From the NCBI GenBank assembly GCA_963724465.1, contig CAVRUT010000003.1, positions 308,505-372,504 of the forward strand: DNA of 64,000 nt, written 5' to 3'. Every line of letters starts with the position of its first letter. Positions within the stretch are counted from its first letter, which is position 1. Shown one piece after another: positions 1-64,000 of the stretch. The notes under the pieces are model-generated. The model saw nothing but the letters and a program-made list of their open reading frames with translations. It had not been told where the DNA came from and made no database searches. The DNA is from an uncultured Acidobacteriota bacterium. GTDB lineage: Bacteria; Acidobacteriota; Thermoanaerobaculia; UBA5066; Gp7-AA6. The position numbers were made by a program, and so were the translations under genes.

Positions 1-248
1 TGCCGATCGCTCGCCGCACGGCCGCCTTCTCTCGGACGACGTCGTGTCCCTCGATGCGCGCCGTCCCAGCGGTCGGCGGCAGCAGCGTCGTCAGCATCGC
101 GGATGAGCGTCGTCTTACCGGCGCCGTTGGGCCCGAGCAGGCCGTAGATCTCGCCGGGTTGGACGGAGAACGAAACCGCGTCGTCGGCGACGAAGTCGCC
201 GAAGCGCCGGGTCAGTCGCTCGACCTCGATGGGCCGGGGCGAGCTCAC
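1..248 (-). CDS. ABC transporter ATP-binding protein, N-terminal part (continues beyond left edge; one frame change near 105)
   Basis: Reverse strand from GTG (246-248) reads [50 protein letters not shown] then, in another frame, [20 protein letters not shown]. This is an ABC ATPase N-terminus with Walker A. GTGA overlap with the stop of the HlyD-like gene. Confidence 0.8.
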
Positions 249-1170
249 GCCCTGGGAGGCCCGCTGCCCGCCTCGACGACGAAGGTCTGGCCGGAGACGA
301 CTCCACCGTTCAGGGGCTGGAGGCGCACCGAGAAGGTCTGCAGGTCGCGGCTTTGCAGCCCCCAGTTCTTGCGCGTCGCGAACTCCGACCGCGGCTTGAT
401 CGAGACGATCTTCGCCTGGAACCGGGCGTCGGGGCGCGCCTGGGGCCAGACCGTCACGCTCTTGCCGACGACGAACGACGAGAGCCGTTCCTCGGGAACC
501 TCGACGCGCAGGTACGGCGCCTCGATCTGGAGCGTCACGATCGGCTGGCCCGGCTCGACCCACTCCCCCATCCGGTGGTGCCGCGTGAGCACGGTGCCGC
601 CGGCGGGGGAATTGAGGACGCCTTCCTTCTCGAAGTGTCGGATCTTCTCGAGGCGCACCCGCAGCGCCTGCTCCTCGGCGTCGAGCTGCCCCTTCTCGGC
701 CTCGCGGGCGCGGATGTCCGCAGCGATCGCCTCGCGCTGGTGCTGCAGAGTCTCCAGACTCGCGGACGCGCGAGACGCCCTCCTTGACGAGGCGCCCGAT
801 CCGCCGCTCGTCCGAGGAGACCGCGGCAAACTGCGCCCTCAGCTTCTCGATCTCCTCGAGGCGCGTCGCGTCGCGCGCCTTGACCTGGGAGATCTGCCGC
901 TCGATGTCCGAGGCGTCCTCGGAGAGCCCCGGCTCATCGATGCGGGCGACTTCCTGGCCCGACCGCGATCGCCTCTCCCTCCTCGGGGACGCGCGTGGTC
1001 AGCCGCCCCCGCCTCGAGAAGGACAGGGCGAGGCTCTGCTCCTCCGCGACCGCGAGCAGGCGCAGGGGCTGGCCGCTGTCGTTCTCGCGGCGGACGAGCT
1101 CGCCGTAGCCCCACGCCCCGGCCACGGCAATACCCACCGCCAGGACGATCCAGAGGACCCGTTTCACCAT
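245..1170 (-). CDS. HlyD-family membrane fusion (periplasmic adaptor) protein, frameshifted in this sequence
   Basis: N-terminal TM anchor [26 protein letters not shown] (start 1170). Coiled-coil segment. C-terminus [57 protein letters not shown] (stop 245). The pieces lie in different minus frames, changing near 830-960. Confidence 0.75.
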
Positions 1171-1240
1171 CCCCAAGATTAAACCCGATTTCGGGCCCCG
1201 GATGGCCCCATTTGGAGCGTCCCGGCTCGCGACGGGCCTC

Positions 1241-1997
1241 TCAGCCGACAGCCAGCCGCCTCTCGACCGCGTCGAGCACGTCCTCGGCTCTGCCCGCAAC
1301 GGCGAGGTCCAGGACCCCGGACGCCGGCGTCGCCTCGGGGTTGATCTCGGCCGTGAACGCTCCCCGCGCGCCGGCCTCCGTCACGAGCCCGGCGGCCGGA
1401 TAGACGAGGGCCGAGGTGCCCGACGGCCAGGCAGACGTCGCAGTCGAGCGCGGCGTCGGCCGCGGCCAGGACGTCGGGATCGATCGGCTCGCCGAACCAC
1501 ACGACCCCGGGCCTCACGAGACCGCCGCAGTGGGGACAGCGCGGCGGAAGCTCGGGAAACGAGACCGTCTCGTCCGGCCAGCGCCGCGGCGACGCCGCGC
1601 ACCGCTCCCAGCACGAGACCTCCCAGAGGGACCCGTGGAACCGGATCACGTTTTCGGTTCCCGCGCGCTCGTGAAGCCCGTCCACGTTCTGGGTGACGAG
1701 TCGAAAGGTCGGAAAGCGCCGGCTCCAGGCGGCGAGCACCTCGTGCGCGCGATTGGGCCGCGCGCGGGCCACGAGCTCCCGCCGCCACGCGTACCACTCC
1801 CAGACGAGCTTCGGGTCGCGGGCGAAGGCCTCGGGGGTCGCCAGCTCCTCGGGACGAAATTGTCGCCAGAGGCCGCCCGGGCCCCGAAACGTCGGGATCC
1901 CGCTCGCGGCCGAGACCCCGGCCCCGGTCACGACCGTCAGGCGCGCGGCCCGGCCGATGCGGCCGGCGAGCAGTGCGATTGCATCATCCCGGGCCAT
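1241..1997 (-). CDS. cobB: NAD-dependent protein deacylase, Sir2 family (one frame change near 1420)
   Basis: MARDDAIALLAGRIGRAARLTVVTGAGVSAASGIPTFRGPGGLW...QNVDGLHERAG...CPHCGGLVRPGVVWFGE. The C-terminal GTSALVYPAAGLV...RRLAVG-stop is read only after a 1-nt shift. Confidence 0.85.
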
Positions 1998-2069
1998 GGA
2001 CCTCGATGATAAGTTTGCGCTCGCCCGGCGGCCGGATCGCAGGGCGGAGAAGCGGAGACGAAAACGCTC

Positions 2070-3529
2070 ATGTCGAACCCAGTTCCCATCACCGTCGCCC
2101 GCGGCGACGGCATCGGCCCCGAGATCATGGCCGCGACGCTCCACATCCTGAAGGAGGCCGGCGCGCGCCTCGACATCGAGAAGATCGAGATCGGCGAGAA
2201 GGTCTACCTCGCCGGCAACACCGCCGGCATCGACCCGTCGGCCTGGGAGTCGCTGCGGCGCACCCAAGGTCTTCCTCAAGGCGCCGATCACCACGCCCCA
2301 GGGCGGCGGCTTCAAGAGCCTGAACGTCACGACCCGCAAGACGCTCGGCCTCTACGCCAACGTGCGGCCGTGCGTGTCCTACCATCCGTTCGTCGACACC
2401 AAGCACCCCGTCATGGACGTCGTCATCGTCCGCGAGAACGAGGAGGACCTCTACGCCGGCATCGAGTACCAGCTGACGCCCGACGTCTACCAGTGCCTCA
2501 AGCTCATCACGCGGCCCGGCTCGCGAGAAGATCGTCCGCTACGCCTTCGAGTACGCGCGCCGCAACAACCGCAAGAAGGTCACCTGCTTCACCAAAGACA
2601 ACATCATGAAGATGACCGACGGCCTGTTCCACAAGGTCTTCGACGAGATCGGCGAGCGAGTACCCCGACATCGAGAAGGAGCACTGGATCGTCGACATCG
2701 GCGCGGCCAAGCTGGCCGACACGCCCGAGGCCTTCGACGTCATCGTCATGCCGAACCTCTACGGCGACATCCTCTCCGACGTCGCGGCGCAGATCGCCGG
2801 CTCGGTCGGGCTGGCCGGCTCGGCCAACATCGGCGACACGTGCGCGATGTTCGAGGCCATCCACGGCTCGGCGCCGCGGCGCGCCGGGCAGAACCTCGCC
2901 AACCCCTCGGGCCTGCTGCTGGGCGCGGTGATGATGCTGGTCCACATCGAGCAGCCCGAGGTCGCCGAGCGCGTCCACAACGCCTGGCTCGCGACGATCG
3001 AGGACGGCATCCACACCTACGACATCTTCAAGGAAGGCGTCAGCACGCCAGAAGGTCGGCACGAAGGAGTTCGCCGAGGCCGTCGTCGCGCGCCTCGGCA
3101 AGAAGCCCCAGAAGCTCAAGGCGGTCGGCTACGGCGCCGCGCCGCAAGCCCAGCACGTCGCGGCCGCCGCGCCCGGCGCGGCCGATGCCGAAGCAGGAGA
3201 CCGTCGGCGTCGACGTCTACGTCGGCTGGACGCAGCCCCGACAGCGACGCCCTCGCCGCAAAGCTCCAGCCGCTCGCCGGCCCGGAGTTCGAGCTCCACA
3301 TGCTGACCTCGCGCGGCATCAAGGTCTGGCCGGACGGCCAGCCGGAGACGTCTCCGCGCCGACGAGTGCCGCTGCCGGTTCCTGGGCGCGGGCGGCGGCC
3401 GCGTCGCCCACGCGGACATCGTCGCGCTGCTGTCGCGCATCGGCGGGCGCGGGCATCGAGTTCGTCAAGACCGAGAACCTGACCGACTTCGACGGCGAGC
3501 GGGGCTACTCGCTCGGCCAGGGGGAGTAG
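2070..3529 (+). CDS. icd: NADP-type isocitrate dehydrogenase (about 485 codons), multiply frameshifted in this sequence
   Basis: Pieces [20 protein letters not shown].., ..[36 protein letters not shown].., ..[48 protein letters not shown].., ..[25 protein letters not shown]-stop lie in three plus frames. Extra single bases are visible near 2272, 2527, 2661 and 3048, and more changes occur in 3130-3400. Confidence 0.85.
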
Positions 3530-3533
3530 GCGC

Positions 3534-4034
3534 ATGGCGGAGCGCGGCGCGGAGACACCGCTCGTCGGCATCCTGATGGGGTCCAAGTCCGACTGGGAGA
3601 CGATGCGCCACGTCTCGGAGACGCTCGCGAAGTTCGGCGTGGCGAGCGAGAGCCGCGTGCTGTCGGCGCACCGCACGCCGAAGGAGACGGCCGAGTACGT
3701 CACCTCCGCCGCGGGCCGCGGCATCGAGGTCCTCGTCGCCGGCGCCGGCGGCGCGGCGCACCTGGCCGGAGTGGCGGCCGCGCACACGACGCTGCCCGTC
3801 CTCGGCGTCCCGATGGAAAGCGCCTCGCTCAAGGGTCTCGATTCGCTGCTCTCGACCGTGCAGATGCCCGGCGGCATCCCGGTCGCGACCTTCGCGATCG
3901 GAAAGCCGGGAGCGGTCAACGCCGCGCTCTTCGCCGTCGCCGTCCTCGCGGGCAAGCGCCCGGAGCTCGGAAAGAAGCTCGCGGAGTTCCGGGCCGAGCA
4001 GGCGGCGAAGGTCCTGCAGGAGACGCTGCCGTAG
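3534..4034 (+). CDS. purE: N5-carboxyaminoimidazole ribonucleotide mutase
   Basis: Intact 166-aa ORF with LVGILMGSKSDWETMRH, LSAHRTP and VLVAGAGGAAHLAGVAAAHTTLPVLGVP, the PurE signature. Confidence 0.95.
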   Translation: MAERGAETPLVGILMGSKSDWETMRHVSETLAKFGVASESRVLSAHRTPKETAEYVTSAAGRGIEVLVAGAGGAAHLAGVAAAHTTLPVLGVPMESASLKGLDSLLSTVQMPGGIPVATFAIGKPGAVNAALFAVAVLAGKRPELGKKLAEFRAEQAAKVLQETLP

Positions 4035-4090
4035 CCGGCGGGCCCCTCGCCCTCGTCGGACTGCTGCTCGGCGCCGCCGCGGCGTCGGGC

Positions 4091-4627
4091 TTGCGGCTCT
4101 ACGCGACCGTCGCGGTGCTCGGGTTTCTCGGCCGCTCCGGCGTCGTCGCCCTGCCGGGCGGCCTCTCGGTCCTCGCCCGCGAGTGGGTGATCGTCGTCGC
4201 CGCGGCGCTCTATCTGGTCGAATTCCTCGCCGACAAGATCCCGTTCGTTGATTCCGTCTGGGACCTGGCCCACACGTTTCTTCGCGTGCCGGCCGCCGCG
4301 TTGCTCGCCTGGGCGGCGCTCGTGGACGTCCCCGAAGAGTGGCGCATCGTCGCGGCGCTCGTCTGCGGCGGCGTCGCGCTCTCGGCCCACGGCCTGAAGG
4401 CGGGCGCGCGCGCGGCACTCAACACGAGCCCGGAGCCGGTGACCAACTGGATCGCGTCGCTCGCCGAGGACGGGCTGACCGGTCTCCTTCTCTTTCTCGC
4501 CGTCCGGCATCCCCTGGCGGCGGCACTCGCGGCCGGGGCCGTGGTGGCCCTCGCCATCGCGGCAAGCGCCTGGGTCTGGCGGGTCCTGCGCCGGCTTTTC
4601 GCCGGCCGACGCACGGCGCCGGTCTGA
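4091..4627 (+). CDS. DUF4126-type integral membrane protein
   Basis: 178-aa ORF with several hydrophobic helices and the FLADKIPFVDSVWD motif. The TTG start at 4091 is uncertain because hydrophobic in-frame sequence (ALVGLLLGAAAASG) continues upstream. Confidence 0.7.
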   Translation: MRLYATVAVLGFLGRSGVVALPGGLSVLAREWVIVVAAALYLVEFLADKIPFVDSVWDLAHTFLRVPAAALLAWAALVDVPEEWRIVAALVCGGVALSAHGLKAGARAALNTSPEPVTNWIASLAEDGLTGLLLFLAVRHPLAAALAAGAVVALAIAASAWVWRVLRRLFAGRRTAPV

Positions 4628-4690
4628 CCGCCCCTCCCGGACTGTTCTAAGATAAGTCGTCGGCACAGCCCCGGCGTAGGAGGCGCCCTG

Positions 4691-5179
4691 ATGGAGCTCG
4701 AAGAGTACTCGGAGGAAGAACTGCTCGAAGCCGGCCGCGAGGCCGTCAAGCGGGAGCAGTGGTCGCGCGCCAAGGAATTTCTGTCCGCCTACGTGGATCG
4801 CCACACCGCGCGCGGGGAGACCGTGCCGGCCTCCGGCCTGGCGAGCTACGCCCTCTGCCTCGCTCACCAAAAGGAGCAGCGCAAGGCCCTCGAACTCTGC
4901 AAGAAAGCGCAGCACGCGGACCCGCGCAACCCCCACATCTACTGGTGCCTCACGCAGATCCACCTGATCGGGAAGTCGCGCAAGGAGGCCATCGACACCG
5001 TCGAGCGCGGCCTGCGCGCGGCTCCCGACAACTTCCTGCTGCTCCGGATGCGCAAGCGACTCGGCGTGCGCCAGGCGCCTCCCCTGCCTTTTCTCGATCG
5101 CCGGCACGCGTTGAACGTTCGCCTGGGAAAGATCATCCACAAGCTCAAAGGCTCGACCGCCGCGGTCCTGCCCGCCTGA
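4691..5179 (+). CDS. hypothetical helical-repeat (TPR-like) protein
   Basis: Intact 162-aa ORF with protein-like composition and amphipathic helical repeats. No specific family recognised. Confidence 0.6.
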
Positions 5180-5309
5180 CACCGGCACGCCGGCGCTTTC
5201 GCGCCTCTTTCCGGAGTGTCTGGTTTCGACTGCTTCCCGGCCGGAAGCGTTCATGTTTCGTTCATCGAGAAAGCGGGAGGCTCTCCTGAAGAGAAAGGGG
5301 AAACAACCC

Positions 5310-6200
5310 ATGCCGCTCTCCCTAAACTGCATGCATCGGATCCTTGCCCTCGCCGCGATGGTGTTCCTCCTCCCGGCGTCACTCGCCCTGGCCGCCAAGA
5401 GCAAGGCCCCGAAACTGGACCTCAACACCGCCTCGCAGCAGGAGCTCGAGGCGCTGCCCGGCGTCGGCGAGGCGACCGCGAAAAAGATCATCGCCGGCCG
5501 CCCCTACTCCTCGGTCGCGGATCTCTCGAAAGCCGGAGTCCCGGCGGCCACGATCGACAAGATTTCGCCGCTCGTGACCGTCTCGAAGCCGAAGAAGGCC
5601 TCGAAGTCCGAGGAGAAGGCAGCCGCGCCCGAGAAGCCGGCGAAGGCCGCGAATGCCGCCGCTCCCGAAAAGCCCGCGGCGGCCGAAAAGTCCTCGAAGG
5701 CGGAAAAGCCCGCCACGGCAGCCGCCTCCGCCCCCGTTGACCTCAACACGGCCTCCGAGAAGGACCTCGAGGCGCTGCCCGGCGTCGGCCCGGCCACGGC
5801 GAAGAAGATCGTCGCGGGTCGCCCCTACGCGTCGGTCTCGGACCTCTCCAAGGCGGGTGTCTCCGCCAGCACGATCTCCAAGATCTCTCCGCTCGTCGTC
5901 GCCGGCGGGAAGACCGCCGCGAAGGCGGCACCGGCTTCCGCGCCCTCCGCCGCCGCGTCGGCACCGGCACCGGGCCCGGCCCAAAAGGTGCAGCCGAAGG
6001 CCCCGGAGGCCGCGACCGGAGCCTCTGCGGTCCGCAGCGCACCGGCCAGGGGGATGGTCTGGGTCAACACCGCGACCAAGGTCTATCACTTCGAGGGAGA
6101 CCAGTGGTACGGCAAGACCAAGGAAGGCAAGTACATGACCGAGCAGGACGCGATCAAGGCGGGCTATCGCGCCTCCAAGGAAGCCGCGCCGAAGCAGTAA
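5310..6200 (+). CDS. secreted ComEA-like protein with two helix-hairpin-helix DNA-binding modules
   Basis: Signal peptide [21 protein letters not shown]. Two copies of [42 protein letters not shown]. Ala/Pro/Lys linkers. C-terminal [33 protein letters not shown] module. Start could be 5253, 5310 or 5331. Confidence 0.8.
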
Positions 6201-6349
6201 GCCTGCTTCCGGGCCGCGCTCGAGGAGGGTGCGGCCCCTTCTTTCGGAGCCCGTTCCTCAGAGCCCTATTCGTGGGACCCTCAGCGGCTCCCGACAACGA
6301 AAACCGGCGGGATCGCTCCCGCCGGCGCGCACTCGAATGCCCCCGGGCC

Positions 6350-6979
6350 TTACGGCTTCTCTGCCTTGATGTTGAGCAGCCGCGTCGGCTGGCCCTGGTA
6401 GTTCTCGACTTCGATCTTGCCGGTCGCCTTGTCGATGGAGGCCATGCCCATTCCGATGACCTTGCCCTCGCCCTTGCCGTCCTTGCCGAAACGCATCTCG
6501 ACGACACCGAGGTCGTACCTGTTCCTCGTGCCCCCGGAGACCGCGGCCCCGAACGTCATCGGGCGGTTCGTCGCGAGGACGATCTGGCGCGTGCCGTCGG
6601 GCAGCGTATTCTCGCGGGCAAAGAAGAGAGCATAGGCGAGCGTGCCCTCCGTCATGACGAACCCGACCTGCGGCATCTGGCTCATGTCCGCCACCATCTG
6701 CTCGTTGCCTTCGGTCTTCAGGATGTCGATCAGCGCGGTGCGCTCGGCGTCCGAGGACCAGCGATAGATACCGATGGTGACGGTCGTCCCGCCCCCGCCC
6801 CCAAGCATGTTGAGGGCCCAGGCCGTGTAGTAGGCGATGATCGGCGGCCCGCCCTTGGTCGCCGGAGCGGCCGAGGCGGTCGAAGAGGGGGCCGAAGCGC
6901 TCGTGGATGAGGAGGAACAACCGGAAAGAGCGGCGAGGAGTCCGAGGGTCACGGTGACGACGACCAGGTTCTTGCGCAT
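6350..6979 (-). CDS. lipoprotein of unknown function
   Basis: MRKNLVVVTVTLGLLAALSGC lipobox followed by a Ser/Thr-rich linker. About 209 aa. The longer ORF-track start (7273) is upstream of the signal peptide and unlikely. Confidence 0.7.
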   Translation of the reverse strand: MRKNLVVVTVTLGLLAALSGCSSSSTSASAPSSTASAAPATKGGPPIIAYYTAWALNMLGGGGGTTVTIGIYRWSSDAERTALIDILKTEGNEQMVADMSQMPQVGFVMTEGTLAYALFFARENTLPDGTRQIVLATNRPMTFGAAVSGGTRNRYDLGVVEMRFGKDGKGEGKVIGMGMASIDKATGKIEVENYQGQPTRLLNIKAEKP

Positions 6980-7094
6980 GCGATGCTCCTTGTTCTTTCG
7001 AAACGGCCGGACGGGGCCGATGGCGGATAACTCTATAACGCCTGCACGGGGCCCGAGTATCGGCCGGCCCGCCGAGCGGCTAGACTGGGGCCGG

Positions 7095-7628
7095 ATGCGG
7101 CGAAAAACCAGAGGGGCGATCCTCGGCGTGGCCCTGGCGGCGGCCCTCTGGGCCGGCTGCCGCTCCGTCACCCTGCAGCCCCTCGTTCTGCCCCGCGTCG
7201 ATCTCGAGCGTTTCATGGGTGACTGGTACGTCATTGCCAACATCCCGACGCCCTTCGTGAAGAACGCATACAACGCCGTCCAGAACTACCAGTTGAACGC
7301 CGACGGCACCATCGCGACGACTTTCACGTTCAACGAGGGCGGCTTCGATGGAAAGAGTCGGACCTTCCGCCCGAAAGCTTACGTGCGTGAGGGAACATCC
7401 AACGCGGAGTGGGGCATGCAGTTCGGGCCGATCCGCGCCGAGTACCTGATTGCGTACTTGAACCCGGAGTACACGGAGACGGTCATCGCCCGCAGCAACC
7501 GCGACTTCGTCTGGATAATGGCCCGCACTCCGGTGATCCCCGAGGCCGACTACGACCGCCTCGTCGAGCAGATCGCCGGGTGGGGCTACGACACGGAGAA
7601 GCTGGAGCGCGTTCCCCAGCACTGGTAA
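7095..7628 (+). CDS. blc: bacterial lipocalin (outer-membrane lipoprotein Blc)
   Basis: MRRKTRGAILGVALAAALWAGC lipobox, then LERFMGDWYVIANIPTPF and the rest of a lipocalin fold sequence ending ..KLERVPQHW. Confidence 0.85.
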   Translation: MRRKTRGAILGVALAAALWAGCRSVTLQPLVLPRVDLERFMGDWYVIANIPTPFVKNAYNAVQNYQLNADGTIATTFTFNEGGFDGKSRTFRPKAYVREGTSNAEWGMQFGPIRAEYLIAYLNPEYTETVIARSNRDFVWIMARTPVIPEADYDRLVEQIAGWGYDTEKLERVPQHW

Positions 7629-7726
7629 GGCCGGCCCCCCGGGGAGAAAATTGTCGGTCGCGATCCGGGAGGGCCGTGCCATGATCGCCTTCCGAATGAG
7701 ACCGACACGCGTGTTCGGACCCTCCC

Positions 7727-9974
7727 GTGGCTGAACCCGCGCGCCCGGGATCCCTTCGGGCGTTTCTCTCCCGCTGGCCCGAAGTCGTCGTCGGACATCC
7801 GTGGCTCATCGTCCTTTTCTGGCTGGCGATCGCCGCCCTCCTCGTCCCGGGAGCACGAAAGATCGAGAACCGGCTCGAAGTCGCGGCGCGAATGCCGTCC
7901 GAGCAGGCTCAAGCCGTCCACGACGACCTCCAGCGCAGGTTTCGATCTCCGTTTACTGACCGGGTGCTCCTCGTGGTCGAAGGGGTCCCCGTGCCGAGCG
8001 TTCCCGAAGGGCGGGAGGCCCTCGAGACGATCGTGCGCGCACTGCGCAAGGTCCCCGGCGTCGCTGGAACGCTGTCCAACCTGGACACACGCGACCCCCT
8101 CTTCGCGGGCAAGGACAGCGGCTTTCTCGTCATCGTGGGCCTGGACTCCGGCGGCCGCCCCGTCGAGGACCTCCTGCCGAGCCTCCGTGAAACGACGAAC
8201 GGCTTGAGCGCGCAACTGCGCCCGGCGTACCCGAAGGTGTGGCTCGGGTGGACCGGCGAAGTGCCCTTGAACTTCGACCTGCGCATCGCCAGCGCCGCCG
8301 ACGCGCGCTCCGCGGAGTTGAGGGTCCTGCCCGTGACGCTCCTTCTGCTGCTGCTCGCCTTCGGGGGCGCTCGCAGCCATCCTGCCTCTCGGCGTGGGCG
8401 TCCTCTCGATCGTGCTCTCTCTGGGCGTCGCGGCATGGCTCGCGCGGTTCTTCCCGATCTCGATCCTGATCCAGACGATCGCCTCCATGATCGGCCTCGG
8501 CCTCGGCATCGACTACGCGCTCCTGACGGTCAGCCGTTTTCGCGAGGCGCTCTCGACCGGACGCGGAAGCGGCCCCGCGGCCGAGGAAACCGCGCGGCGC
8601 GCCGGGTGGACGATTCTGCTGTCGGCATTTCCGGTGACGATCGGGTTCGCCGCGCTCCTGACGATCCCCCTGTCGGAGCAGCGCTCGGTCGGACTGGCCG
8701 GCCTGCTCGTGACGCTCTTCGGCGTGCTCCTGTCGGCGACGCTCCTGCCGGCGCTGCTCTCCCTGATCGGCTGGCGCATCGACGCGCTCCGCATTCGCCG
8801 GCCTCATCCGGCGCGGGCCGCGTCGGGCTCGGAGGCCTGGCGGCGCTGGGGCCATCGCGTCACCGCGCGGCCCGTGCTCGCCCTCGTCCTCGCGAGCGCG
8901 CCGCTTCTCCTGCTGGCCGCGCAATGGCGGCGCCTGGGCACGGCGACGCCGCTCGGCGACTGGCTCCCCAAAGGCTCGGAGTCGGTGCGCGCCTATCACC
9001 AGCTCGAGGCGATGGGCCGCTCGAACCTCATCCACTCGCTGCGGGTCGTCCTCGACTTTCCCCCAGGCGTCCAGCTCGACAGCGAGGAGGGCTGGGCCGC
9101 GGCCGCGCGGCTCTTCGACAGGCTGCGCCGGGACGGCCGATTCGAGCGGGTCCAGTGCCTTCCGGCGATCTTAGATCGGCCCGACGGCCTCCGATTCCTG
9201 CCCCTCGTATCGCCGGCGGTCCGCCGGACGCTCGAGGCGAGCGACGGGAGCGCCACGCTCTTCGAGTCCATCCCGGCCGCGCGCCTCTCCCCGCGCGACC
9301 AGGTCAACCTCGCTCGCGAGCTGCGCACCTGGAATGCTGCCGAGATCACCGGCCTGCCGGGTGTGAAGATGAGCGTCGGAGGACGGCCGGCCTTCGACGC
9401 CGACTACGAGGACATCGTCGCGCGCCACTTCCGCCGGGTCGTCGTCCTGGTGGTGGTCTGCACCTTCCTCGCGCTCTTCGCCGGGTTCCGTTCGTTGCTC
9501 GTCGCACTCAAGGCGGTGCTTCTCAACCTGCTCTCGGTGGGAGCCGCCTTCGGCGCCCTCGTGCTCGTCTTCCAGGAGGGCCATGGCGCGCGCTGGCTCG
9601 GCCTGGCCGGGCCGACGGGAAGCGTTTTCCCGATCATCCCGGTGCTCGTCTTCTGCATCGTCTTCGGCCTTTCGATGGACTACGAGGTCATCCTCGTGGC
9701 CCGCGTGGCCGAGGCCCGACGCAGCGGCCTCGGAGAAACCGACGCCATCGCCGAGGGCCTGGCGCGAACGGCAACCGTCATCACGAGCGCCGCTGCGATC
9801 ATGATCGTCGTCTTCGCGGGCTTCGCGCTCGGCAACTTCCTGCCCGTCAAGATGCTCGGCTTCGCCCTCTCGGTCGCGGTCCTGATCGATGCCATCGCCG
9901 TGCGCATGGTCATCGGGCCCGCCCTGCTCCGCCTGGCCGGTCGCTGGAACTGGTGGCCAGGCGGCCTCAGGTAG
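7727..9974 (+). CDS. MMPL/RND-superfamily membrane transporter (one frame change near 8365)
   Basis: Two ORF pieces (7727 to about 8370 and 8394-9974) give a 12-TM protein with the duplicated MMPL motifs GLGIDYALLTVSRFRE and FGLSMDYEVILVARV. The frame changes in a GGGGG run. Confidence 0.8.
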
Positions 9975-10044
9975 CGGCCCGACGACCGGGCACCGGAAGA
10001 GATCTCGGTGTCAGAGAGGGGTCACGAAGCCCGGCCGTTCCGCG

Positions 10045-10488
10045 CTACGCCCGCCGGCCTCGCACCGTCAGAACGGGACAGGGCGCGGTCGCCACGATCC
10101 GCGCCGCGACGCTGCCGATCAGCGCCCCGGCCACGCCCGTGCGCCCGTGCGTCCCGACCACGATGAGGTCGGCCCTCTGCGACCGCGCCGCGCGGGCGAC
10201 GGCATCGTGCGCCGGCGTGCCGGACAGCAGGAGCGACTTCGCGCGGACCCCCGCCTTGCGGGCACGCGCGACGAGCGCCGTCAAGCGCCTCTGCGCGTCG
10301 GCGCGGATCTCGGCTTCCATCTCCCGGTAGGCCCATCGCACGCTCTGCGCCTGCGCGAGAGAAGGGACGACGTGGACGATGAGCACCCGCGCGCCGGCCG
10401 ACTTTGCGAGCGAGAGGCCTCGCTTCCAGGCGGCTCCGGAGGTCGGCGAGAAATCCGTCGCGAGCAGAATGTGGCGGAAGGGCTTCAT
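10045..10488 (-). CDS. universal stress protein (UspA family)
   Basis: 147-aa ORF MKPFRHILLATDFS...ADLIVVGTHGRTGVAGALIGSVAARIVATAPCPVLTV. Confidence 0.9.
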   Translation of the reverse strand: MKPFRHILLATDFSPTSGAAWKRGLSLAKSAGARVLIVHVVPSLAQAQSVRWAYREMEAEIRADAQRRLTALVARARKAGVRAKSLLLSGTPAHDAVARAARSQRADLIVVGTHGRTGVAGALIGSVAARIVATAPCPVLTVRGRRA

Positions 10489-10598
10489 GTGCCTCCTTTC
10501 CTCCGAGGCCTCCGATCTGTCCCGGCCCGCCCCGGTGGTGCAGGACAGAGACTAGCTCTTGCGCAGCTTCGCGATCCAGTCCCGCCCGTGAATGGGCT

Positions 10599-11276
10599 TC
10601 AGGAAAGGCCTTCGTTCTGTTCGAACCGCGCGAGCGAGCCGAGGAAGCCCTCGGCGTCCGCGAGATTCCTTCCGGCGAGGTCGCGCATGAGGCGCTGCAG
10701 GAGCGGAGAGCGCTCCATCCGGTCCGCGAAGCGGCGCGACACCCACACCGCCGCGGCGAGAACGGCGAGGCCGAAGAGCACGTTGGCGACGAGCCAGCCG
10801 GCGCTGAACACGGCGTAGGCGTCCACGTCGAGAAACCCCTTCAAGCCCACGATCAGGAGCGGCGTCCAGGCGAGCGCCGCCAGAGCGAGCGTCCACAGCG
10901 TCGCGCGGATCCGCCTGACCCGGATCGATTCGAGCCGCTTCTGGATCCCGAGGATCGGCGCCGCGTAGTCCACGCTCCGGATCGCCAGACGCAGGCGCAC
11001 GAGGGCGATGACGAGGGCGATCGCGCACACATCGAGAGCTGCCGCCGGGATCCAGAAACGCGGCTCCCCGATGTGGTCCGCGATGAACGAGCCGAGCCAC
11101 AACAGAGGAAGGAGACCGACGAGGAGCTCGACAAGCAGCCCCCGGGACATTCGCCTGATCGCGAGCTCGGCCCTGCCGAGGACGGATTCCTTCAACACGC
11201 GGGCGTTGAGCCGGAGGCTCGCGTCGAGCTTCCTGTCCTGCTCCTCCCAGCGCCGCTTCAGATCATCGAGTTCCAT
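10599..11276 (-). CDS. four-TM membrane protein co-transcribed with the ECF sigma factor (candidate anti-sigma/partner)
   Basis: Intact 225-aa ORF 15 nt downstream of the sigma gene on the same strand. Cytoplasmic N-terminal helix followed by four hydrophobic helices. Family not recognised. Confidence 0.65.
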   Translation of the reverse strand: MELDDLKRRWEEQDRKLDASLRLNARVLKESVLGRAELAIRRMSRGLLVELLVGLLPLLWLGSFIADHIGEPRFWIPAAALDVCAIALVIALVRLRLAIRSVDYAAPILGIQKRLESIRVRRIRATLWTLALAALAWTPLLIVGLKGFLDVDAYAVFSAGWLVANVLFGLAVLAAAVWVSRRFADRMERSPLLQRLMRDLAGRNLADAEGFLGSLARFEQNEGLS

Positions 11277-11291
11277 GATCGCCCTCCTATC

Positions 11292-11834
11292 TCAGTTCGT
11301 TCGAGCCAGATCGTGCCGGAGCCTCTGCTTGATCCGGCCCAACTTCGTGCCGACGTTCGATTCCGAGATGCCGAGCACCTCGGCGATCGTGTCGTAGCGG
11401 TTCCCGTCCAGGTAGAGAAGGACGAGCGCGCGCTCGAGCTCGTTCAGATCACCGATGAGCCGATGGAGCAATCGCAGTTCGTCCCTGGCGGGTCCGGCTT
11501 CGGGTGCGCCGGCGGCAACTTCAAGAAGGGCTTCTCCCGCCGGCACGGTGTGTCGCCTTCGCAGGGACTCCCGGCGGTAGAAGGAAATGGCGACGTTCAG
11601 GGCAATCCGGTACATCCAGGTCAAGAAGCGGTAGCGATCGTCGTACCGGTCGAAAGAGCGCCAGAGCTGGACCGCCATCTCCTGAACGAGGTCGCGCCTG
11701 TCCTCCGCGTTGCGGCAGTAGGCGCCGGCGACCTTGTGGAGGATCTTCCGGTGCTCCTCGAGCAGCCCGACGAACCGCTCCTCCCGCGCGGGTTGCGGCA
11801 TCGGCCCCCATCTTTTCACCACGGCGCTCGTCAT
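11292..11834 (-). CDS. ECF-type RNA polymerase sigma-70 family factor
   Basis: Region 2 (DLVQEMAVQLWRSFDRYDDRYRFLTWMYRIALNVAISFYRR) and region 4 HTH (YDTIAEVLGISESNVGTKLGRIKQRLR). Confidence 0.9.
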   Translation of the reverse strand: MTSAVVKRWGPMPQPAREERFVGLLEEHRKILHKVAGAYCRNAEDRRDLVQEMAVQLWRSFDRYDDRYRFLTWMYRIALNVAISFYRRESLRRRHTVPAGEALLEVAAGAPEAGPARDELRLLHRLIGDLNELERALVLLYLDGNRYDTIAEVLGISESNVGTKLGRIKQRLRHDLARTN

Positions 11835-12036
11835 TTCTGCCTCATCCCATGATTCGCGCCGCGGACGGGAAAATCACACCTTCGGCCCCGTCTCCCTCCC
11901 GTTTTCTGCGCATCGCGCCGGGTCGCGAGGACTGGCCCCGCGCGAGCTGTCGAGTCCCCTGACGACGAGCGCTCTGCCGATCTTTCGATCCGGTTGGCTC
12001 TCGACACCCGGCCGCCCCTCGACTAGGTTGGAAACG

Positions 12037-14745
<2,709 letters not shown>

Positions 14746-14927
14746 GTTGCCGATGAGGTGCTCGGGGGCCTGAAGGAGGAGGAAACGGTCGTCCTCCATC
14801 CGAGCGAGCGGATCGAGGACGGCGTTCGCGTGCCCGCGACCGGATAGGGACGCACGGCGGCCGGGTTGATGCAAGCGCACCATTCGGGAGCGGCGGCTCC
14901 GCGGGTAGGCTCCTCGGCGTGGAGCCC

Positions 14928-15820
14928 ATGAAGGTCCTCGTCGGCGTCGATTTCTCCAAGGCCTCCGACGTGGCCGTGCGGGAGGTCGGCCCAAAGGCCG
15001 TGGCCGCCCGTGCACGCTCGTTCGCCTCGTCGCGGTCGTCGAGCCGCTCGACTTCGCCGCTAGCGGGGTCTTCGTCGAACGGTACGTGAAGAGCGAGACA
15101 GACGAGGCGCAGGAGCGGATCCTGAGCCTCGCCGAGGCCCTGCGAAAACGCGGCCTGACCGTCTCCACGATCCTCGCTCCGGGCTCGCCGCGAACCGAGC
15201 TCGCGGAGCAGGCGAAGGAATGGAAGGCGGACCTCGTGGTCGTGGGCTCCCGCGGCCGGGGGGCGCTCAAGCGCGCCGTGCTCGGAAGCGTCGCCCAGGC
15301 CGCCGTCCGGCGCTGTCCCTGCTCGGTCGAGATCGTGCGGCCGCGACGCAAGAAGAGCGAGCAGGCCGCCTTCTCGATCCTTCTCGCAACCGACGGGTCG
15401 GAGCCGTCCCTCGACGCCGCCCGCTCGGTCGCCCGACGTCCGTGGCCGACCGGAACCCGAGTCCGGGTCGTGTGCGTCAGCCGCGGCGCGCCGGCGCTGA
15501 AGGAGGGATGGGCCATTTCGACGGCGGCCGGACGCCGCATTGCGGCCGAGATCCAGGAGGGCGCGGCGCGGGCGGCCTCGGCGACGGCCGCCCTCCTCCA
15601 GGGCACCGGGCTTTCCGTCTCCGAGGAGGTCCACAAAGGAGACGCCCGCGAGCGGCTCATCGAGCAGTGCCGGACGGGCGACGTGGACCTGCTCGTCGTG
15701 GGCTCCCACGGGCGCCACGGGCTCGACCGGATGCTCGGAAGCGTGTCCGGGCACGTGGCGATCCACGCGCCGTGCTCGGTCGAGGTGATCCGGGCCGCCG
15801 CAGACAGCGGTCCGCGGTAA
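14928..15820 (+). CDS. tandem-domain universal stress protein (frame change near 14990)
   Basis: MKVLVGVDFSKASDVAVREV.., then ADLVVVGSRGRGALKRAVLGSVAQAAVRRCPCSVEIVR and VDLLVVGSHGRHGLDRMLGSVSGHVAIHAPCSVEVIR, giving two UspA domains. Confidence 0.8.
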
Positions 15821-16081
15821 CTCGGACGGAGGACGGCTCGCGCGGCCCGCCCCGTGGTCCGAGAAATCCGCGTGGATTCACTCGGATTTGCGGCGAGAAC
15901 AGTCAGACAGCGAGGGTGTTCGAGCTAAAGTCCCCCATCTCGTCCCGAGGCGGAACCTTTGAGACGAAGGCGCCGTCGCGCTTCTTTCCGATCGGAACTC
16001 TCCTGGTTTTGGGGCGCGCTCCTTGAAGCGATCGGGCTGATGCGTTCGCACTATCCGGGCTCCCCGGCCGAGCGGTAGCCT

Positions 16082-17340
16082 GTGACGGTGAGCGGGATCC
16101 GGAGCCCGGCAGCGCAAACGATCGAGAAACCGCGGCAGTTTCCCGTCACGCCGAACCTGCTCGACTACGAGGCGACGTGCGCGTCGTTTTCCTGGGATGC
16201 GGCACGCTCCGAGCTCGCCGGACTTCCCGGCGGCCGCGGGCTCAACATCGCCTACGAGGCCGTCGATCGGCACGCGCGGGGCCCGGCCGCGACGGCCTCG
16301 CCCTGCGTTTTCTCGGCAAAGACGGCGGCGTCCGCTACTTCACGTACGGGGACCTCGCCAACTGGACCGACCGCTTCGCGGCGGCCCTGCGCCGCCTCGG
16401 CGTGCAGCGCGGGGACCGTGTCTTCGCCCTCGCCGGCCGGATCCCGGAGCTCTACGTCGCGGCGCTCGGAACGCTGAAGGCCGGCGGCGTCTTTTGCCCC
16501 CTCTTCTCGGCTTTTGGTCCGGAGCCGATTCGCCAGCGGCTTTCTCTCGGCGACGCAAAGGTCCTGGTGACGACCGATCTCCTGTACGCCAAGAAGGTGG
16601 CCGCGCTCCGCGCCGCGCTTCCCCGGCTCGAGCACGTCCTGCTCGTCGGCTCCGAGGGCGCCGTGATCGCGGTCTCGGGCACAATGGATCTCGGAGCGCT
16701 TCTCGCCGCCGAAAAGCCGGGCTTCGCCATCGCGGAGACGGCCCGGAGAACATGGCCCTGCTCCACTTCACCAGCGGCACGACCGGAAAGCCGAAGGGCG
16801 CCATCCACGTTCACGAGGCCGTCGTCGTTCATCACATGACGGGCACCTTCGCCCTGGACTTCCACGCGGAGGACATCTTCTGGTGCACGGCCGATCCCGG
16901 CTGGGTCACGGGAACTTCCTACGGGATCATCGCTCCCCTCACGCACGGCATCACGAGCATCGTCGACGAGGCGGACTTCGACGCCGAGCGGTGGTACGAA
17001 ATCCTCGAACGGGAACGGGTCACCGTCTGGTACACGGCGCCCACGGCCGTTCGGATGCTCATGAAGGCCGGGCCGGAGCCGGCTCGCCGGCGAGAATCTT
17101 TCGCGGCTCCGGTTCATCGGCAGCGTCGGCGAACCGCTCAACCCGGAGGCGGTCCTGTGGGGAAACGAAGTCCTCGGTCTCCCGATCCACGACAACTGGT
17201 GGCAGACCGAGACGGGCGGTATCATGATCGACGATGACGCCGCTGCGACATCAAGCCCGGCGATGGGCGGCCGCTGCCGGCGTGGAGGCGGCCACTGCGG
17301 CGGGATGAGCGACGCGAGATGCGGGGGACGGCGACGTCGG
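16082..17340 (+). pseudogene. acsA: AMP-forming acetyl/acyl-CoA synthetase (AcsA-like), N-terminal ~420 codons only, with internal frame changes
   Basis: ..[13 protein letters not shown].., ..[28 protein letters not shown].., ..[20 protein letters not shown].., ..[38 protein letters not shown]. Homology stops abruptly near 17340 and the C-terminal ~230 residues are absent. Confidence 0.8.
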
Positions 17341-17665
17341 AGCTCCTCCGGCAGGGTGATGAAGAAGAACGATGTCTTTTCCGGATCGGTCAGGAGCAGC
17401 CGCCCGTGTTCCATCCGGTCGCGGAAAGTCAGGAGGTAATCCATCAGCGGGTCGGCTTCCTTCTTCTTGGTGAAGGAGAGCATTTCTCGCAGGGTCTTGG
17501 CTTCTTCGCGGCTCTTCAACATCTTGTTGACCCAAAGCGAGTAGACTTTGGACATGCTGAGCAGTCTCCGCGCGTTGGCGGTCGGCGCCGTGTCGAACGC
17601 GTAGACGTCGTACTCGTTCTTGAACATGAGGTCGATCATGTTCTCGAACATGGCCGACTCCTCGA
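17340..17665 (-). pseudogene. ArsA/GET3-family ATPase fragment (middle part)
   Basis: Reverse strand reads [109 protein letters not shown] (the ArsA DTAPTG-type switch region). Visibly lower GC than its flanks. No start or stop of its own. Confidence 0.7.
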
Positions 17666-17683
17666 GAGGCCGGGACCTCGCCA

Positions 17684-18128
17684 TGCATCGTCGCCGACCC
17701 CCACGAGCTCCTCTGCTTCGTCGAGATGCTCCGCATTCGCCGCTTCGAGGAGAAGTGCGCCGAGCTATACAGCGCGACGAAGATCCGAGGCTTCCTTCAC
17801 CTCTACATCGGCGAGGAGGCGGTCGCCGTCGGGGCCCTCCAGGCGCTGACTCCCGAGGATGCCGTCGTCGCGACTTATCGCGAGCACGGCCAGGCGCTCG
17901 CCCGGGCCTCACCGCCCGCTCGATCATGGCCGAGATGTTCGGCAAGGTCGAAGGCTGCAGCCGCGGCCGCGGCGGCTCGATGCACATCTTCGACGCCGCG
18001 CGGCGCTTCTACGGCGGCAACGCGATCGTCGGCGGCGGACTGCCGATCGCCGTGGGTCTCGCGCTTTCCGACAGCTCGCGGGCCGCCGCCGCATCACGGC
18101 CTGCTTCTTCGGCGAAGGGGCCGTGCGG
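17684..18128 (+). pseudogene. pyruvate/acetoin dehydrogenase E1 alpha subunit, N-terminal ~145 codons only
   Basis: ..[112 protein letters not shown]. It then breaks off, and the TPP-binding C-terminal half is missing. Confidence 0.75.
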
Positions 18129-18385
18129 AGGGCGAACTTCAGGAACCACTTGATCTTCTCGCGGATCTCGGTCTTGCTCCGCTCGATCGTGTCCTTGTTC
18201 TCTCGTAGGCCCAGAGGTTGGGGTCTCCTTCCACCGGCGTGTGCTTTCCGAGAACGTCCTGGCCCAGGAGGTTCGTCAGGCTGTGGACCGGATTGGTCGA
18301 GGCGAGTATCGTCCGCCGCCCCTGCTGGGCGTGCCATATCGCGGTGGCGGCCGCGAAGACCGTCTTGCCGATTCGTCTGCAGCGA
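18128..18385 (-). pseudogene. ArsA/GET3-family ATPase fragment (N-terminal part)
   Basis: Reverse strand reads [57 protein letters not shown] / [23 protein letters not shown], i.e. the end of the P-loop plus the following ~85 residues with one frame change. Lower GC than its flanks. Confidence 0.7.
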
Positions 18386-18407
18386 AGAGTGGCAGCGAGC
18401 GCCGCCG

Positions 18408-19408
18408 GTGCCGCCGACCGGCAGGAGCCGGCGGACCACCTATCGCGAGGCGCTTCGGGAAGCGCTGCGCGAGGCGCTCCGGGCGGACCCGCGGGTCTTC
18501 CTGATGGGCGAGGACGTCGGCAAGTATGGAGGGTGCTACGCGGTCAGCAAGGGGTTGCTCGACGGGTTCGGGCCCGAGCGCATCCGCGACACGCCGCTCT
18601 CCGAGTCGGCCTTCGTCGGCGCCGGGATCGCCGCGGCGCTCGGGGGCTTGCGACCATCGTCGAGGTCATGACGGTCAACTTCAGCCTCCTCGCGCTCGAC
18701 CAGATCGTCAACAATGCGGCGACCCTCCTCCACATGTCGGGGGGCCAGCTGCCCGTGCCGCTCGTTCTGCGCATGACCACCGGCGCCGGCCGGCAGCTCG
18801 CCGCCCAGCACTCCCACAGCCTCGAAGGCTGGTACACGCACGTTCCCGGCCTGCGAATCCTGGCGCCCGCGACTCTGGAGGACGCGCGCGGCATGCTTCC
18901 TTCCGCGCTGTCCTGTCCGGATCCGGTGATCCTGTTCGAACACGGATCGCTCTACAACCTGGAGGGAGAGCTAGACGAAGGCGCGGGGCCGGTCGACATC
19001 GAGCGCGCGGCCGTGCGCCGCCCGGGCCGCGACGTCAGCCTCATCGCCTACGGCGGCATGCTCGGGCGCGCGCTCGAGGCCGCCGGGCTGCTCGCCGGCG
19101 AGGGCATCGAGGCCGAGGTCCTCGACCTGAGGGTGCTCCGCCCCCTCGACACGAAGGCCATCTTGGAATCGGTCGCCCGCACCCGGCGGGTGGTCGTGGT
19201 GGACGAGGGCTGGAAGACCGGGAGCCTCTCGGCCGAAGTCATGGCGCGCATCATGGAAGGCGCGTTTTACGAGCTGGACGCGCCCGTCGCGCGCGTGTGC
19301 TCGGCCGAGGTGCCGATCCCCTTCGCGAAGCACCTCGAGGAGGCCGCGCTTCCCGGGACCGCCTCGATCGCGGCCGCCGCGCGCGCCGTCCTGGGCCGCC
19401 GTGGCTGA
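18408..19408 (+). CDS. pyruvate/acetoin dehydrogenase E1 beta subunit (one frame change near 18660)
   Basis: GTG 18408, ..[74 protein letters not shown] / [54 protein letters not shown].. Confidence 0.85.
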
Positions 19409-20511
19409 ATTCCGCATGCCCTCGCTGGGCGCCGACATGGAGGCGGGGGTCTTGACCCGATGGCTCGTCAAGCCGGGCGACCGCGTGCAGCGAGGCGACA
19501 TCGTCGCCGTCGTCCAGACGGAGAAGGCCGACGTGGACGTCGAGATCTTCGCGACCGGGGAGATCGAGCGGATCCTCGTCCCCGAAGGAGAAAAGGTTCC
19601 GTGGGCACCGTCGTCGCGATGCTCCACGTCGAGGGCGAGGCCCCGGCGGCGACCGCTCCGCCTGCGCCCTTGGCGCCCGCCGCGCCCCGAGAGCGCGTCC
19701 GGGTCTCCCGGCGGCTCGGCGGCGTGCGGAAGAGCTCGGCTGACCTCTCCGTCATCCAGGGAACCGGGCCCGAGGCTTCGATCACGCTCGACGACGTCGG
19801 CAGAGCAGCCGCACCCGGCCGGCCTTCCGAGGCGGGGCCGCCGGACCGCACAGCGGCCATGCGCCGCGCGATCGCCGCCGCGATGTCGCGATCCAACCGC
19901 GAGATCCCCCACTACTACCTGTCGACCGAGGTCGACATGGGCGGTGCCCTCGAGTGGCTCACCGCCGAGAACGCGAAGAGGAGCGTCGCCGAGCGCGTCC
20001 TCCCGGCCGTTCTGCTGCTCAAGGCCGTGGCGCTCGCGGCTCGCGACGTCCCGGAAATGAACGGCTTCTGGACGGACACCGCCTTTCGGCCGAGCCCATC
20101 CATCCACCTCGGCGTGGCCATCTCCCTGCGAGGGGGCGGGCTCGTGACGCCGGCCCTCCATGACGCCGACCGCAAGCCACGGCCGGAGCTGATGCGGGAT
20201 CTCTCCGACCTCGGGCGCGGGCGCGGGCGGGCTCGCTGAAGAGCTCCGAGATCTCGGATCCGACGCTGACGGTCACGAATCTCGGCGACCTCGGTGTCGA
20301 GAGCGTCTTCGGCGTGATCTTCCCGCCGCAAGTGGCCCTCGTCGGCTTTGGCCGGATCGTGGAGCGCCCGCGCGTCCGCGGCGGCGCCGTCGTCGCTCGA
20401 CCGACGGTTCTCGCCAGCCTCGCCGCCGATCACCGCGCGAGCGACGGCCACCGGGGTGGCAGGTTCCTCTCCGCGATCGACGCCGCGCTGCAGAGGCCGG
20501 AGGGCCTGTGA
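19401..20511 (+). CDS. dihydrolipoamide acyltransferase (E2) with lipoyl, E3-binding-like and catalytic domains, several frame changes
   Basis: [48 protein letters not shown] (lipoyl-Lys motif), ..[19 protein letters not shown].., ..[14 protein letters not shown].., ..[48 protein letters not shown] (catalytic DH motif). GTG start overlaps the E1 beta stop. Confidence 0.85.
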
Positions 20512-20786
20512 GCACCGCTCCGAGCGACGCGGAGCTTCGTAACGCCGTATTCGCGGCGCTCCGCAAGGTGGCGCCCGAGATCGACCCGGCGGCGATCGGC
20601 CCCTCCAAGAGCCTTCGAGATCAGACGGACCTCGACTCGATGGACTTCCTGAACTTCGTCATCGGGCTGCACGCCACACTCGCCGTCGAGATCCCCGAGT
20701 CGGACTATCCCCGGCTCTCTTCCGTGGACGCGATCGTCGACTACCTGCGCGGGCGCCTGCCCGGCGGGGCCGCGCCCCAACGCTGA
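20508..20786 (+). CDS. acyl carrier protein (phosphopantetheine-binding)
   Basis: 92-aa ORF with [19 protein letters not shown] (DSL/DSM Ser attachment motif). GTGA overlap with the E2 stop indicates translational coupling. Confidence 0.8.
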
Positions 20787-20802
20787 GGCCTCGGGCGATC
20801 GG

Positions 20803-21021
20803 TCAGCGGGGCCCCGGCTCGGGCCACTCGACGGCGAACTCGGCTCCACACACCGGGCAAAGGGTCGCTTCCGCCAGCGTTCCGCCTTCGACCAGGCCCT
20901 CGTACTCGTCCTGGTCCACTTCGTTGCCGCGGGATTGCCCCTGCGCGATCGCGCAGGCCCGCGAGCAATAGAGAACGCCGTTCTCCGCCAGGAACCCCAT
21001 CACCTCGAGCTGTTCATCCAT
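20803..21021 (-). CDS. small acidic Cys4 protein (72 aa), unknown function
   Basis: MDEQLEVMGFLAENGVLYCSRACAIAQGQ...LCPVCGAEFAVEW. It has CxxxC and CxxC pairs, is convergent with the ACP gene and lies upstream of ndvB on the same strand. Confidence 0.5.
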   Translation of the reverse strand: MDEQLEVMGFLAENGVLYCSRACAIAQGQSRGNEVDQDEYEGLVEGGTLAEATLCPVCGAEFAVEWPEPGPR

Positions 21022-21190
21022 CGTTCCCTCCCGACGTTTCGACCCATGCTCTCGTTTCCGGCGGGCCCCCGCATCCTCCGTTTGCATCACCCCGGGCGGC
21101 GGCACATCTCACCGGCCGGAAGACTGGTTGCTGCAGAGCGCGTGCAGCGCACCGCCACCCGCCCGCTCGCTCGCCCGGGACCTCCCATCG

Positions 21191-24100
21191 CTAGCCCAGC
21201 ACGACCGCGATCCGGTGCTCGCGGCCGTCGTCGGCGAGCGGGATTTCGCGGCCCGTGACCGGTCCGCCGTCGAGCGAGATGCTCGTCACGCCGCGCATCG
21301 CGCCCCGGGGGTTCTCCACCGTGAGCCGGTAGCGGGCGGAGTGGTAGCGAAACTGGATCTCGTACCCCGGCCAGGCGCGCGGGATGCAGGGGTCCACGTG
21401 CAGGACCGTTCCGCGCAAGCGGAAGCCCAGGATCCACTCGACGCCCGCGCGGTACATCCACGCGGCCGCGCCCGTGTACCACGTCCAGCCGCCGCGCCCC
21501 GCGTGCGGATGCTCCGAATAGACGTCGCCGGCCATCACGTACGGCTCGACCTTGTAGCGATACAGGCCCGACCGCGTGCTGGAGTGGTTGATGGGGTTCA
21601 GGATCGCGAAGAGCTCGCCGGCCTTGTCGCCGTCGCCGAGAGCCGCGAAGGCGATCATGGCCCATACCGCGGCGTGCGAGTACTGTCCCCCGTTTTCCCG
21701 GACGCCCGGCGCGTATCCCTTGATGTAACCGGGCTCGAGAGCCGTGCGGTCGAACGGAGGCGCGAAGAGTAGAACGAGCCCGTCGCCCCGCCGGATCAGG
21801 TGCTCGTCGACGGCCGCCATGGCCCGCCGGCCCCGCTCGGGATCGGCGGCGCCCGAGATGACCCCCCAGGACTGAGCGATCGAGTCGATGCGGCACTCGT
21901 CGTTCGTCGCGGATCCGAGCGGCGTCCCGTCGTCGAAGAAGGCGCGCCGATACCAGTCGCCGTCCCACCCGTCGCGTTCGAGCGCGAACTTCAGCGCGTC
22001 CGTGTGAGAGCGCCAGGCGAGAGCGCGCTCGTGTTCCCCGCGCTCTTCGGCCAGGCGCGCGAACTCGTAGAGGTTCGTGTGGAGGAACCAGCCCAGCCAG
22101 ACGCTCTCGCCCTTTCCGCGCTCGCCGACCCGATTCATGCCGTCGTTCCAGTCTCCGGCGCCCATCAGTGGCAACCCGTGGCGGCCGACCGCAAGGCTCC
22201 GATCGAGCGCCCGCGCGCAATGCTCGAAGAGGGACGCCTTCACGGAGGACACTTCCGGCTGGAAATACCGATCGGTCTCCCCCGGCTCGAGGGGCGACGC
22301 CCCGAGGAACGGGACCTGCTCGTCGAGCACGCCGCGATCGCCGGTGATCTCGACGTAGTGGTGGGTCGCGTAGGGCAGCCACAGCAGATCGTCGGAGATC
22401 CGGGTTCGCACCCCCTTCCCTTCGGGATCGTGCCACCAGTGCTGGACATCGCCCTCCTCGAACTGCCGCGAGGCGGCGCGCAACAGCTGCTCGCGAGTCA
22501 GCTCCCGTCGAGCGACCGCGAAGGACATCGCGTCCTGCAACTGGTCGCGGAAACCCCAGGCGCCGCCCGCCTGGTAGAAGGCCGCGCGCGCGTGGAAGCG
22601 ACAACCGAGCGTCTGGTAGAGAAGCCACCGGTTGAGCATCAGGTCCATCGAGCGGTCGGGCGTCCGGACCTGCAGCGCGGTGAGCGTGTCCTCCCACTCC
22701 CTCCGCACGGCGGCGAGCGCGACGTCTAAATCCTGCGACCGATGCCGGGCGACGAGCTGCCGTGCCTCGAGGGCGTCCCGGCCCTGGCCGAGCAGGACGA
22801 CGACCTGCTCGCGCTGCCCAGGGCCCAGGCGCAGCCGCACCTGCAGCACGGCGCAGGGATCGAGACCGGCGCCGGTGCGCCGCGAAAGGACGGCCCCGCG
22901 CGCCAGTCCCGCCGGGGCGTCGAGACCGCCGTTACGCCCGAGAAACTCCGTGCGATCGGCCGTCCAGGCGTCCTGTGCGCCCCCGACGTCGGCGAACGCG
23001 ACGCGTCCGGCGAAGGCTTCGTTCCAGGAGTTGCGCGCGAAGATCGCGCCCGTCTCGGAGTCGAGCTCGGTGACCACGAAGGGAGCGCCGGCCGCTCTCT
23101 GCGAACCGAGCACCCACTCCGCGTAGGCGGTGACGGTGAGCGTCCGCGGAGAGGAGGACCGGTTCTCGACCGACAGCCGCGAGACCTTGACCGGGTCCTC
23201 CTGCGGAACGAACACCGTGAGGTCCGTGACGACTCCCCGGTGCTCGTATTCGAAGCGGCTGTACCCCTGGCCATGGCGCACGACGTAGGAGCCGTCGCCC
23301 CGAATCGGCAGCGGCGTCGGACTCCAGATCTCCCCCGTCTCCTCGTCCCTCAGGAAGAGAGCCTCTCCGGGCGGGTCGCTCACCGGATCGTTCGACCACG
23401 GCGTGAGCTGGTTCTCGCGACTGTTGACGGCCCAGGTGTAGCCGGACCCCGACTCCGACACGAGACATCCGAACGAAGCGTTGGCGAGGACGTTGATCCA
23501 CGGGGCCGGCGTCCACTGCCTTTCGCCGAGCAGAGTGACGTATTCCCCATCCTTCTCCGAAAAGCCCCCCAGTCCATTGAAGAACTCGAGAGCGATCCTC
23601 GGCGGCGGCACGCTGGCGGCAGGCGGGCGCGCCGCGACCGGCTGCGCGGCCCGCGAGGCGGGAACGCGGCGCAGCAGCCGGATGACCTGCTGCGCGAGCG
23701 TGCCCTGCCGCGAGAGCAGGACGACGCGGGCCGCCGCCCCGAGCGCATCGCGCTGCTCGCCGGTGAGCGTTTCCCCGCGCAGCACGAAGACGCGCCCGGT
23801 CGAGTGCTCCGAGGCAACACCAGGCGCACGGCTGCCGGCGCGGACGAGCGACTCGAGTGTGGCGCCCAGCTCCGGGGAGTAGGACGCCGGCTGCTCGTTC
23901 ACGATCACGAGATCGACCGCGAGGCCCTTCATCTTCCAGTATTCGTGGGCGCGCAGGAGCTGACGCACGATGCCCTGGTCCTCGACCTGGTCGATGCGCA
24001 CGAGCACGATCGGGATGTCGCCGGAGATTCCGTGACCCCAGAAGACCGGGGCACCCCTGCGGTTTCGCACGAGCGTCTCGACCGGAGCGCGCAGGGTGGG

Positions 24101-27100
24101 ATCCGAATACAGGATCCGCGTCGCAAGCCGCTGGAAGAGATGCGCCTCGTCGGTCGAGATTCCGAGGTGGCGCAGCTGGACCTGCGCCTGCGTCCAGGCG
24201 AGGCTCGACACGCGATCGAAGGTAGCCGGGTCCTGGTACTTGCCGGCCAGTGCGAGCGCACTCTCCCGCGATTCCGCGACGACCGTCGCAAGATGCACGC
24301 GCACCGTCGCTCCGGGCGCCAGGCGCACCCGGCGGCGCAGGCTGAAAACGGGGTCGAGAACGGTGCCGGCCGTGTTCGAGAGCGGGCGCCGCTCCCCGAT
24401 CGCGATCGGATCCCGGATGCTGCGCCCGCGCCCGAGAAAGCGCGCCCGGTCGGTCTCGTACTGAACGGTGCCGATCTCGTCGCCCTGCGACGTCATCACC
24501 TGAGCTGCCCAGACCGGCGTCTCCCGGTCGCGCGGGCGGCGGCCGGCGAGCAGCCCTTCGACGGCCGGGACGAACTCGGTCTGGATAAAGAGGTTCGAAA
24601 AGGCGGGATGAGCCGCGTCTGCGGCCGGGGGCGCGAGAACGATCTCCGCGTAGGACGTCACCTCGATCTCGCGCGGGCGCGTCCCCCGGTTCGTCAGCGA
24701 CACCTGGCGCATCTCGGCATCGTCCTCCGTCGAGACGGCGACCCGGAGGCTGGTCGTGATCAAACCGTCGGTGCGGTGGATCTCCACGCGGTCTTCCGAG
24801 TAGACGGCCTCGTAAGCGTCGGGCTCGACTCCAGCCGGCTGATATCCGGCCGACCAGAACTTGCCGGACAGACCGTCGGCGATGAAGACGTAGGTTCCCC
24901 AGGGATCGCGGGTCGTGTCCTCGCGCCATCGCGTCACGTCGAGACCTCGCCAGCGGCTGTAGCCGGATCCGGCGGCGGTCATCATCACCGCGTACCGCCC
25001 ATTGGAGAGCAGGTGCGTGCGCGGCGTCGGGTCGTGCGGCGACCGAAAACGCCGCAGGACCGGCGGCACCTCGTCCAGCACGTGCAGATCGGTCCGCGCG
25101 TCGCCGGAGGCGGGGCGCGCGACTGCCACCGTGCGCGGTGTCCGCTCCTGGAGCAACAGCTCCGTCGCCTGGACGGCCGGCTCCGCGCCGAAGCGGCGGC
25201 GCATCGTCCTTTCGAGCAGCACATTGGCGAGCGCGACGATCGTCATCCCCTGGTGGTGGGCCATGTATGCCTTTACGACCTCCAGCTTCTCCCCCTCGGG
25301 TAGCCGCGACGCCGTGTAGTCGATCGATTCGTAGAAGCCGTACCGCCCGAGCGCGCCGACGGAGGCGAGCCGCCGGAAATTGGCGCTCGCCGCGACCGGC
25401 TCCACCATGGCGGCCAGGGCCGTCGCGTATGGAGCCACGACGAGGTCCTCGGCAAGCCCGCGCTTCAGGCCGAGGCCGCTGACGCCGAAGTTGGAGTACT
25501 GGTAGGTGAAATGGACGTCCCGCGCGTTGTAGGCCGCTTCCGAGACCCCCCAGGGAACGCCGCGCTCCTCCCCGTACTGGATCTGGCGTCGCACGGCGAG
25601 CCGATTGGTGTGCTCGAGCAAGCTTCCCGACGGCGCGTCGAGCAGGAGATCGGGCATCAGGTACTCGAACATCGAGCCGGACCACGACAGCAGCGCAGAC
25701 CCTCGTCCGACGGGCGTCAGGGGACGGCCGAGGTGAAACCAGTGTTCGACGGGCACGTCGCCGCGCGCGATCGCGACGAAGCTCGCCAGGCGCGCCTCGG
25801 AGGCGAGCAGATCGTAGTGGCCGGTGTCGAGGGCCCCTTCCTGCGGCCGGTACCCGATCGCGAAGAGGTCCCGCGGACGATCGTAGAGAAACGTGAAGTC
25901 CATGTCCGCGACGAGCCCGCCCGCGGCGCGAGCGATCGCGGCAAGGCGGCCTGCGAGCAGCTCCGCCGGTTCGAGAGATTCCTGCATCTGCCGGCAGTCG
26001 CGCGCGTGGCTCGTGATGCATTCGCCAAGTGCCAGCGCCCACTCCAGAGCCAGGCCAGCCCCGGACGGATCGGCTTCGTGGCTGAGAGCGTGCACGATGT
26101 CCACCAGTGTTTCGGCGCGCGCGGCCAGCGCCGTGAGGCGCGACGCCCACTCGGTCGGAGTCATCGGCACGGGAGCGAGCAGCACTCTGGCTTGGCGCAG
26201 GGCCTCCTCGAGCTGCCGGGAGGTGACGACATGGCCCCGCCCGCCACTCACCAGCGCGGTCGCCGAGCCGCGCAGGAGCTCCAGCTCGTCGCCGATACCT
26301 TCCAGGACGCGCCCGGTCATGACCGGCTCGCCGAGCCGTTCGAGACAGGCCTGCTTGAGCGCGATCAGGTGGGCGGCCAGGTTGCCGCTGTCGACCGTGG
26401 ACACGTACCGAGGCTCGAGCGGCGCGAGGTCGCCCGTGCCGTACCAGTTGTAGAGATGCCCGCGGAAGCGCTCGAGGCCCGCAATCGCGGCGAACGCCGC
26501 CTCCAGGCGGTCCACCATGTCCACGGTTCCGATCCAACCGAAGTCGTTCGCAGCGACCGTCGAGAGCAGAGCGAGGCCGATGTTCGTCGGCGACGTCCGC
26601 AGCGCGGCTTCCGGCTGCGGCACCTCCTGGAAGTTGTCGGCCGGCAGATGGTGAAACTCCGGACCGGCGAACCGCTCGAAGTACGCCCAGGTCCGCCGCG
26701 CGATCCCGCGAAACTGCTGCGCCTCTGCCGCGGAGAAGCGCATGGAGGCGGCCTCGCGGGGAGGCAGGCTGACCCACCGCGCGACCAGGGGCGACAGAAG
26801 CCAGGCGGCGATGAAGGGCGCGGCGTACGGCCAGGCGGCCGAGCCCGAGACGGCGACGAGAACGCTGGCGACCGCGGCCAGCAGGATCGCTCCCCGCATC
26901 CGGCGATAGAAGCCGGGCACCTCCAGATCGAGCGCGCGGTGTGCCTGCGCGGCCGGCACCCACTCGAGCAGGTGGCGCCGCGTGATCAAGAGACGCCACA
27001 GCGAGCGTGCGATCGCGTCCGACCTCACCCACGCCGAGTGCGCGAGAAAGACGACACGCAGCGCCGCTTGCGACAGACCGATGGCGAGATCCGTGGCCAC

Positions 27101-29722
27101 CCCGCGAAGGAAGCTCCTCTTGGCGACCCGGCGCCGATTCGGCCGAAGGTTCGAGAAGAAGGAAAGAAACGAGGGCAGGGTGAGGACGCACAGAACGAAG
27201 GCCGTCCACAACCCGGCGCCGACGCCCGTCAGGCACCAGGCGGCAAGGAGCGTCGCGAAGGTCGCCGGCGCCGAGAGGCTGCGCCGGAGGTTGTCGATCA
27301 TCTTCCAGCGCCCGATCACCGGAATCGCGTCGGCCGCGCGGGCCTCCGGCGAAGCCCGGGCCGTTCCGAGGATCCAGGGCAGCAGCTGCCAGTCGCCGCG
27401 GACCCACCGATGCTGGCGCGATACCGCCACCTCGTAGTGGCCGGGGAAGCCCTCGAAGAGCTCGACGTCCGAAACGAACCCGGCCCGGGCGAAGAGCCCC
27501 TCGAAGAGATCGTGGGAGAGCTGCGTGTTCTCCGGCACCCGGTCGTCGAGCGCCCGCTCGAACGCGTCCACGTCGTAGATTCCCTTGCCCGTGTAGATCC
27601 CCTCGCCGAAGAGGTCCTGGTACACGTCGGACACCGCGAAGGCATAGAGGTCGATGCCGCGAGGGCCCGAGAAGACGAGCTGGAAGAGCGTGCCCCAGCC
27701 CGTCTCGGGCAACGTGGGTGTCACGCGAGGCTGAAGGATGGCGTGCCCTTCGACGACCTGCGCCCCGGCCGGATCGAAGCCGGGCAGGTTCAGCGGATGG
27801 GCGATCGTTCCGACCAGCCGGCGCGCCGCCTCCCGCGGCAGGCGGGAGTCGGCGTCGAGGGTGATCACGTAACGAATGCCCGAGGGCGCTTGCGGAGCAC
27901 CCGGGTCGGGAGGCAGAAAGGACGTGTCCGTCGCGCCGCGCAGGAGACGGTTCAACTCGCGCAGCTTGCCGCGCTTTCGCTCCCAGCCCATCCAGACCCC
28001 CTCGCGCTCGTTCCAGAGGCGGCGGCGGTGGAGGAGCCAGAAGCGGTCGCCGCCTCCGGCGGCGGGGCCGTGCCGTTCGTTGAGCTGCCGAATCGCGGCG
28101 CGCGCGAGCTCGACGAGCGCCCCGTCCTCGGGAAGGCTCTCGACGGGCGCGTCGGGCCAGGTCCGACAGAAGTGCAAACCGCAGCTCGGGATCGGCATTG
28201 GCCAGGTAGTGCACTTCCAGCCTCTGGACCACCTCGTCGATCTCCGACTCGTCGGTCAGAAGCATCGGAATGACGACCAGCGCGCGCAGCTCGGCCGGCA
28301 CGCCGCCCGCGAGCTCGAGCTTCGGGAGGCGCCGGGGGCCCATGAGCCGCGTGACGAAGCGATGGACGAGCGCGATCGCGAGGTCGGACGCGGGCGCAAG
28401 CGCCGAGGAGAGCGAGCAGAACGACCGACGACGCGGCGAACGCCGGCGAGCGCGGTCAGGGCCGTCGGGCACCGCGAGCATGGCCAGCGTCGAGAGCACG
28501 ATCGCGGCCAGATACAGCGGGGTCGCCGCCCGAACCCAGACGCGCCGCAGCCATTGCCGGACCGGAACCCGGAAGTCGAGCTCCCGCTCGAGTCCGGAGC
28601 GTCCCTTCGCGATGAGGTAGTAGCCGGGGTCCCGGACGCGGGGATCGGCAGCCGCGGCGGATGCGTCTCCTCGCGCCGCGGCGCCTCGCCGCCATGGCCA
28701 CCGCGCGCCGCGCCACCTCGAGCTCGTCGTGGCGGGCTTCCCCGTGAGAGCTCCTCGACGGCATGGCGATACCGGTCGCGCGTCGGAAAGTCCATTTCGG
28801 CCACGCGGGTGCCCTCGCACAGGGCCTCGTGAACCAGGCTCACGCTCTCGAAGAAGTCGGCCCAATCGGCCGACGACAGAAGGCGCATGCTCGTGATGAC
28901 GTTGCGCACCGTCGCGTGGTTGGCAATCTGCGCCTGGTGCTCGACGTGAACGATGTCCTCCGCCGTCGTTCCCTCGCGCGCGAGCCGTCGGTCGAGCCAC
29001 TCGAGCGCGGGCGTGACCGCGGGATCCTGCTCGCGCAGCCTCTGGACGAGCTGGACCGCGAAAGCCTGCGAAAACGGGGCCTGCTCCAGCATCTGAAGCA
29101 CCGCGGCCGGCTCGGGCTTGGGTGTGCCGCCCGTACCGAGCAGCGCGTCGGCGATCGCGTCCGCCTGATCGCGCGCGACGCTCCGCGCGGCGATGCGCTC
29201 GGCCAGGCGCCGGAGATTCTCGACGAGCACGACTCGCAGCGAGATCGCCAGCGCCCAGAGCTCGCCGATCGTCAGCGGCTGGACCCGCTGATAGGCGCGG
29301 ACGAAACGGCGCGAGCGTCTCGAGCTCGATCCGGCTGTCGGTGTGCGCGACGAACGACCAGGCCAGCCCGTAGACGCGCGGGATAGCCTTCGAGCGGCCC
29401 GGAGGCGAGCTTGGGCAGCTCCCGATAGAACCCCGGCGGGAGGTCCTCCTGGATCTCTCGAACCTGCTCCTCGACGATGTGGAAGTTGTTCAGCAGCCAC
29501 TCGGCCGCGGGAGAGACCGCGCGGGTCTGGCGGCTCGCCTCCGCGATCGCCCGGTGCGACTCGGACGAGGACCCGCGCGTTCTCGCGCAGCCGCGGGAGC
29601 AGCCGCCGCCCGCGCCTCTTCCGGGGATGGACGACCTGTTCGGCCGCGAGCGTCCCGGCGAACTGCTCCAGATGCTCCGCCGAGAAGAGCTCTGCCCGAA
29701 TCGGGCCGGCGGGTGTCCGCAT
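21191..29722 (-). CDS. ndvB: cyclic beta-1,2-glucan synthase (Cgs/NdvB/ChvB-like, about 2,840 codons); N-terminal 1.5 kb frameshifted
   Basis: An uninterrupted 2,335-aa ORF (21191-28198) has a GT84-type glycosyltransferase core (..[25 protein letters not shown]..) and a C-terminal GH94 glycan-phosphorylase-like region. The N-terminal ~500 residues ([23 protein letters not shown].., ..[25 protein letters not shown].., ..[28 protein letters not shown]..) are recoverable from three minus frames between 28198 and 29722. Confidence 0.9.
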
Positions 29723-29743
29723 CAGCTCTCTTCTTACCACGGA

Positions 29744-29776
29744 CAAAAAAAATGCCGAGCCGCATGCCGGCTCGGC
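29744..29776 (-). terminator. intrinsic terminator downstream of the BON gene
   Basis: The minus strand reads GCCGAGCCGGCATGCGGCTCGGC followed by ATTTTTTTT. Confidence 0.75.
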
Positions 29777-29799
29777 GGGTAAGAGAGAATACGGGGAAG

Positions 29800-30126
29800 T
29801 CAGGCCGTCGGGGGCGACTTGACCTGAAGATTGTTGATGACCTGGACGACGCCGGAGACCTTACGGGCCTCGCTCTGCGCGTCGGCCTTGACCTGGGCGT
29901 TCGGAACCTCACCCGCCAGGGTCACGACGCCGTTGGTGACATTGATGTCGATGTTCACGATGTTCGAGAAGCGGGCGGACGTGAGCTTCGCCGATGAGAC
30001 GGCGGCGTGAATGGTCGTGTCGTCAATCTGGCGGCCCGCGGTCTGGGTCGTCGAGCAACCCGCGACCAGGAAGGCCAGGGTCAGAGAGACGGCAAGAGTC
30101 AGGATTCCTCGAGTACGACGATTCAT
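29800..30126 (-). CDS. BON-domain lipoprotein (OsmY-like)
   Basis: MNRRTRGILTLAVSLTLAFLVAGC lipobox, then ..VNIDINVTNGVVTLAGEVPNAQVKADAQSEARKVSGVVQVINNLQV (BON domain). Confidence 0.85.
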   Translation of the reverse strand: MNRRTRGILTLAVSLTLAFLVAGCSTTQTAGRQIDDTTIHAAVSSAKLTSARFSNIVNIDINVTNGVVTLAGEVPNAQVKADAQSEARKVSGVVQVINNLQVKSPPTA

Positions 30127-30212
30127 GGGTTCCTCTGATCTTTCGGAGCGGTTCCTTCGACCCGGCAAATCCGGATCAATCGGAGCCGCCAGTGGGAAGC
30201 GATTGCGGCCGC

Positions 30213-30365
30213 TCACGCGGTGAGGCGGCCTCCTCTCACCAGGTGCAGCACGATGGCGATGATCGCCAGCACGATGAGAACGTGAATGAGACCTGTCGAG
30301 ACATGAAACGCAAAGAAACCCAGAGCCCAGAGAACCAGTAGAACGATGCCGATCGTCATCAACAT
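30213..30365 (-). CDS. lmo0937-family small membrane protein (50 aa; below ORF-track cutoff)
   Basis: GGAGG RBS, then MLMTIGIVLLVLWALGFFAFHVSTGLIHVLIVLAIIAIVLHLVRGGRLTA. Two TM helices. The RBS overlaps the stop of the DsbA-like gene. Confidence 0.75.
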   Translation of the reverse strand: MLMTIGIVLLVLWALGFFAFHVSTGLIHVLIVLAIIAIVLHLVRGGRLTA

Positions 30366-30374
30366 GGGAACCTC

Positions 30375-31011
30375 CTATGCGCCTTGGCGCTTTCTTCGTG
30401 ACTTGCGATTCGCAGGGACCTCGTCTTCAACCCGATTCGACTCATCACCCGAGGCGGCCTGGAGTGCCGCGAGCAGGGTCGCCAGGCCGAAGGAGCTCTC
30501 GTGCCGGATGGAGTTGATGAAGAAGGCCGGCGCCTCCGCGACTCCGCTGCGGACGCCTCCCTCCCGGATGCTCCGGACCTTCTCGGCGTGGAGGTGGGCG
30601 CGCATCTCGCGCCGGAACCGAAGGAGGTCCAGGCCGGCCTCCGCGGCGCGCCTGGACGAGCCGATGTCCGTCCGTCGCAGCCTGGCTTTCGAACAGGGAG
30701 TCGTGCATTTCCCAGAACTTGCCCTGCGAGGACGCGCACTCCGCGGCCTCGGCCGCCTCCTCGGAGTGCCGGAATTGCTCGGGCTGGGGGAAGCTGCGGT
30801 AGACGTAGCGCAGGCGCGTGCCCATCTCTTTCTGGATCTTCTTGACCGTGCGGTACGTCTGCACGCACGCCGGCGACGCGAAGTCGCCGTATGCCACCAG
30901 CGTGGTCTTCGCGAGCGGCGAGCCGCGGGCGTGGTCTCTCGCCGAGACTTTCCGCGCGAGTCGTCGGGTTTGTCGCTTGGTTTTCACCGTGTGACCATCC
31001 ATGCCCGGCAT
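30375..31011 (-). CDS. DsbA-family thiol:disulfide oxidoreductase-like protein (frame change near 30650)
   Basis: ..TTLVAYGDFASPACVQTYRTVKKIQKEMGTRLRYVYRSFP..EAAECASSQGKFWEMHDSLF.. then, in a second frame, ..MRAHLHAEKVRSIREGGVRSGVAEAPAFFINS.. (DSBA-like thioredoxin fold). Confidence 0.75.
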
Positions 31012-31070
31012 GCGAACGTTCGGCCTGCGTGTCCGACATTCGGAACGGCCGAGCGCGCATCGCCGGACCC

Positions 31071-31145
31071 TGATCATGTCGGTCGCGGCCGCGCCGGGTC
31101 CAATCGTTTGTTTCGCTCGAGTTGAGACCCGCGAGCGATGGAGTG
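31071..31145 (-). promoter_or_regulatory. conserved promoter-like module, copy 1 (points to DsbA-like/lmo0937/BON genes)
   Basis: The minus strand reads CTCAACTCGAGCGAAACAAACGATTGGAC-N19-CATGATCA. The DsbA-like start is about 60 nt downstream. Confidence 0.6.
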
Positions 31146-31156
31146 ACGGCCCTGCG

Positions 31157-31590
31157 TCAGTCAGTCGCGGCGACGGCCCAGCGCTCGCGGAAATGCCGAT
31201 AGGTCGCCGCCAGGATGGCGACGGCCGGGATCACGAGGAAGATTCCCGCGAGCCCTCCCAGCTCCGCGCCGCACAGGATGGCAAGGATGATGGCCAGGGG
31301 ATGCAGGTGAACGCCTCTGCCGACGATCTTCGGGTACACGACGTAGTCCTGCACGACCCTGAGCACGACGAGGAAAGTGAGGACGGCCAGCACCTGCCCG
31401 AGCGAGTGGAATGCGGCAAGGTCGTGGCCACGAGGCCGACCGTCAGCGGGCCGGCCAGGGGAACGAATTCGAGCAGACCGGCCACAATCCCGAGCACCAC
31501 CGCGTAGGGGATGCCGATCGCGAGGAACCCGATCGTGCAGACCACGCCGATGAGCAGACAGGCCGTACCTGGGTCACGTTCGTTCGCCTC
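31157..31590 (-). pseudogene. AI-2E (PerM) family transporter, C-terminal ~140 codons only, with a frame change
   Basis: ..FLAIGIPYAVVLGIVAGLLEFVPLAGPLTVGL.. and ..LAVLTFLVVLRVVQDYVVYPKIVGRGVHLHPLAIILAILCGAELGGLAGIFLVIPAVAILAATY.. The N-terminal ~200 residues of the family are absent. Confidence 0.7.
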
Positions 31591-31635
31591 TGAGACTACA
31601 ATTTGGCATGTAAACATCCAGAGCCAACCCGATCC

Positions 31636-31692
31636 GATCATGTGGCCCCGGCTCTGTTTCGTTCGTGTCGAGACCTCGGAGCGATTGAAAGG
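31636..31692 (-). promoter_or_regulatory. partial/degenerate copy of the conserved module (copy 2)
   Basis: The minus strand reads CTCGACACGAACGAAACAGAGCCGGGGCCACATGATCGG. It keeps the CGAAAC and ACATGATC parts but lacks AACGATTGGA. It sits just upstream of the truncated AI-2E fragment. Confidence 0.4.
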
Positions 31693-31701
31693 GGAGGCTC
31701 C

Positions 31702-32678
31702 ATGGAGCTGCGGCACCTTCGCTACTTCGTCGCGGTCGCGGAAGATCTCCATTTCGGCCGCGCCGCGAACCGCCTGCACACCTCTCAGTCGTCCCTGAGC
31801 CAGCAGGTTCGGAATCTCGAAACCGAGCTCAAGGTCGACCTGCTGCGCCGCGTCAAGCGGCACGTCGAGCTCACACCGGCGGGAAGTCGGTTCCTTCAGG
31901 AGGCGCGCGGGATTCTGGCCGCGGCCGAGCGCGCGGCCGGGCTGGCGAGGGAGACGGCGCGAGAAGAGTCCCAGAAAATCGTCATCGGCATTTCGCCGGA
32001 GACGGACTGGGCGTTCCTGGGCAGGGCGCTCCGGCTCTTTCGCGGAGCACGCCCCGTCGGTCGAAGTCCTCTTTCAGAACCTCACGCCGGAGGCCCAGAT
32101 CGAGGCCCTCCACGGGGGCCGGATCGACATCGGCTTCGTGGGTCTTCCGATCGAGGCGGAGGGCATCGTCAGCGAAGTCACCGGACGCGAGCGACTCGTG
32201 GCCGCGATCCCCGAACAGCATCCGATGGCTCGCAACGAGACGCATCCGGCTGCGGGACTTGTCCGGAGAAGCCTACACGCTCTGGCCCCGGCACCTGTCG
32301 CCGGGCCGCTACGATCAGTTGCTGTCGATCTTTCGGCGGGCCGGATTCGGGCCGCCGATCGCGATGGAAGGGGGGCTTCCCTCGACCCAGACCGTCCTGG
32401 GAATGGTCGCCGCGGGTTTGACCGTTGCGCTCGTCGATCCTGCGATCGAGCAGAGGGCGATGCCGGGAGTCGTCTTCCGTCCGATCGAGGACCGCGGAGT
32501 GTTCACCGAATCCGGGGTGATCTACCGGCGGGAGGACCTCTCGCCGCTGCTGGCTTCTTTTCTCCACGAGGTCCGACTCACTCCTCGCCGGCGGGTGGAG
32601 TCCAAGGCCAGCGACGAGAAAGGGAAGGCGGCCTCGAAGCCTCGTCGTATCCCCGTCAGGGCTCGAAGCGTTCGATGA
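31702..32678 (+). CDS. LysR-family transcriptional regulator (two frame changes)
   Basis: GGGGAGG RBS, then MELRHLRYFVAVAEDLHFGRAANRLHTSQSSLSQQVRNLETELKVDLLRR (LysR HTH). The substrate-binding domain pieces lie in two further frames. Confidence 0.85.
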
Positions 32679-32715
32679 CCGCTCCCTGAGACCAAGCCCG
32701 GCAGAGGCCCCGCCA

Positions 32716-32747
32716 AGAAAAAAGCGCCGGGAGCTATCTCCCGGCGC
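32716..32747 (-). terminator. intrinsic terminator downstream of the secreted repeat-protein gene
   Basis: The minus strand reads GCGCCGGGAGATAGCTCCCGGCGC followed by TTTTTTCTT. Confidence 0.7.
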
Positions 32748-32773
32748 GTGCGAAACTGAGTGAAGAAGGCTGT

Positions 32774-33422
32774 TTAGGCCTTGTTCGGGTACGGAACGAT
32801 CGTCGTGACCTTGTCGCCACTGTCCGACTTCGTGAACGTGACCTTGACGCGCTCGCCGACGGTCACGGCATTCTTCAAGGCGGCCATGCCGGTCAGATCG
32901 AAGCTGTAGTCCTTGTCTTTGGGCCCTGTCACCTTGATCGACTTACCCACCTCGTACTCCTTGACGGTTCCGACGACGGTTTCCGTCTTCGTGCTTCGTG
33001 GTCGCTCCGGGCCGCTGTTCTTCGTGGTCGACTCCGAATGCATCTTCGGAGCGTCGGCCGCCGTCACCGCGTTGGCCGTGGCTTCCGAGACGACCGAGAC
33101 GCTTTCCTTGCCGTCGACGTCCCCTTGGTGTACTGGACCGTGGCCATCTGGCCGACGACGATCGTTCCCTCGACCCTGGCATTCTCGCCGAGGTCGAACG
33201 CAGTACGATTTGTCGCCGGGGCCGGAGAGCTTGATCTTCTTGCCGACCTCGTACTCCTTGACCGTTCCGGTCACGGATTGCGTCTCGGTCTTCAGGGTCG
33301 CTCCCGGGCCGGTCTGCTTGGTCGTCGTCGTCTCGACGGCCTTCTTCTCCGGCGTCTGAGCGATTGCCTGTGATGCCGGCCAGCAGGCAAAGACCGACGG
33401 CCGTTCCAATGATTCTCTTCAT
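32774..33422 (-). CDS. secreted protein with an internal duplicated ~70-aa module (frameshifted)
   Basis: MKRIIGTAVGLCLLAGITG signal sequence. Two copies of TxxVxGTVKEYEVGKxIKxxGPxDKxYxFDL...V.VG..V.V. The pieces lie in three minus frames. Confidence 0.65.
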
Positions 33423-33511
33423 GATTCTCAACCTTTCAAAGAGCGGACCGAAATTGGCCCGCGTACCGTGTCGCCGTCGGGACTCCGACAGGCTGAAGTG
33501 GTCGACGGAAG

Positions 33512-33585
33512 AGGCATGATCCTGCCTTGCCTGCCGTCGGGTCCAATCGTTTGTTTCGTCGAGACCGAGCGTTGAAACGGCCAAG
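33512..33585 (-). promoter_or_regulatory. conserved promoter-like module, copy 3 (points to secreted repeat-protein gene)
   Basis: The minus strand reads GTCTCGACGAAACAAACGATTGGAC-N19-GATCATGCC. The gene start at 33422 is about 90 nt downstream. Confidence 0.55.
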
Positions 33586-33600
33586 GAGCCGGCCCGGGGT

Positions 33601-34151
33601 CTAAGGCCTGAGGCTCGGGCCTCTCCACGCCCTGGCTTGCGCCAGGACCGGTCGCCAGTGAACGCGGCCGGACTCCCGGCTGCTGGAGGACAGGAGTCTC
33701 GCGGCATAGCGAAACAGCCTGGGTCCCCATGGTTGAAGCGGCTGAACCCTGGCCACGTCGGCGCAGTAATCGCACTGCGCGGTCCCATTGAGCGTCACGG
33801 CCGTCTTGTTGGATCGGCCGCAGTTCGGGCAGTTCCAGCCCCTGAGAGCGGTCTTCACAGAGCACCGACTGCACCGACGAGAGACTTCAATCTCGACGCG
33901 ATCAGGTTGCGGCTCCGGGCATCGGCCAATCCCCAGTCGGCCATTTCGGATCGAGTCGCTGTCGTCTTCCCCTTGAAGGCCAGAACGTTCGTCGTCCAGT
34001 GGCGAAGAATCGTTCCGGCGCGCGGCCGAACGGAGGGAACGCTGGCCAGGGCCGCGCAACTCACGCACGCCGTGACTCCATCCGGACGGGCGTCCGCATC
34101 CATCGGGCGTTTGCAGCTTGCGCACTTCGACTGTCGAGATTCGGTAGCCAT
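33601..34151 (-). CDS. zinc-ribbon protein, paralog A (one frame change near 33880)
   Basis: [43 protein letters not shown].. then, in a second frame, ..[49 protein letters not shown]. It resembles the protein at 36808-37140. Confidence 0.5.
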
Positions 34152-34399
34152 AGTCCATACCCCACTTTCTTCGCCGAGACCGGCGGCGGGCACTCGATTG
34201 TCTTGTGGAGTCGGTCCGTCGGAAGGAATCGGAAACCAAACACTATCACAGATGCCGACCACGACTCCGGGTCCTCGTCGAGGACGAATGCGGCAATCCT
34301 GTCGAAACGCGGACGGCGCCGCGTCAGGGCTGGCACGCCCCCGGCGGCCCGAGTGTCGGGCCAGTGGATCCCCCGCTTCGGTCGGGATGACACGCCCGG

Positions 34400-35953
34400 C
34401 CTCCCTTCGGTCGTCCCGTGCCGCATGCGGGCCGTCGCTCCGGGCGTCCCGCTGCTCCTCGTACCACTTCTTCGCGCCGAGGAGTCGGAGCTTCGTGGCG
34501 TCGGGCTGCAGCTCGATTCCGACGCTCAAGGCGCCCGACTCGATCAGGAAGGCGCCGTCCCGGGTCGCCTTGTCGCGGAGGTAGCGCCCCTGGATGTGAT
34601 AGCTGCCGCCCCTGGCGTCGAGGCGCTCGACGCGGGTGAGCGAGGGGCCGAGGGAGACGGTGCCGGTCGCGGAAAAGTCGTCGAGGTTCACGAGGCCCCG
34701 AGTCCAGGCCGGGAGGTCGGCCGCCAGCAGCGCGAGCAGCGGCCGCGCATCCCGGGTCTCGGCGTCGATGCGCGCGGTCGTGGTCGAGTCGATCTTCCCC
34801 GAGGGGATGTCGAAGCGGCCCCACCAGCGCCGCGAATCGTCCGAGCCGGAGGCGCGGACGTCCGAGAGAGCGACCCGGCTGCCCGAGATCTCGAGTGGGC
34901 CGGTCATGAGATTCCACGCGGGGATGAGCAGGCGCACGTCGGCGTCGCCCCGGAGCGCGAGCTTCTCCAGGCGCACCGACCCGTCGTGAACCGCGAGCCG
35001 GACCTCGCCCTTCGCAATTCCCCGCTCGATGGCGGCCCGGATCGTTGCCTTGCCCGCTCCCTCTTCGAGGCGCGTGCCGGCGGAGGAGAAGAGGTGCTCG
35101 AGCGACTCGAGCCGGTCGAAGCGAGCGTCGAGCTTCACTGCTCCCGAGACCTTCTGCCAGACCTCGCTGCCGTGCACCTTCGGCGGCTCGAACGGCTCGA
35201 AGGTGCCGTCGATGGCTCCCGGATACGGAGACGCCGACAGGCGCCCGGCCGATGCGCACTTCGCCGCTCTCGAAGGAAACTCGCGCAGGGCCGATCCACA
35301 CCAGGAGGCCCGGCCGCAGGAAGAATGCCCCGTCGAGGCGCGCAGCCCCCCGGTAGTGGTAGGCGTCGAACCATATTTCGTCGAAGTGCTCGATGCGAAT
35401 TCTCCGGACCTCGATGCGCCAGGGATTGCCGCTCGGCTTCCGCCCGTTGCTCCTCCGGCGAGCGCAGCGGCGGGTCGGCGAAGCCCGGAATCGGCGGGAG
35501 CACGGACAGGTCCGCGCTCTTCGCCTCCCCGGGCTCGAGCTTGCTGCGGAGGAAGAAGGACAGACCGGTTCCGCGGAGGCGCTCTGCCCGAAATGTTCTC
35601 TTCACGAGCGCGAAGACCGAGTAGTCGACGCGCGCATCGGCCAACCGGATGATCCACTGGACGTTGTGGTCGCTGCCTCGGATCCGGAGATTCCTGATCG
35701 TGACTCGGCCGGGCCAGACAGATGTCGCCTCGTCGTAGTCGAGAGTCAGCGACTCGGGGTCCGCATTGATCAGCGCGCGCAGCCTCGGGCCCGAGAGAAG
35801 CCAGCGGGCCGCCGCCGCGTAGACGACCAGGGACAGGAGCGGGGCGAGGACCAGCAACAGGAGCAGTCGCCACGGGTGTCGAGCCCGCTGCGAGAGCTTC
35901 TTCTTGAGGCTGCCTTCCAGGCGCGTCAGTGCGGACAGAAGATCGAAGGGCAT
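34400..35953 (-). CDS. large N-terminally membrane-anchored protein of unknown function (frameshifted; 3' end uncertain)
   Basis: [53 protein letters not shown] (TM anchor), then ..[38 protein letters not shown].. and a long beta-rich region ..[37 protein letters not shown].. in other frames. It lies 27 nt downstream of the SOD stop. Confidence 0.55.
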
Positions 35954-35980
35954 CGGTCGACGACGGGCGGGTGCCCCGCG

Positions 35981-36620
35981 CTAGTCGACCCTGGTCCCCG
36001 CGCCGGCGAGCTCCACGTTGACCGCGGCACGCCGCCTCGAAACGCTCGGCCACGTCCGCCCAGTTCCAGACGTTCCACACCGCGTCGAAGAACTCGGTCT
36101 TGCGGTTCTGATACTGCAGGTAGAACGCGTGCTCCCAGGCGTCGAGCACGAGAAGCGGAGTGCCGGCCTGCGCCAGGTTCGACTGGTGGTCGTAGATCTG
36201 CGTGACGAGCAGCTTCTTGCCGAGAGGCTCCCAGACGAGCGCTGCCCAACCCGAGCCCATGATGCTCGCCGCGACGGCGTTGATCTGCTTCTGGAGCTTC
36301 TCGAAGCTCCCGAATTCCTGTTTGATCGCGGCGGCCAGCTCGCCCTGCGGCCGTCCGCCCGCCTTCGGCGCCATGTTCTTCCAGAACAGAGAGTGGAGCA
36401 CGTGGCCCGACAGGTTGAACGCGAGGGCCTTCTCGAGCGCGCCGATGTCGTCGAACTGGTCCTTGTCGCGCGCCTCGGCGAGGCGCTCGAGCGCGGCGTT
36501 TGCCCCCTTCACGTAGCCGGCGTGGTGCTTGTCGTGGTGGAGCTCCATGATCTTGCCCGAGATGTGGGGCTCGAGGGCGCTGTAGTCGTAGCGAAGCTCG
36601 GGAAGCGTGTAGGTAGCCAT
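35981..36620 (-). CDS. sodA: Fe/Mn-family superoxide dismutase (probable 1-nt change just before the stop)
   Basis: [37 protein letters not shown]...[31 protein letters not shown]. The natural stop (TAG at 35981) is reached only after a shift near 36030; otherwise the frame runs on to 33855. Confidence 0.9.
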
Positions 36621-36702
36621 TCGGAAATCTCCCATGGTTGCGGCGGGTCTCTAATCGGCACCGTGCGCCGCCACGATGCCGCCTCGCAAGGCCTCTCCTG
36701 CC

Positions 36703-36790
36703 TCACGATCATACCCAGCATGTCCGACCGACAGGGGCGCCGTCCAATCGTTGATTGCGCTCAATTCCGGACGTGGCATCGATCAACTCG
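36703..36790 (-). promoter_or_regulatory. conserved promoter-like module, copy 4 (points to SOD gene)
   Basis: The minus strand reads GAATTGAGCGCAATCAACGATTGGAC-N19-CATGCTGGGTATGATCG. The sodA ATG is about 85 nt downstream. Confidence 0.6.
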
Positions 36791-36807
36791 GTGCCGGCAG
36801 CTCCTCG

Positions 36808-37140
36808 TCAAAGCCACACGACGCCGACGGTCATGCGCGCTGCTCCGGGCCGCCTGAGCGGGAAAAACACGGAGGCCTCGTGTTGTGTCCCGCAGGCCTT
36901 GCAGTTCACGTCGACGATCTTCCCGGCCTCGGAATCGGGATCGATGATCGTCTCGTGCCGAACCCGGCAGTCGGGACAGGTCCAATTCATGTCCTGTCTC
37001 CGGTGCACTTCGACCCTCCGCTTCGGACGAGACCAGCCGGCGATCAGCTCACTGCGAAGCATCCGTAGACTGCGCGTCAATTTCACTCCATCCCCCGTTT
37101 CCACGGAGCCGGAGAGAGCAGGCTGCCGTGTCTCTGCCAT
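36808..37140 (-). CDS. zinc-ribbon protein, paralog B
   Basis: MAETRQPALSG..LRSELIAGWSRPKRRVEVHRRQDMNWTCPDCRVRHETIIDPDSEAGKIVDVNCKACGTQHEASVFF. The start is uncertain: an RBS-preceded ATG at 37201 lies in another frame, and an internal ATG at 36990 would give a 60-aa zinc ribbon. Confidence 0.55.
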   Translation of the reverse strand: MAETRQPALSGSVETGDGVKLTRSLRMLRSELIAGWSRPKRRVEVHRRQDMNWTCPDCRVRHETIIDPDSEAGKIVDVNCKACGTQHEASVFFPLRRPGAARMTVGVVWL

Positions 37141-37267
37141 TCTCGTGAGGCTCGAGGCTACGTTCGTCTTCTCGACGTTTGGGATCTGTGTTGGCAGGCA
37201 TTCGCGATACTCCTTCGGGTTCGGCGAGTCACAGTGACATCGTCGGAAAGAAGGCCGAGCGCCGGCC

Positions 37268-37320
37268 AGCATGTCCGACCGACGGCGGCGGCGTCCAATC
37301 GTTGTTTGCGCTCAGATTCA
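37268..37320 (-). promoter_or_regulatory. conserved promoter-like module, copy 5 (points to zinc-ribbon paralog B)
   Basis: The minus strand reads GAATCTGAGCGCAAACAACGATTGGAC-N19-CATGCTGG, almost identical to copy 4 in the -10-like part (GTCGGTCGGACATGCTGG). Confidence 0.6.
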
Positions 37321-37324
37321 GACG

Positions 37325-37366
37325 CCGAAACGATCGACCCGGATCGCCCGCCGCCGGCAATAAGCA
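37325..37366 (+). promoter_or_regulatory. variant module back-to-back with copy 5 (points to the plus-strand micro-ORFs)
   Basis: The plus strand reads CCGAAACGATCGAC-N19-CAATAAG. It has the same spacing as the other copies but AACGATCGAC instead of AACGATTGGAC. Confidence 0.4.
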
Positions 37367-37386
37367 AAGGAATCAAGGAGGCTATC

Positions 37387-37452
37387 ATGCTTTTCGAAGG
37401 CAACGTCACGTCGCTCACTAAGGCCTGCGGAAAGGCAAGTCGCGTAGGTTAG
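37387..37452 (+). CDS. possible 21-aa micro-ORF
   Basis: AAGGAGG RBS 6 nt upstream of ATG, giving MLFEGNVTSLTKACGKASRVG. There is no homology argument; only the RBS and position upstream of the lmo0937-family gene support it. Confidence 0.3.
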   Translation: MLFEGNVTSLTKACGKASRVG

Positions 37453-37472
37453 GCTGATCTCAAGGAGGCGCT

Positions 37473-37622
37473 ATGTTGTGGACGATCTTCGTGATTCTCC
37501 TGGTGCTCTGGCTGCTGGGCCTGGTGACGAGCTACACGATGGGGGGTTTTGTCCACGTCCTTCTCGTCATCGCCGTCATCGTCCTCGTGATCCAGCTCGT
37601 TCAGGGACGGCGCGTCGGCTGA
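37473..37622 (+). CDS. lmo0937-family small membrane protein (49 aa; below ORF-track cutoff)
   Basis: AAGGAGG RBS, then MLWTIFVILLVLWLLGLVTSYTMGGFVHVLLVIAVIVLVIQLVQGRRVG. Same architecture as the ORF at 30213-30365. Confidence 0.75.
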   Translation: MLWTIFVILLVLWLLGLVTSYTMGGFVHVLLVIAVIVLVIQLVQGRRVG

Positions 37623-37644
37623 GTCTTTGACCTGTCCGCATCCC

Positions 37645-37674
37645 GCTGGCGCGGTGGTCCCCCACCGCGCCAGC
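37645..37674. terminator. 13-bp perfect GC-rich hairpin between convergent genes
   Basis: GCTGGCGCGGTGG-tccc-CCACCGCGCCAGC between the lmo0937-family stop (37622) and the VIT1 stop (37684). There is no U-tract on either side. Confidence 0.5.
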
Positions 37675-37683
37675 CTCCGTGGC

Positions 37684-38413
37684 TCAGGCCACCGTTCCGA
37701 ACAGCGACCCGACGCCCGCCGTCAGCGCCATGGCGAGCGCTCCCCAGAACGTGACGCGGAGGGCGCCTTTCAACACGCCGGCGCCGCCCACGCGCGCCGC
37801 CAGGCCGCCGAGAAGCGCGAGGAACAGCAGGGACGTCCCCGAGACGAGCGGAATCAAGCCGCGCCACCGGGGCCACGACGGTGACCAGCAAAGGCATGGC
37901 TGCTCCCACCGCAAAGCTGGCGGCCGACGCCAGCGCCGCCTGAATCGGGCGCGCGCGGAACGTGTCGGAGATGCCGAGCTCGTCGCGGGCATGCGCGCCG
38001 ATCGCGTCGCGGGCCATCAGCTGATCGGCAACCTGCTTCGCGAGCGACGGATCGAGCCCGCGGGCAACGTAGATCGCGGCCAATTCCTTGTGCTCGCCCT
38101 TGTCGTCCGCCTTGAGCTCCGCCCGCTCGAGCTCGAGCGCTGCCTGCTCGCTGTCTGCCTGCGAGTGGACCGACACGTACTCGCCGGCAGCCATCGACAT
38201 CGCCCCGGCTACGAGGCCGGCGACTCCGGCGACCAGCACGTTGCTGTGGCTCGCATGCGCGGCGGCGACACCGAGCACGAGACTGGCCGTGGAGACGATG
38301 CCGTCGTTTGCGCCCAGCACCGCTGCGCGCAGCCAGCCGATGCGTCCGGTCCGGTGTCGCTCCGGGTGGCCCGCGGGGACCTTTGATGCCCGACCGAACG
38401 AGCCCGTCCTCAC
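37684..38413 (-). CDS. VIT1/CCC1-family iron/manganese transporter (frame change near 37870)
   Basis: ..IGWLRAAVLGANDGIVSTASLVLGVAAA..AGAMSMAAGEYVSVHSQADSE.. and, in a second frame, ..LIPLVSGTSLLFLALLGGLAARVGGAGVLKGALRVTFWGALAMALTAGVGSLFG. Confidence 0.85.
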
Positions 38414-38429
38414 AAGCGGCGCGCTCCGT

Positions 38430-38819
38430 CTATGCCAGGAATCGCCGCCGGGCGACCGCCGCGATCTGGGGGTCGGTCATCTTGTCGGCCGTTTCGAGGC
38501 CGACGATGGCCTTGCCGAGTCCCGCATCACGGAGGCGCTTTTCCACCTCGTGCTTGGCCTCGCCGGGACCGAGAATCAGAATGGACCTGGCATCCCGCAG
38601 GGACGCGATGACCTTGTCGTAGTACTGGTTGAGATGCCCCTCAAAGCGCTTGTCCCGGGCATCTTCCGCGGCACCTTCGCGCCCAGAAAAAAGGACGTCC
38701 TTCTCGAGACCCGACACAATGCGTTTCAGGTCTTCCGTACCACCGGCGACGGCCGCAATCACGGCTTGCCGGTGATCGATCCACAAGGCAACGTCTCGCT
38801 GCATCGGTGTGTTCCGCAA
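38430..38819 (-). CDS. hypothetical protein
   Basis: Intact 129-aa ORF (alternative start MQRD at 38804) with protein-like composition, between the 26-aa peptide gene and the VIT1 gene on the same strand. Family not recognised. Confidence 0.6.
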   Translation of the reverse strand: MRNTPMQRDVALWIDHRQAVIAAVAGGTEDLKRIVSGLEKDVLFSGREGAAEDARDKRFEGHLNQYYDKVIASLRDARSILILGPGEAKHEVEKRLRDAGLGKAIVGLETADKMTDPQIAAVARRRFLA

Positions 38820-38914
38820 CCCGGCCCCGCTCGGCCTGCGACGGAGATCATATCTGCGCGGTGCCTACCTCTTGATCTTTCGACCGAGGGCCAGCCCGTT
38901 CGCCTGTTGCCAGT

Positions 38915-38995
38915 TCAGGCCCGTCTGCCGCGGTACCAGTATCCGCCGCCACCGAGAAGAAAGAGTACGAGCAATACGATCACGATGGTTTCCAT
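38915..38995 (-). CDS. 26-aa single-TM peptide (below ORF-track cutoff)
   Basis: METIVIVLLVLFLLGGGGYWYRGRRA, about 45 nt downstream of the -10-like box of module copy 6, preceded by AAGGGA. Confidence 0.5.
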   Translation of the reverse strand: METIVIVLLVLFLLGGGGYWYRGRRA

Positions 38996-39035
38996 GTTTT
39001 GGTCCCTTCTCATTGGAACGTCTTGATCCACGGTG

Positions 39036-39100
39036 TGATCATGTGCCCTTCGACAGGTCCACTTCCAATCGTTTGTTCCGCTCGAGTTGAGACGTGAAAC
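39036..39100 (-). promoter_or_regulatory. conserved promoter-like module, copy 6 (points to 26-aa peptide/hypothetical/VIT1 genes)
   Basis: The minus strand reads CTCAACTCGAGCGGAACAAACGATTGGAA-N19-CATGATCA. Confidence 0.6.
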
Positions 39101-39165
39101 GGCACCGAGGCAAGCTGTTCCCGCCATGCGGGAGAAGCGACGGTTGATCGTCGCCTCGCCTGAAG

Positions 39166-39215
39166 ACGATCGGAACAAACGATTGGACGGCATGCGCCTC
39201 GAGGGGCGACGATGG
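39166..39215 (+). promoter_or_regulatory. conserved module, copy 7 (orphan; no recognisable gene downstream)
   Basis: The plus strand reads GATCGGAACAAACGATTGGAC, but the -10-like part (GCGACGATGG) is less conserved. It is divergent from copy 6, about 100 bp away. Confidence 0.45.
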
Positions 39216-39319
39216 CTTCACCACCTGGCGCTCTTGCGCCGGGAACTCATCAAAAAGCCGCGAGTCCCGCACTGGGGGCGTTAGCGGCCCTTCCTTGCCT
39301 TGGCGGGACCAGCGCATTC

Positions 39320-39392
39320 ATCGCTCGCTCGACTCAAGTCAAGCGAAACGAACGATTGGACCCGGCCCGTCGTGAGCGACATGATCATCGTC
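39320..39392 (+). promoter_or_regulatory. conserved promoter-like module, copy 8 (points to glycine-zipper protein gene)
   Basis: The plus strand reads CTCAAGTCAAGCGAAACGAACGATTGGAC-N18-CATGATCA. The GGGGAGG RBS and the ATG at 39426 follow within 40 nt. Confidence 0.65.
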
Positions 39393-39425
39393 GGTAATCT
39401 CGACTCATTACCAGGGGAGGCCAGC

Positions 39426-39917
39426 ATGCAAGCCAGGAACGACGGTGTGGTGGACTCGAGTTCTGCGAATCGCGACCCGTTGACGAACGGGCCGGGTTCT
39501 CATCCGGTCGGCACGGGCGTTGGATCCGCCGGAGGAGCCGTCGCCGGCGTCGTCGTCGGAGCGACCGTGGGTGGGCCCATCGGGGCCGTCGTGGGAGGAG
39601 CCGTCGGCGCCGTCGTGGGCGCGACGGCGGGTCACACTGTTGCCGAGGCGGTCAATCCGACGGTCGAACGAGAATACTGGAAGAGGACTTTCCAGGATCG
39701 GCCCTACTACAGGCCGGGCAAGCAGTACTCGGATTACGAGCCCGCCTATCGCTTCGGATGGGAGTCGGCGCTGCGCAAAGAGTACGGAGGCAGAGAGTTC
39801 GACGCGGTCGAGCCCGAGCTTCAGCACAACTGGACGAGCGACCGGGGCGCCGCGGATCCGTGGACCGACGCGCGAGATGCAACACGAGACGCGTGGCTGA
39901 GGGTCCGCTCGAGCTGA
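39426..39917 (+). CDS. glycine-zipper stress-type protein
   Basis: [12 protein letters not shown]...[41 protein letters not shown] (glycine zipper), then [34 protein letters not shown]. The ORF-track start (39300) is upstream of the RBS and unlikely. Confidence 0.7.
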
Positions 39918-39989
39918 GCGAGGAGGGTCGGTCGCCGCGAAACCCACGCCGATCTCCCGCCCGGCCAACCGGGCGGCCGCGAAGGTCCG

Positions 39990-42248
39990 CTAGCCCTCCT
40001 TGCGAATCAGCTTCCACAGCGCGACCCGGTCCGGCGCCAGCAGCTCCTCGATGCGGGAGTGGTTGACGTCGGCCACGATGATCTGGCCGACCTCGGTCTG
40101 CACATCGGAGAAGAGGCCGTGCGATTTCATCTTCATGGTCTGATACTTGTTGTCCTCGCTGGGACTGACGTAGTGCACCGAGTCGCTCTTGTAGCGGTGT
40201 ACCAGCCAGAGATGGACGAGCGTCATCAGCCGCTTCTTGCGCAGAGACTCCTCGAAGGTGTTCTGGTCGCGCACCGAAAGAATGCTGCGGCCGCGGCGAT
40301 CCTGGATGGGAGCAAAAACGACGTTGGCGAAGCGGTCGTTGCCGCCGCCCCCGATCGTCAGCTCGAGCAGCTCCGAGCCGGCGCGCTGGGGCAGCAGCTT
40401 CACGCCGAGCTTGTAGGGAAGCTGGTAGTGCTCGCCCCACATCGCCAGCCATTCCTCGAGCAGCTTCTTGGGCACTTCCGTCTGGACCAAGTGCTGGTGC
40501 TGGGTCGAGCCCTTGCCCATCGCCATGGTGGTGGCCGTGCGCCCCGAGGACGCCAGCAAGGCGGCGTCGACGCGCGGCCCGCCGACGAGCGTCTGAGGCG
40601 TCTTGTAGGGGGACTCGACGAGGCGAATCTTGCGCTGCAGGCGGGCGAGCGCCAGCATTCCCTCCTGCCTGAGGGCGGTGCCGAATTCCTCGGCGGCGAC
40701 GCCGTCGATCTGGTGGCCGCCGTAGGTTATGAAGTTGAAGACGAAGCCCATCTTGCCGAGCTCCTCGGGAAAGCGCTCCATCTCCTCGTCCCTCATGCCG
40801 GTCGAGTCCCAGTTGAAGGACGGCGACAGGTTGTAGGCCAGCATCTTCTCCGGGAATTCGGCGTGGATCGCTTCGGCGAACTCGCGGGCGTCGTCGAGGT
40901 TCGCCGTCTTGGTCTCCATCCACAGGACATCGGCGAAGGGTGCGGCGGCGAGCGACTTGGCGATGGCATAGGGAATGCCGCCGCGGATCTGGTAGTAGCC
41001 CTCGGGGGTCTTCGCGTGTTCGCAGTCCCAGATGATCTGGACGCCGAGCGACCTGGCCTTCTCCTTGGCCGCCCACAGCGAGGCGCGCTCGGCAAAGCGG
41101 CGCCACTGCGCGGCGCTCATCTCGAACGGCTCGCCCTCGCTGGCCCGGAACTCCAGCACCTCGGCCACCGCCTCGCCGTACGTCTCGAGGCCGCTCTCCT
41201 CCACCCAGGCTTCGAGGAAGCGCGAGGCCACTGCGTCCAAGGCGGCGTCGACCGTGAGGTGTTTGCCCTGCCGATAGGCCGCGGCGCCTTCGGCGGCGAG
41301 GGCCGTCAGCCCCTTGCGCTCGAGCCAGACGTCTGCGGCGCGGTACTCCTCGTCGCACAGCGCGTAGAGGAGGTGGCCATTGAGCTCGCGGATCCCGAGA
41401 TCGTAGAAACGCTTCAGCAGTGCCAAGTAGCCGGCTTTGTAGGAGGGCAGGTTGACGTTGGTGGCGCCCAGGATGAACGGCTGGTCGCGCTCGTCGGCGC
41501 GGCCGTCGAGCAGCGTCGCCGCCTCGGCGTCGGTCCGGGCGACGATGATGCCGGGGACCTTCATGACGTCGAGCTGGAAGCGCGCCGCGTTCAAGCGCTT
41601 GATCTGCTCGTCCTGCGGCACCAGAACCTTGCCGCCCTGGTGGCCGCACTTCTTGGTGCCCGGGCGCTGGTCCTCGATGTGGTAGCCGGGCACGCCGGCC
41701 TCGACGAAGCGCCGGATGAGGTTGCGCACGTGCGGGTCGCCGCCGTGGCCGGTATCGGCGTCCGCGATGATGAACGGGCGATAGTCATGGGCCGGCGTCG
41801 CCTCGCGCTGCTTCTCGGACATGCGCGAGCGCAGATACTGCTGGTTGCGGTCGGCGGTGAGCAGAGCGCGCACCAACACCGCGGCCTCGTCGGGCACCTG
41901 GCTCAAGGGGTAGCTCGCCAGATCGGGCCCGGGATCCTCGCTCGTCGAGCCCCTGGCCGAGGTCGCCCAGCCGCCGAGGTAGATGCCCTCGATGCCCAGG
42001 CGCTTGATCACCACCGCCTGGCCCGGCGAGTACGGGCCGAACGTCGTGATGCTCTTTCTCACGGCGAACAACTGGCGCAGGCGGTCGTAGAACGCCGCCG
42101 CCGCCTCGCGCGCCACGGTGTAATCGCGGGCGATGGTGCCTCGCTGCTCGACGACCTGGCGCGCCGTGTACAGACGCGCCGTACCCGCGAACCGCGGGCT
42201 TTCGAACCACTTCTGGGTCTCTGCGACTTCCTGCTCGAACGAAGTCAT
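39990..42248 (-). CDS. aceA: isocitrate lyase, long (ICL2-like, about 750 aa) form; alternative in-frame start at 42308
   Basis: Intact ORF with ..[13 protein letters not shown].., ..[24 protein letters not shown].. (KKCGH active site), an inserted domain and a C-terminal extension as in long mycobacterial-type ICLs. Confidence 0.9.
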
Positions 42249-42318
42249 GGGAGTGCTCCTGCTCGGGTTCTTCTGGGCCTCGGCGACTTCCTGGTCGATC
42301 GATGTCATGGCGGCGCTC

Positions 42319-44217
42319 CTACGTCTCGAAATCGGGGTTCTCGGTCAGGCGCGTGCCGTCCCGCCGGAACGCGTCGATGAAGCTCGCGATGCGCTGCTTC
42401 GCCGTCTGGAGGTCGTGGTTATTGAGGTTGATGTTGAGCAGGTCGATGTACCACGGCGGCTTGACGGACTCGCGGGCGTAGGTCTCGACGATGGCGCGGG
42501 CGATCGGCAGCGTCGTCGGCTTCGAGTCATCGTGGACGTCGCGGTTGCCCGCCCGCAGCAGCTTGGCATACTCCTCGTCGACGAGCCGGGTAAAGAGCGC
42601 AGCGGTGAACGTATCGCCGGCGCGCACGCCGGTCTCCGGGTCGCCGTCGGTGAACCGGGCGCCCTTGTGCAGCCACTCCCAGAGGATGCTCATCCGGATC
42701 TCGCCCGTCGCCATGTCCTCCATCAGGTAGAGCACGTCGTCGTTGCCGAAGAAGTCGGCGGGCTTCAGAGCGACGGCCTGGAAGCCCCGGCCGAAGGCAT
42801 TGCCGTACTGCAGAGCGACGCTCAAGAGATCGCGCGCCCCGCGCACGGTTCGCGGCGCCGGCTCCAGCAGCGTCAGGCCGTCGGCGTCCTCCGGCGTGTA
42901 GGTCAGACGCGGGAACTGCCGGCCGAGCTGATTGTCGGCGCCGGCCCGCTCCCACACGGGTCGCACGATGGGCACCATCTTCCAGTGCGCCACCCACTTG
43001 CCGCTCGCGCCTTCGCGCTGCTCGCGCTCGCCGCCGGCGACCGCTCGCTGCATGCCGGCGCCGACTCCCGCCGCCGAGCCTACCGGGATGTTGGCCTCCA
43101 TCCCGCCCTCCCAGAGCGCGCAGCGGCCGTCTCGGTCGGGGGTGTTCACCGCCCGGCGGACGCGGTCTTCGTAGCGGCGCATGTAGCCGTAGGTCATGCC
43201 GATCGCGTCGATGTTGGGGTTGACGAACCTCGAGTCCCACGCCATGGCGTCGGCGACACTGTTGATGTAGTCCCAGCGGCCTGTGTTGAAGCCGACGAAG
43301 TGCGTCCCGAGGGCAGCGCGGATCTCCATCAGCTGAAAGCAAGCCTCGATCTGCTCGACGAGCACGTAGACCTTGATCGTCCCGATCGCGAGCCCGAGGT
43401 GCCGCTCGAGCGCCGCGAGCATGTCGTTCCACAATGCCGCCTCTTCGGCGGTCTGGATCTTCGGGAGGTAGAGGACGATGGACCGGCCCTCGGCGCGCAG
43501 CCGCTCGTGGTTGTTCACGACATAGGGCACGAGGTCGACGATCGACGCGGAAAAGCCGGTGCCGTCGGCTTCACGCACGTGCCGGTCGTCGAGGTGCAGC
43601 CCGCGGGGACGGAAGAGCCGGGTGGTGAAGTCGAGCTGCTTGCGCCAGTCGTCGAACATCGGCCGGCCGAAGAAGTCCCGGGCCCAGCCGTTCATCTCGA
43701 CGGCGACTTCCTCGGCGACCCGCAGGAAGATCGGTTCCCTGTCGAGGGCCTGTTTGAGATTCCGGTGGTTGTCGAGCGACATCGTGTCGACTTGTCCCAG
43801 GGCATCCTCGCCGTCGAACATCCACCCGTCGGCGCCGGAGAGCAGCGCGTAGGCGACGCTGCGCAGGCCGCTCTCGGGCGCAGCGCGAGGCCTGGTGGCG
43901 GGGCCGGTGCCCTGGATCCACTGGCGCTTGAGGTCGGCCGGGATCGTGCTACCGGTGAAGCGGCCTTCGCGGGCATCGCGCACACGAAGGTCAGTACGCG
44001 GAATGACCGCGTCGGGCTCGCAGAAGGCGAGGCGGCGCCCGCGGAGTGCCCGCTCGCTCCGCCGCGCGATGCGCTCGGCCATGATCCGCCGCCGGTCGCG
44101 ATTGAGCGGCGCCAGCACCGCGAGCGCCGCCCTTACCGCCGGGGTGTAGACGTCGGGATACGCTGCGAGGAGACCCCTTCGGAATTCGACCGTGCCGGGC
44201 ATCGCGGACTCCTTCAT
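42319..44217 (-). CDS. aceB: malate synthase (A-type-like)
   Basis: Intact 632-aa ORF with ..DGEDALGQV.., ..[19 protein letters not shown].., ..[11 protein letters not shown].. It lies immediately upstream of aceA on the same strand. Confidence 0.85.
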
Positions 44218-44281
44218 CGGTTCGACGCTACGGGTTCCGCCTTCGGGCGGATTCGCTTTCAGGAGTCATCGGGCGCACACG

Positions 44282-45508
44282 TTACTTCGCCCGAGCGCGC
44301 ACGGCGGCTCGGAAGGCACGGCGCCCCTCTTCGTCGAGGATGTTGTCGGCGAGCGCGGCGCCGAGAGCCACGAGGTTCGCGGCGGACTTCGCGGCCTTCT
44401 TGACGAGCACGCGCGCCACGGGGCCGATCTGCCTGGCGAGCTCGACCTCGACGAAGTGCAGGTCCTCCTCCCGAAACGTCGACGCCGACGCGGCCGTCGG
44501 CACGGGCGCCGCAGGGGCCCGCGATTCGGGTCGCGCCTCCGAATGAGACGTGGTGGGAGGAAGGCCGGTGCCGGGCACCCACGGTGTGCGCATGCTCGGC
44601 GGCGGCCCCTTCCGCTCGGAATCGATCAAGGTCGCGATGCCGCTCACGGAGGGCTCGTCCGCCTCCACGGCCTCGCCGATCTGGAGGCGATAGAGGTCCC
44701 GGTCGAGCGCCAGCACGTCCGGGTAGCGCTCCCCGCGGTCCTTGGCCATCATCTTGCGCAGCACCCGGCAAAGCCCTTCGGAGAGGCTCGGCTCGTACGT
44801 TCGGGGATCGGGCAGTGGCTCCGTCAAGTGCATGGACATCACCATGGCGCCCGACGTGCCCTTGAAGGGGGCGTGCCCCGTGACGAGCTGGAAGAAGGTC
44901 GCGCCGAGCGAGTAGATGTCGGCGCGCGCGTCGATGTCCTTCGCGCCGCGGATCTGCTCGGGCGAAATGTATTCCGGGGTCCCGACGGCCTGCCCAGTCT
45001 GGGTCAGGCCGTGGTCCTCGCCGATGCGTTTGGCGATGCCGAGATCCACGAGCTTCAGCTTGTCCCCTTTGGCGGTGAGCATGAGGTTGTCCGGCTTGAT
45101 GTCCCGGTGGATGATCCCCTCGGCGTGCGCGACCGCGAGCGCCGCCACGGCGTGACGGACGACCAGGAGAGCGTCGCGCTCCTTGAAGCGGAACCGCTTC
45201 AGAAGCGTCCGAAGCGACTGGCCGTCCACGTACTCCATCGCGAGGAAATAGACGCCCTCCTCGCACCCGAAGTCGTAGATCTGGACGATGTTCGGGTGGT
45301 TGAGCCGCGCGGCCGCGCGGGCCTCCTTCTGGAACCGCTGCACGAACTCCTGGTCCGCCGAGAACCGCGGCGCGAGCGTTTTCAACGCGACGATGCGATC
45401 CAGGCTGAGGTTCTTCGCGCGGTAGACCCTTCCCATTCCTCCGGAGCCCAGCTCCTCGAGGACCTCGTATGCGCCGAACCGCCGCCCCGCGAGGCTCTGG
45501 TCCGTCAA
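44282..45508 (-). CDS. Ser/Thr protein kinase
   Basis: FGAYEVLEELGSGGMGRVYRAKN..ALKTL..HRDIKPDNLML..DLGIAK..GTPEYISPEQ, followed by a C-terminal non-catalytic ~120-aa region. Confidence 0.9.
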   Translation of the reverse strand: MTDQSLAGRRFGAYEVLEELGSGGMGRVYRAKNLSLDRIVALKTLAPRFSADQEFVQRFQKEARAAARLNHPNIVQIYDFGCEEGVYFLAMEYVDGQSLRTLLKRFRFKERDALLVVRHAVAALAVAHAEGIIHRDIKPDNLMLTAKGDKLKLVDLGIAKRIGEDHGLTQTGQAVGTPEYISPEQIRGAKDIDARADIYSLGATFFQLVTGHAPFKGTSGAMVMSMHLTEPLPDPRTYEPSLSEGLCRVLRKMMAKDRGERYPDVLALDRDLYRLQIGEAVEADEPSVSGIATLIDSERKGPPPSMRTPWVPGTGLPPTTSHSEARPESRAPAAPVPTAASASTFREEDLHFVEVELARQIGPVARVLVKKAAKSAANLVALGAALADNILDEEGRRAFRAAVRARAK

Positions 45509-45532
45509 GCGTCCGCAACCCCCGGCATCGCG

Positions 45533-46408
45533 CTACTCCTCTTCGAGCATCTTCAGGGCCTTCACGAGGCTGATCCGCATCCGATTGAACGACCCCGCCA
45601 GCACGGCCACCTCGTCGTGTCGCTTGAATCGGACCTCGGGCACGTCGAGGTTGCCCGTCGAGACCTCGTCGGCCATCTGCGACAGCCGGCGAATCGGGCG
45701 GATGATCGAGAACCACAGCATCACGTTCAGGAGAACGAGGATGAGCACGAAGACACCCACGAGCGAGGCGAGCATCGCGCCGTGCGCCTCCGACGCCATC
45801 CTGAGGGGCAGAGCCAGAGGCACGGATACGATCTGCGCCCCGATGATCTCGTTCAACTTCCAACCGTAGCCGCCGGAGCTCCCGTACCTCCTCACGACCG
45901 AGGCGGGGGTCGTCTCCGGCGTGGTGTGGCAGGACAGACATCCCGGGTCGGTGATCCTGATTGGCCGGGCCAGATAGAGCGCTCGCCCGAGCGGAGCGTC
46001 TCGCTCGCCGATGATCTCCGGCAGCTTCGCGTCCGAGCGGAAAGCGTTGACGACGTCCGCCTCCCAGTCGACCGTACGGTCGCGCGGGTTGGTCGGGTTC
46101 AGCGTCGCTTCCTTATAGGAGTACTCGGGGTGCGTTTCCCTCAGGGTGTTGAAGATTTCCGTCGCGGAGTACGCCGGGACCGTCTGCGGTAGAAACTCCT
46201 CGTCGAGTCGGGCGGCGAGCAGCGGCTTGATCTGCTTGTTCGTGTACCCGCGCGTTGCCATTGCGGTCTGCATCATCAGACGGGCGTGCTGAACGACCTG
46301 CGTGCGCGCGTTCTTCTGGACGAGATTCCGGGTGATCACGTGCGCGGGCACGAGGGCGATCCCGAAGCACAGGATCAGGATCAGGTTGAACTTGATCAGG
46401 AGCGACAT
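45533..46408 (-). CDS. DUF3365 (putative c-type haem, CLSCH) plus HAMP domain membrane sensor without output domain
   Basis: MSLLIKFNLILILCFGIALV (TM), ..YKEATLNPTNPRDRTVDWEAD..ITDPGCLSCHTTPETTP.., a second TM, then the HAMP segment IIRPIRRLSQMADEVSTGNLDVPEVRFKRHDEVAVLAGSFNRM. It ends 24 nt before the kinase gene. Confidence 0.75.
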   Translation of the reverse strand: MSLLIKFNLILILCFGIALVPAHVITRNLVQKNARTQVVQHARLMMQTAMATRGYTNKQIKPLLAARLDEEFLPQTVPAYSATEIFNTLRETHPEYSYKEATLNPTNPRDRTVDWEADVVNAFRSDAKLPEIIGERDAPLGRALYLARPIRITDPGCLSCHTTPETTPASVVRRYGSSGGYGWKLNEIIGAQIVSVPLALPLRMASEAHGAMLASLVGVFVLILVLLNVMLWFSIIRPIRRLSQMADEVSTGNLDVPEVRFKRHDEVAVLAGSFNRMRISLVKALKMLEEE

Positions 46409-46619
46409 GTCTCCCTCTCCCCTTGGGTAGGGGGATCTTATCGCGGCAAGAGCGACCGTCGCGACGGGGCGGCAAAACGGTCCCGCGTCGCCCCTGGCCT
46501 CAGAAATGACGAAAGTTTCGTGGCGCGGCCCACTCGGTGTCGATCCAGGCTGGTCCCGTTCGTATAGAGAGTGAGGAGCCGCCACGGTGCCGGCGATTCG
46601 GAGCGACGAGGAGGTGGAG

Positions 46620-47243
46620 ATGAGAAAAATCGTTGTGGTCGAAAGTCCTTCGCTGGATGGCGTGATGCAGGCGCCCGGCCGGGCCGACGAGGACCTCCGC
46701 GGCGGCTTCTCGCACGGCGGCTGGGCTCTTTCTTACAGAGATTCGGTCATGGGCAGATTCATGGCGGAAGGGATGGCCCAGGCCGGCCCCCTGCTGTTCG
46801 GGCGGCGGACGTACGAGGACTTCTTCCGTGTCTGGCCCCAGAGGAAGGACAACCCATTCACGGAGGTGCTCGACAATTCCCAGAAGTACGTCGTCTCGAC
46901 GAGGCTGACCGAGCCGCTCCCGTGGAAGAACTCGACGCTGCTCGAGGGCGACGCGTCGGACACCGTGGCCCGGCTCAAAGAACAGCCGGGCAACGACATG
47001 GTGGTCCTGGGCAGCGGAGAGCTCGTCCGATCGCTGATCCGGCATGACCTCGTGGACGAGTGCGTGCTCGCGATTCACCCTCTCGTGCTCGGATCTGGGC
47101 GACGTCTCTTCCCAAACGATGGCGCCTTCGCCGCGCTCCGCCTCGTGGACGCTAAGACGACGACCACGGGCGTGGTGATCGCGACGTACTCATCCTGCGG
47201 CGCGATACGATCGGCAATGACCGTTCAGGAGAACCCGCGATGA
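46620..47243 (+). CDS. dihydrofolate-reductase-like (RibD C-terminal domain) family protein
   Basis: [79 protein letters not shown]. Confidence 0.8.
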
Positions 47244-47593
47244 AGCAGTACCTTCTCAGCATGTACCAGCCCGAGGGAGGACTTCCGCCGCGAGAGTTCC
47301 TGGAAAAGGTGATGCGGGACGTCGATGCCATCCACCGGGATCTCGAGGCCGCCGGCGCGTGGGTCTTCGGCGCGGGCCTGCACCCTTCGAGCACCGCGAC
47401 CGTGGTGCGGCTCCACGACGGCGAGGTGCTCACGACGGACGGCCCGTTCGCCGAGAGCAAGGAGTACATCGGCGGGATCACGATCATCCGGGCGCCGGAT
47501 CTCGACTCCGCGCTCGAGTGGGCCCGCCGGTACGCTCGAGCGACCACTCTCGCGATCGAGGTGCGGCCGTTCCGGGAAAGGACGGGGGGCTGA
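47240..47593 (+). CDS. YCII-related (DGPF-motif) protein
   Basis: [13 protein letters not shown]...[39 protein letters not shown] overlap with the upstream gene. Confidence 0.85.
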
Positions 47594-47601
47594 TCGCTGG
47601 C

Positions 47602-48879
47602 GTGCCGACCCTCGACGCCTCGCAGGTCGAACGTGTGTTCCGCGAGGAGTACGGTCGGGCGGTGGCCGCGCTGGTCCGCCACTTCGGCGACGTCGACGCG
47701 GCCGAGGAAGCGGTTCAGGACGCGTTCACCGCGGCGGTGCAACGCTGGCCGTCCGCCGGCCTGCCGCCGAGCCCGGCGGGATGGATCATCACCACAGCTC
47801 GCAACCGGGCGATCGACCGCCTCCGCCGCGAGGCGTCCCGCGAGGACCGGCACGCCCAGGCCGCCCTGCTGCACGCGAGCCGGGAACCGGTCGAGGAGGG
47901 CGCCGTGCGCGACGATCGCCTTCGCCTGATCTTCACCTGCTGCCATCCCGCGCTCTCGACGGGCGCCCGGGTCGCCCTGACGCTCCGGCTCCTGGGCGGG
48001 CTCACCACCGCGGAGATCGCGCGCGCGTTCCTGGTGGCCGAGCCCTCGATGGCTCAGCGGCTGGTTCGGGCAAAGGGCAAGATCCGCGATGCCAGGATCC
48101 CTTATCGGGTTCCGAGCGAGGCGGACCTCCCGGGCCGTCTTCGCGCCGTGCTCGCCGTCGTCTATCTCATTTTCAACGAGGGCTACACGGCGAGCTCGGG
48201 CGACCGGCTCGTCCGCGAGGATCTCTGCGCGGAGGCGGTCCGCCTCGGACGGCTCCTGGCCGAGTTGATGCCGGACGAACCGGAGGTCATGGGGCTGCTC
48301 GCGCTCATGCTGCTGATCGAGTCGCGCCGCGCGACCCGCGCCTCGGCCGGCGGCGACCTCGTGCTGCTCGCCGACCAGAACCGCGACCTCTGGGATCGCG
48401 GCCTCATCTCCGAAGGCCTGGAGCTCGTCCGCCGATGTCTCGCGCTCAACCGGCCCGGCCCGTACCAGATCCAGGCGGCGATCAACGCCGTCCACAGCGA
48501 CGCGCCCGTCGCGTCCGCCACGGACTGGCGGCAGATCCTGCGGCTCTACGACCAGCTCCTGTCGATGGCGCCGGGCCCCGTCGTGGCCTTGAACCGCGCG
48601 GTTGCGCTGGCCGAGGTCGAAGGACCGGATGCCGCGCTCGCCCTGCTCGACGGCCTCGATCTAGACGGCTATCACCTTTTCCACGCGATTCGCGCCGACC
48701 TGCTCCGGCGCGTGGGCCGCAACGACGAAGCGTCGCTGGCGTATGCGGCGGCGATCGCCCGCACCGACAACGCCCGCGAGCGCGCCTTCCTGGAGCGCCG
48801 CCGTCAGGCGCCTCACCCGGTCGTGACGAGGTGTTGCCTTAGACCGCGCTGCCGCGACGTATCATCCATCCAGCGCTGA
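47602..48879 (+). CDS. ECF sigma factor with long C-terminal helical extension (ECF42-like)
   Basis: ..[60 protein letters not shown].. (region 2), ..[32 protein letters not shown] (region 4), then a ~230-aa TPR-like tail. The GTG start at 47602 was inferred. Confidence 0.85.
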
Positions 48880-48883
48880 TCCG

Positions 48884-49237
48884 GTGACGCTCGCTGCTGG
48901 CACGAAGCTCGGCCCTTACGAGATCCTTGCGCCGATCGGTGCGGGTGGGATGGGAGAGGTCTACAGGGCGCGAGACGGCCGTTTGATGCGGGACGTCGCG
49001 ATCAAGATGCTGCCACCCTCCTTTGCGAGCGATCCCGAGCGGCTCCGCCGTTTCGAGCAGGAAGCGCAGGCGGCGGGAAGGCTCAGCCATCCCAACGTCA
49101 CCGCGGTCTACGACGAGACGCTCGCTCAGGAGCCGCGATTCCATGAGCTCAACGCGAGGCTCCGCGTGAAGCGCGATGAGTATCGCCTGCTTTACGAGGG
49201 AGCCGAAGGTTGCGCCGTTTCACCTCCGGGTGTATGA
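48884..49237 (+). pseudogene. Ser/Thr kinase remnant (N-terminal ~75 codons fused to unrelated/C-terminal-like tail)
   Basis: [72 protein letters not shown] is about 80 percent identical at DNA level to the start of the kinase at 61238. The catalytic loop is absent, and the tail [13 protein letters not shown] resembles the C-terminal [13 protein letters not shown] of that kinase. Confidence 0.7.
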
Positions 49238-49449
49238 AATTCACGTGGACGGCAGGCGGCCGGTCCCCGCGCTGCGCCCTCGTTTTCCGGAGGCGAGCCT
49301 CGGTTCGTGCGCGGGGGTCCGACGCTGAGCCCCGGACCGTCATGGTCAGCTCGCTCGGAGATGCTGAGGCGTGAACAGGTGAGGCGAGGGGGCCCGTTGG
49401 GGCACCCCACTTGGGACCCGGAACCACAACCCGAAAGGAGGATTGGAAG

Positions 49450-50832
49450 ATGCACCCCACCGACACAATGAGAATGCTGACGCGAGTCTTCGTCGTCGCC
49501 CTGATTCTGGCGACCCTTGGCCCGTTCCGGCAGGCCCGGGCCGACGAGACCTGCCAGTCTCCTTACATGATGATGATCACCTCGCAGGAGGACTTCGTCT
49601 ACGTGTGGACTCTCGGCAAACAGGGAGTCGGCGACGGCTCCGACAAGCTGGTCACGATCGACGCGCGCCCCGACTCGAAGACCTTCGGCAAAGTGATTCA
49701 TAAAGTCTCCGTCGGAGGGCGGAATGAGGCGCATCATGCCGGATTCACCGACGACCGGCGGTACTTCTGGGCCGGGGGGCTGGACACCAGCAAGATCTTC
49801 ATCTTCGACGTCCACAGCGACCCTGCCAGGCCGCGCCTGCACAAGACGATCAACGACTTCGTGTCCAGGTCGGGCGGAGCGGTGGGGCCGCACACCCACT
49901 ACGCGCTGCCCGGGAGGATGCTCATCGCGGCGCTGTCGAACGACAAGGACCACGGCGGTCGCACGGCGCTGGTGGAGTACAGCAACAACGGCGATTTCGT
50001 CGCGACCCATTGGATCCCAACGAACCAGAGTCCCGGGGGCGCGAAAGTCGACAAGCTCGCAGACGGCTATGGGTACGACGTGCGCGTGCTGCCGCGCCGA
50101 AACACGATGCTCACTTCGTCCTTCACCGGCTGGAACAATTACATGATGGATTTCGGGAAGATGCTGCAGGACAAGGAGGCGATGAAGCGCTTCGGGCAGA
50201 CGGTGACGGTCTGGGACCTTCACGCCCGCAAGCCCCGGAAGGTGCTGGAGGTCCCGGGTGCCCCGCTGGAGATCCGCTTCGCGTTGCAGCCGGAGCACAA
50301 CTATGCGTTCACGACCACTGCCCTGACCTCGAAGATCTGGCTCATCTACGAGGATGAGAGCGGCGAGTGGCAGGCCAGGGAAGTCGCCGACATCGGCGAC
50401 CCGACGAAGATTCCTCTGCCAGTGGACAGTAGCATCGGCGTCGACGACAAGTCTCTCTGGGTCACGACGTTCATGGACGGCAAGGCCCGTCGCTTCGACA
50501 TCAGCGATCCGTTTCACCCCAGGCAGACGTACGAGGAGACGATCGGCTCGCAGGTCAACATGGTCTCCCAGACCTGGGACGGCAGGCGCGTCTACTTCAC
50601 CTCGTCATTGCTCGCCAACTGGGACAAGAAGGGGGAGCAGGACGAGCAATTCTTGAAGGCTTACACCTGGGATGGCCAGAAGCTCAACCCCAGGTTCACG
50701 ATCGATTTCTACGCGGAGCAGCTCGGTCGGCCACATCTCATGCGGTTCGGGGCATACTCGCTCTATGGTCGCGGGCAGACCGGAACCCCCGAAAAGACCG
50801 CCGCGAAGATGCCCGACCAACGGGCGCGATGA
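49450..50832 (+). CDS. mtoX: selenium-binding-protein (SBP56) family protein, methanethiol-oxidase-like, secreted
   Basis: GAAAGGAGG RBS, signal peptide MHPTDTMRMLTRVFVVALILATLGPFRQARA, then an intact SBP56-type sequence (..GRNEAHHAGF..GPHTHYALPG..GYDVRV..WDLHARK..). Confidence 0.8.
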   Translation: MHPTDTMRMLTRVFVVALILATLGPFRQARADETCQSPYMMMITSQEDFVYVWTLGKQGVGDGSDKLVTIDARPDSKTFGKVIHKVSVGGRNEAHHAGFTDDRRYFWAGGLDTSKIFIFDVHSDPARPRLHKTINDFVSRSGGAVGPHTHYALPGRMLIAALSNDKDHGGRTALVEYSNNGDFVATHWIPTNQSPGGAKVDKLADGYGYDVRVLPRRNTMLTSSFTGWNNYMMDFGKMLQDKEAMKRFGQTVTVWDLHARKPRKVLEVPGAPLEIRFALQPEHNYAFTTTALTSKIWLIYEDESGEWQAREVADIGDPTKIPLPVDSSIGVDDKSLWVTTFMDGKARRFDISDPFHPRQTYEETIGSQVNMVSQTWDGRRVYFTSSLLANWDKKGEQDEQFLKAYTWDGQKLNPRFTIDFYAEQLGRPHLMRFGAYSLYGRGQTGTPEKTAAKMPDQRAR

Positions 50833-51562
50833 GACCCAAACACCTCTTCACGGCTCCCGGACGCGGACATAAGGCTTTCGTGCTCGTCGCGACTCTGGCT
50901 CTCGGGGTGGCCGGCTGCTCGAAGCCGGCCGCCAGGAGACTCGGGCCGCCTCGCAGGGCGTTCCACCGGGGCTCGAGTACGTGCCGCCGCAGCCCGGCAG
51001 CTATTCCCTGCCGCCGATTCAGGCCGCCTCGGACGGCACGGTGCTCGATGAGAGCGGGCAGCGACGGCGCCTCTTCGACTACCTGGGCGACCGGTACGCG
51101 CTCTTGAGCTTCATTTACACTCGATGCTCGGCGGTGAAGGGCTGTCCGCTGGCCACCGCCGTCTTCCAGATGCTGCGAAACCAGCTGGACGATGAGCCCA
51201 CGGTGGCCGCAAGGGTTCACCTGATCACGCTGAGCTTCGACCCGGAGCGTGACACTCCGGAAACCATGTACCGCTACGCTCGAAGCGTCGGCGCGAGGAC
51301 TCGCGGGCAGGCGGAATCCTGGACCTTCCTGACGACACCCTCCCAGAGCGAACTCGACCCGATCCTCGACGGCTACGGGCAGTACGTCGTTCGGGAGATC
51401 GATGCCGACGGCCGGCTCACGGGCAACCGTTCACACATGCTGAAGGTCTTCCTGATCGACCGCGCCAGGCGCGTCCGCCAGATCTACAGCTCGGATTTCC
51501 TGCATCCGGCGCTCGTGATCAACGACGTGAAGACTTTGATGATGGAGGACGCCGAGAGCTGA
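50829..51562 (+). CDS. SCO1/SenC-family copper chaperone lipoprotein (frame change near 50945)
   Basis: MRPKHLF..FVLVATLALGVAGC lipobox, then in a second frame ..YALLSFIYTRCSAVKGCPLATAVF (CxxxC copper site)..LITLSFDPERDTPE..HMLKVFLIDRARRVRQIY. ATGA overlap with the mtoX-like stop. Confidence 0.8.
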
Positions 51563-52073
51563 AGCGAGATCGGTGCGCCGAGGAGGAGACTGCGCGCGAC
51601 GGTTTGGATGACGCTGCCGGAGAACCCCTGGCGCGCCGCGCCAGCTGCCGCAGGGCGGTGATGACGGCGCGGCGCGCCGCCGGTGTGTAGGACGCGAGCA
51701 GCCGCACGTTGTCGCGCACGATGGCGCGACGGAGGCTCTCGTATCGGCGCCTCCCTTCCGGCGAGGCGACGATCTTTTTGGCTCGCCGGTCATGCTCGGG
51801 GCGCGACCACTCGACGAGGCCGTGCCTCGTCATGCCCGAGATGACCCGGCTCATGGTGCTCTTGTCGAGCCGAAGGCCCTGCGCGAGTCCGGTGAGGCTT
51901 TCTCCCTCGGAGGAGAGCAGGAGATCGAGGGTGTACGCCTGGACGACGGTGAGCCCGAACCTCAGCGCCTGATCGCGGTCCCGGAATTGGTAGATGCGAA
52001 TGAACGCCGTCGCGGCCTCATAGAGCGCGGCGGCGTCCCGCTGGAGCGATGACGGCCGAATTCGTCCACCCAT
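51519..52073 (-). CDS. MarR-family transcriptional regulator
   Basis: ..LTVVQAYTLDLLLSSEGESLTGLAQGLRLDKSTMSRVISGMTRHGLVEWSRPEHDRRAKKIVASPEG (winged HTH). The unusually long C-terminal tail overlapping SCO1 may be a frame artefact. Confidence 0.8.
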   Translation of the reverse strand: MGGRIRPSSLQRDAAALYEAATAFIRIYQFRDRDQALRFGLTVVQAYTLDLLLSSEGESLTGLAQGLRLDKSTMSRVISGMTRHGLVEWSRPEHDRRAKKIVASPEGRRRYESLRRAIVRDNVRLLASYTPAARRAVITALRQLARRARGSPAASSKPSRAVSSSAHRSRFSSRRPPSSKSSRR

Positions 52074-52078
52074 CTAGA

Positions 52079-52097
52079 TAGTTGCTATTGACAACTA
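52079..52097. promoter_or_regulatory. candidate MarR operator (inverted repeat) in the divergent intergenic region
   Basis: TAGTTG-ctattga-CAACTA lies 6 nt upstream of the MarR start codon and contains TTGACA. It lies between MarR (-) and the secreted protein gene (+). Confidence 0.45.
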
Positions 52098-52146
52098 AGT
52101 CGGGAAGGGCCTACGATCGAGCATGTCGCTCTCGTGAGGAAGCATC

Positions 52147-52863
52147 ATGAAACATCGTTGGCTCGGAATCGTCGGCACAGTGGTTCTCGTTGGCACAGGG
52201 CTTGCCGCGCCCCTCGTCGCTCAGACCGGACGGGGTCCGTACGCGCGCATCGCGGTGTTGCGTCCCCAGGACGGGCACACGGTCGATTTCGAGGCCGGGT
52301 ACATCCGACACCTCGCGTGGCACCAGCAGGCCGGGGATACGTGGGTCTGGTACGGCTGGAACGTCACGTTCGGTGAGCGGCAACGCTGGTTCGTCTACGC
52401 GTCGTTCGGGCACTCGGCCGCCAGCCTCGACAGCCCGGTGGCCCCGGCGGAGGACGAGCGGGACAACATTCTCAACGTCGCGCCACACGTCGAGTATATG
52501 GGGAACGCGCTCTACGAGTACCTGCCGGGCCTCTCGCGTGGCACGGGTGAGCCGCAACCGACCGCTCGGCTCGAACTCATGACCGTGGACCTCAACGCCG
52601 GAGCGGCAAAGGCTTTCGAGGCAGCCCTCGGCGCGGGACAGCCCGCACTGCAGGGTGAGACGCTCTGGTATCGGATCGTGGCGGGTGGATCCGTTCCACG
52701 CTATGTCCGACTGCGTCCGCGGCCCAGCCTTTCGGCGGTTCTCGATGGAAAGAGCGAACAGGCGCTCCCTGACGCGGCCAATCACCTGATCGCGAGGACG
52801 GCCGTCGAGATCCTGACACTGCGACCAACGATGAGCCTCGGCCTCGGGTCGCCGGCTCGCTAG
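52147..52863 (+). CDS. secreted hypothetical protein
   Basis: Intact 238-aa ORF with signal peptide MKHRWLGIVGTVVLVGTGLAAPLVAQ. Family not recognised. Confidence 0.6.
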   Translation: MKHRWLGIVGTVVLVGTGLAAPLVAQTGRGPYARIAVLRPQDGHTVDFEAGYIRHLAWHQQAGDTWVWYGWNVTFGERQRWFVYASFGHSAASLDSPVAPAEDERDNILNVAPHVEYMGNALYEYLPGLSRGTGEPQPTARLELMTVDLNAGAAKAFEAALGAGQPALQGETLWYRIVAGGSVPRYVRLRPRPSLSAVLDGKSEQALPDAANHLIARTAVEILTLRPTMSLGLGSPAR

Positions 52864-52935
52864 TACGTCCGCCCGACCTTCGCCGCACGCGCGCAGAAAA
52901 GGGCTCACGCGTCGGTTTTCGTCCCCCGGTCCGTT

Positions 52936-53595
52936 TCATCGAGCGATCGCAACCACGACCAGCCGCTTCGGGCCATGAACCCCGTAGGCAAGAGTTTGCT
53001 CGATGTCCGCGGTCTTACTGGGCCCCGAGACCAGCAGAGCGTTGGGCGGCATCCGTGCTGCCCAGCCCTCCGAACGAATCGCATGCCAGAAGGAGTCGTG
53101 GATGGAACGGGTATCGAGCAGTGCGACATGCACCGGCGGGACCAGAGAAAGGAGGCGAGGCTCCTCGGGGGACGGCCAGAGGATCAGACCGCCTGTTTCG
53201 GCGATCCCGCCGCGAGTCGTCGTGAAGCCGGCATCGACCTCGTCGAACAGCTGTTGCTTCTGCTCCTCGAAGGGCCGGTCGTACGGGACGAGTCGGGCCC
53301 GGCCGGGGGACCAGGATCCCGACAGACGCCGGCCCGCAGCCGTTGACGGCCCGTACGCGAGCGTCGAGAGGCCCTCGGACTCGACGAAGGCTCGGACCGC
53401 CCGTGGCCAGTCGGCCTCCGTGGTCTCCAGAAATTCGGCGTGCACTGCCTCCATCATGCGGCGGAGGCGCGGATAGCGGTCCGACGGAGAGTGCACTTTC
53501 CGGGCCATGACGCCGAAATCGGAATCGATCGCCGTCGGCCGAACCGGTACCCGACGGAGACGTTCCAGAATCCTCTCGCGGGCCCCCTCAGGCAT
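52936..53595 (-). CDS. lutC: lactate utilisation protein C (LUD domain)
   Basis: MPEGARERILERLRR...GFTTTRGGIAETGGLILWPSPEEPRLLSLVPPVHVALLD..ALLVSGPSKTADIEQTLAYGVHGP. The start overlaps the lutB stop. Confidence 0.85.
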   Translation of the reverse strand: MPEGARERILERLRRVPVRPTAIDSDFGVMARKVHSPSDRYPRLRRMMEAVHAEFLETTEADWPRAVRAFVESEGLSTLAYGPSTAAGRRLSGSWSPGRARLVPYDRPFEEQKQQLFDEVDAGFTTTRGGIAETGGLILWPSPEEPRLLSLVPPVHVALLDTRSIHDSFWHAIRSEGWAARMPPNALLVSGPSKTADIEQTLAYGVHGPKRLVVVAIAR

Positions 53596-55021
53596 CGGGA
53601 ACTCCGTCTTCGTCCGCCAGCTCACGCAGCGTCCTGCGCGCCGGCCTCGGCCGGACTCGGACGCTCGTCCAGGCCGACAGCACCGGAAGCCGGCCCGGCA
53701 GGAAACGCCCCAGGCGTGTCGCAGCAAGGGCTGCGATTCGGTAGAGGAATGGGGTCCTGTGGATCGCCTGCCACACCGTCCAAATGGCGCTCTCGAGCCG
53801 ATGGCGACCCTCTCCCGCCCCCCGCACCGTGGACGCGCCCGTGCCGACGGCCTCGGATCGGAGGCGGACGATGAGCTCCGGGATTGGAATCCCCACCGGG
53901 CACACCTCGCCGCAGGCGCCGCACAGGCTCGAGGCTTCCAACAGATCCAATCGCCGACCCACGCCCTCGGTTTGCGGCGTCACGACCTTCCCGATCGGCC
54001 CGGGATAGACGGCCTCGTACGCGTGCCCGCCGACCCGCGTGTAGACCGGGCAGTGGTTCATGCAGGCTCCGCACCGGATGCACCGAAGCGTCGCCTGCAG
54101 CTCCCGGTCCGCGAACATGCGCGAACGGCCGTTGTCGAGGATGACGAGATGGACTTCCCGGGGGCCATCCTTCTCGTCCCGGCCCCGGGGGCCGCTGATC
54201 ATGTTGAAGTAAGTCGTGATCGGCTGGGCCGTCGCGGACCGGGTCAGGAGGCCATAAAGCGGGGGCACGTCCTCCAGCTTTTCGACGACCTTCTCGATTC
54301 CCATCAGCGCGATGTGGACCGGAGGGACGTGGGTGGACATCCTCCCGTTGCCTTCGTTCTCGACGAGGCACAGCGTGCCTGTTTCCGCAACGGCGAAGTT
54401 GACCCCGGAGATACCCGCCTGCGCCTCGAAAAACTTCCGACGCAGAACGCGGCGGGCGATTGCGGTGAGCGCGTCGACGTCCTCCGTGTACTGCGCGTCC
54501 CGGATCTTCTCTCCGAAGAGCCGCGCGATCTGCGCTCGGTTCTTGTGAATCGCCGGCATGATGATGTGCGACGGCGTCTCCCCATCCAGCTGGATGATGT
54601 ATTCGCCGAGGTCGGACTCGAGCGACTCGATGCCCCGCTTCTCGAGGAAGTCGTTCAAGTGCATCTCCTCGGAGACCATGGACTTGCCCTTCACGACGCG
54701 CGTGGCGCCGTGCCGCCGGAGGAGGTCGAGAACGACCGCGTTGGCCTCGTCCGTGGTCTCGGCCCAGTGGACGGCGATGCCGTTGTGGCGGCAGTTTTCC
54801 TCCAGCTGCACGAGTAGCTCCGGCAGGCGCGCGAGGGCTCGGGAGCGGATCGAGGCGCCGAGTGCCCGGAGATCCCGCCACTCCGCCGGATCGGCGAACT
54901 GCGCGGCGCGCCTGCTCATCAGCCCGTCCATGGCCCGCCGGAAGTTCGAGCGCAGTTGCGGGTCCTTCAGCGCGCCGGACGCGGCGGCCCGGAAGGAGGG
55001 ACCTCGACCCTCAGCGCCCAC
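53588..55021 (-). CDS. lutB: lactate utilisation protein B (4Fe-4S, LUD domain)
   Basis: ..ALKDPQLRSNFRRAMD.., ..GISGVNFAVAETGTLCLVENEGNGR.., ..LRCIRCGACMNHCPVY..SSLCGACGEVCPVGIPI.. The GTG start at 55021 was inferred and overlaps the lutA stop. Confidence 0.85.
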   Translation of the reverse strand: MGAEGRGPSFRAAASGALKDPQLRSNFRRAMDGLMSRRAAQFADPAEWRDLRALGASIRSRALARLPELLVQLEENCRHNGIAVHWAETTDEANAVVLDLLRRHGATRVVKGKSMVSEEMHLNDFLEKRGIESLESDLGEYIIQLDGETPSHIIMPAIHKNRAQIARLFGEKIRDAQYTEDVDALTAIARRVLRRKFFEAQAGISGVNFAVAETGTLCLVENEGNGRMSTHVPPVHIALMGIEKVVEKLEDVPPLYGLLTRSATAQPITTYFNMISGPRGRDEKDGPREVHLVILDNGRSRMFADRELQATLRCIRCGACMNHCPVYTRVGGHAYEAVYPGPIGKVVTPQTEGVGRRLDLLEASSLCGACGEVCPVGIPIPELIVRLRSEAVGTGASTVRGAGEGRHRLESAIWTVWQAIHRTPFLYRIAALAATRLGRFLPGRLPVLSAWTSVRVRPRPARRTLRELADEDGVPDA

Positions 55022-55775
55022 GTGTCCGTTCCCACAAGAACTCCGCGACGTGGCAGGACCGGATTCCCGAGCCGAGAGCCTCGAGCCGCCCGGCGATGTT
55101 GAGGAGACAACCTCCATCCCCGGAGAGCAGGGTCGTCGCCCTGGTGGACGCGACGTCGCCGGCCTTGTCCTCGACCATGGCCGCCGAGATCTCCGGGTGC
55201 CGGACGGCGAAGGTCCCCCCGAAGCCGCAGCACTCCCGCTCCCGCGAGAGGGGGACGAGCTCGACGTTTTCGAGCTGCGCGAGAAGGCGCCGGGGCTCGT
55301 CCTCGACTCCGGCCTCGCGCAGCGCGTGGCAGGACGAATGCCAGGCGACACGAACCTTCTCGCCGCGGTCGACGAGGTTCACCTCCAGAACGTCGCAAAG
55401 GAAGCGCGTCAGCTCAACGACCCGGCACGCGAAGGCCAGCGCCTCGCCGTGAAACGGGTCGCCCTCGAAGAGGGCGGGATAGTGACGTTTCATCATCCCG
55501 GCGCAAGAGCCGGAGGGGACCACGATCGGATACGGCTCGGGAAAGAGCCGGATCTGTCCGCGCGCCACGGACCTGGCCTCGGCTTGGTATCCGCTGTTGT
55601 AGGCCGGTTGCCCGCAGCAGGTCTGCCCGCGCGGGAAGACGACCCTCACTCCCTCGTGCTGGAGCAGCCGTATGCCCGAGAGCCCCGCCTCGGGGAAGAA
55701 GAGGTCCACGAGACAGGTGCCGTAGTAGTAGACCGTCTGTGGCTTCCGTGAGCGTCCCCGGGTCGCGTCGGTCAC
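55011..55775 (-). CDS. lutA: lactate utilisation protein A (Fe-S oxidoreductase, CCG domains)
   Basis: ..VYYYGTCLVDLFFPEAGLSGIRLLQHEGVRVVFPRGQTCCGQPAYNSG.. and ..AWHSSCHALRE..RECCGFGGTFAV.. The GTG start at 55775 was inferred. Confidence 0.85.
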   Translation of the reverse strand: MTDATRGRSRKPQTVYYYGTCLVDLFFPEAGLSGIRLLQHEGVRVVFPRGQTCCGQPAYNSGYQAEARSVARGQIRLFPEPYPIVVPSGSCAGMMKRHYPALFEGDPFHGEALAFACRVVELTRFLCDVLEVNLVDRGEKVRVAWHSSCHALREAGVEDEPRRLLAQLENVELVPLSRERECCGFGGTFAVRHPEISAAMVEDKAGDVASTRATTLLSGDGGCLLNIAGRLEALGSGIRSCHVAEFLWERTRGR

Positions 55776-55829
55776 ATCGCCTCGATCATATGGCGTGCCG
55801 GAAGCTCGAGGCGCTATTCCAGGAGGTAA

Positions 55830-56215
55830 ATGACCTCGGACAGCGAAGTGACGCGGTATTTCGGCTCTGCGGCTGGCAGGTCCCCGCCGCGGTCGGTCCA
55901 TGCAACCAAACGCCCGGCCCGCTGAGCGCCATCGGCATCCCATCCATTCGAGCTGACGAAGAGCGATCATCGTCCGGGTCCCGTTCGACAGGATCGCTCG
56001 GCGAATCCCACGCCGGACCGGCTTGGCGGCCGGTAGAGCAGGTCCCAACTCTTGGCACCCGACCAATACGTCGAGCACCGGCCCATTGTCTCGCGATCGT
56101 TGGGAGACCGCCGGCCTGGCGGTCGGCGTTTGCGCTTCGCGGGTTTGATCGCGACGGCGATTCTAATCGGATCCAGTCTCAGAGTTGCAGCGATGCGAAC
56201 TCGCCTCCGGCCGCC
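55830..56215 (-). mobile_element. degenerate IS5-family (IS427/IS402-like) transposase remnant
   Basis: Spread over three minus frames: KPAKRKRRPPGRRSPNDRETMG / LDVLVG / AKSWDLLYRPP / PVRRGIRRAILSNGTRTMIALRQL. Compare the family pattern PPxKRRPGGRPRxDDRxVLNGILxVLRTGxPWRDLPxRYGPWxTxYxRFRRWxxDGTWxRIL. No intact ORF and no ends identified. Confidence 0.5.
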
Positions 56216-56484
56216 GGCCGCCCCGGCGCGGGACGCGAGACCGCGGCCCAGGCACCCACCCATGCATTGAGTAGCCCGTAGGCGAGCCAGAACACGGCGC
56301 CGGACAACCGTTCCCCATTCCGCTCGCGCGCACTGGAGCGATGATCTCGTGATACACGAGGTGGGAAACGGCGCAGGATCATTGAACCGTCGAGACTACA
56401 CCGCGCCTCCCAAGATCCGCATGATGGCGCGTCCCGGCGGTTGGATGGGCCCGGGCACACCGCCCGACGTTCCTTCGCGCCCGC

Positions 56485-57546
56485 CTAACTCTTGGGGCGA
56501 GGATCGATGGCGCAGATGCCATGGTCCTCGCAGATTTGCCGCATGGCGGCGGCGGCCGTGTTGAAAGCGAGGATGATCGACCCGCCTTTCCTGCCCGCGG
56601 TCAGGTCACCGGCAAGGAAGAGGCCGGGAACGCTCGTCGCGAAGGAATCGGTCAGTCTCGGCTGCGGGCCATCGAATTCAATGCCTGCGGACTTGAGGAA
56701 GTTCTCCGGTGTCGTCCCACCGAGGGCGTAGACGACCCGATCGACGTCGAGAGGATCGAGGTCGGGCTCCCGAAAACGGACCCGGACTCTGGTCCCGGTA
56801 CTTTCGAGTCCGGCCACGTTGGAGGAGAGAAGGGTGTGCAGCCTTCCCTGCCGCTCGAGCTCGAGCACGCTGTCGCGATTGATGGGATTGGGCCGCGACA
56901 AGTCTGTGCCGCGGTAGGAGAGCGTGACACGGTTGCCCTCTTGCACGAGAAACTGGCAGTACTCCAGCGCCGTGTCGCCGCCGCCGACCACGAGAACGTC
57001 CTTGCCTCGGATTTCCTCGCTCGTCACGTCGAAGAGGACTTGGTGCTGCACTTGACGCGGGACGGCGTACGACGGCTTGTTCGGGCGGCTCAGAATCCCG
57101 ATCGCGATTACGACGACGCGCGCCCGCCACACGCCTGTGTTCGTCTCGACACGCAGCAGCCTGCCGGCCTCGGCCTCAATCCGGTGAACTTCTTCACGGT
57201 AGCGCACGCGGGCCCCTGATTCGCGGATTGCGCGGTCAAGGTAACTCAAGGTCTCGTCGCGTGTCAGGTCGGGAATGCAAAGCACGCCCTCGCATCTCGC
57301 CTCAATCCCCTTGTAATTGGCGAGCACAGGCTTGGTCGCCGCGTAGTACTTGCGAACGATCCAGGAATGTTCCTGAGCCTTCTCGAGAACGAGGACCCGT
57401 TCCGGGACAACGCCCGCGGCTCTGGCCTCGGCGGCGATGGCGATGCCCGCGGGCCCCCCACCCACGATGATGAGATCGAACTCCGGACTTTCTTTGCTCA
57501 CAGGCTCGAGATGCGTTGGTCTGAAACCGACACAGTATGAGACCAC
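56485..57546 (-). CDS. FAD/NAD(P)-binding pyridine nucleotide-disulfide oxidoreductase (TrxB/YpdA-like)
   Basis: ..FDLIIVGGGPAGIAIAAE.. (FAD GxGxxG), ..KDVLVVGGGDTALEYCQFL.. (NAD(P) GxGxxA), ..VPGLFLAGDL.. The true start may be the GTG before SKESPEFD. Confidence 0.8.
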   Translation of the reverse strand: MVSYCVGFRPTHLEPVSKESPEFDLIIVGGGPAGIAIAAEARAAGVVPERVLVLEKAQEHSWIVRKYYAATKPVLANYKGIEARCEGVLCIPDLTRDETLSYLDRAIRESGARVRYREEVHRIEAEAGRLLRVETNTGVWRARVVVIAIGILSRPNKPSYAVPRQVQHQVLFDVTSEEIRGKDVLVVGGGDTALEYCQFLVQEGNRVTLSYRGTDLSRPNPINRDSVLELERQGRLHTLLSSNVAGLESTGTRVRVRFREPDLDPLDVDRVVYALGGTTPENFLKSAGIEFDGPQPRLTDSFATSVPGLFLAGDLTAGRKGGSIILAFNTAAAAMRQICEDHGICAIDPRPKS

Positions 57547-57594
57547 AGCCAGATCGCCCCACTTTCGACCGACGGGGAGGCGGAGAGACGTGCC

Positions 57595-57855
57595 TCACCC
57601 CCGGTGGTCAGACATTACGCTGACGGCTCGATCGGACCAGCCGGAGGCAGTGCCGCGAGAAATTGCTCGGCCGGTACGTAGAGCTCGTTCGGCCGCAAGG
57701 CACCGCGGGTACGTCAGCGGGTGGCACTCGAGCCCCCCGAGAAGAAGGGGGCTTCCCGCGAGGCGGCGGACGTCGTAAGCGCACATGACGATGACGGGGA
57801 GTTTTCGGACCGCGTCCGTCAAGCGGGCTTCGAGCCGGAGGAGATCCAGGGTCAT
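57595..57855 (-). pseudogene. MEDS-domain protein, C-terminal fragment
   Basis: ..LPVIVMCAYDVRRLAGSPLLLGGLECHPLTY.. resembles the C-terminal CAYD...HP part of MEDS sensory domains. The N-terminal part is replaced by repeat copy A. Confidence 0.45.
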
Positions 57856-58012
57856 CGGGCCAGTCGGAGGAATTTGAGCCCTCGACCTCTGGGTTACCTC
57901 CCCCAAAAGGCGATACAGCCAGAAAAAAAGACGACGAAACCCGACTCGATCAGGCTTTCGAGGCGTCGATTTTCGCCTCCTGTAGCCGCCAGATCGCCCA
58001 CCTTCGCTCCAC
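57855..58012 (-). repeat. about 155-bp repeat, copy A, ending in a tRNA-like 3' half
   Basis: The minus strand reads GGAGCGAAGGTGGGCGATCTGGCGGCTACAGGAGGCGAAAA...AACCCAGAGGTCGAGGGCTCAAATTCCTCCGACTGG. It is about 70 percent identical to copy B at 63130-63292, in the same orientation. Confidence 0.65.
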
Positions 58013-58188
58013 ATGGGAGGTGGAGTCGGCGTTCACGAACAGGCGTCTCGGATGGAGCCAGTTTTGCCTTCACGAACCGACGCACCTAGTGTTGCTGAAG
58101 AGGCCCAGCCTCCCTACGCCCAACGAGCAGCGCCTCAGCAGGCGAATGCGTCCGGTGCAGGTGTCGGGGTACTGCTCGGCGCCTGAGC

Positions 58189-58212
58189 CAAAAAAAGGCC
58201 CCCTTCGGGGCC
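58189..58212 (-). terminator. intrinsic terminator downstream of the ABM-like gene
   Basis: The minus strand reads GGCCCCGAAGGGGGCC followed by TTTTTTT. Confidence 0.7.
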
Positions 58213-58245
58213 TCACCATTATGGAAACGGCGCGCGCCCTATCGG

Positions 58246-58548
58246 TTAGATTGTGGCGCGAACGTAGCTGGAAGCCGTCTCGTAGGTCTCGACCTTCGGT
58301 ATTCCGTCGATCACGCCGCCGAGCTTCGCCAGAACTTGCGGGTACGTCGCCGTCTGGTAGGCCTCCGCACTTTGCCGATTGTCCCAAAGGCTGATGCCGA
58401 TGGCATTCTTCGGGTTGACAAGCGTCACTTCCTCAAGAAAACCGCTCTGCTTCCGAAGCATCGGAACGACTTCCTTCTCGAACAGGTTCGTAAAGTCCTT
58501 CTCCTTACCAGGCTTGATCTGAAAGCTGACGTTTCTTGCGAATTTCAT
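58246..58548 (-). CDS. ABM (antibiotic-biosynthesis-monooxygenase-like) dimeric alpha/beta-barrel protein
   Basis: GAGGAGG RBS, then MKFARNVSFQIKPGKEKDFTNLFEKEVVPMLRKQSGFLEEVTLVNPKNAIGISLWDNRQSAEAY. Confidence 0.65.
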   Translation of the reverse strand: MKFARNVSFQIKPGKEKDFTNLFEKEVVPMLRKQSGFLEEVTLVNPKNAIGISLWDNRQSAEAYQTATYPQVLAKLGGVIDGIPKVETYETASSYVRATI

Positions 58549-58614
58549 GACAGTCCTCCTCTTTCCAGGAACCAACATGTCTCAAAGTGCATCGCCTGTC
58601 ATGACCCGGTTGCA

Positions 58615-58872
58615 TCATTTTGGAGTCCGCTGTTTCGCGCATTCGCGGGCCCAATGTCCGGAAGCAGCTTCCCGACAACACCTCAGACCTCCTGCTCGAA
58701 GCGTTCGTGGCGTTCCGGGTCGGTCGCTTACCTCTCCCGGCAGGATTCTTGCCGCGACTTCGCATCCCAGCCGCGAATCCGGCGCCCGGTGCGCCTCGCC
58801 CATCGCGCCCGCGCCCAAAGGCGACAGGATCTCGTAGGGGCCGAGACGGGTCCCGACGGAGAGTGCGCTCAA
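58615..58872 (-). pseudogene. Ser/Thr kinase remnant (first ~60 codons, frame change and in-frame stop)
   Basis: [47 protein letters not shown].., then after a shift DRPERHERFEQEV followed by TGA. It lies directly downstream of the intact kinase gene. Confidence 0.65.
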
Positions 58873-61238
58873 TTGAGTCCCACGCGATGGACGAGGTCGA
58901 GGAATCGCGGGTCCGACCGGAGGGGGTCGAACATGGGATCCACTTTGAGGCCAGTGAGCCAGGGATCATGTTCTTCGATGGCTTTCTCGAGCCATGCCAT
59001 AGCCTGGTCATTCTCACCAAGTCCGGAGAAGACAACAGCCACCATGGCAGGCGGCACGTAGTGCTCCTTCGACCTCGCTCTCAATTTCTCGACGATCTCG
59101 AGCGCCTCTGCCCGGCGGTTGGCGACGGCGTAGGCGTATCCAAGGGCCCCCAGCTGCGCCGCGCCGCCTCCCGAGAGCTCGACGGCCTTCTGCAGCTCGC
59201 TGATGGCCTCGTCGTAGCGTTTCTTGTGTATCAGGGATAGCCCCAGCCCAAAGTGCGCTCGGAGGAAGTTCGGATCCATGTCGAGTACGTGGCGAAACCA
59301 GGGAATAGCCTCGTCGTCCCGCCGCGCAAGGCTCAGGGCGATTCCCATCATCGTGTTGACGCCGAGGGAGGCGGGATCGAGCTCCTGTGCTCGCTTCATT
59401 TCACGGACGGCTTCGTCGAACCGGCCCATTCTCACGAGAAATATTGCGTAGTTCTCGTGCGCGATCGAGAGATTCGCATTCAGCTTGAGGGCCCGCTGAA
59501 ACTGGCTTTCCGCGGTCTTCCAGTCTCGATCAAAAACGAAGCTGCTCCAGGCCAGCGAGGCATACGGCTCGCCAAGCGTCGGGTCGAGCTCGACCGCCCG
59601 CAGCGCAGCCGCCTTCGCGCTCGGGAAGGCTTCCCTCGGAGAGAGCGCGCCCTGCGCCGAACCGGCTGCCGTTTCGTAGGCCTGAGCGATGCTCGCGTAG
59701 GCCAGCGCGTAGTTCGGCTGCCTCTGAACGGCCTGCTGAAAGTACTCGAGGCTCTTCTGCGCGTCGGCTGCCGTGCGCCGGAACAAGTGATACTGGCCCT
59801 TCAAGTACGCTTCATAGGCTTCCGGGTTGACGGTCTTCTTGTCCGCGAGTCGCAGGCGCTCATGCTCCGTCAGCCGGACCCCGATCTCGCCGGCAATGGT
59901 CCTGGCAACCTCTCCTTGAAGGGCCAGGACGTCCTTCAGGTCACGTTGGAATGAATCCGCCCAGAGATGCTTGTCCCTGGGCGCGTCGATGAGCTGTGCC
60001 GTAATCTTCACCTGCGAGCCGCTGCGCATCACCGAACCCTCGACGATGGCATCGACGCCCAACTCCTTCGCGATTTCGGGCAGCGACTTGGATGAACTCT
60101 TGTAGCGCATCACCGAGGTCCGCGACGTCACACGCAAGGCCGAGATCTTCGCGAGATCGCTGATCAATTCTTCCGTCATGCCATCCGCGAAGTACTCTTG
60201 CTGCGGATCACCCGAAAGGTTGGCCAGCGGCAAGACGGCGAGCGATTCGATTCGCCGGGAGCCCGCGCTGCGGTGGCGCAGCAGGAGAACCAGCGCGATT
60301 GCGGCGAGAGTGATCGCCACAACCGCAAGGAGAACGGCCCTACGTCGCGAGACCCCCGGCGCCTTCGGCGCAGGTCGCGAACTCCCGGAGCCCAGACATT
60401 CGCTGAGCGCGAACGACAGGTCATCTACCGACTGGAACCGCTCACTGGGGTTTTTCTCCAGGCATCGCCCCACGATGCGATCCAAGCCCTCGGGCACTTG
60501 CGTCCCCGAGACCGTAATCTCGTCGGGCTGGTCCCGCAGAATTGCCGCCATCGTCTGGCCGGCCGACCCGCCGGAAAATGCCCGCCTTCCCGTCAGCATC
60601 TCGTACAGGACGCAACCGAAGGAGAAAATGTCGCTCCGGGTATCGGCAAGCTCCCCGCGGACCTGCTCCGGCGACATGTACCCGAGCGAACCGAGAACCG
60701 TCCCGGCCTCTGTGGCCACCGACTCCGTCGGTACGGCGGTCATTTCCTCCGAGGGCACCACGTCGGCACGGGCCAGCCCGAAGTCCAGGATCTTCACGTG
60801 GCCGCCCGAAGTCAGAAAGATGTTCTCGGGTTTCAAATCTCGATGGACGATTCTTTGCGCGTGAGCGGCGGAGAGCCCCTCCGCGATTGCGATCCCGATC
60901 TCCATCGCCTTGCGCCACGCCAGGCGCTCGCGCACCAGTCGCTCTCGAAGCGTCTGCCCCTCGAGCAGCTCCATGACTGCGTAGCGAAGTTCCTGCTCCT
61001 GACCGAAATCATGGATCGCGAGGATGTTCGGGTGCGACAATGCGGCTACGGCCCTGGCCTCCCGCTCGAAGCGCGCAAGGGCCTTCGGATCGTCGGCCAG
61101 CCGCTCCGGCAACACCTTGACTGCCACCTCGCGCGCGAGGCGCGTGTCCCGCGCCCGGTACACCTCTCCCATCCCGCCTGCACCCAACGGCGACAGGATC
61201 TCGTAGGGCCCGAGGCGGGTGCCGGCAGCGAGTGTCAT
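58869..61238 (-). CDS. Ser/Thr protein kinase with TM segment, TolB-N-like region and C-terminal TPR repeats
   Basis: Intact 789-aa ORF: [59 protein letters not shown] ([20 protein letters not shown]), then multiple TPR-like repeats. Confidence 0.9.
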
Positions 61239-61299
61239 CGGAAGACCGCTGCGGCGATTCTAGTCGCTTCGAGTGTCAGGGTCGTATCGACGCGAAGCC

Positions 61300-61520
61300 G
61301 ACGTTCCCCCGTACTTGCCGCACGGAGTCACGAGTCTCTGGTTCTTGTATCGAGCGGCCCAGGCCCGGACGTAGGGGAGCGTACGCAGCCAGTTGATGCA
61401 GGTGTAGCTCCAGATGTCGACGAGGACGACCTTGCCGCGCAGCCCGGCAGCGGTCAACGGAGGCGAGTTGAGCCACGCCGTCGCGCCGACCAGAGTGGGC
61501 GCGCCGGGCCCATGTCTCAG
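61300..61520 (-). pseudogene. DipZ-type thioredoxin-domain fragment
   Basis: ..TLVGATAWLNSPPLTAAGLRGKVVLVDIWSYTCINWLRTLPYVRAWAARYKNQ.. matches the start of the redoxin domain (family pattern LRGKVVLVDFWTYxCINCxRTLPYV). The active-site second Cys is W here and the domain breaks off after about 60 residues. Confidence 0.55.
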
Positions 61521-61658
61521 GGGCTCGATAGGCCTCGTCCGGAAGCACCGTGATGGCCAGCGGGACCGAGATCTCGTTGGTCATCTGCGCGGCCGCACTG
61601 GTCACGCCTCGTCCCCCGTTCTCCCAGTACAGTTGCGCTGACGCCCACTCGAACGGCA

Positions 61659-62384
61659 TCATCGGGGAAGAACATGAAGGGCTTCCTCCATGTGGCGGTC
61701 GGCGGCGGCGACCGCCTCCTCCGGACTGCGGCCGTTCTGGCGCGCGCTCAAGTAAGGCGCGTACCAGTCCCACCAGTCATGCTTGGCATGCGTCTTCTCG
61801 TAGTGGTCGTGGTGCTCCGCGGTCTCGTGGAGGAGCTCTGCGAGGGTTGCGACGTCCATGGCTCCTCCTCGCGTCGACTTCCACTCGCGGCCGGGGAGGC
61901 GCGTCTGGATCTCCTGGACCAGCCAGCGGTTCCCGTCCGGATCCTCGAATGAGACGAACGAGTAGTAGGAACGACCTTGCGGGTCGCGCCCGCCGACGCG
62001 GGGATTCTTCACGGCGTTGTTGAAGGGGCCGCCGGCGTAGTGGAAGACCTCGCTCACGTCGACGCCGCGGGCGATCAACTCGTCGCGGGCAGCGTCGATG
62101 TCGTCCACGGCGAGGACCAGGCTGTCCGCCGAGCCGGGCTTGGCCGACGTGATTCCCTGGCCGAAGATGATCGAGGCTTCCGAGTTGTGCGGCGTCAGCT
62201 GCACGCCGCGGAAGTCGTCGCCCGTCACGAAGTCGCCGTCGAGCCGCCAGCCAAGATTCTCGTAGAACGCCTTCGCGCGGTCGACGTCGGAAACGCCGAT
62301 CACCACGACTTCGAGCTTCATGTCGACCTTCCCGACGCGCGTGTCGGGGGTCGCGTCATGACTACGGATTGCGTTAGTGCTCAT
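61659..62384 (-). CDS. VOC (glyoxalase/bleomycin-resistance) family protein with C-terminal helical extension
   Basis: ..MKLEVVVIGVSDVDRAKAFYENLGWRLDGDF..SLVLAVDDIDAARDELIARGVDVSEVFH..SFEDPDGNRWLVQE.. Intact 241-aa ORF. Confidence 0.8.
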   Translation of the reverse strand: MSTNAIRSHDATPDTRVGKVDMKLEVVVIGVSDVDRAKAFYENLGWRLDGDFVTGDDFRGVQLTPHNSEASIIFGQGITSAKPGSADSLVLAVDDIDAARDELIARGVDVSEVFHYAGGPFNNAVKNPRVGGRDPQGRSYYSFVSFEDPDGNRWLVQEIQTRLPGREWKSTRGGAMDVATLAELLHETAEHHDHYEKTHAKHDWWDWYAPYLSARQNGRSPEEAVAAADRHMEEALHVLPR

Positions 62385-62436
62385 GGTTGCCTCTGGTTTT
62401 GTTTGCGGCCTGCATGCATCTCAGAGCCGTGGCGCT

Positions 62437-62952
62437 CTACTTCATCTCGGTCGCGGGTGTTTCCTTCAGAGGTTTGAGGGCCTCCGCCGGCGCGATCTCC
62501 TTTCCGCCCGCGTCCACATAGTGGATGTCGAAGGCGGCGTCGGTGTAGAGGTAGAAGCCGCAGGCCGCCACACACCGGAATTGATGGACGTGGTGGGACG
62601 GCATCATCGCGAAGCCGCCCGGCTTGAGCGTGATGGATTTGCCTTCCTTCATGCTCACCTCGGCCGTACCGTTGACCATCATGAGGTTTTCATTCGCCGT
62701 GTGCCAGTGCCAGGGGATCGTGCATCCCGCGGCCACCTTCGCGTAGAGAATGGAAGGCCCCTTCGTGGGATCGCCGCTCAACACGGATCCGTGCGCGCAG
62801 GTCGGCAAAGGCGGGATCGTCACGAACTTCATCTCCGCGACGCTGCGTCCAAACGGCTGAGCCGCCTCCGCCTGCCCCCGGGCGACGCCCGGCAGCGCGA
62901 ACGCGAGCGACACCGCAAGCCCCAACGGGATCGACCGGCCTCGAATGCTCAT
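62437..62952 (-). CDS. secreted cupin-domain protein
   Basis: Strong RBS (GGAGGAGGAG), signal peptide MSIRGRSIPLGLAVSLAFALPGVARG, and cupin motifs ..CTIPWHWHTANENLMMVNGTAEV..GGFAMMPSHHVHQF. Confidence 0.8.
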   Translation of the reverse strand: MSIRGRSIPLGLAVSLAFALPGVARGQAEAAQPFGRSVAEMKFVTIPPLPTCAHGSVLSGDPTKGPSILYAKVAAGCTIPWHWHTANENLMMVNGTAEVSMKEGKSITLKPGGFAMMPSHHVHQFRCVAACGFYLYTDAAFDIHYVDAGGKEIAPAEALKPLKETPATEMK

Positions 62953-63043
62953 CTCTCCTCCTCCTCTCATCTCATGCTCTCATGGCGAATCACGAGATCC
63001 TACTAAACGCCGCAGGGACCCGATTTCGTCGCATTTCCGCGGA

Positions 63044-63145
63044 TTCCAAATCCGAGATCGCGTTCGTCACTTCACACCCTCGACGAAATTGTTTCACGAC
63101 CTCCGCCGCACCGCCGCCCGCGACATGATCCGGGCCGGGGTGGAC
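63044..63145 (+). pseudogene. tyrosine recombinase (phage-type integrase) C-terminal stub
   Basis: ..IRDRVRHFTPSTKLFHDLRRTAARDMIRAGVD.. matches the HDLRRT..L..AGV box II region. Only about 35 codons remain and they run directly into the tRNA-like half site of repeat copy B. Confidence 0.5.
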
Positions 63146-63292
63146 CGGGCTCGAACCCTCGACCTTTGGGTTATGAGAACTCCACAAAAGTCGTCTCAAG
63201 TAGAAAAGACACGACAAAACGCGACTCGCTCGGGCGTTCGAGTCGTCACTTTTCGCTTCCTGTAGGCGCCAGATCGCCCCACTTTCGCCCCA
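63130..63292 (-). repeat. about 160-bp repeat, copy B, ending in a tRNA-Met-like 3' half
   Basis: The minus strand reads GGGGCGAAAGTGGGGCGATCTGGCGCCTACAGGAAGCGAAAAG...CTCATAACCCAAAGGTCGAGGGTTCGAGCCC. This is a CAT anticodon-loop-like CTCATAA, variable region and T-arm 5' half, but there is no D arm, no acceptor stem and an unpaired T stem. Confidence 0.65.
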
Positions 63293-63299
63293 CCGAGTG

Positions 63300-63700
63300 G
63301 CCAAAGGCGATTCGAGGTCGCGCCTTTCCAAGCGCGCCAATGAGGAACGCCATCGTCTCGCGGCTAAGGGTTCGGCCCCGCTGGGGAGACTTCCAGCACC
63401 CGGCACGTCATCGATACCCCGTACTCGGCCCGGTTGCTCTTCACGAACTCGAAGACTTCTCGGGAACGGCGTCGGTCTCCCGAGCAAGCCAGGTCGCGGC
63501 GTTTGCCAAAATCTCCCGCTCGAGCTTCAGCCGCCGATTCTCACGCCGCAGCCGCCCAAGCTCTTCCCTCTCCTCGCTCGTCAAACCGTCGCTGCGTCGG
63601 CCCCTCGTCCAGATCCCCCTGGCGCAGCCAGTTGCGAATCGTCTGGGCCGACGGCTCGCAGGGTGGGCCGTGACGCTGATGTCGAGCGTCAAGTCAGTTG
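63300..63700 (-). mobile_element. IS3-family transposase remnant (orfA C-terminus and first ~40 codons of orfB, frameshifted, truncated)
   Basis: ..SAQTIRNWLRQGDLDEG / RRSDGLTSEEREELGRLRRENRRLKLEREILANAATWLARET.. (orfA leucine zipper), then ..FEFVKSNRAEYGVSMTCRVLEVSP.. (orfB start). Homology stops at repeat copy B. Confidence 0.6.
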
Positions 63701-63790
63701 GGCTATGATCACCCGGCCGTCCGATGCTGTGCGCCGATTCATCGAACACCGCTCGGTGGACCGACCACGCAGAAAGAATAGGAGTCCGAA

Positions 63791-64000
63791 ATGAGCGACC
63801 TCTCTCTTGAAGATCAGAACTTTGCGGAAAAACAGACCGAGCTGATCGCCGAGAACGCCGATCTCGGTCCGAATCAACTGAAGCGCTTTCCGAACGCCAT
63901 CGTGTTGCAGATCAAACCGGCGGCACAGAGCCGCGGGGACTTTCACGCGCTGCAGGGCATCGCCGGTGGGCGCGGAAGCGGGCTGGTGGGTGACGCCACG
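63791..64000 (+). CDS. hypothetical protein, N-terminal part (runs off the right edge)
   Basis: AGGAG RBS 6 nt upstream of ATG. 70 open codons MSDLSLEDQNFAEKQTELIAENADLGPNQLKRFPNAIVLQIKP.. with locally lower GC. Not in the ORF track because no stop is reached. Confidence 0.4.
   Translation, partial: MSDLSLEDQNFAEKQTELIAENADLGPNQLKRFPNAIVLQIKPAAQSRGDFHALQGIAGGRGSGLVGDAT

Follow-up and report, generated by a model that had tools for sequence, protein, structure and literature searches.

The window analysed here, a 64-kb stretch taken as a whole, raises the question of why a single 10-mer, AACGATTGGA, should stand before so many different genes of an uncultured acidobacterium. An exact count over both strands gave seven copies, all within 31.1-39.4 kb (Table 1), against a chance expectation of 0.05 by shuffling, and seven copies were reached in none of 100 shuffles. 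The original prediction of seven exact copies far above chance, with none beyond 31-39.4 kb, is thus borne out by the exact count, by a one-mismatch search that found no further copy in the 64-kb window and by a scan of the 64 kb with a 36-nt position weight matrix (PWM), which returned only these seven sites. The extended block and the downstream boxes reported around the 10-mer were also recovered in the window copies, the box after the core being ACATGATCA in three of them, ACATGCTGG in two, and GGATCATGC and GACGATGG in one each. Two details had to be amended: one site had been placed at 39177-39186, one base off its true position at 39178-39187(+), and the tally of seven, correct for exact copies, had missed an eighth, decayed one. 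The latter, which has a PWM score of 41 without the core and was aligned to loci L027, L033, L073, L075 and L084, is divergent from a LysR-type gene whose start codon lies 11 nt away.

Table 1. Module copies and neighbouring features (window coordinates; the core column gives the position of the 10-mer).
Feature	Position	Strand	Core	Remarks
Operon downstream of copy 1	29800-30987	-		DsbA-like thioredoxin, DUF5670/lmo0937-type peptide, BON lipoprotein
BON-domain lipoprotein	29800-30126	-		Copy 1 operon
DUF5670/lmo0937-type membrane peptide	30213-30365	-		Copy 1 operon
DsbA-like thioredoxin	30390-30987	-		Copy 1 operon; one frameshift
Module copy 1	31073-31142	-	31099-31108	Box A to -10-like box; upstream of DsbA-like/DUF5670/BON genes
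Decayed eighth copy	~31637-31690	-		Box A, Box B and CATGAT retained; 17 nt including the core deleted
LysR-type transcriptional regulator	31702-32681	+		Candidate activator
Secreted repeat protein	32774-33424	-		Downstream of copy 2
Module copy 2	33516-33585	-	33542-33551	Upstream of secreted repeat protein
Superoxide dismutase gene	36030-36620	-		Downstream of copy 3
Module copy 3	36717-36786	-	36743-36752	Upstream of superoxide dismutase gene
Zinc-ribbon protein	~36808-37201	-		Downstream of copy 4
Module copy 4	37268-37337	-	37294-37303	Upstream of zinc-ribbon protein
VIT1	37687-38413	-		Downstream of copy 5
129-aa protein	38430-38819	-		Downstream of copy 5
26-aa peptide	38915-38995	-		First after copy 5
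Module copy 5	39038-39107	-	39064-39073	GGAA variant; precedes 26-aa peptide, 129-aa protein and VIT1
Module copy 6	39144-39213	+	39178-39187	Perfect ATCG-N7-CGAT dyad; back to back with copy 5
Candidate small RNA	39225-39305	+		After copy 6; predicted two hairpins, then C/U-rich tail; inferred ends
Module copy 7	39317-39386	+	39351-39360	Upstream of glycine-zipper protein
Glycine-zipper protein	39423-39917	+		Downstream of copy 7

The 10-mer is the centre of a module of about 70 bp, of which some 170 copies were collected from loci of at least 32 Acidobacteriota MAGs and from soil metagenome contigs. Counting the first base of the core as +1, Box A (TCcATCGyT) occupies -34..-26, Box B (GTCTCAAyTCgAGCGAAAcA) -20..-1 and the core AACGATTGGAC +1..+11; a -10-like hexamer nAnnnT (CATGAT or CATGCT) follows after a stretch of 17-18 bases without conservation. 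Of 168 copies, 156 (93%) have it at +30/+31, and the same 168 show no other positional signal on the downstream side out to +125. This architecture had been fixed across 121 copies, the larger number being that obtained after adding metagenome loci. The distance from core to hexamer is constant; that from the hexamer box to the start codon varies between copies. Upstream, four conserved blocks, ATCG, GTCT, A(G/T)CG and CGAT, follow one another at about one helical turn, the last two making up an A(T/G)CG-N7-CGAT dyad directly next to the -35-like TGGAC. A perfect ATCG-N7-CGAT, which contains T-N11-A, lies at -9..+6 in 20 copies, copy 6 of the window among them, and the remaining copies mostly carry AGCG-N7-CGAT (position -8 being G in 69, A in 21 and T in 8 of 99). 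That the core has two separable halves is revealed by variants with nnCTATTGGAC, in which TGGAC is retained, and by the histidine-kinase variants, in which ATCG-N7-CGAT is retained and TGGAC is lost, with TAGCCT or TACGAT in the same +30 register.

The genes that follow the module had been described as a stress-type set, and the same families do recur across loci: DsbA-like thioredoxin, superoxide dismutase (SOD), BON, CsbD, glycine-zipper, DUF5670, DUF6600, VIT1, desaturase and GroES, together with the candidate small RNA. Orthologues of copy 1 precede DsbA-like genes in 19 loci, and copy 2 has 13 orthologous copies. These families were assigned by homology, since a GC3-based gene caller over-extended or missed many ORFs; it placed a co-directional start behind 70 of 111 copies but was too coarse to yield a clean figure on orientation. 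The leader of about 85 nt after copy 1 is non-coding; an ATG within CATGAT as the start of a leader peptide or of the DsbA-like ORF was rejected because leader indels do not come in multiples of three and copies disagree in the frame that follows the ATG. The start codon in L034 lies 7 nt past a TGTAAT box, a spacing that would fit a leaderless mRNA. Copy 6, formerly taken for an orphan, in fact precedes a block of about 85 nt that is conserved in nine loci regardless of what follows it. Conservation of this block starts immediately past the hexamer, and a search of Rfam gave no match. The block looks like a small RNA gene that copy 6 would drive.

Such a module could in principle be read as DNA, be transcribed as an RNA leader that acts as a riboregulator or as a 5' UTR bound by a protein, or be a dispersed mobile repeat, MITE or REP-like, devoid of regulatory role. 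The comparative data favour recognition of the DNA. There is partial complementarity between Box A and the core, and hairpins form around the hexamer in some subtypes with one or two compensatory changes, as a leader might require; nonetheless, single-sequence folds do not surpass those of shuffled sequences (z -1.5 to +0.9) and the structures disagree between copies, the dyad columns lack covariation (-16/-10 being C-C in 39, C-G in 37 and G-G in 26), position -32 is a G facing a G in 41% of copies, and mutual information over all pairs of columns picks up nothing beyond the hexamer's 1-nt slip in register. The proposed check against known RNAs, acidobacterial motifs included, returned no Rfam 15 match at gathering score in the 64 kb and nothing relevant at E<=10 in 30000-40500. 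Furthermore, the block stands before a small RNA as well as before mRNAs whose leaders range from roughly 0 to over 300 nt, and divergent back-to-back copies leave no room for separate upstream promoters, since they stand only 83-111 nt apart with 14-36 nt between their Box A elements. We consequently hold a leader very improbable. A mobile repeat, as several near-identical copies within 9 kb and the partial dyad symmetry might suggest, is harder still to credit: conservation ends at -34 and +36 with information content of about zero beyond, the terminal inverted repeats and target-site duplications that would have marked a MITE are absent around the copies, the copies occupy orthologous positions, each before its own gene, in no fewer than 32 species-level genomes, their flanks are subtype-specific around an invariant core, and the adjacent gene is always the one to which they point.

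We infer instead, with good support from the comparative data, that the module is a conserved promoter plus activator site before the stress genes of one uncultured soil Acidobacteriota group, and that these genes form a regulon. The original prediction of a promoter with TTGGAC as -35 and CATGAT as -10, either extended upstream or fused to an activator site, fits these data well: a sigma-70-type layout of TGGACn, 17 or 18 bp and nAnnnT is found in 156 of 168 copies. TGGACn and CATGAT each fit the sigma-70 consensus at only four of six positions, below the scan threshold, so that a strict consensus scan misses them; such weak hexamers would fit the need for an activator. A T at -12 is almost never present, which could mean a different sigma specificity. 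The module might also serve a dedicated alternative sigma factor as its promoter in a general-stress regulon like those of SigB or EcfG, with TTGGAC/CATGAT as that factor's -35/-10 and the upstream blocks as a promoter extension or co-activator site. The near-invariance of TGGAC, the consistent C/G where sigma-70 promoters carry T at -12 and the CsbD, BON, glycine-zipper, SOD and GroES content, which resembles general-stress regulons, all speak for it. Alternative sigma factors, however, usually drive their own gene, and a sigma gene lies downstream of none of the ~170 copies; motif-bearing Acidobacteriota loci are without one except for an ECF gene 9 kb off in L121, the sole sigma gene of the window is 20 kb away, and tblastn with RpoE, SigB and RpoH queries found none near any copy. 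Besides, some 30 further conserved bases upstream of the -35 require another reader. The position matrix misfits GGAAC-N16-17-CGTT, AAC-N16-17-CGT, GTTT-N12-15-GGGTAT and TGGCAC-N5-TTGC, and the motif, originally not recognised as that of any described sigma factor or regulator, is indeed unlike ECF, sigma-54 or EcfG promoters. An ECF/EcfG promoter was rejected as nothing is conserved 16-17 bp past GAAAC and no sigma gene is self-driven (AAC at -15..-13 stands just 14 bp from CGAT, across a conserved spacer), a sigma-54 promoter (GG-N10-GC) as no TTGC signal exists at +17..+20, and sigma-28, sigma-32, MerR-spacer, CRP/FNR and CsrA/Y-box sites as none fits the position matrix. A dedicated sigma factor thus appears to us rather unlikely.

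A more promising reader is encoded alongside. The LysR-type transcriptional regulator (LTTR), already named as a candidate to test, has the widest spread of all protein clusters, with members in 18 of the 49 loci that bear the motif, and in 12 of the 18 its N-terminal part with the DNA-binding domain is 90-93% identical, exceeding the neighbouring genes. In about 15 loci, which represent one inherited syntenic arrangement or perhaps two (the L074 group) and not 15 independent events, a divergent copy has its core 45-49 nt from the ATG of the regulator, which is 11 nt past Box A. That copy is not an effect of ascertainment, because its type (GGAT) did not fit the search pattern. Both the synteny and this geometry back the candidate. 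The protein is intact in relatives (325-336 aa); in the window it carries two frameshifts while the seven boxes are intact, which, if real rather than assembly errors, is awkward for a sole-regulator model. The layout expected of the family, with a T-N11-A dyad, a regulatory site at -80..-50 and activation sites over the -35, has been reviewed, as have divergent self-repressing arrangements and global LTTR regulons (PMC11495319). With the hexamer at +31..+36 read as the -10 and the start placed accordingly, an LTTR tetramer would occupy two sites centred at about -66 and -44. The symmetric site would be the proximal one, the distal pair ATCG-N7-GTCT having little symmetry, which inverts the order that textbooks give for an LTTR. 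Degenerate sites are usual for the family; the 10-mer of the module, unlike them, is nearly invariant.

The upstream region could also belong to another activator, such as the response regulator of the small histidine kinase or a Crp-like protein, the LysR-type protein being then a mere neighbour or target. The kinase occurs in seven loci and has its own variant box, the Crp-like gene is found in four, and PAS-LuxR (after one copy, only in L034), PAS-sensor and response-regulator genes follow some copies. Yet the kinase and Crp-like genes are far rarer than the LTTR across the loci, no response-regulator gene is conserved among the islands, and a 45-bp site of four blocks spaced by ~11 bp, with its NNNN-N7-NNNN dyad, is a better match for a tetrameric LTTR than for a dimer of Crp. 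This possibility is, in our opinion, distinctly unlikely, and the module is most likely read by the LysR-type regulator. Our main reading, to which we assign a probability of about 0.5, is therefore a composite promoter in which each copy would fuse a weak sigma-70-type core (-35-like TGGACn, 17-18 bp, -10-like (C/G)AT(G/C)(A/C)T) to an activator-recruiting region of about 45 bp read by this LTTR. The regulator would aid RNA polymerase at promoters numbering from about 10 to several tens in each genome and would repress its own gene via the copy overlapping its divergent promoter; the genes so controlled would protect the envelope, handle redox and metal stress and include a small RNA.

A close precedent is the nod box of rhizobia, on which the LTTR review (PMC11495319) cites work as its reference 270. 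The nod box is likewise long (~47 bp), highly conserved and present in several copies per genome, always faces the same way directly before the -35/-10 of various operons, contains T-N11-A-type dyads and has one LysR-type activator, NodD, as its reader, as proposed here. Sequence, host phylum, LTTR subfamily and function (nodulation versus stress protection) are different. Among solved structures the closest homologues of our LTTR (P0001) are BenM, CatM and CbnR (E 1e-34 to 1e-39), whose half-sites, ATAC-N7-GTAT, share with A(T/G)CG-N7-CGAT the pattern of 4 nt and N7, and which also use two sites ~22 bp apart and a divergent regulator with a site over its own promoter (PMC11495319). They differ in governing one or two catabolic operons instead of many unlinked targets and in having the symmetric site distally. 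The NCBIfam scores of P0001 fall under every equivalog cut-off. Its recognition helix, SQSSLSQQ, differs from the AQPPLSRQ of BenM. OxyR, an LTTR of global reach, touches some four consecutive major grooves ahead of the -35 and controls thiol-disulfide, iron-handling and oxidative-stress genes and the OxyS small RNA, a groove pattern and a range of targets resembling those of the module. In contrast, OxyR has redox-active cysteines and P0001 lacks cysteine altogether (92 bits against the OxyR model, cut-off 329), and the OxyR site, ATAG-N7-CTAT, is unrelated. The targets also overlap those of SigB in Firmicutes and of PhyR-NepR-EcfG in Alphaproteobacteria (CsbD, BON, glycine-zipper, small membrane proteins, SOD); those regulons are defined by sigma factors with the promoters GTTT-N12-15-GGGTAT and GGAAC-N16-17-CGTT, respectively, whereas neither pattern nor a linked sigma gene occurs here. 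In mechanism the module is probably an ordinary activator-dependent promoter, and we see about an even chance that it represents an undescribed nod-box-like, LysR-dependent promoter family built on a familiar type of switch.

Topic searches of the literature found no such motif in Acidobacteria, and sequence searches gave primers only. To our knowledge, gene regulation in Acidobacteriota, which rank with the most abundant bacteria of soil and are mostly uncultured, is almost wholly unstudied. The present analysis supplies a cis-element with sharp limits, together with a named candidate regulator, a coherent set of envelope, redox and metal targets and a candidate small RNA. The element allows regulons to be predicted directly in MAGs and its activity to be read in soil metatranscriptomes, for instance under drought or oxidative stress, and the regulator can be tested on synthetic DNA with no need for cultivation. 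The value of the finding lies in a new regulon and its unusual conservation and not in any new principle. It is tempting to speculate, quite tentatively, that the box marks a master switch for a general stress response shared across the lineage of these abundant uncultured soil bacteria, acting through a single cysteine-free LTTR or through a sigma or other factor. If so, tens of promoters, that of a new small RNA included, would be commanded through one nearly invariant nod-box-like element, and the general-stress system of this lineage would be organised unlike the sigma-factor-based ones of other phyla.

In the window (G+C ~68%), precisely seven copies of the 10-mer AACGATTGGA are present, all of them between 31.1 and 39.4 kb, against an expected count of 0.05 from dinucleotide-preserving shuffles; across the 64 kb no further copy was gained at one mismatch, and no further site by a 36-nt matrix derived from these seven. 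Both the count and the range agree with the original prediction, as do the block around each copy and the ACATGATCA, ACATGCTGG or GATCATGC boxes that follow it, one copy being moved to 39178-39187 from 39177-39186. The proposed orientation towards genes holds in that all seven copies, including three located between co-directional genes, face an adjacent gene or block, copy 6 facing a conserved block of ~85 nt. Scanning a species-representative genome collection with the pattern AGCGNAANNAACGATTGGAC returned 90 stretches, more than 50 of which derive from at least 32 metagenome-assembled genomes (MAGs) labelled Acidobacteriota (three of them Thermoanaerobaculia), often with 2-3 matches per 8 kb; the other matches came one apiece from unrelated low-G+C genomes and look like chance occurrences. 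The module recurs in relatives, ahead of recurring gene families. Reading of the genome loci yielded 121 distinct copies and a looser pattern scan of metagenome contigs ~55 more, mostly of soil origin, the final set comprising 168 distinct copies.

The architecture common to these copies is listed in the table, together with the features of the window. The hexamer reads CATGAT in 31 copies, CATGCT in 23 and GATGAT, CATCAT or GATCAT elsewhere; in the enlarged set nAnnnT was found at +30/+31 in 156 of the 168 copies, information content is ~0 beyond -34..+36, and no further positional signal was detected downstream to +125. A search with the upstream part alone showed near-invariance of the core, which was exact in 113 of 137 matches, and revealed that the core has two separable halves, with nnCTATTGGAC copies retaining TGGAC and another family retaining ATCG-N7-CGAT without TGGAC. 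Four conserved blocks are spaced ~11 bp apart (ATCG at -31, GTCT at -20, A(G/T)CG at -9 and CGAT at +3), the third and fourth forming an A(T/G)CG-N7-CGAT dyad which contains T-N11-A and which 20 copies, window copy 6 among them, carry in perfect form. The TGGAC-less variant box (ATCG-N7-CTCT-N7-ATCG-N7-CGAT-CAATCA) carries TAGCCT or TACGAT at +30 and precedes a small cytoplasmic histidine kinase gene found repeatedly in the islands. Related boxes that are fully palindromic (GATCGTTTGATnnTCTCAGnCTGAGAnnATCAAACGATC) and likewise lack TGGAC were seen in L074 (~6077-6140), L079 (~950-1020) and L085 (several), one of those in L074 lying directly 3' of the LysR stop codon.

Elements of the module (numbered from the first A of the core, +1) and features of the window; L-numbers are motif-bearing loci in other genomes or metagenome contigs
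Feature	Position	Strand	Description
Box A	-34..-26		TCcATCGyT
Box B	-20..-1		GTCTCAAyTCgAGCGAAAcA
Core	+1..+11		AACGATTGGAC
Spacer	between core and hexamer		~18 G+C-rich bases without conservation
-10-like hexamer	starts +30 or +31		A at position 2, T at position 6
Variant box without TGGAC	L003:1597, L065:1317, L076:560, L156:7573		5' of histidine kinase gene
Variant box without TGGAC	L084, L150	-	5' of histidine kinase gene
ECF-type gene	11292-11834	-	sigma-factor-like
Giant protein, N-terminal part	28161-29746		about five frameshifts
DsbA-like gene	~30657		frameshift
DsbA-type leader	30990-31072	-	~85 nt
Truncated permease	31166-31587	-	left after ~2-kb deletion
Eighth box and deletion next to LysR start	31567-31690		17 nt gone
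LysR gene	~32040, ~32240	+	two frameshifts
Terminator-like hairpin	32724-32747	-	10 pairs, then TTTTTTCTTG
Repeat-protein gene	~33375		frameshift
Repeat-protein-subtype box	33516-33551		hexamer in hairpin loop
515-aa membrane protein gene	~35300-35432		two frameshifts
Cupin remnant	37386-37451	+	21 codons, MLFEGNVTSLTKACGKASRVG then stop
Second DUF5670 gene	37473-37622		no box of its own
VIT1	~37858		frameshift
Conserved block after copy 6	39225-39305	+	~85 nt
perM			frameshift

Such conservation could reside in an RNA or in a DNA site. Rfam, proposed earlier as a check against a known RNA, gave no matches at gathering scores; over 30.0-40.5 kb even a cut-off of E<=10 brought up nothing relevant. 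In structure prediction, none of the seven copies was more stable than shuffled sequences, and the folds disagree among copies. Box A and the core form a partial inverted repeat, with CTC/GAG as an inner dyad, and no covariation was found between dyad-related columns: columns -16/-10 read C-C in 39 copies, C-G in 37 and G-G in 26, and position -32, facing an invariant G, is itself G in 41% of copies. Furthermore, back-to-back divergent pairs (L016, L081, L012, L034 and window copies 5 and 6) have cores 83-111 nt apart, so that their Box A elements are separated by just 14-36 nt, in which separate upstream promoters would not fit. On these grounds, we read the conservation of the module as protein-DNA recognition.

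Taken as a -10 element, the hexamer would have TGGACn 17-18 bp upstream, a spacing usual for the sigma-70 family. The distance from core to start codon varies from ~40 to more than 350 nt and that from core to hexamer is constant, the TGGAC-less family keeping its hexamer in the identical +30 register; in the copy-6-type boxes the ~85-nt block starts just 3' of the hexamer regardless of what comes next. TGGACn and the hexamer each match the E. coli consensus at only 4 of 6 positions and for this reason the module sites were not called in a strict consensus scan; such sub-consensus hexamers are as expected for promoters that would need an activator. Taken together, the fixed distance and the spacing support the proposed -35/-10 promoter with an upstream extension or activator site. 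In L034 the hexamer TGTAAT is followed 7 nt later by a GTG/ATG start, which would agree with a leaderless mRNA. The DsbA-type leader, in the window and 17 orthologues, has a conserved GGTCCGGCGAT immediately 3' of the hexamer as well as a CUCCGA-AUG-UCGGAG hairpin. Because indels in the leader have lengths not divisible by three, it is non-coding, and the ATG within CATGAT was rejected as a start codon. The DsbA-type promoter stands directly ahead of a DUF5670 gene in L025, L049 and L059. In the repeat-protein subtype (window, L027, L045, L159) the -10-like GATCAT forms part of a hairpin loop, the stem of which varies among relatives (GAGGAGGCA/TGCCTCCTC versus GAGGAGC/GCTTCCTC); this hairpin may be a second, subtype-specific control element.

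By our tally, about five sixths of the copies have an identifiable co-directional gene or sRNA-like block within ~420 nt. The genes behind them fall into recurring protein families: DsbA-like Thioredoxin_4 proteins (19 copies in genome loci plus 14 in metagenome contigs), the secreted repeat protein (13), glycine-zipper proteins (10), DUF6600 and superoxide dismutase (9 each), Zn-dependent alcohol dehydrogenase (6), DUF5670 (lmo0937-type) and zinc-ribbon proteins (4 each), BON (3), and fatty-acid desaturase, VIT1 and CsbD (2 each), besides single cases including GroES, a cupin, a PstS-like protein, PAS sensors and a response regulator. The ~85-nt block is conserved in nine loci (window, L007, L010, L015, L051, L058, L062, L075 and L087) regardless of downstream content; its two predicted hairpins (CCGG/CCGG and GCCGC..GUCCC/GGGGC..GCGGC) are followed by a CCUUCCUUG tail. 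It has no Rfam match, is too conserved to show covariation, and looks like a candidate box-driven small RNA.

The island itself carries at least 12 frameshifts relative to intact orthologues, confined to 28.1-38.5 kb (window 28161-38413) and flanked by intact genes; the SOD reading frame continues for 926 codons. Either a localised assembly error or real decay would account for this cluster. By the LysR start an eighth box has lost exactly 17 nt, core included (AACGATTGGATCTGTCT in relatives); also absent here are ~2 kb of L027 and L073 that comprise DUF6600 and the 5' part of a perM-type permease. The cupin remnant has a good Shine-Dalgarno sequence and matches the N-terminus of a full-length cupin located 3' of a box in L051. 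The remnant is followed by the second DUF5670 gene, which in L012 and L039 does have its own box. Just past the repeat-protein gene, the strong intrinsic-terminator-like hairpin shows U-tailed terminators to be in use in this high-G+C genome.

As to the protein reading the module, the family found in the largest number of motif-bearing loci (18 of 49) is a LysR-type regulator (LTTR), whose N-terminal, DNA-binding part is 90-93% identical in 12 of the 18, above neighbouring genes. In ~15 loci the regulator's start codon and the core of a divergent copy are 45-49 nt apart, the codon being only 11 nt past Box A; this copy is of the GGAT subtype, outside the pattern used to fetch loci, hence the search itself did not create the association. 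Many orthologues with >74% identity occur in soil data, and the closest solved relatives are BenM, CatM and CbnR, at whose promoters the site geometry resembles that of the module; the ATAC-N7-GTAT recognised by BenM has a geometry identical to A(T/G)CG-N7-CGAT. OxyR was rejected as an identity since the regulator has no cysteine and falls below all NCBIfam equivalog cut-offs. With the hexamer as -10, the block pairs would be centred near -66 and -44, the proximal half-site CGAT abutting the -35-like TGGAC. Precisely such features are given for LTTRs in a recent review (PMC11495319), which places the regulatory site at -80..-50 and activation sites across the -35, has regulator genes that are divergent and repress themselves, and includes LTTRs serving as global regulators.

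Nonetheless, the adjacency is essentially one inherited arrangement (a Crp-like gene lies between box and LysR in the L074/L077/L079/L085 group), the symmetric dyad is proximal rather than distal, the 10-mer is closer to invariance than most LTTR sites, T at -12 is nearly absent from the hexamers, and the window LysR gene has two frameshifts beside intact boxes. Other readers are therefore possible, among them a dedicated sigma factor. No sigma-factor gene lies 3' of any copy or in the motif-bearing Acidobacteriota loci, except for one ECF gene 9 kb off in L121; the window has a single sigma-like gene (E 5e-9 to E. coli RpoE in tblastn), 20 kb away from the boxes and with no box nearby. In line with the earlier view that no described sigma-factor motif is matched, the position matrix did not fit the promoter consensus sequences GGAAC-N16-17-CGTT, AAC-N16-17-CGT, GTTT-N12-15-GGGTAT or TGGCAC-N5-TTGC. 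Another activator, e.g. a partner of the histidine kinase of the island, is likewise possible.

The LysR-type regulator as reader brings to mind the nod box, the main precedent for a near-invariant LTTR site. Like it, the module is long, highly conserved and oriented ahead of many operons, its reader being a candidate; by sequence or by regulator it belongs to none of the nod-box, OxyR or EcfG systems, and no description of its motif was found in the searchable literature or in Rfam. Conservation, fixed geometry and recurring stress-type genes support the overall interpretation as activator-type promoters of an undescribed stress regulon. At least 6-9 copies per genome were counted in individual genomes from the few available pieces of 8 kb, so the regulon probably comprises a few tens of promoters, at which the module would function like a nod box.
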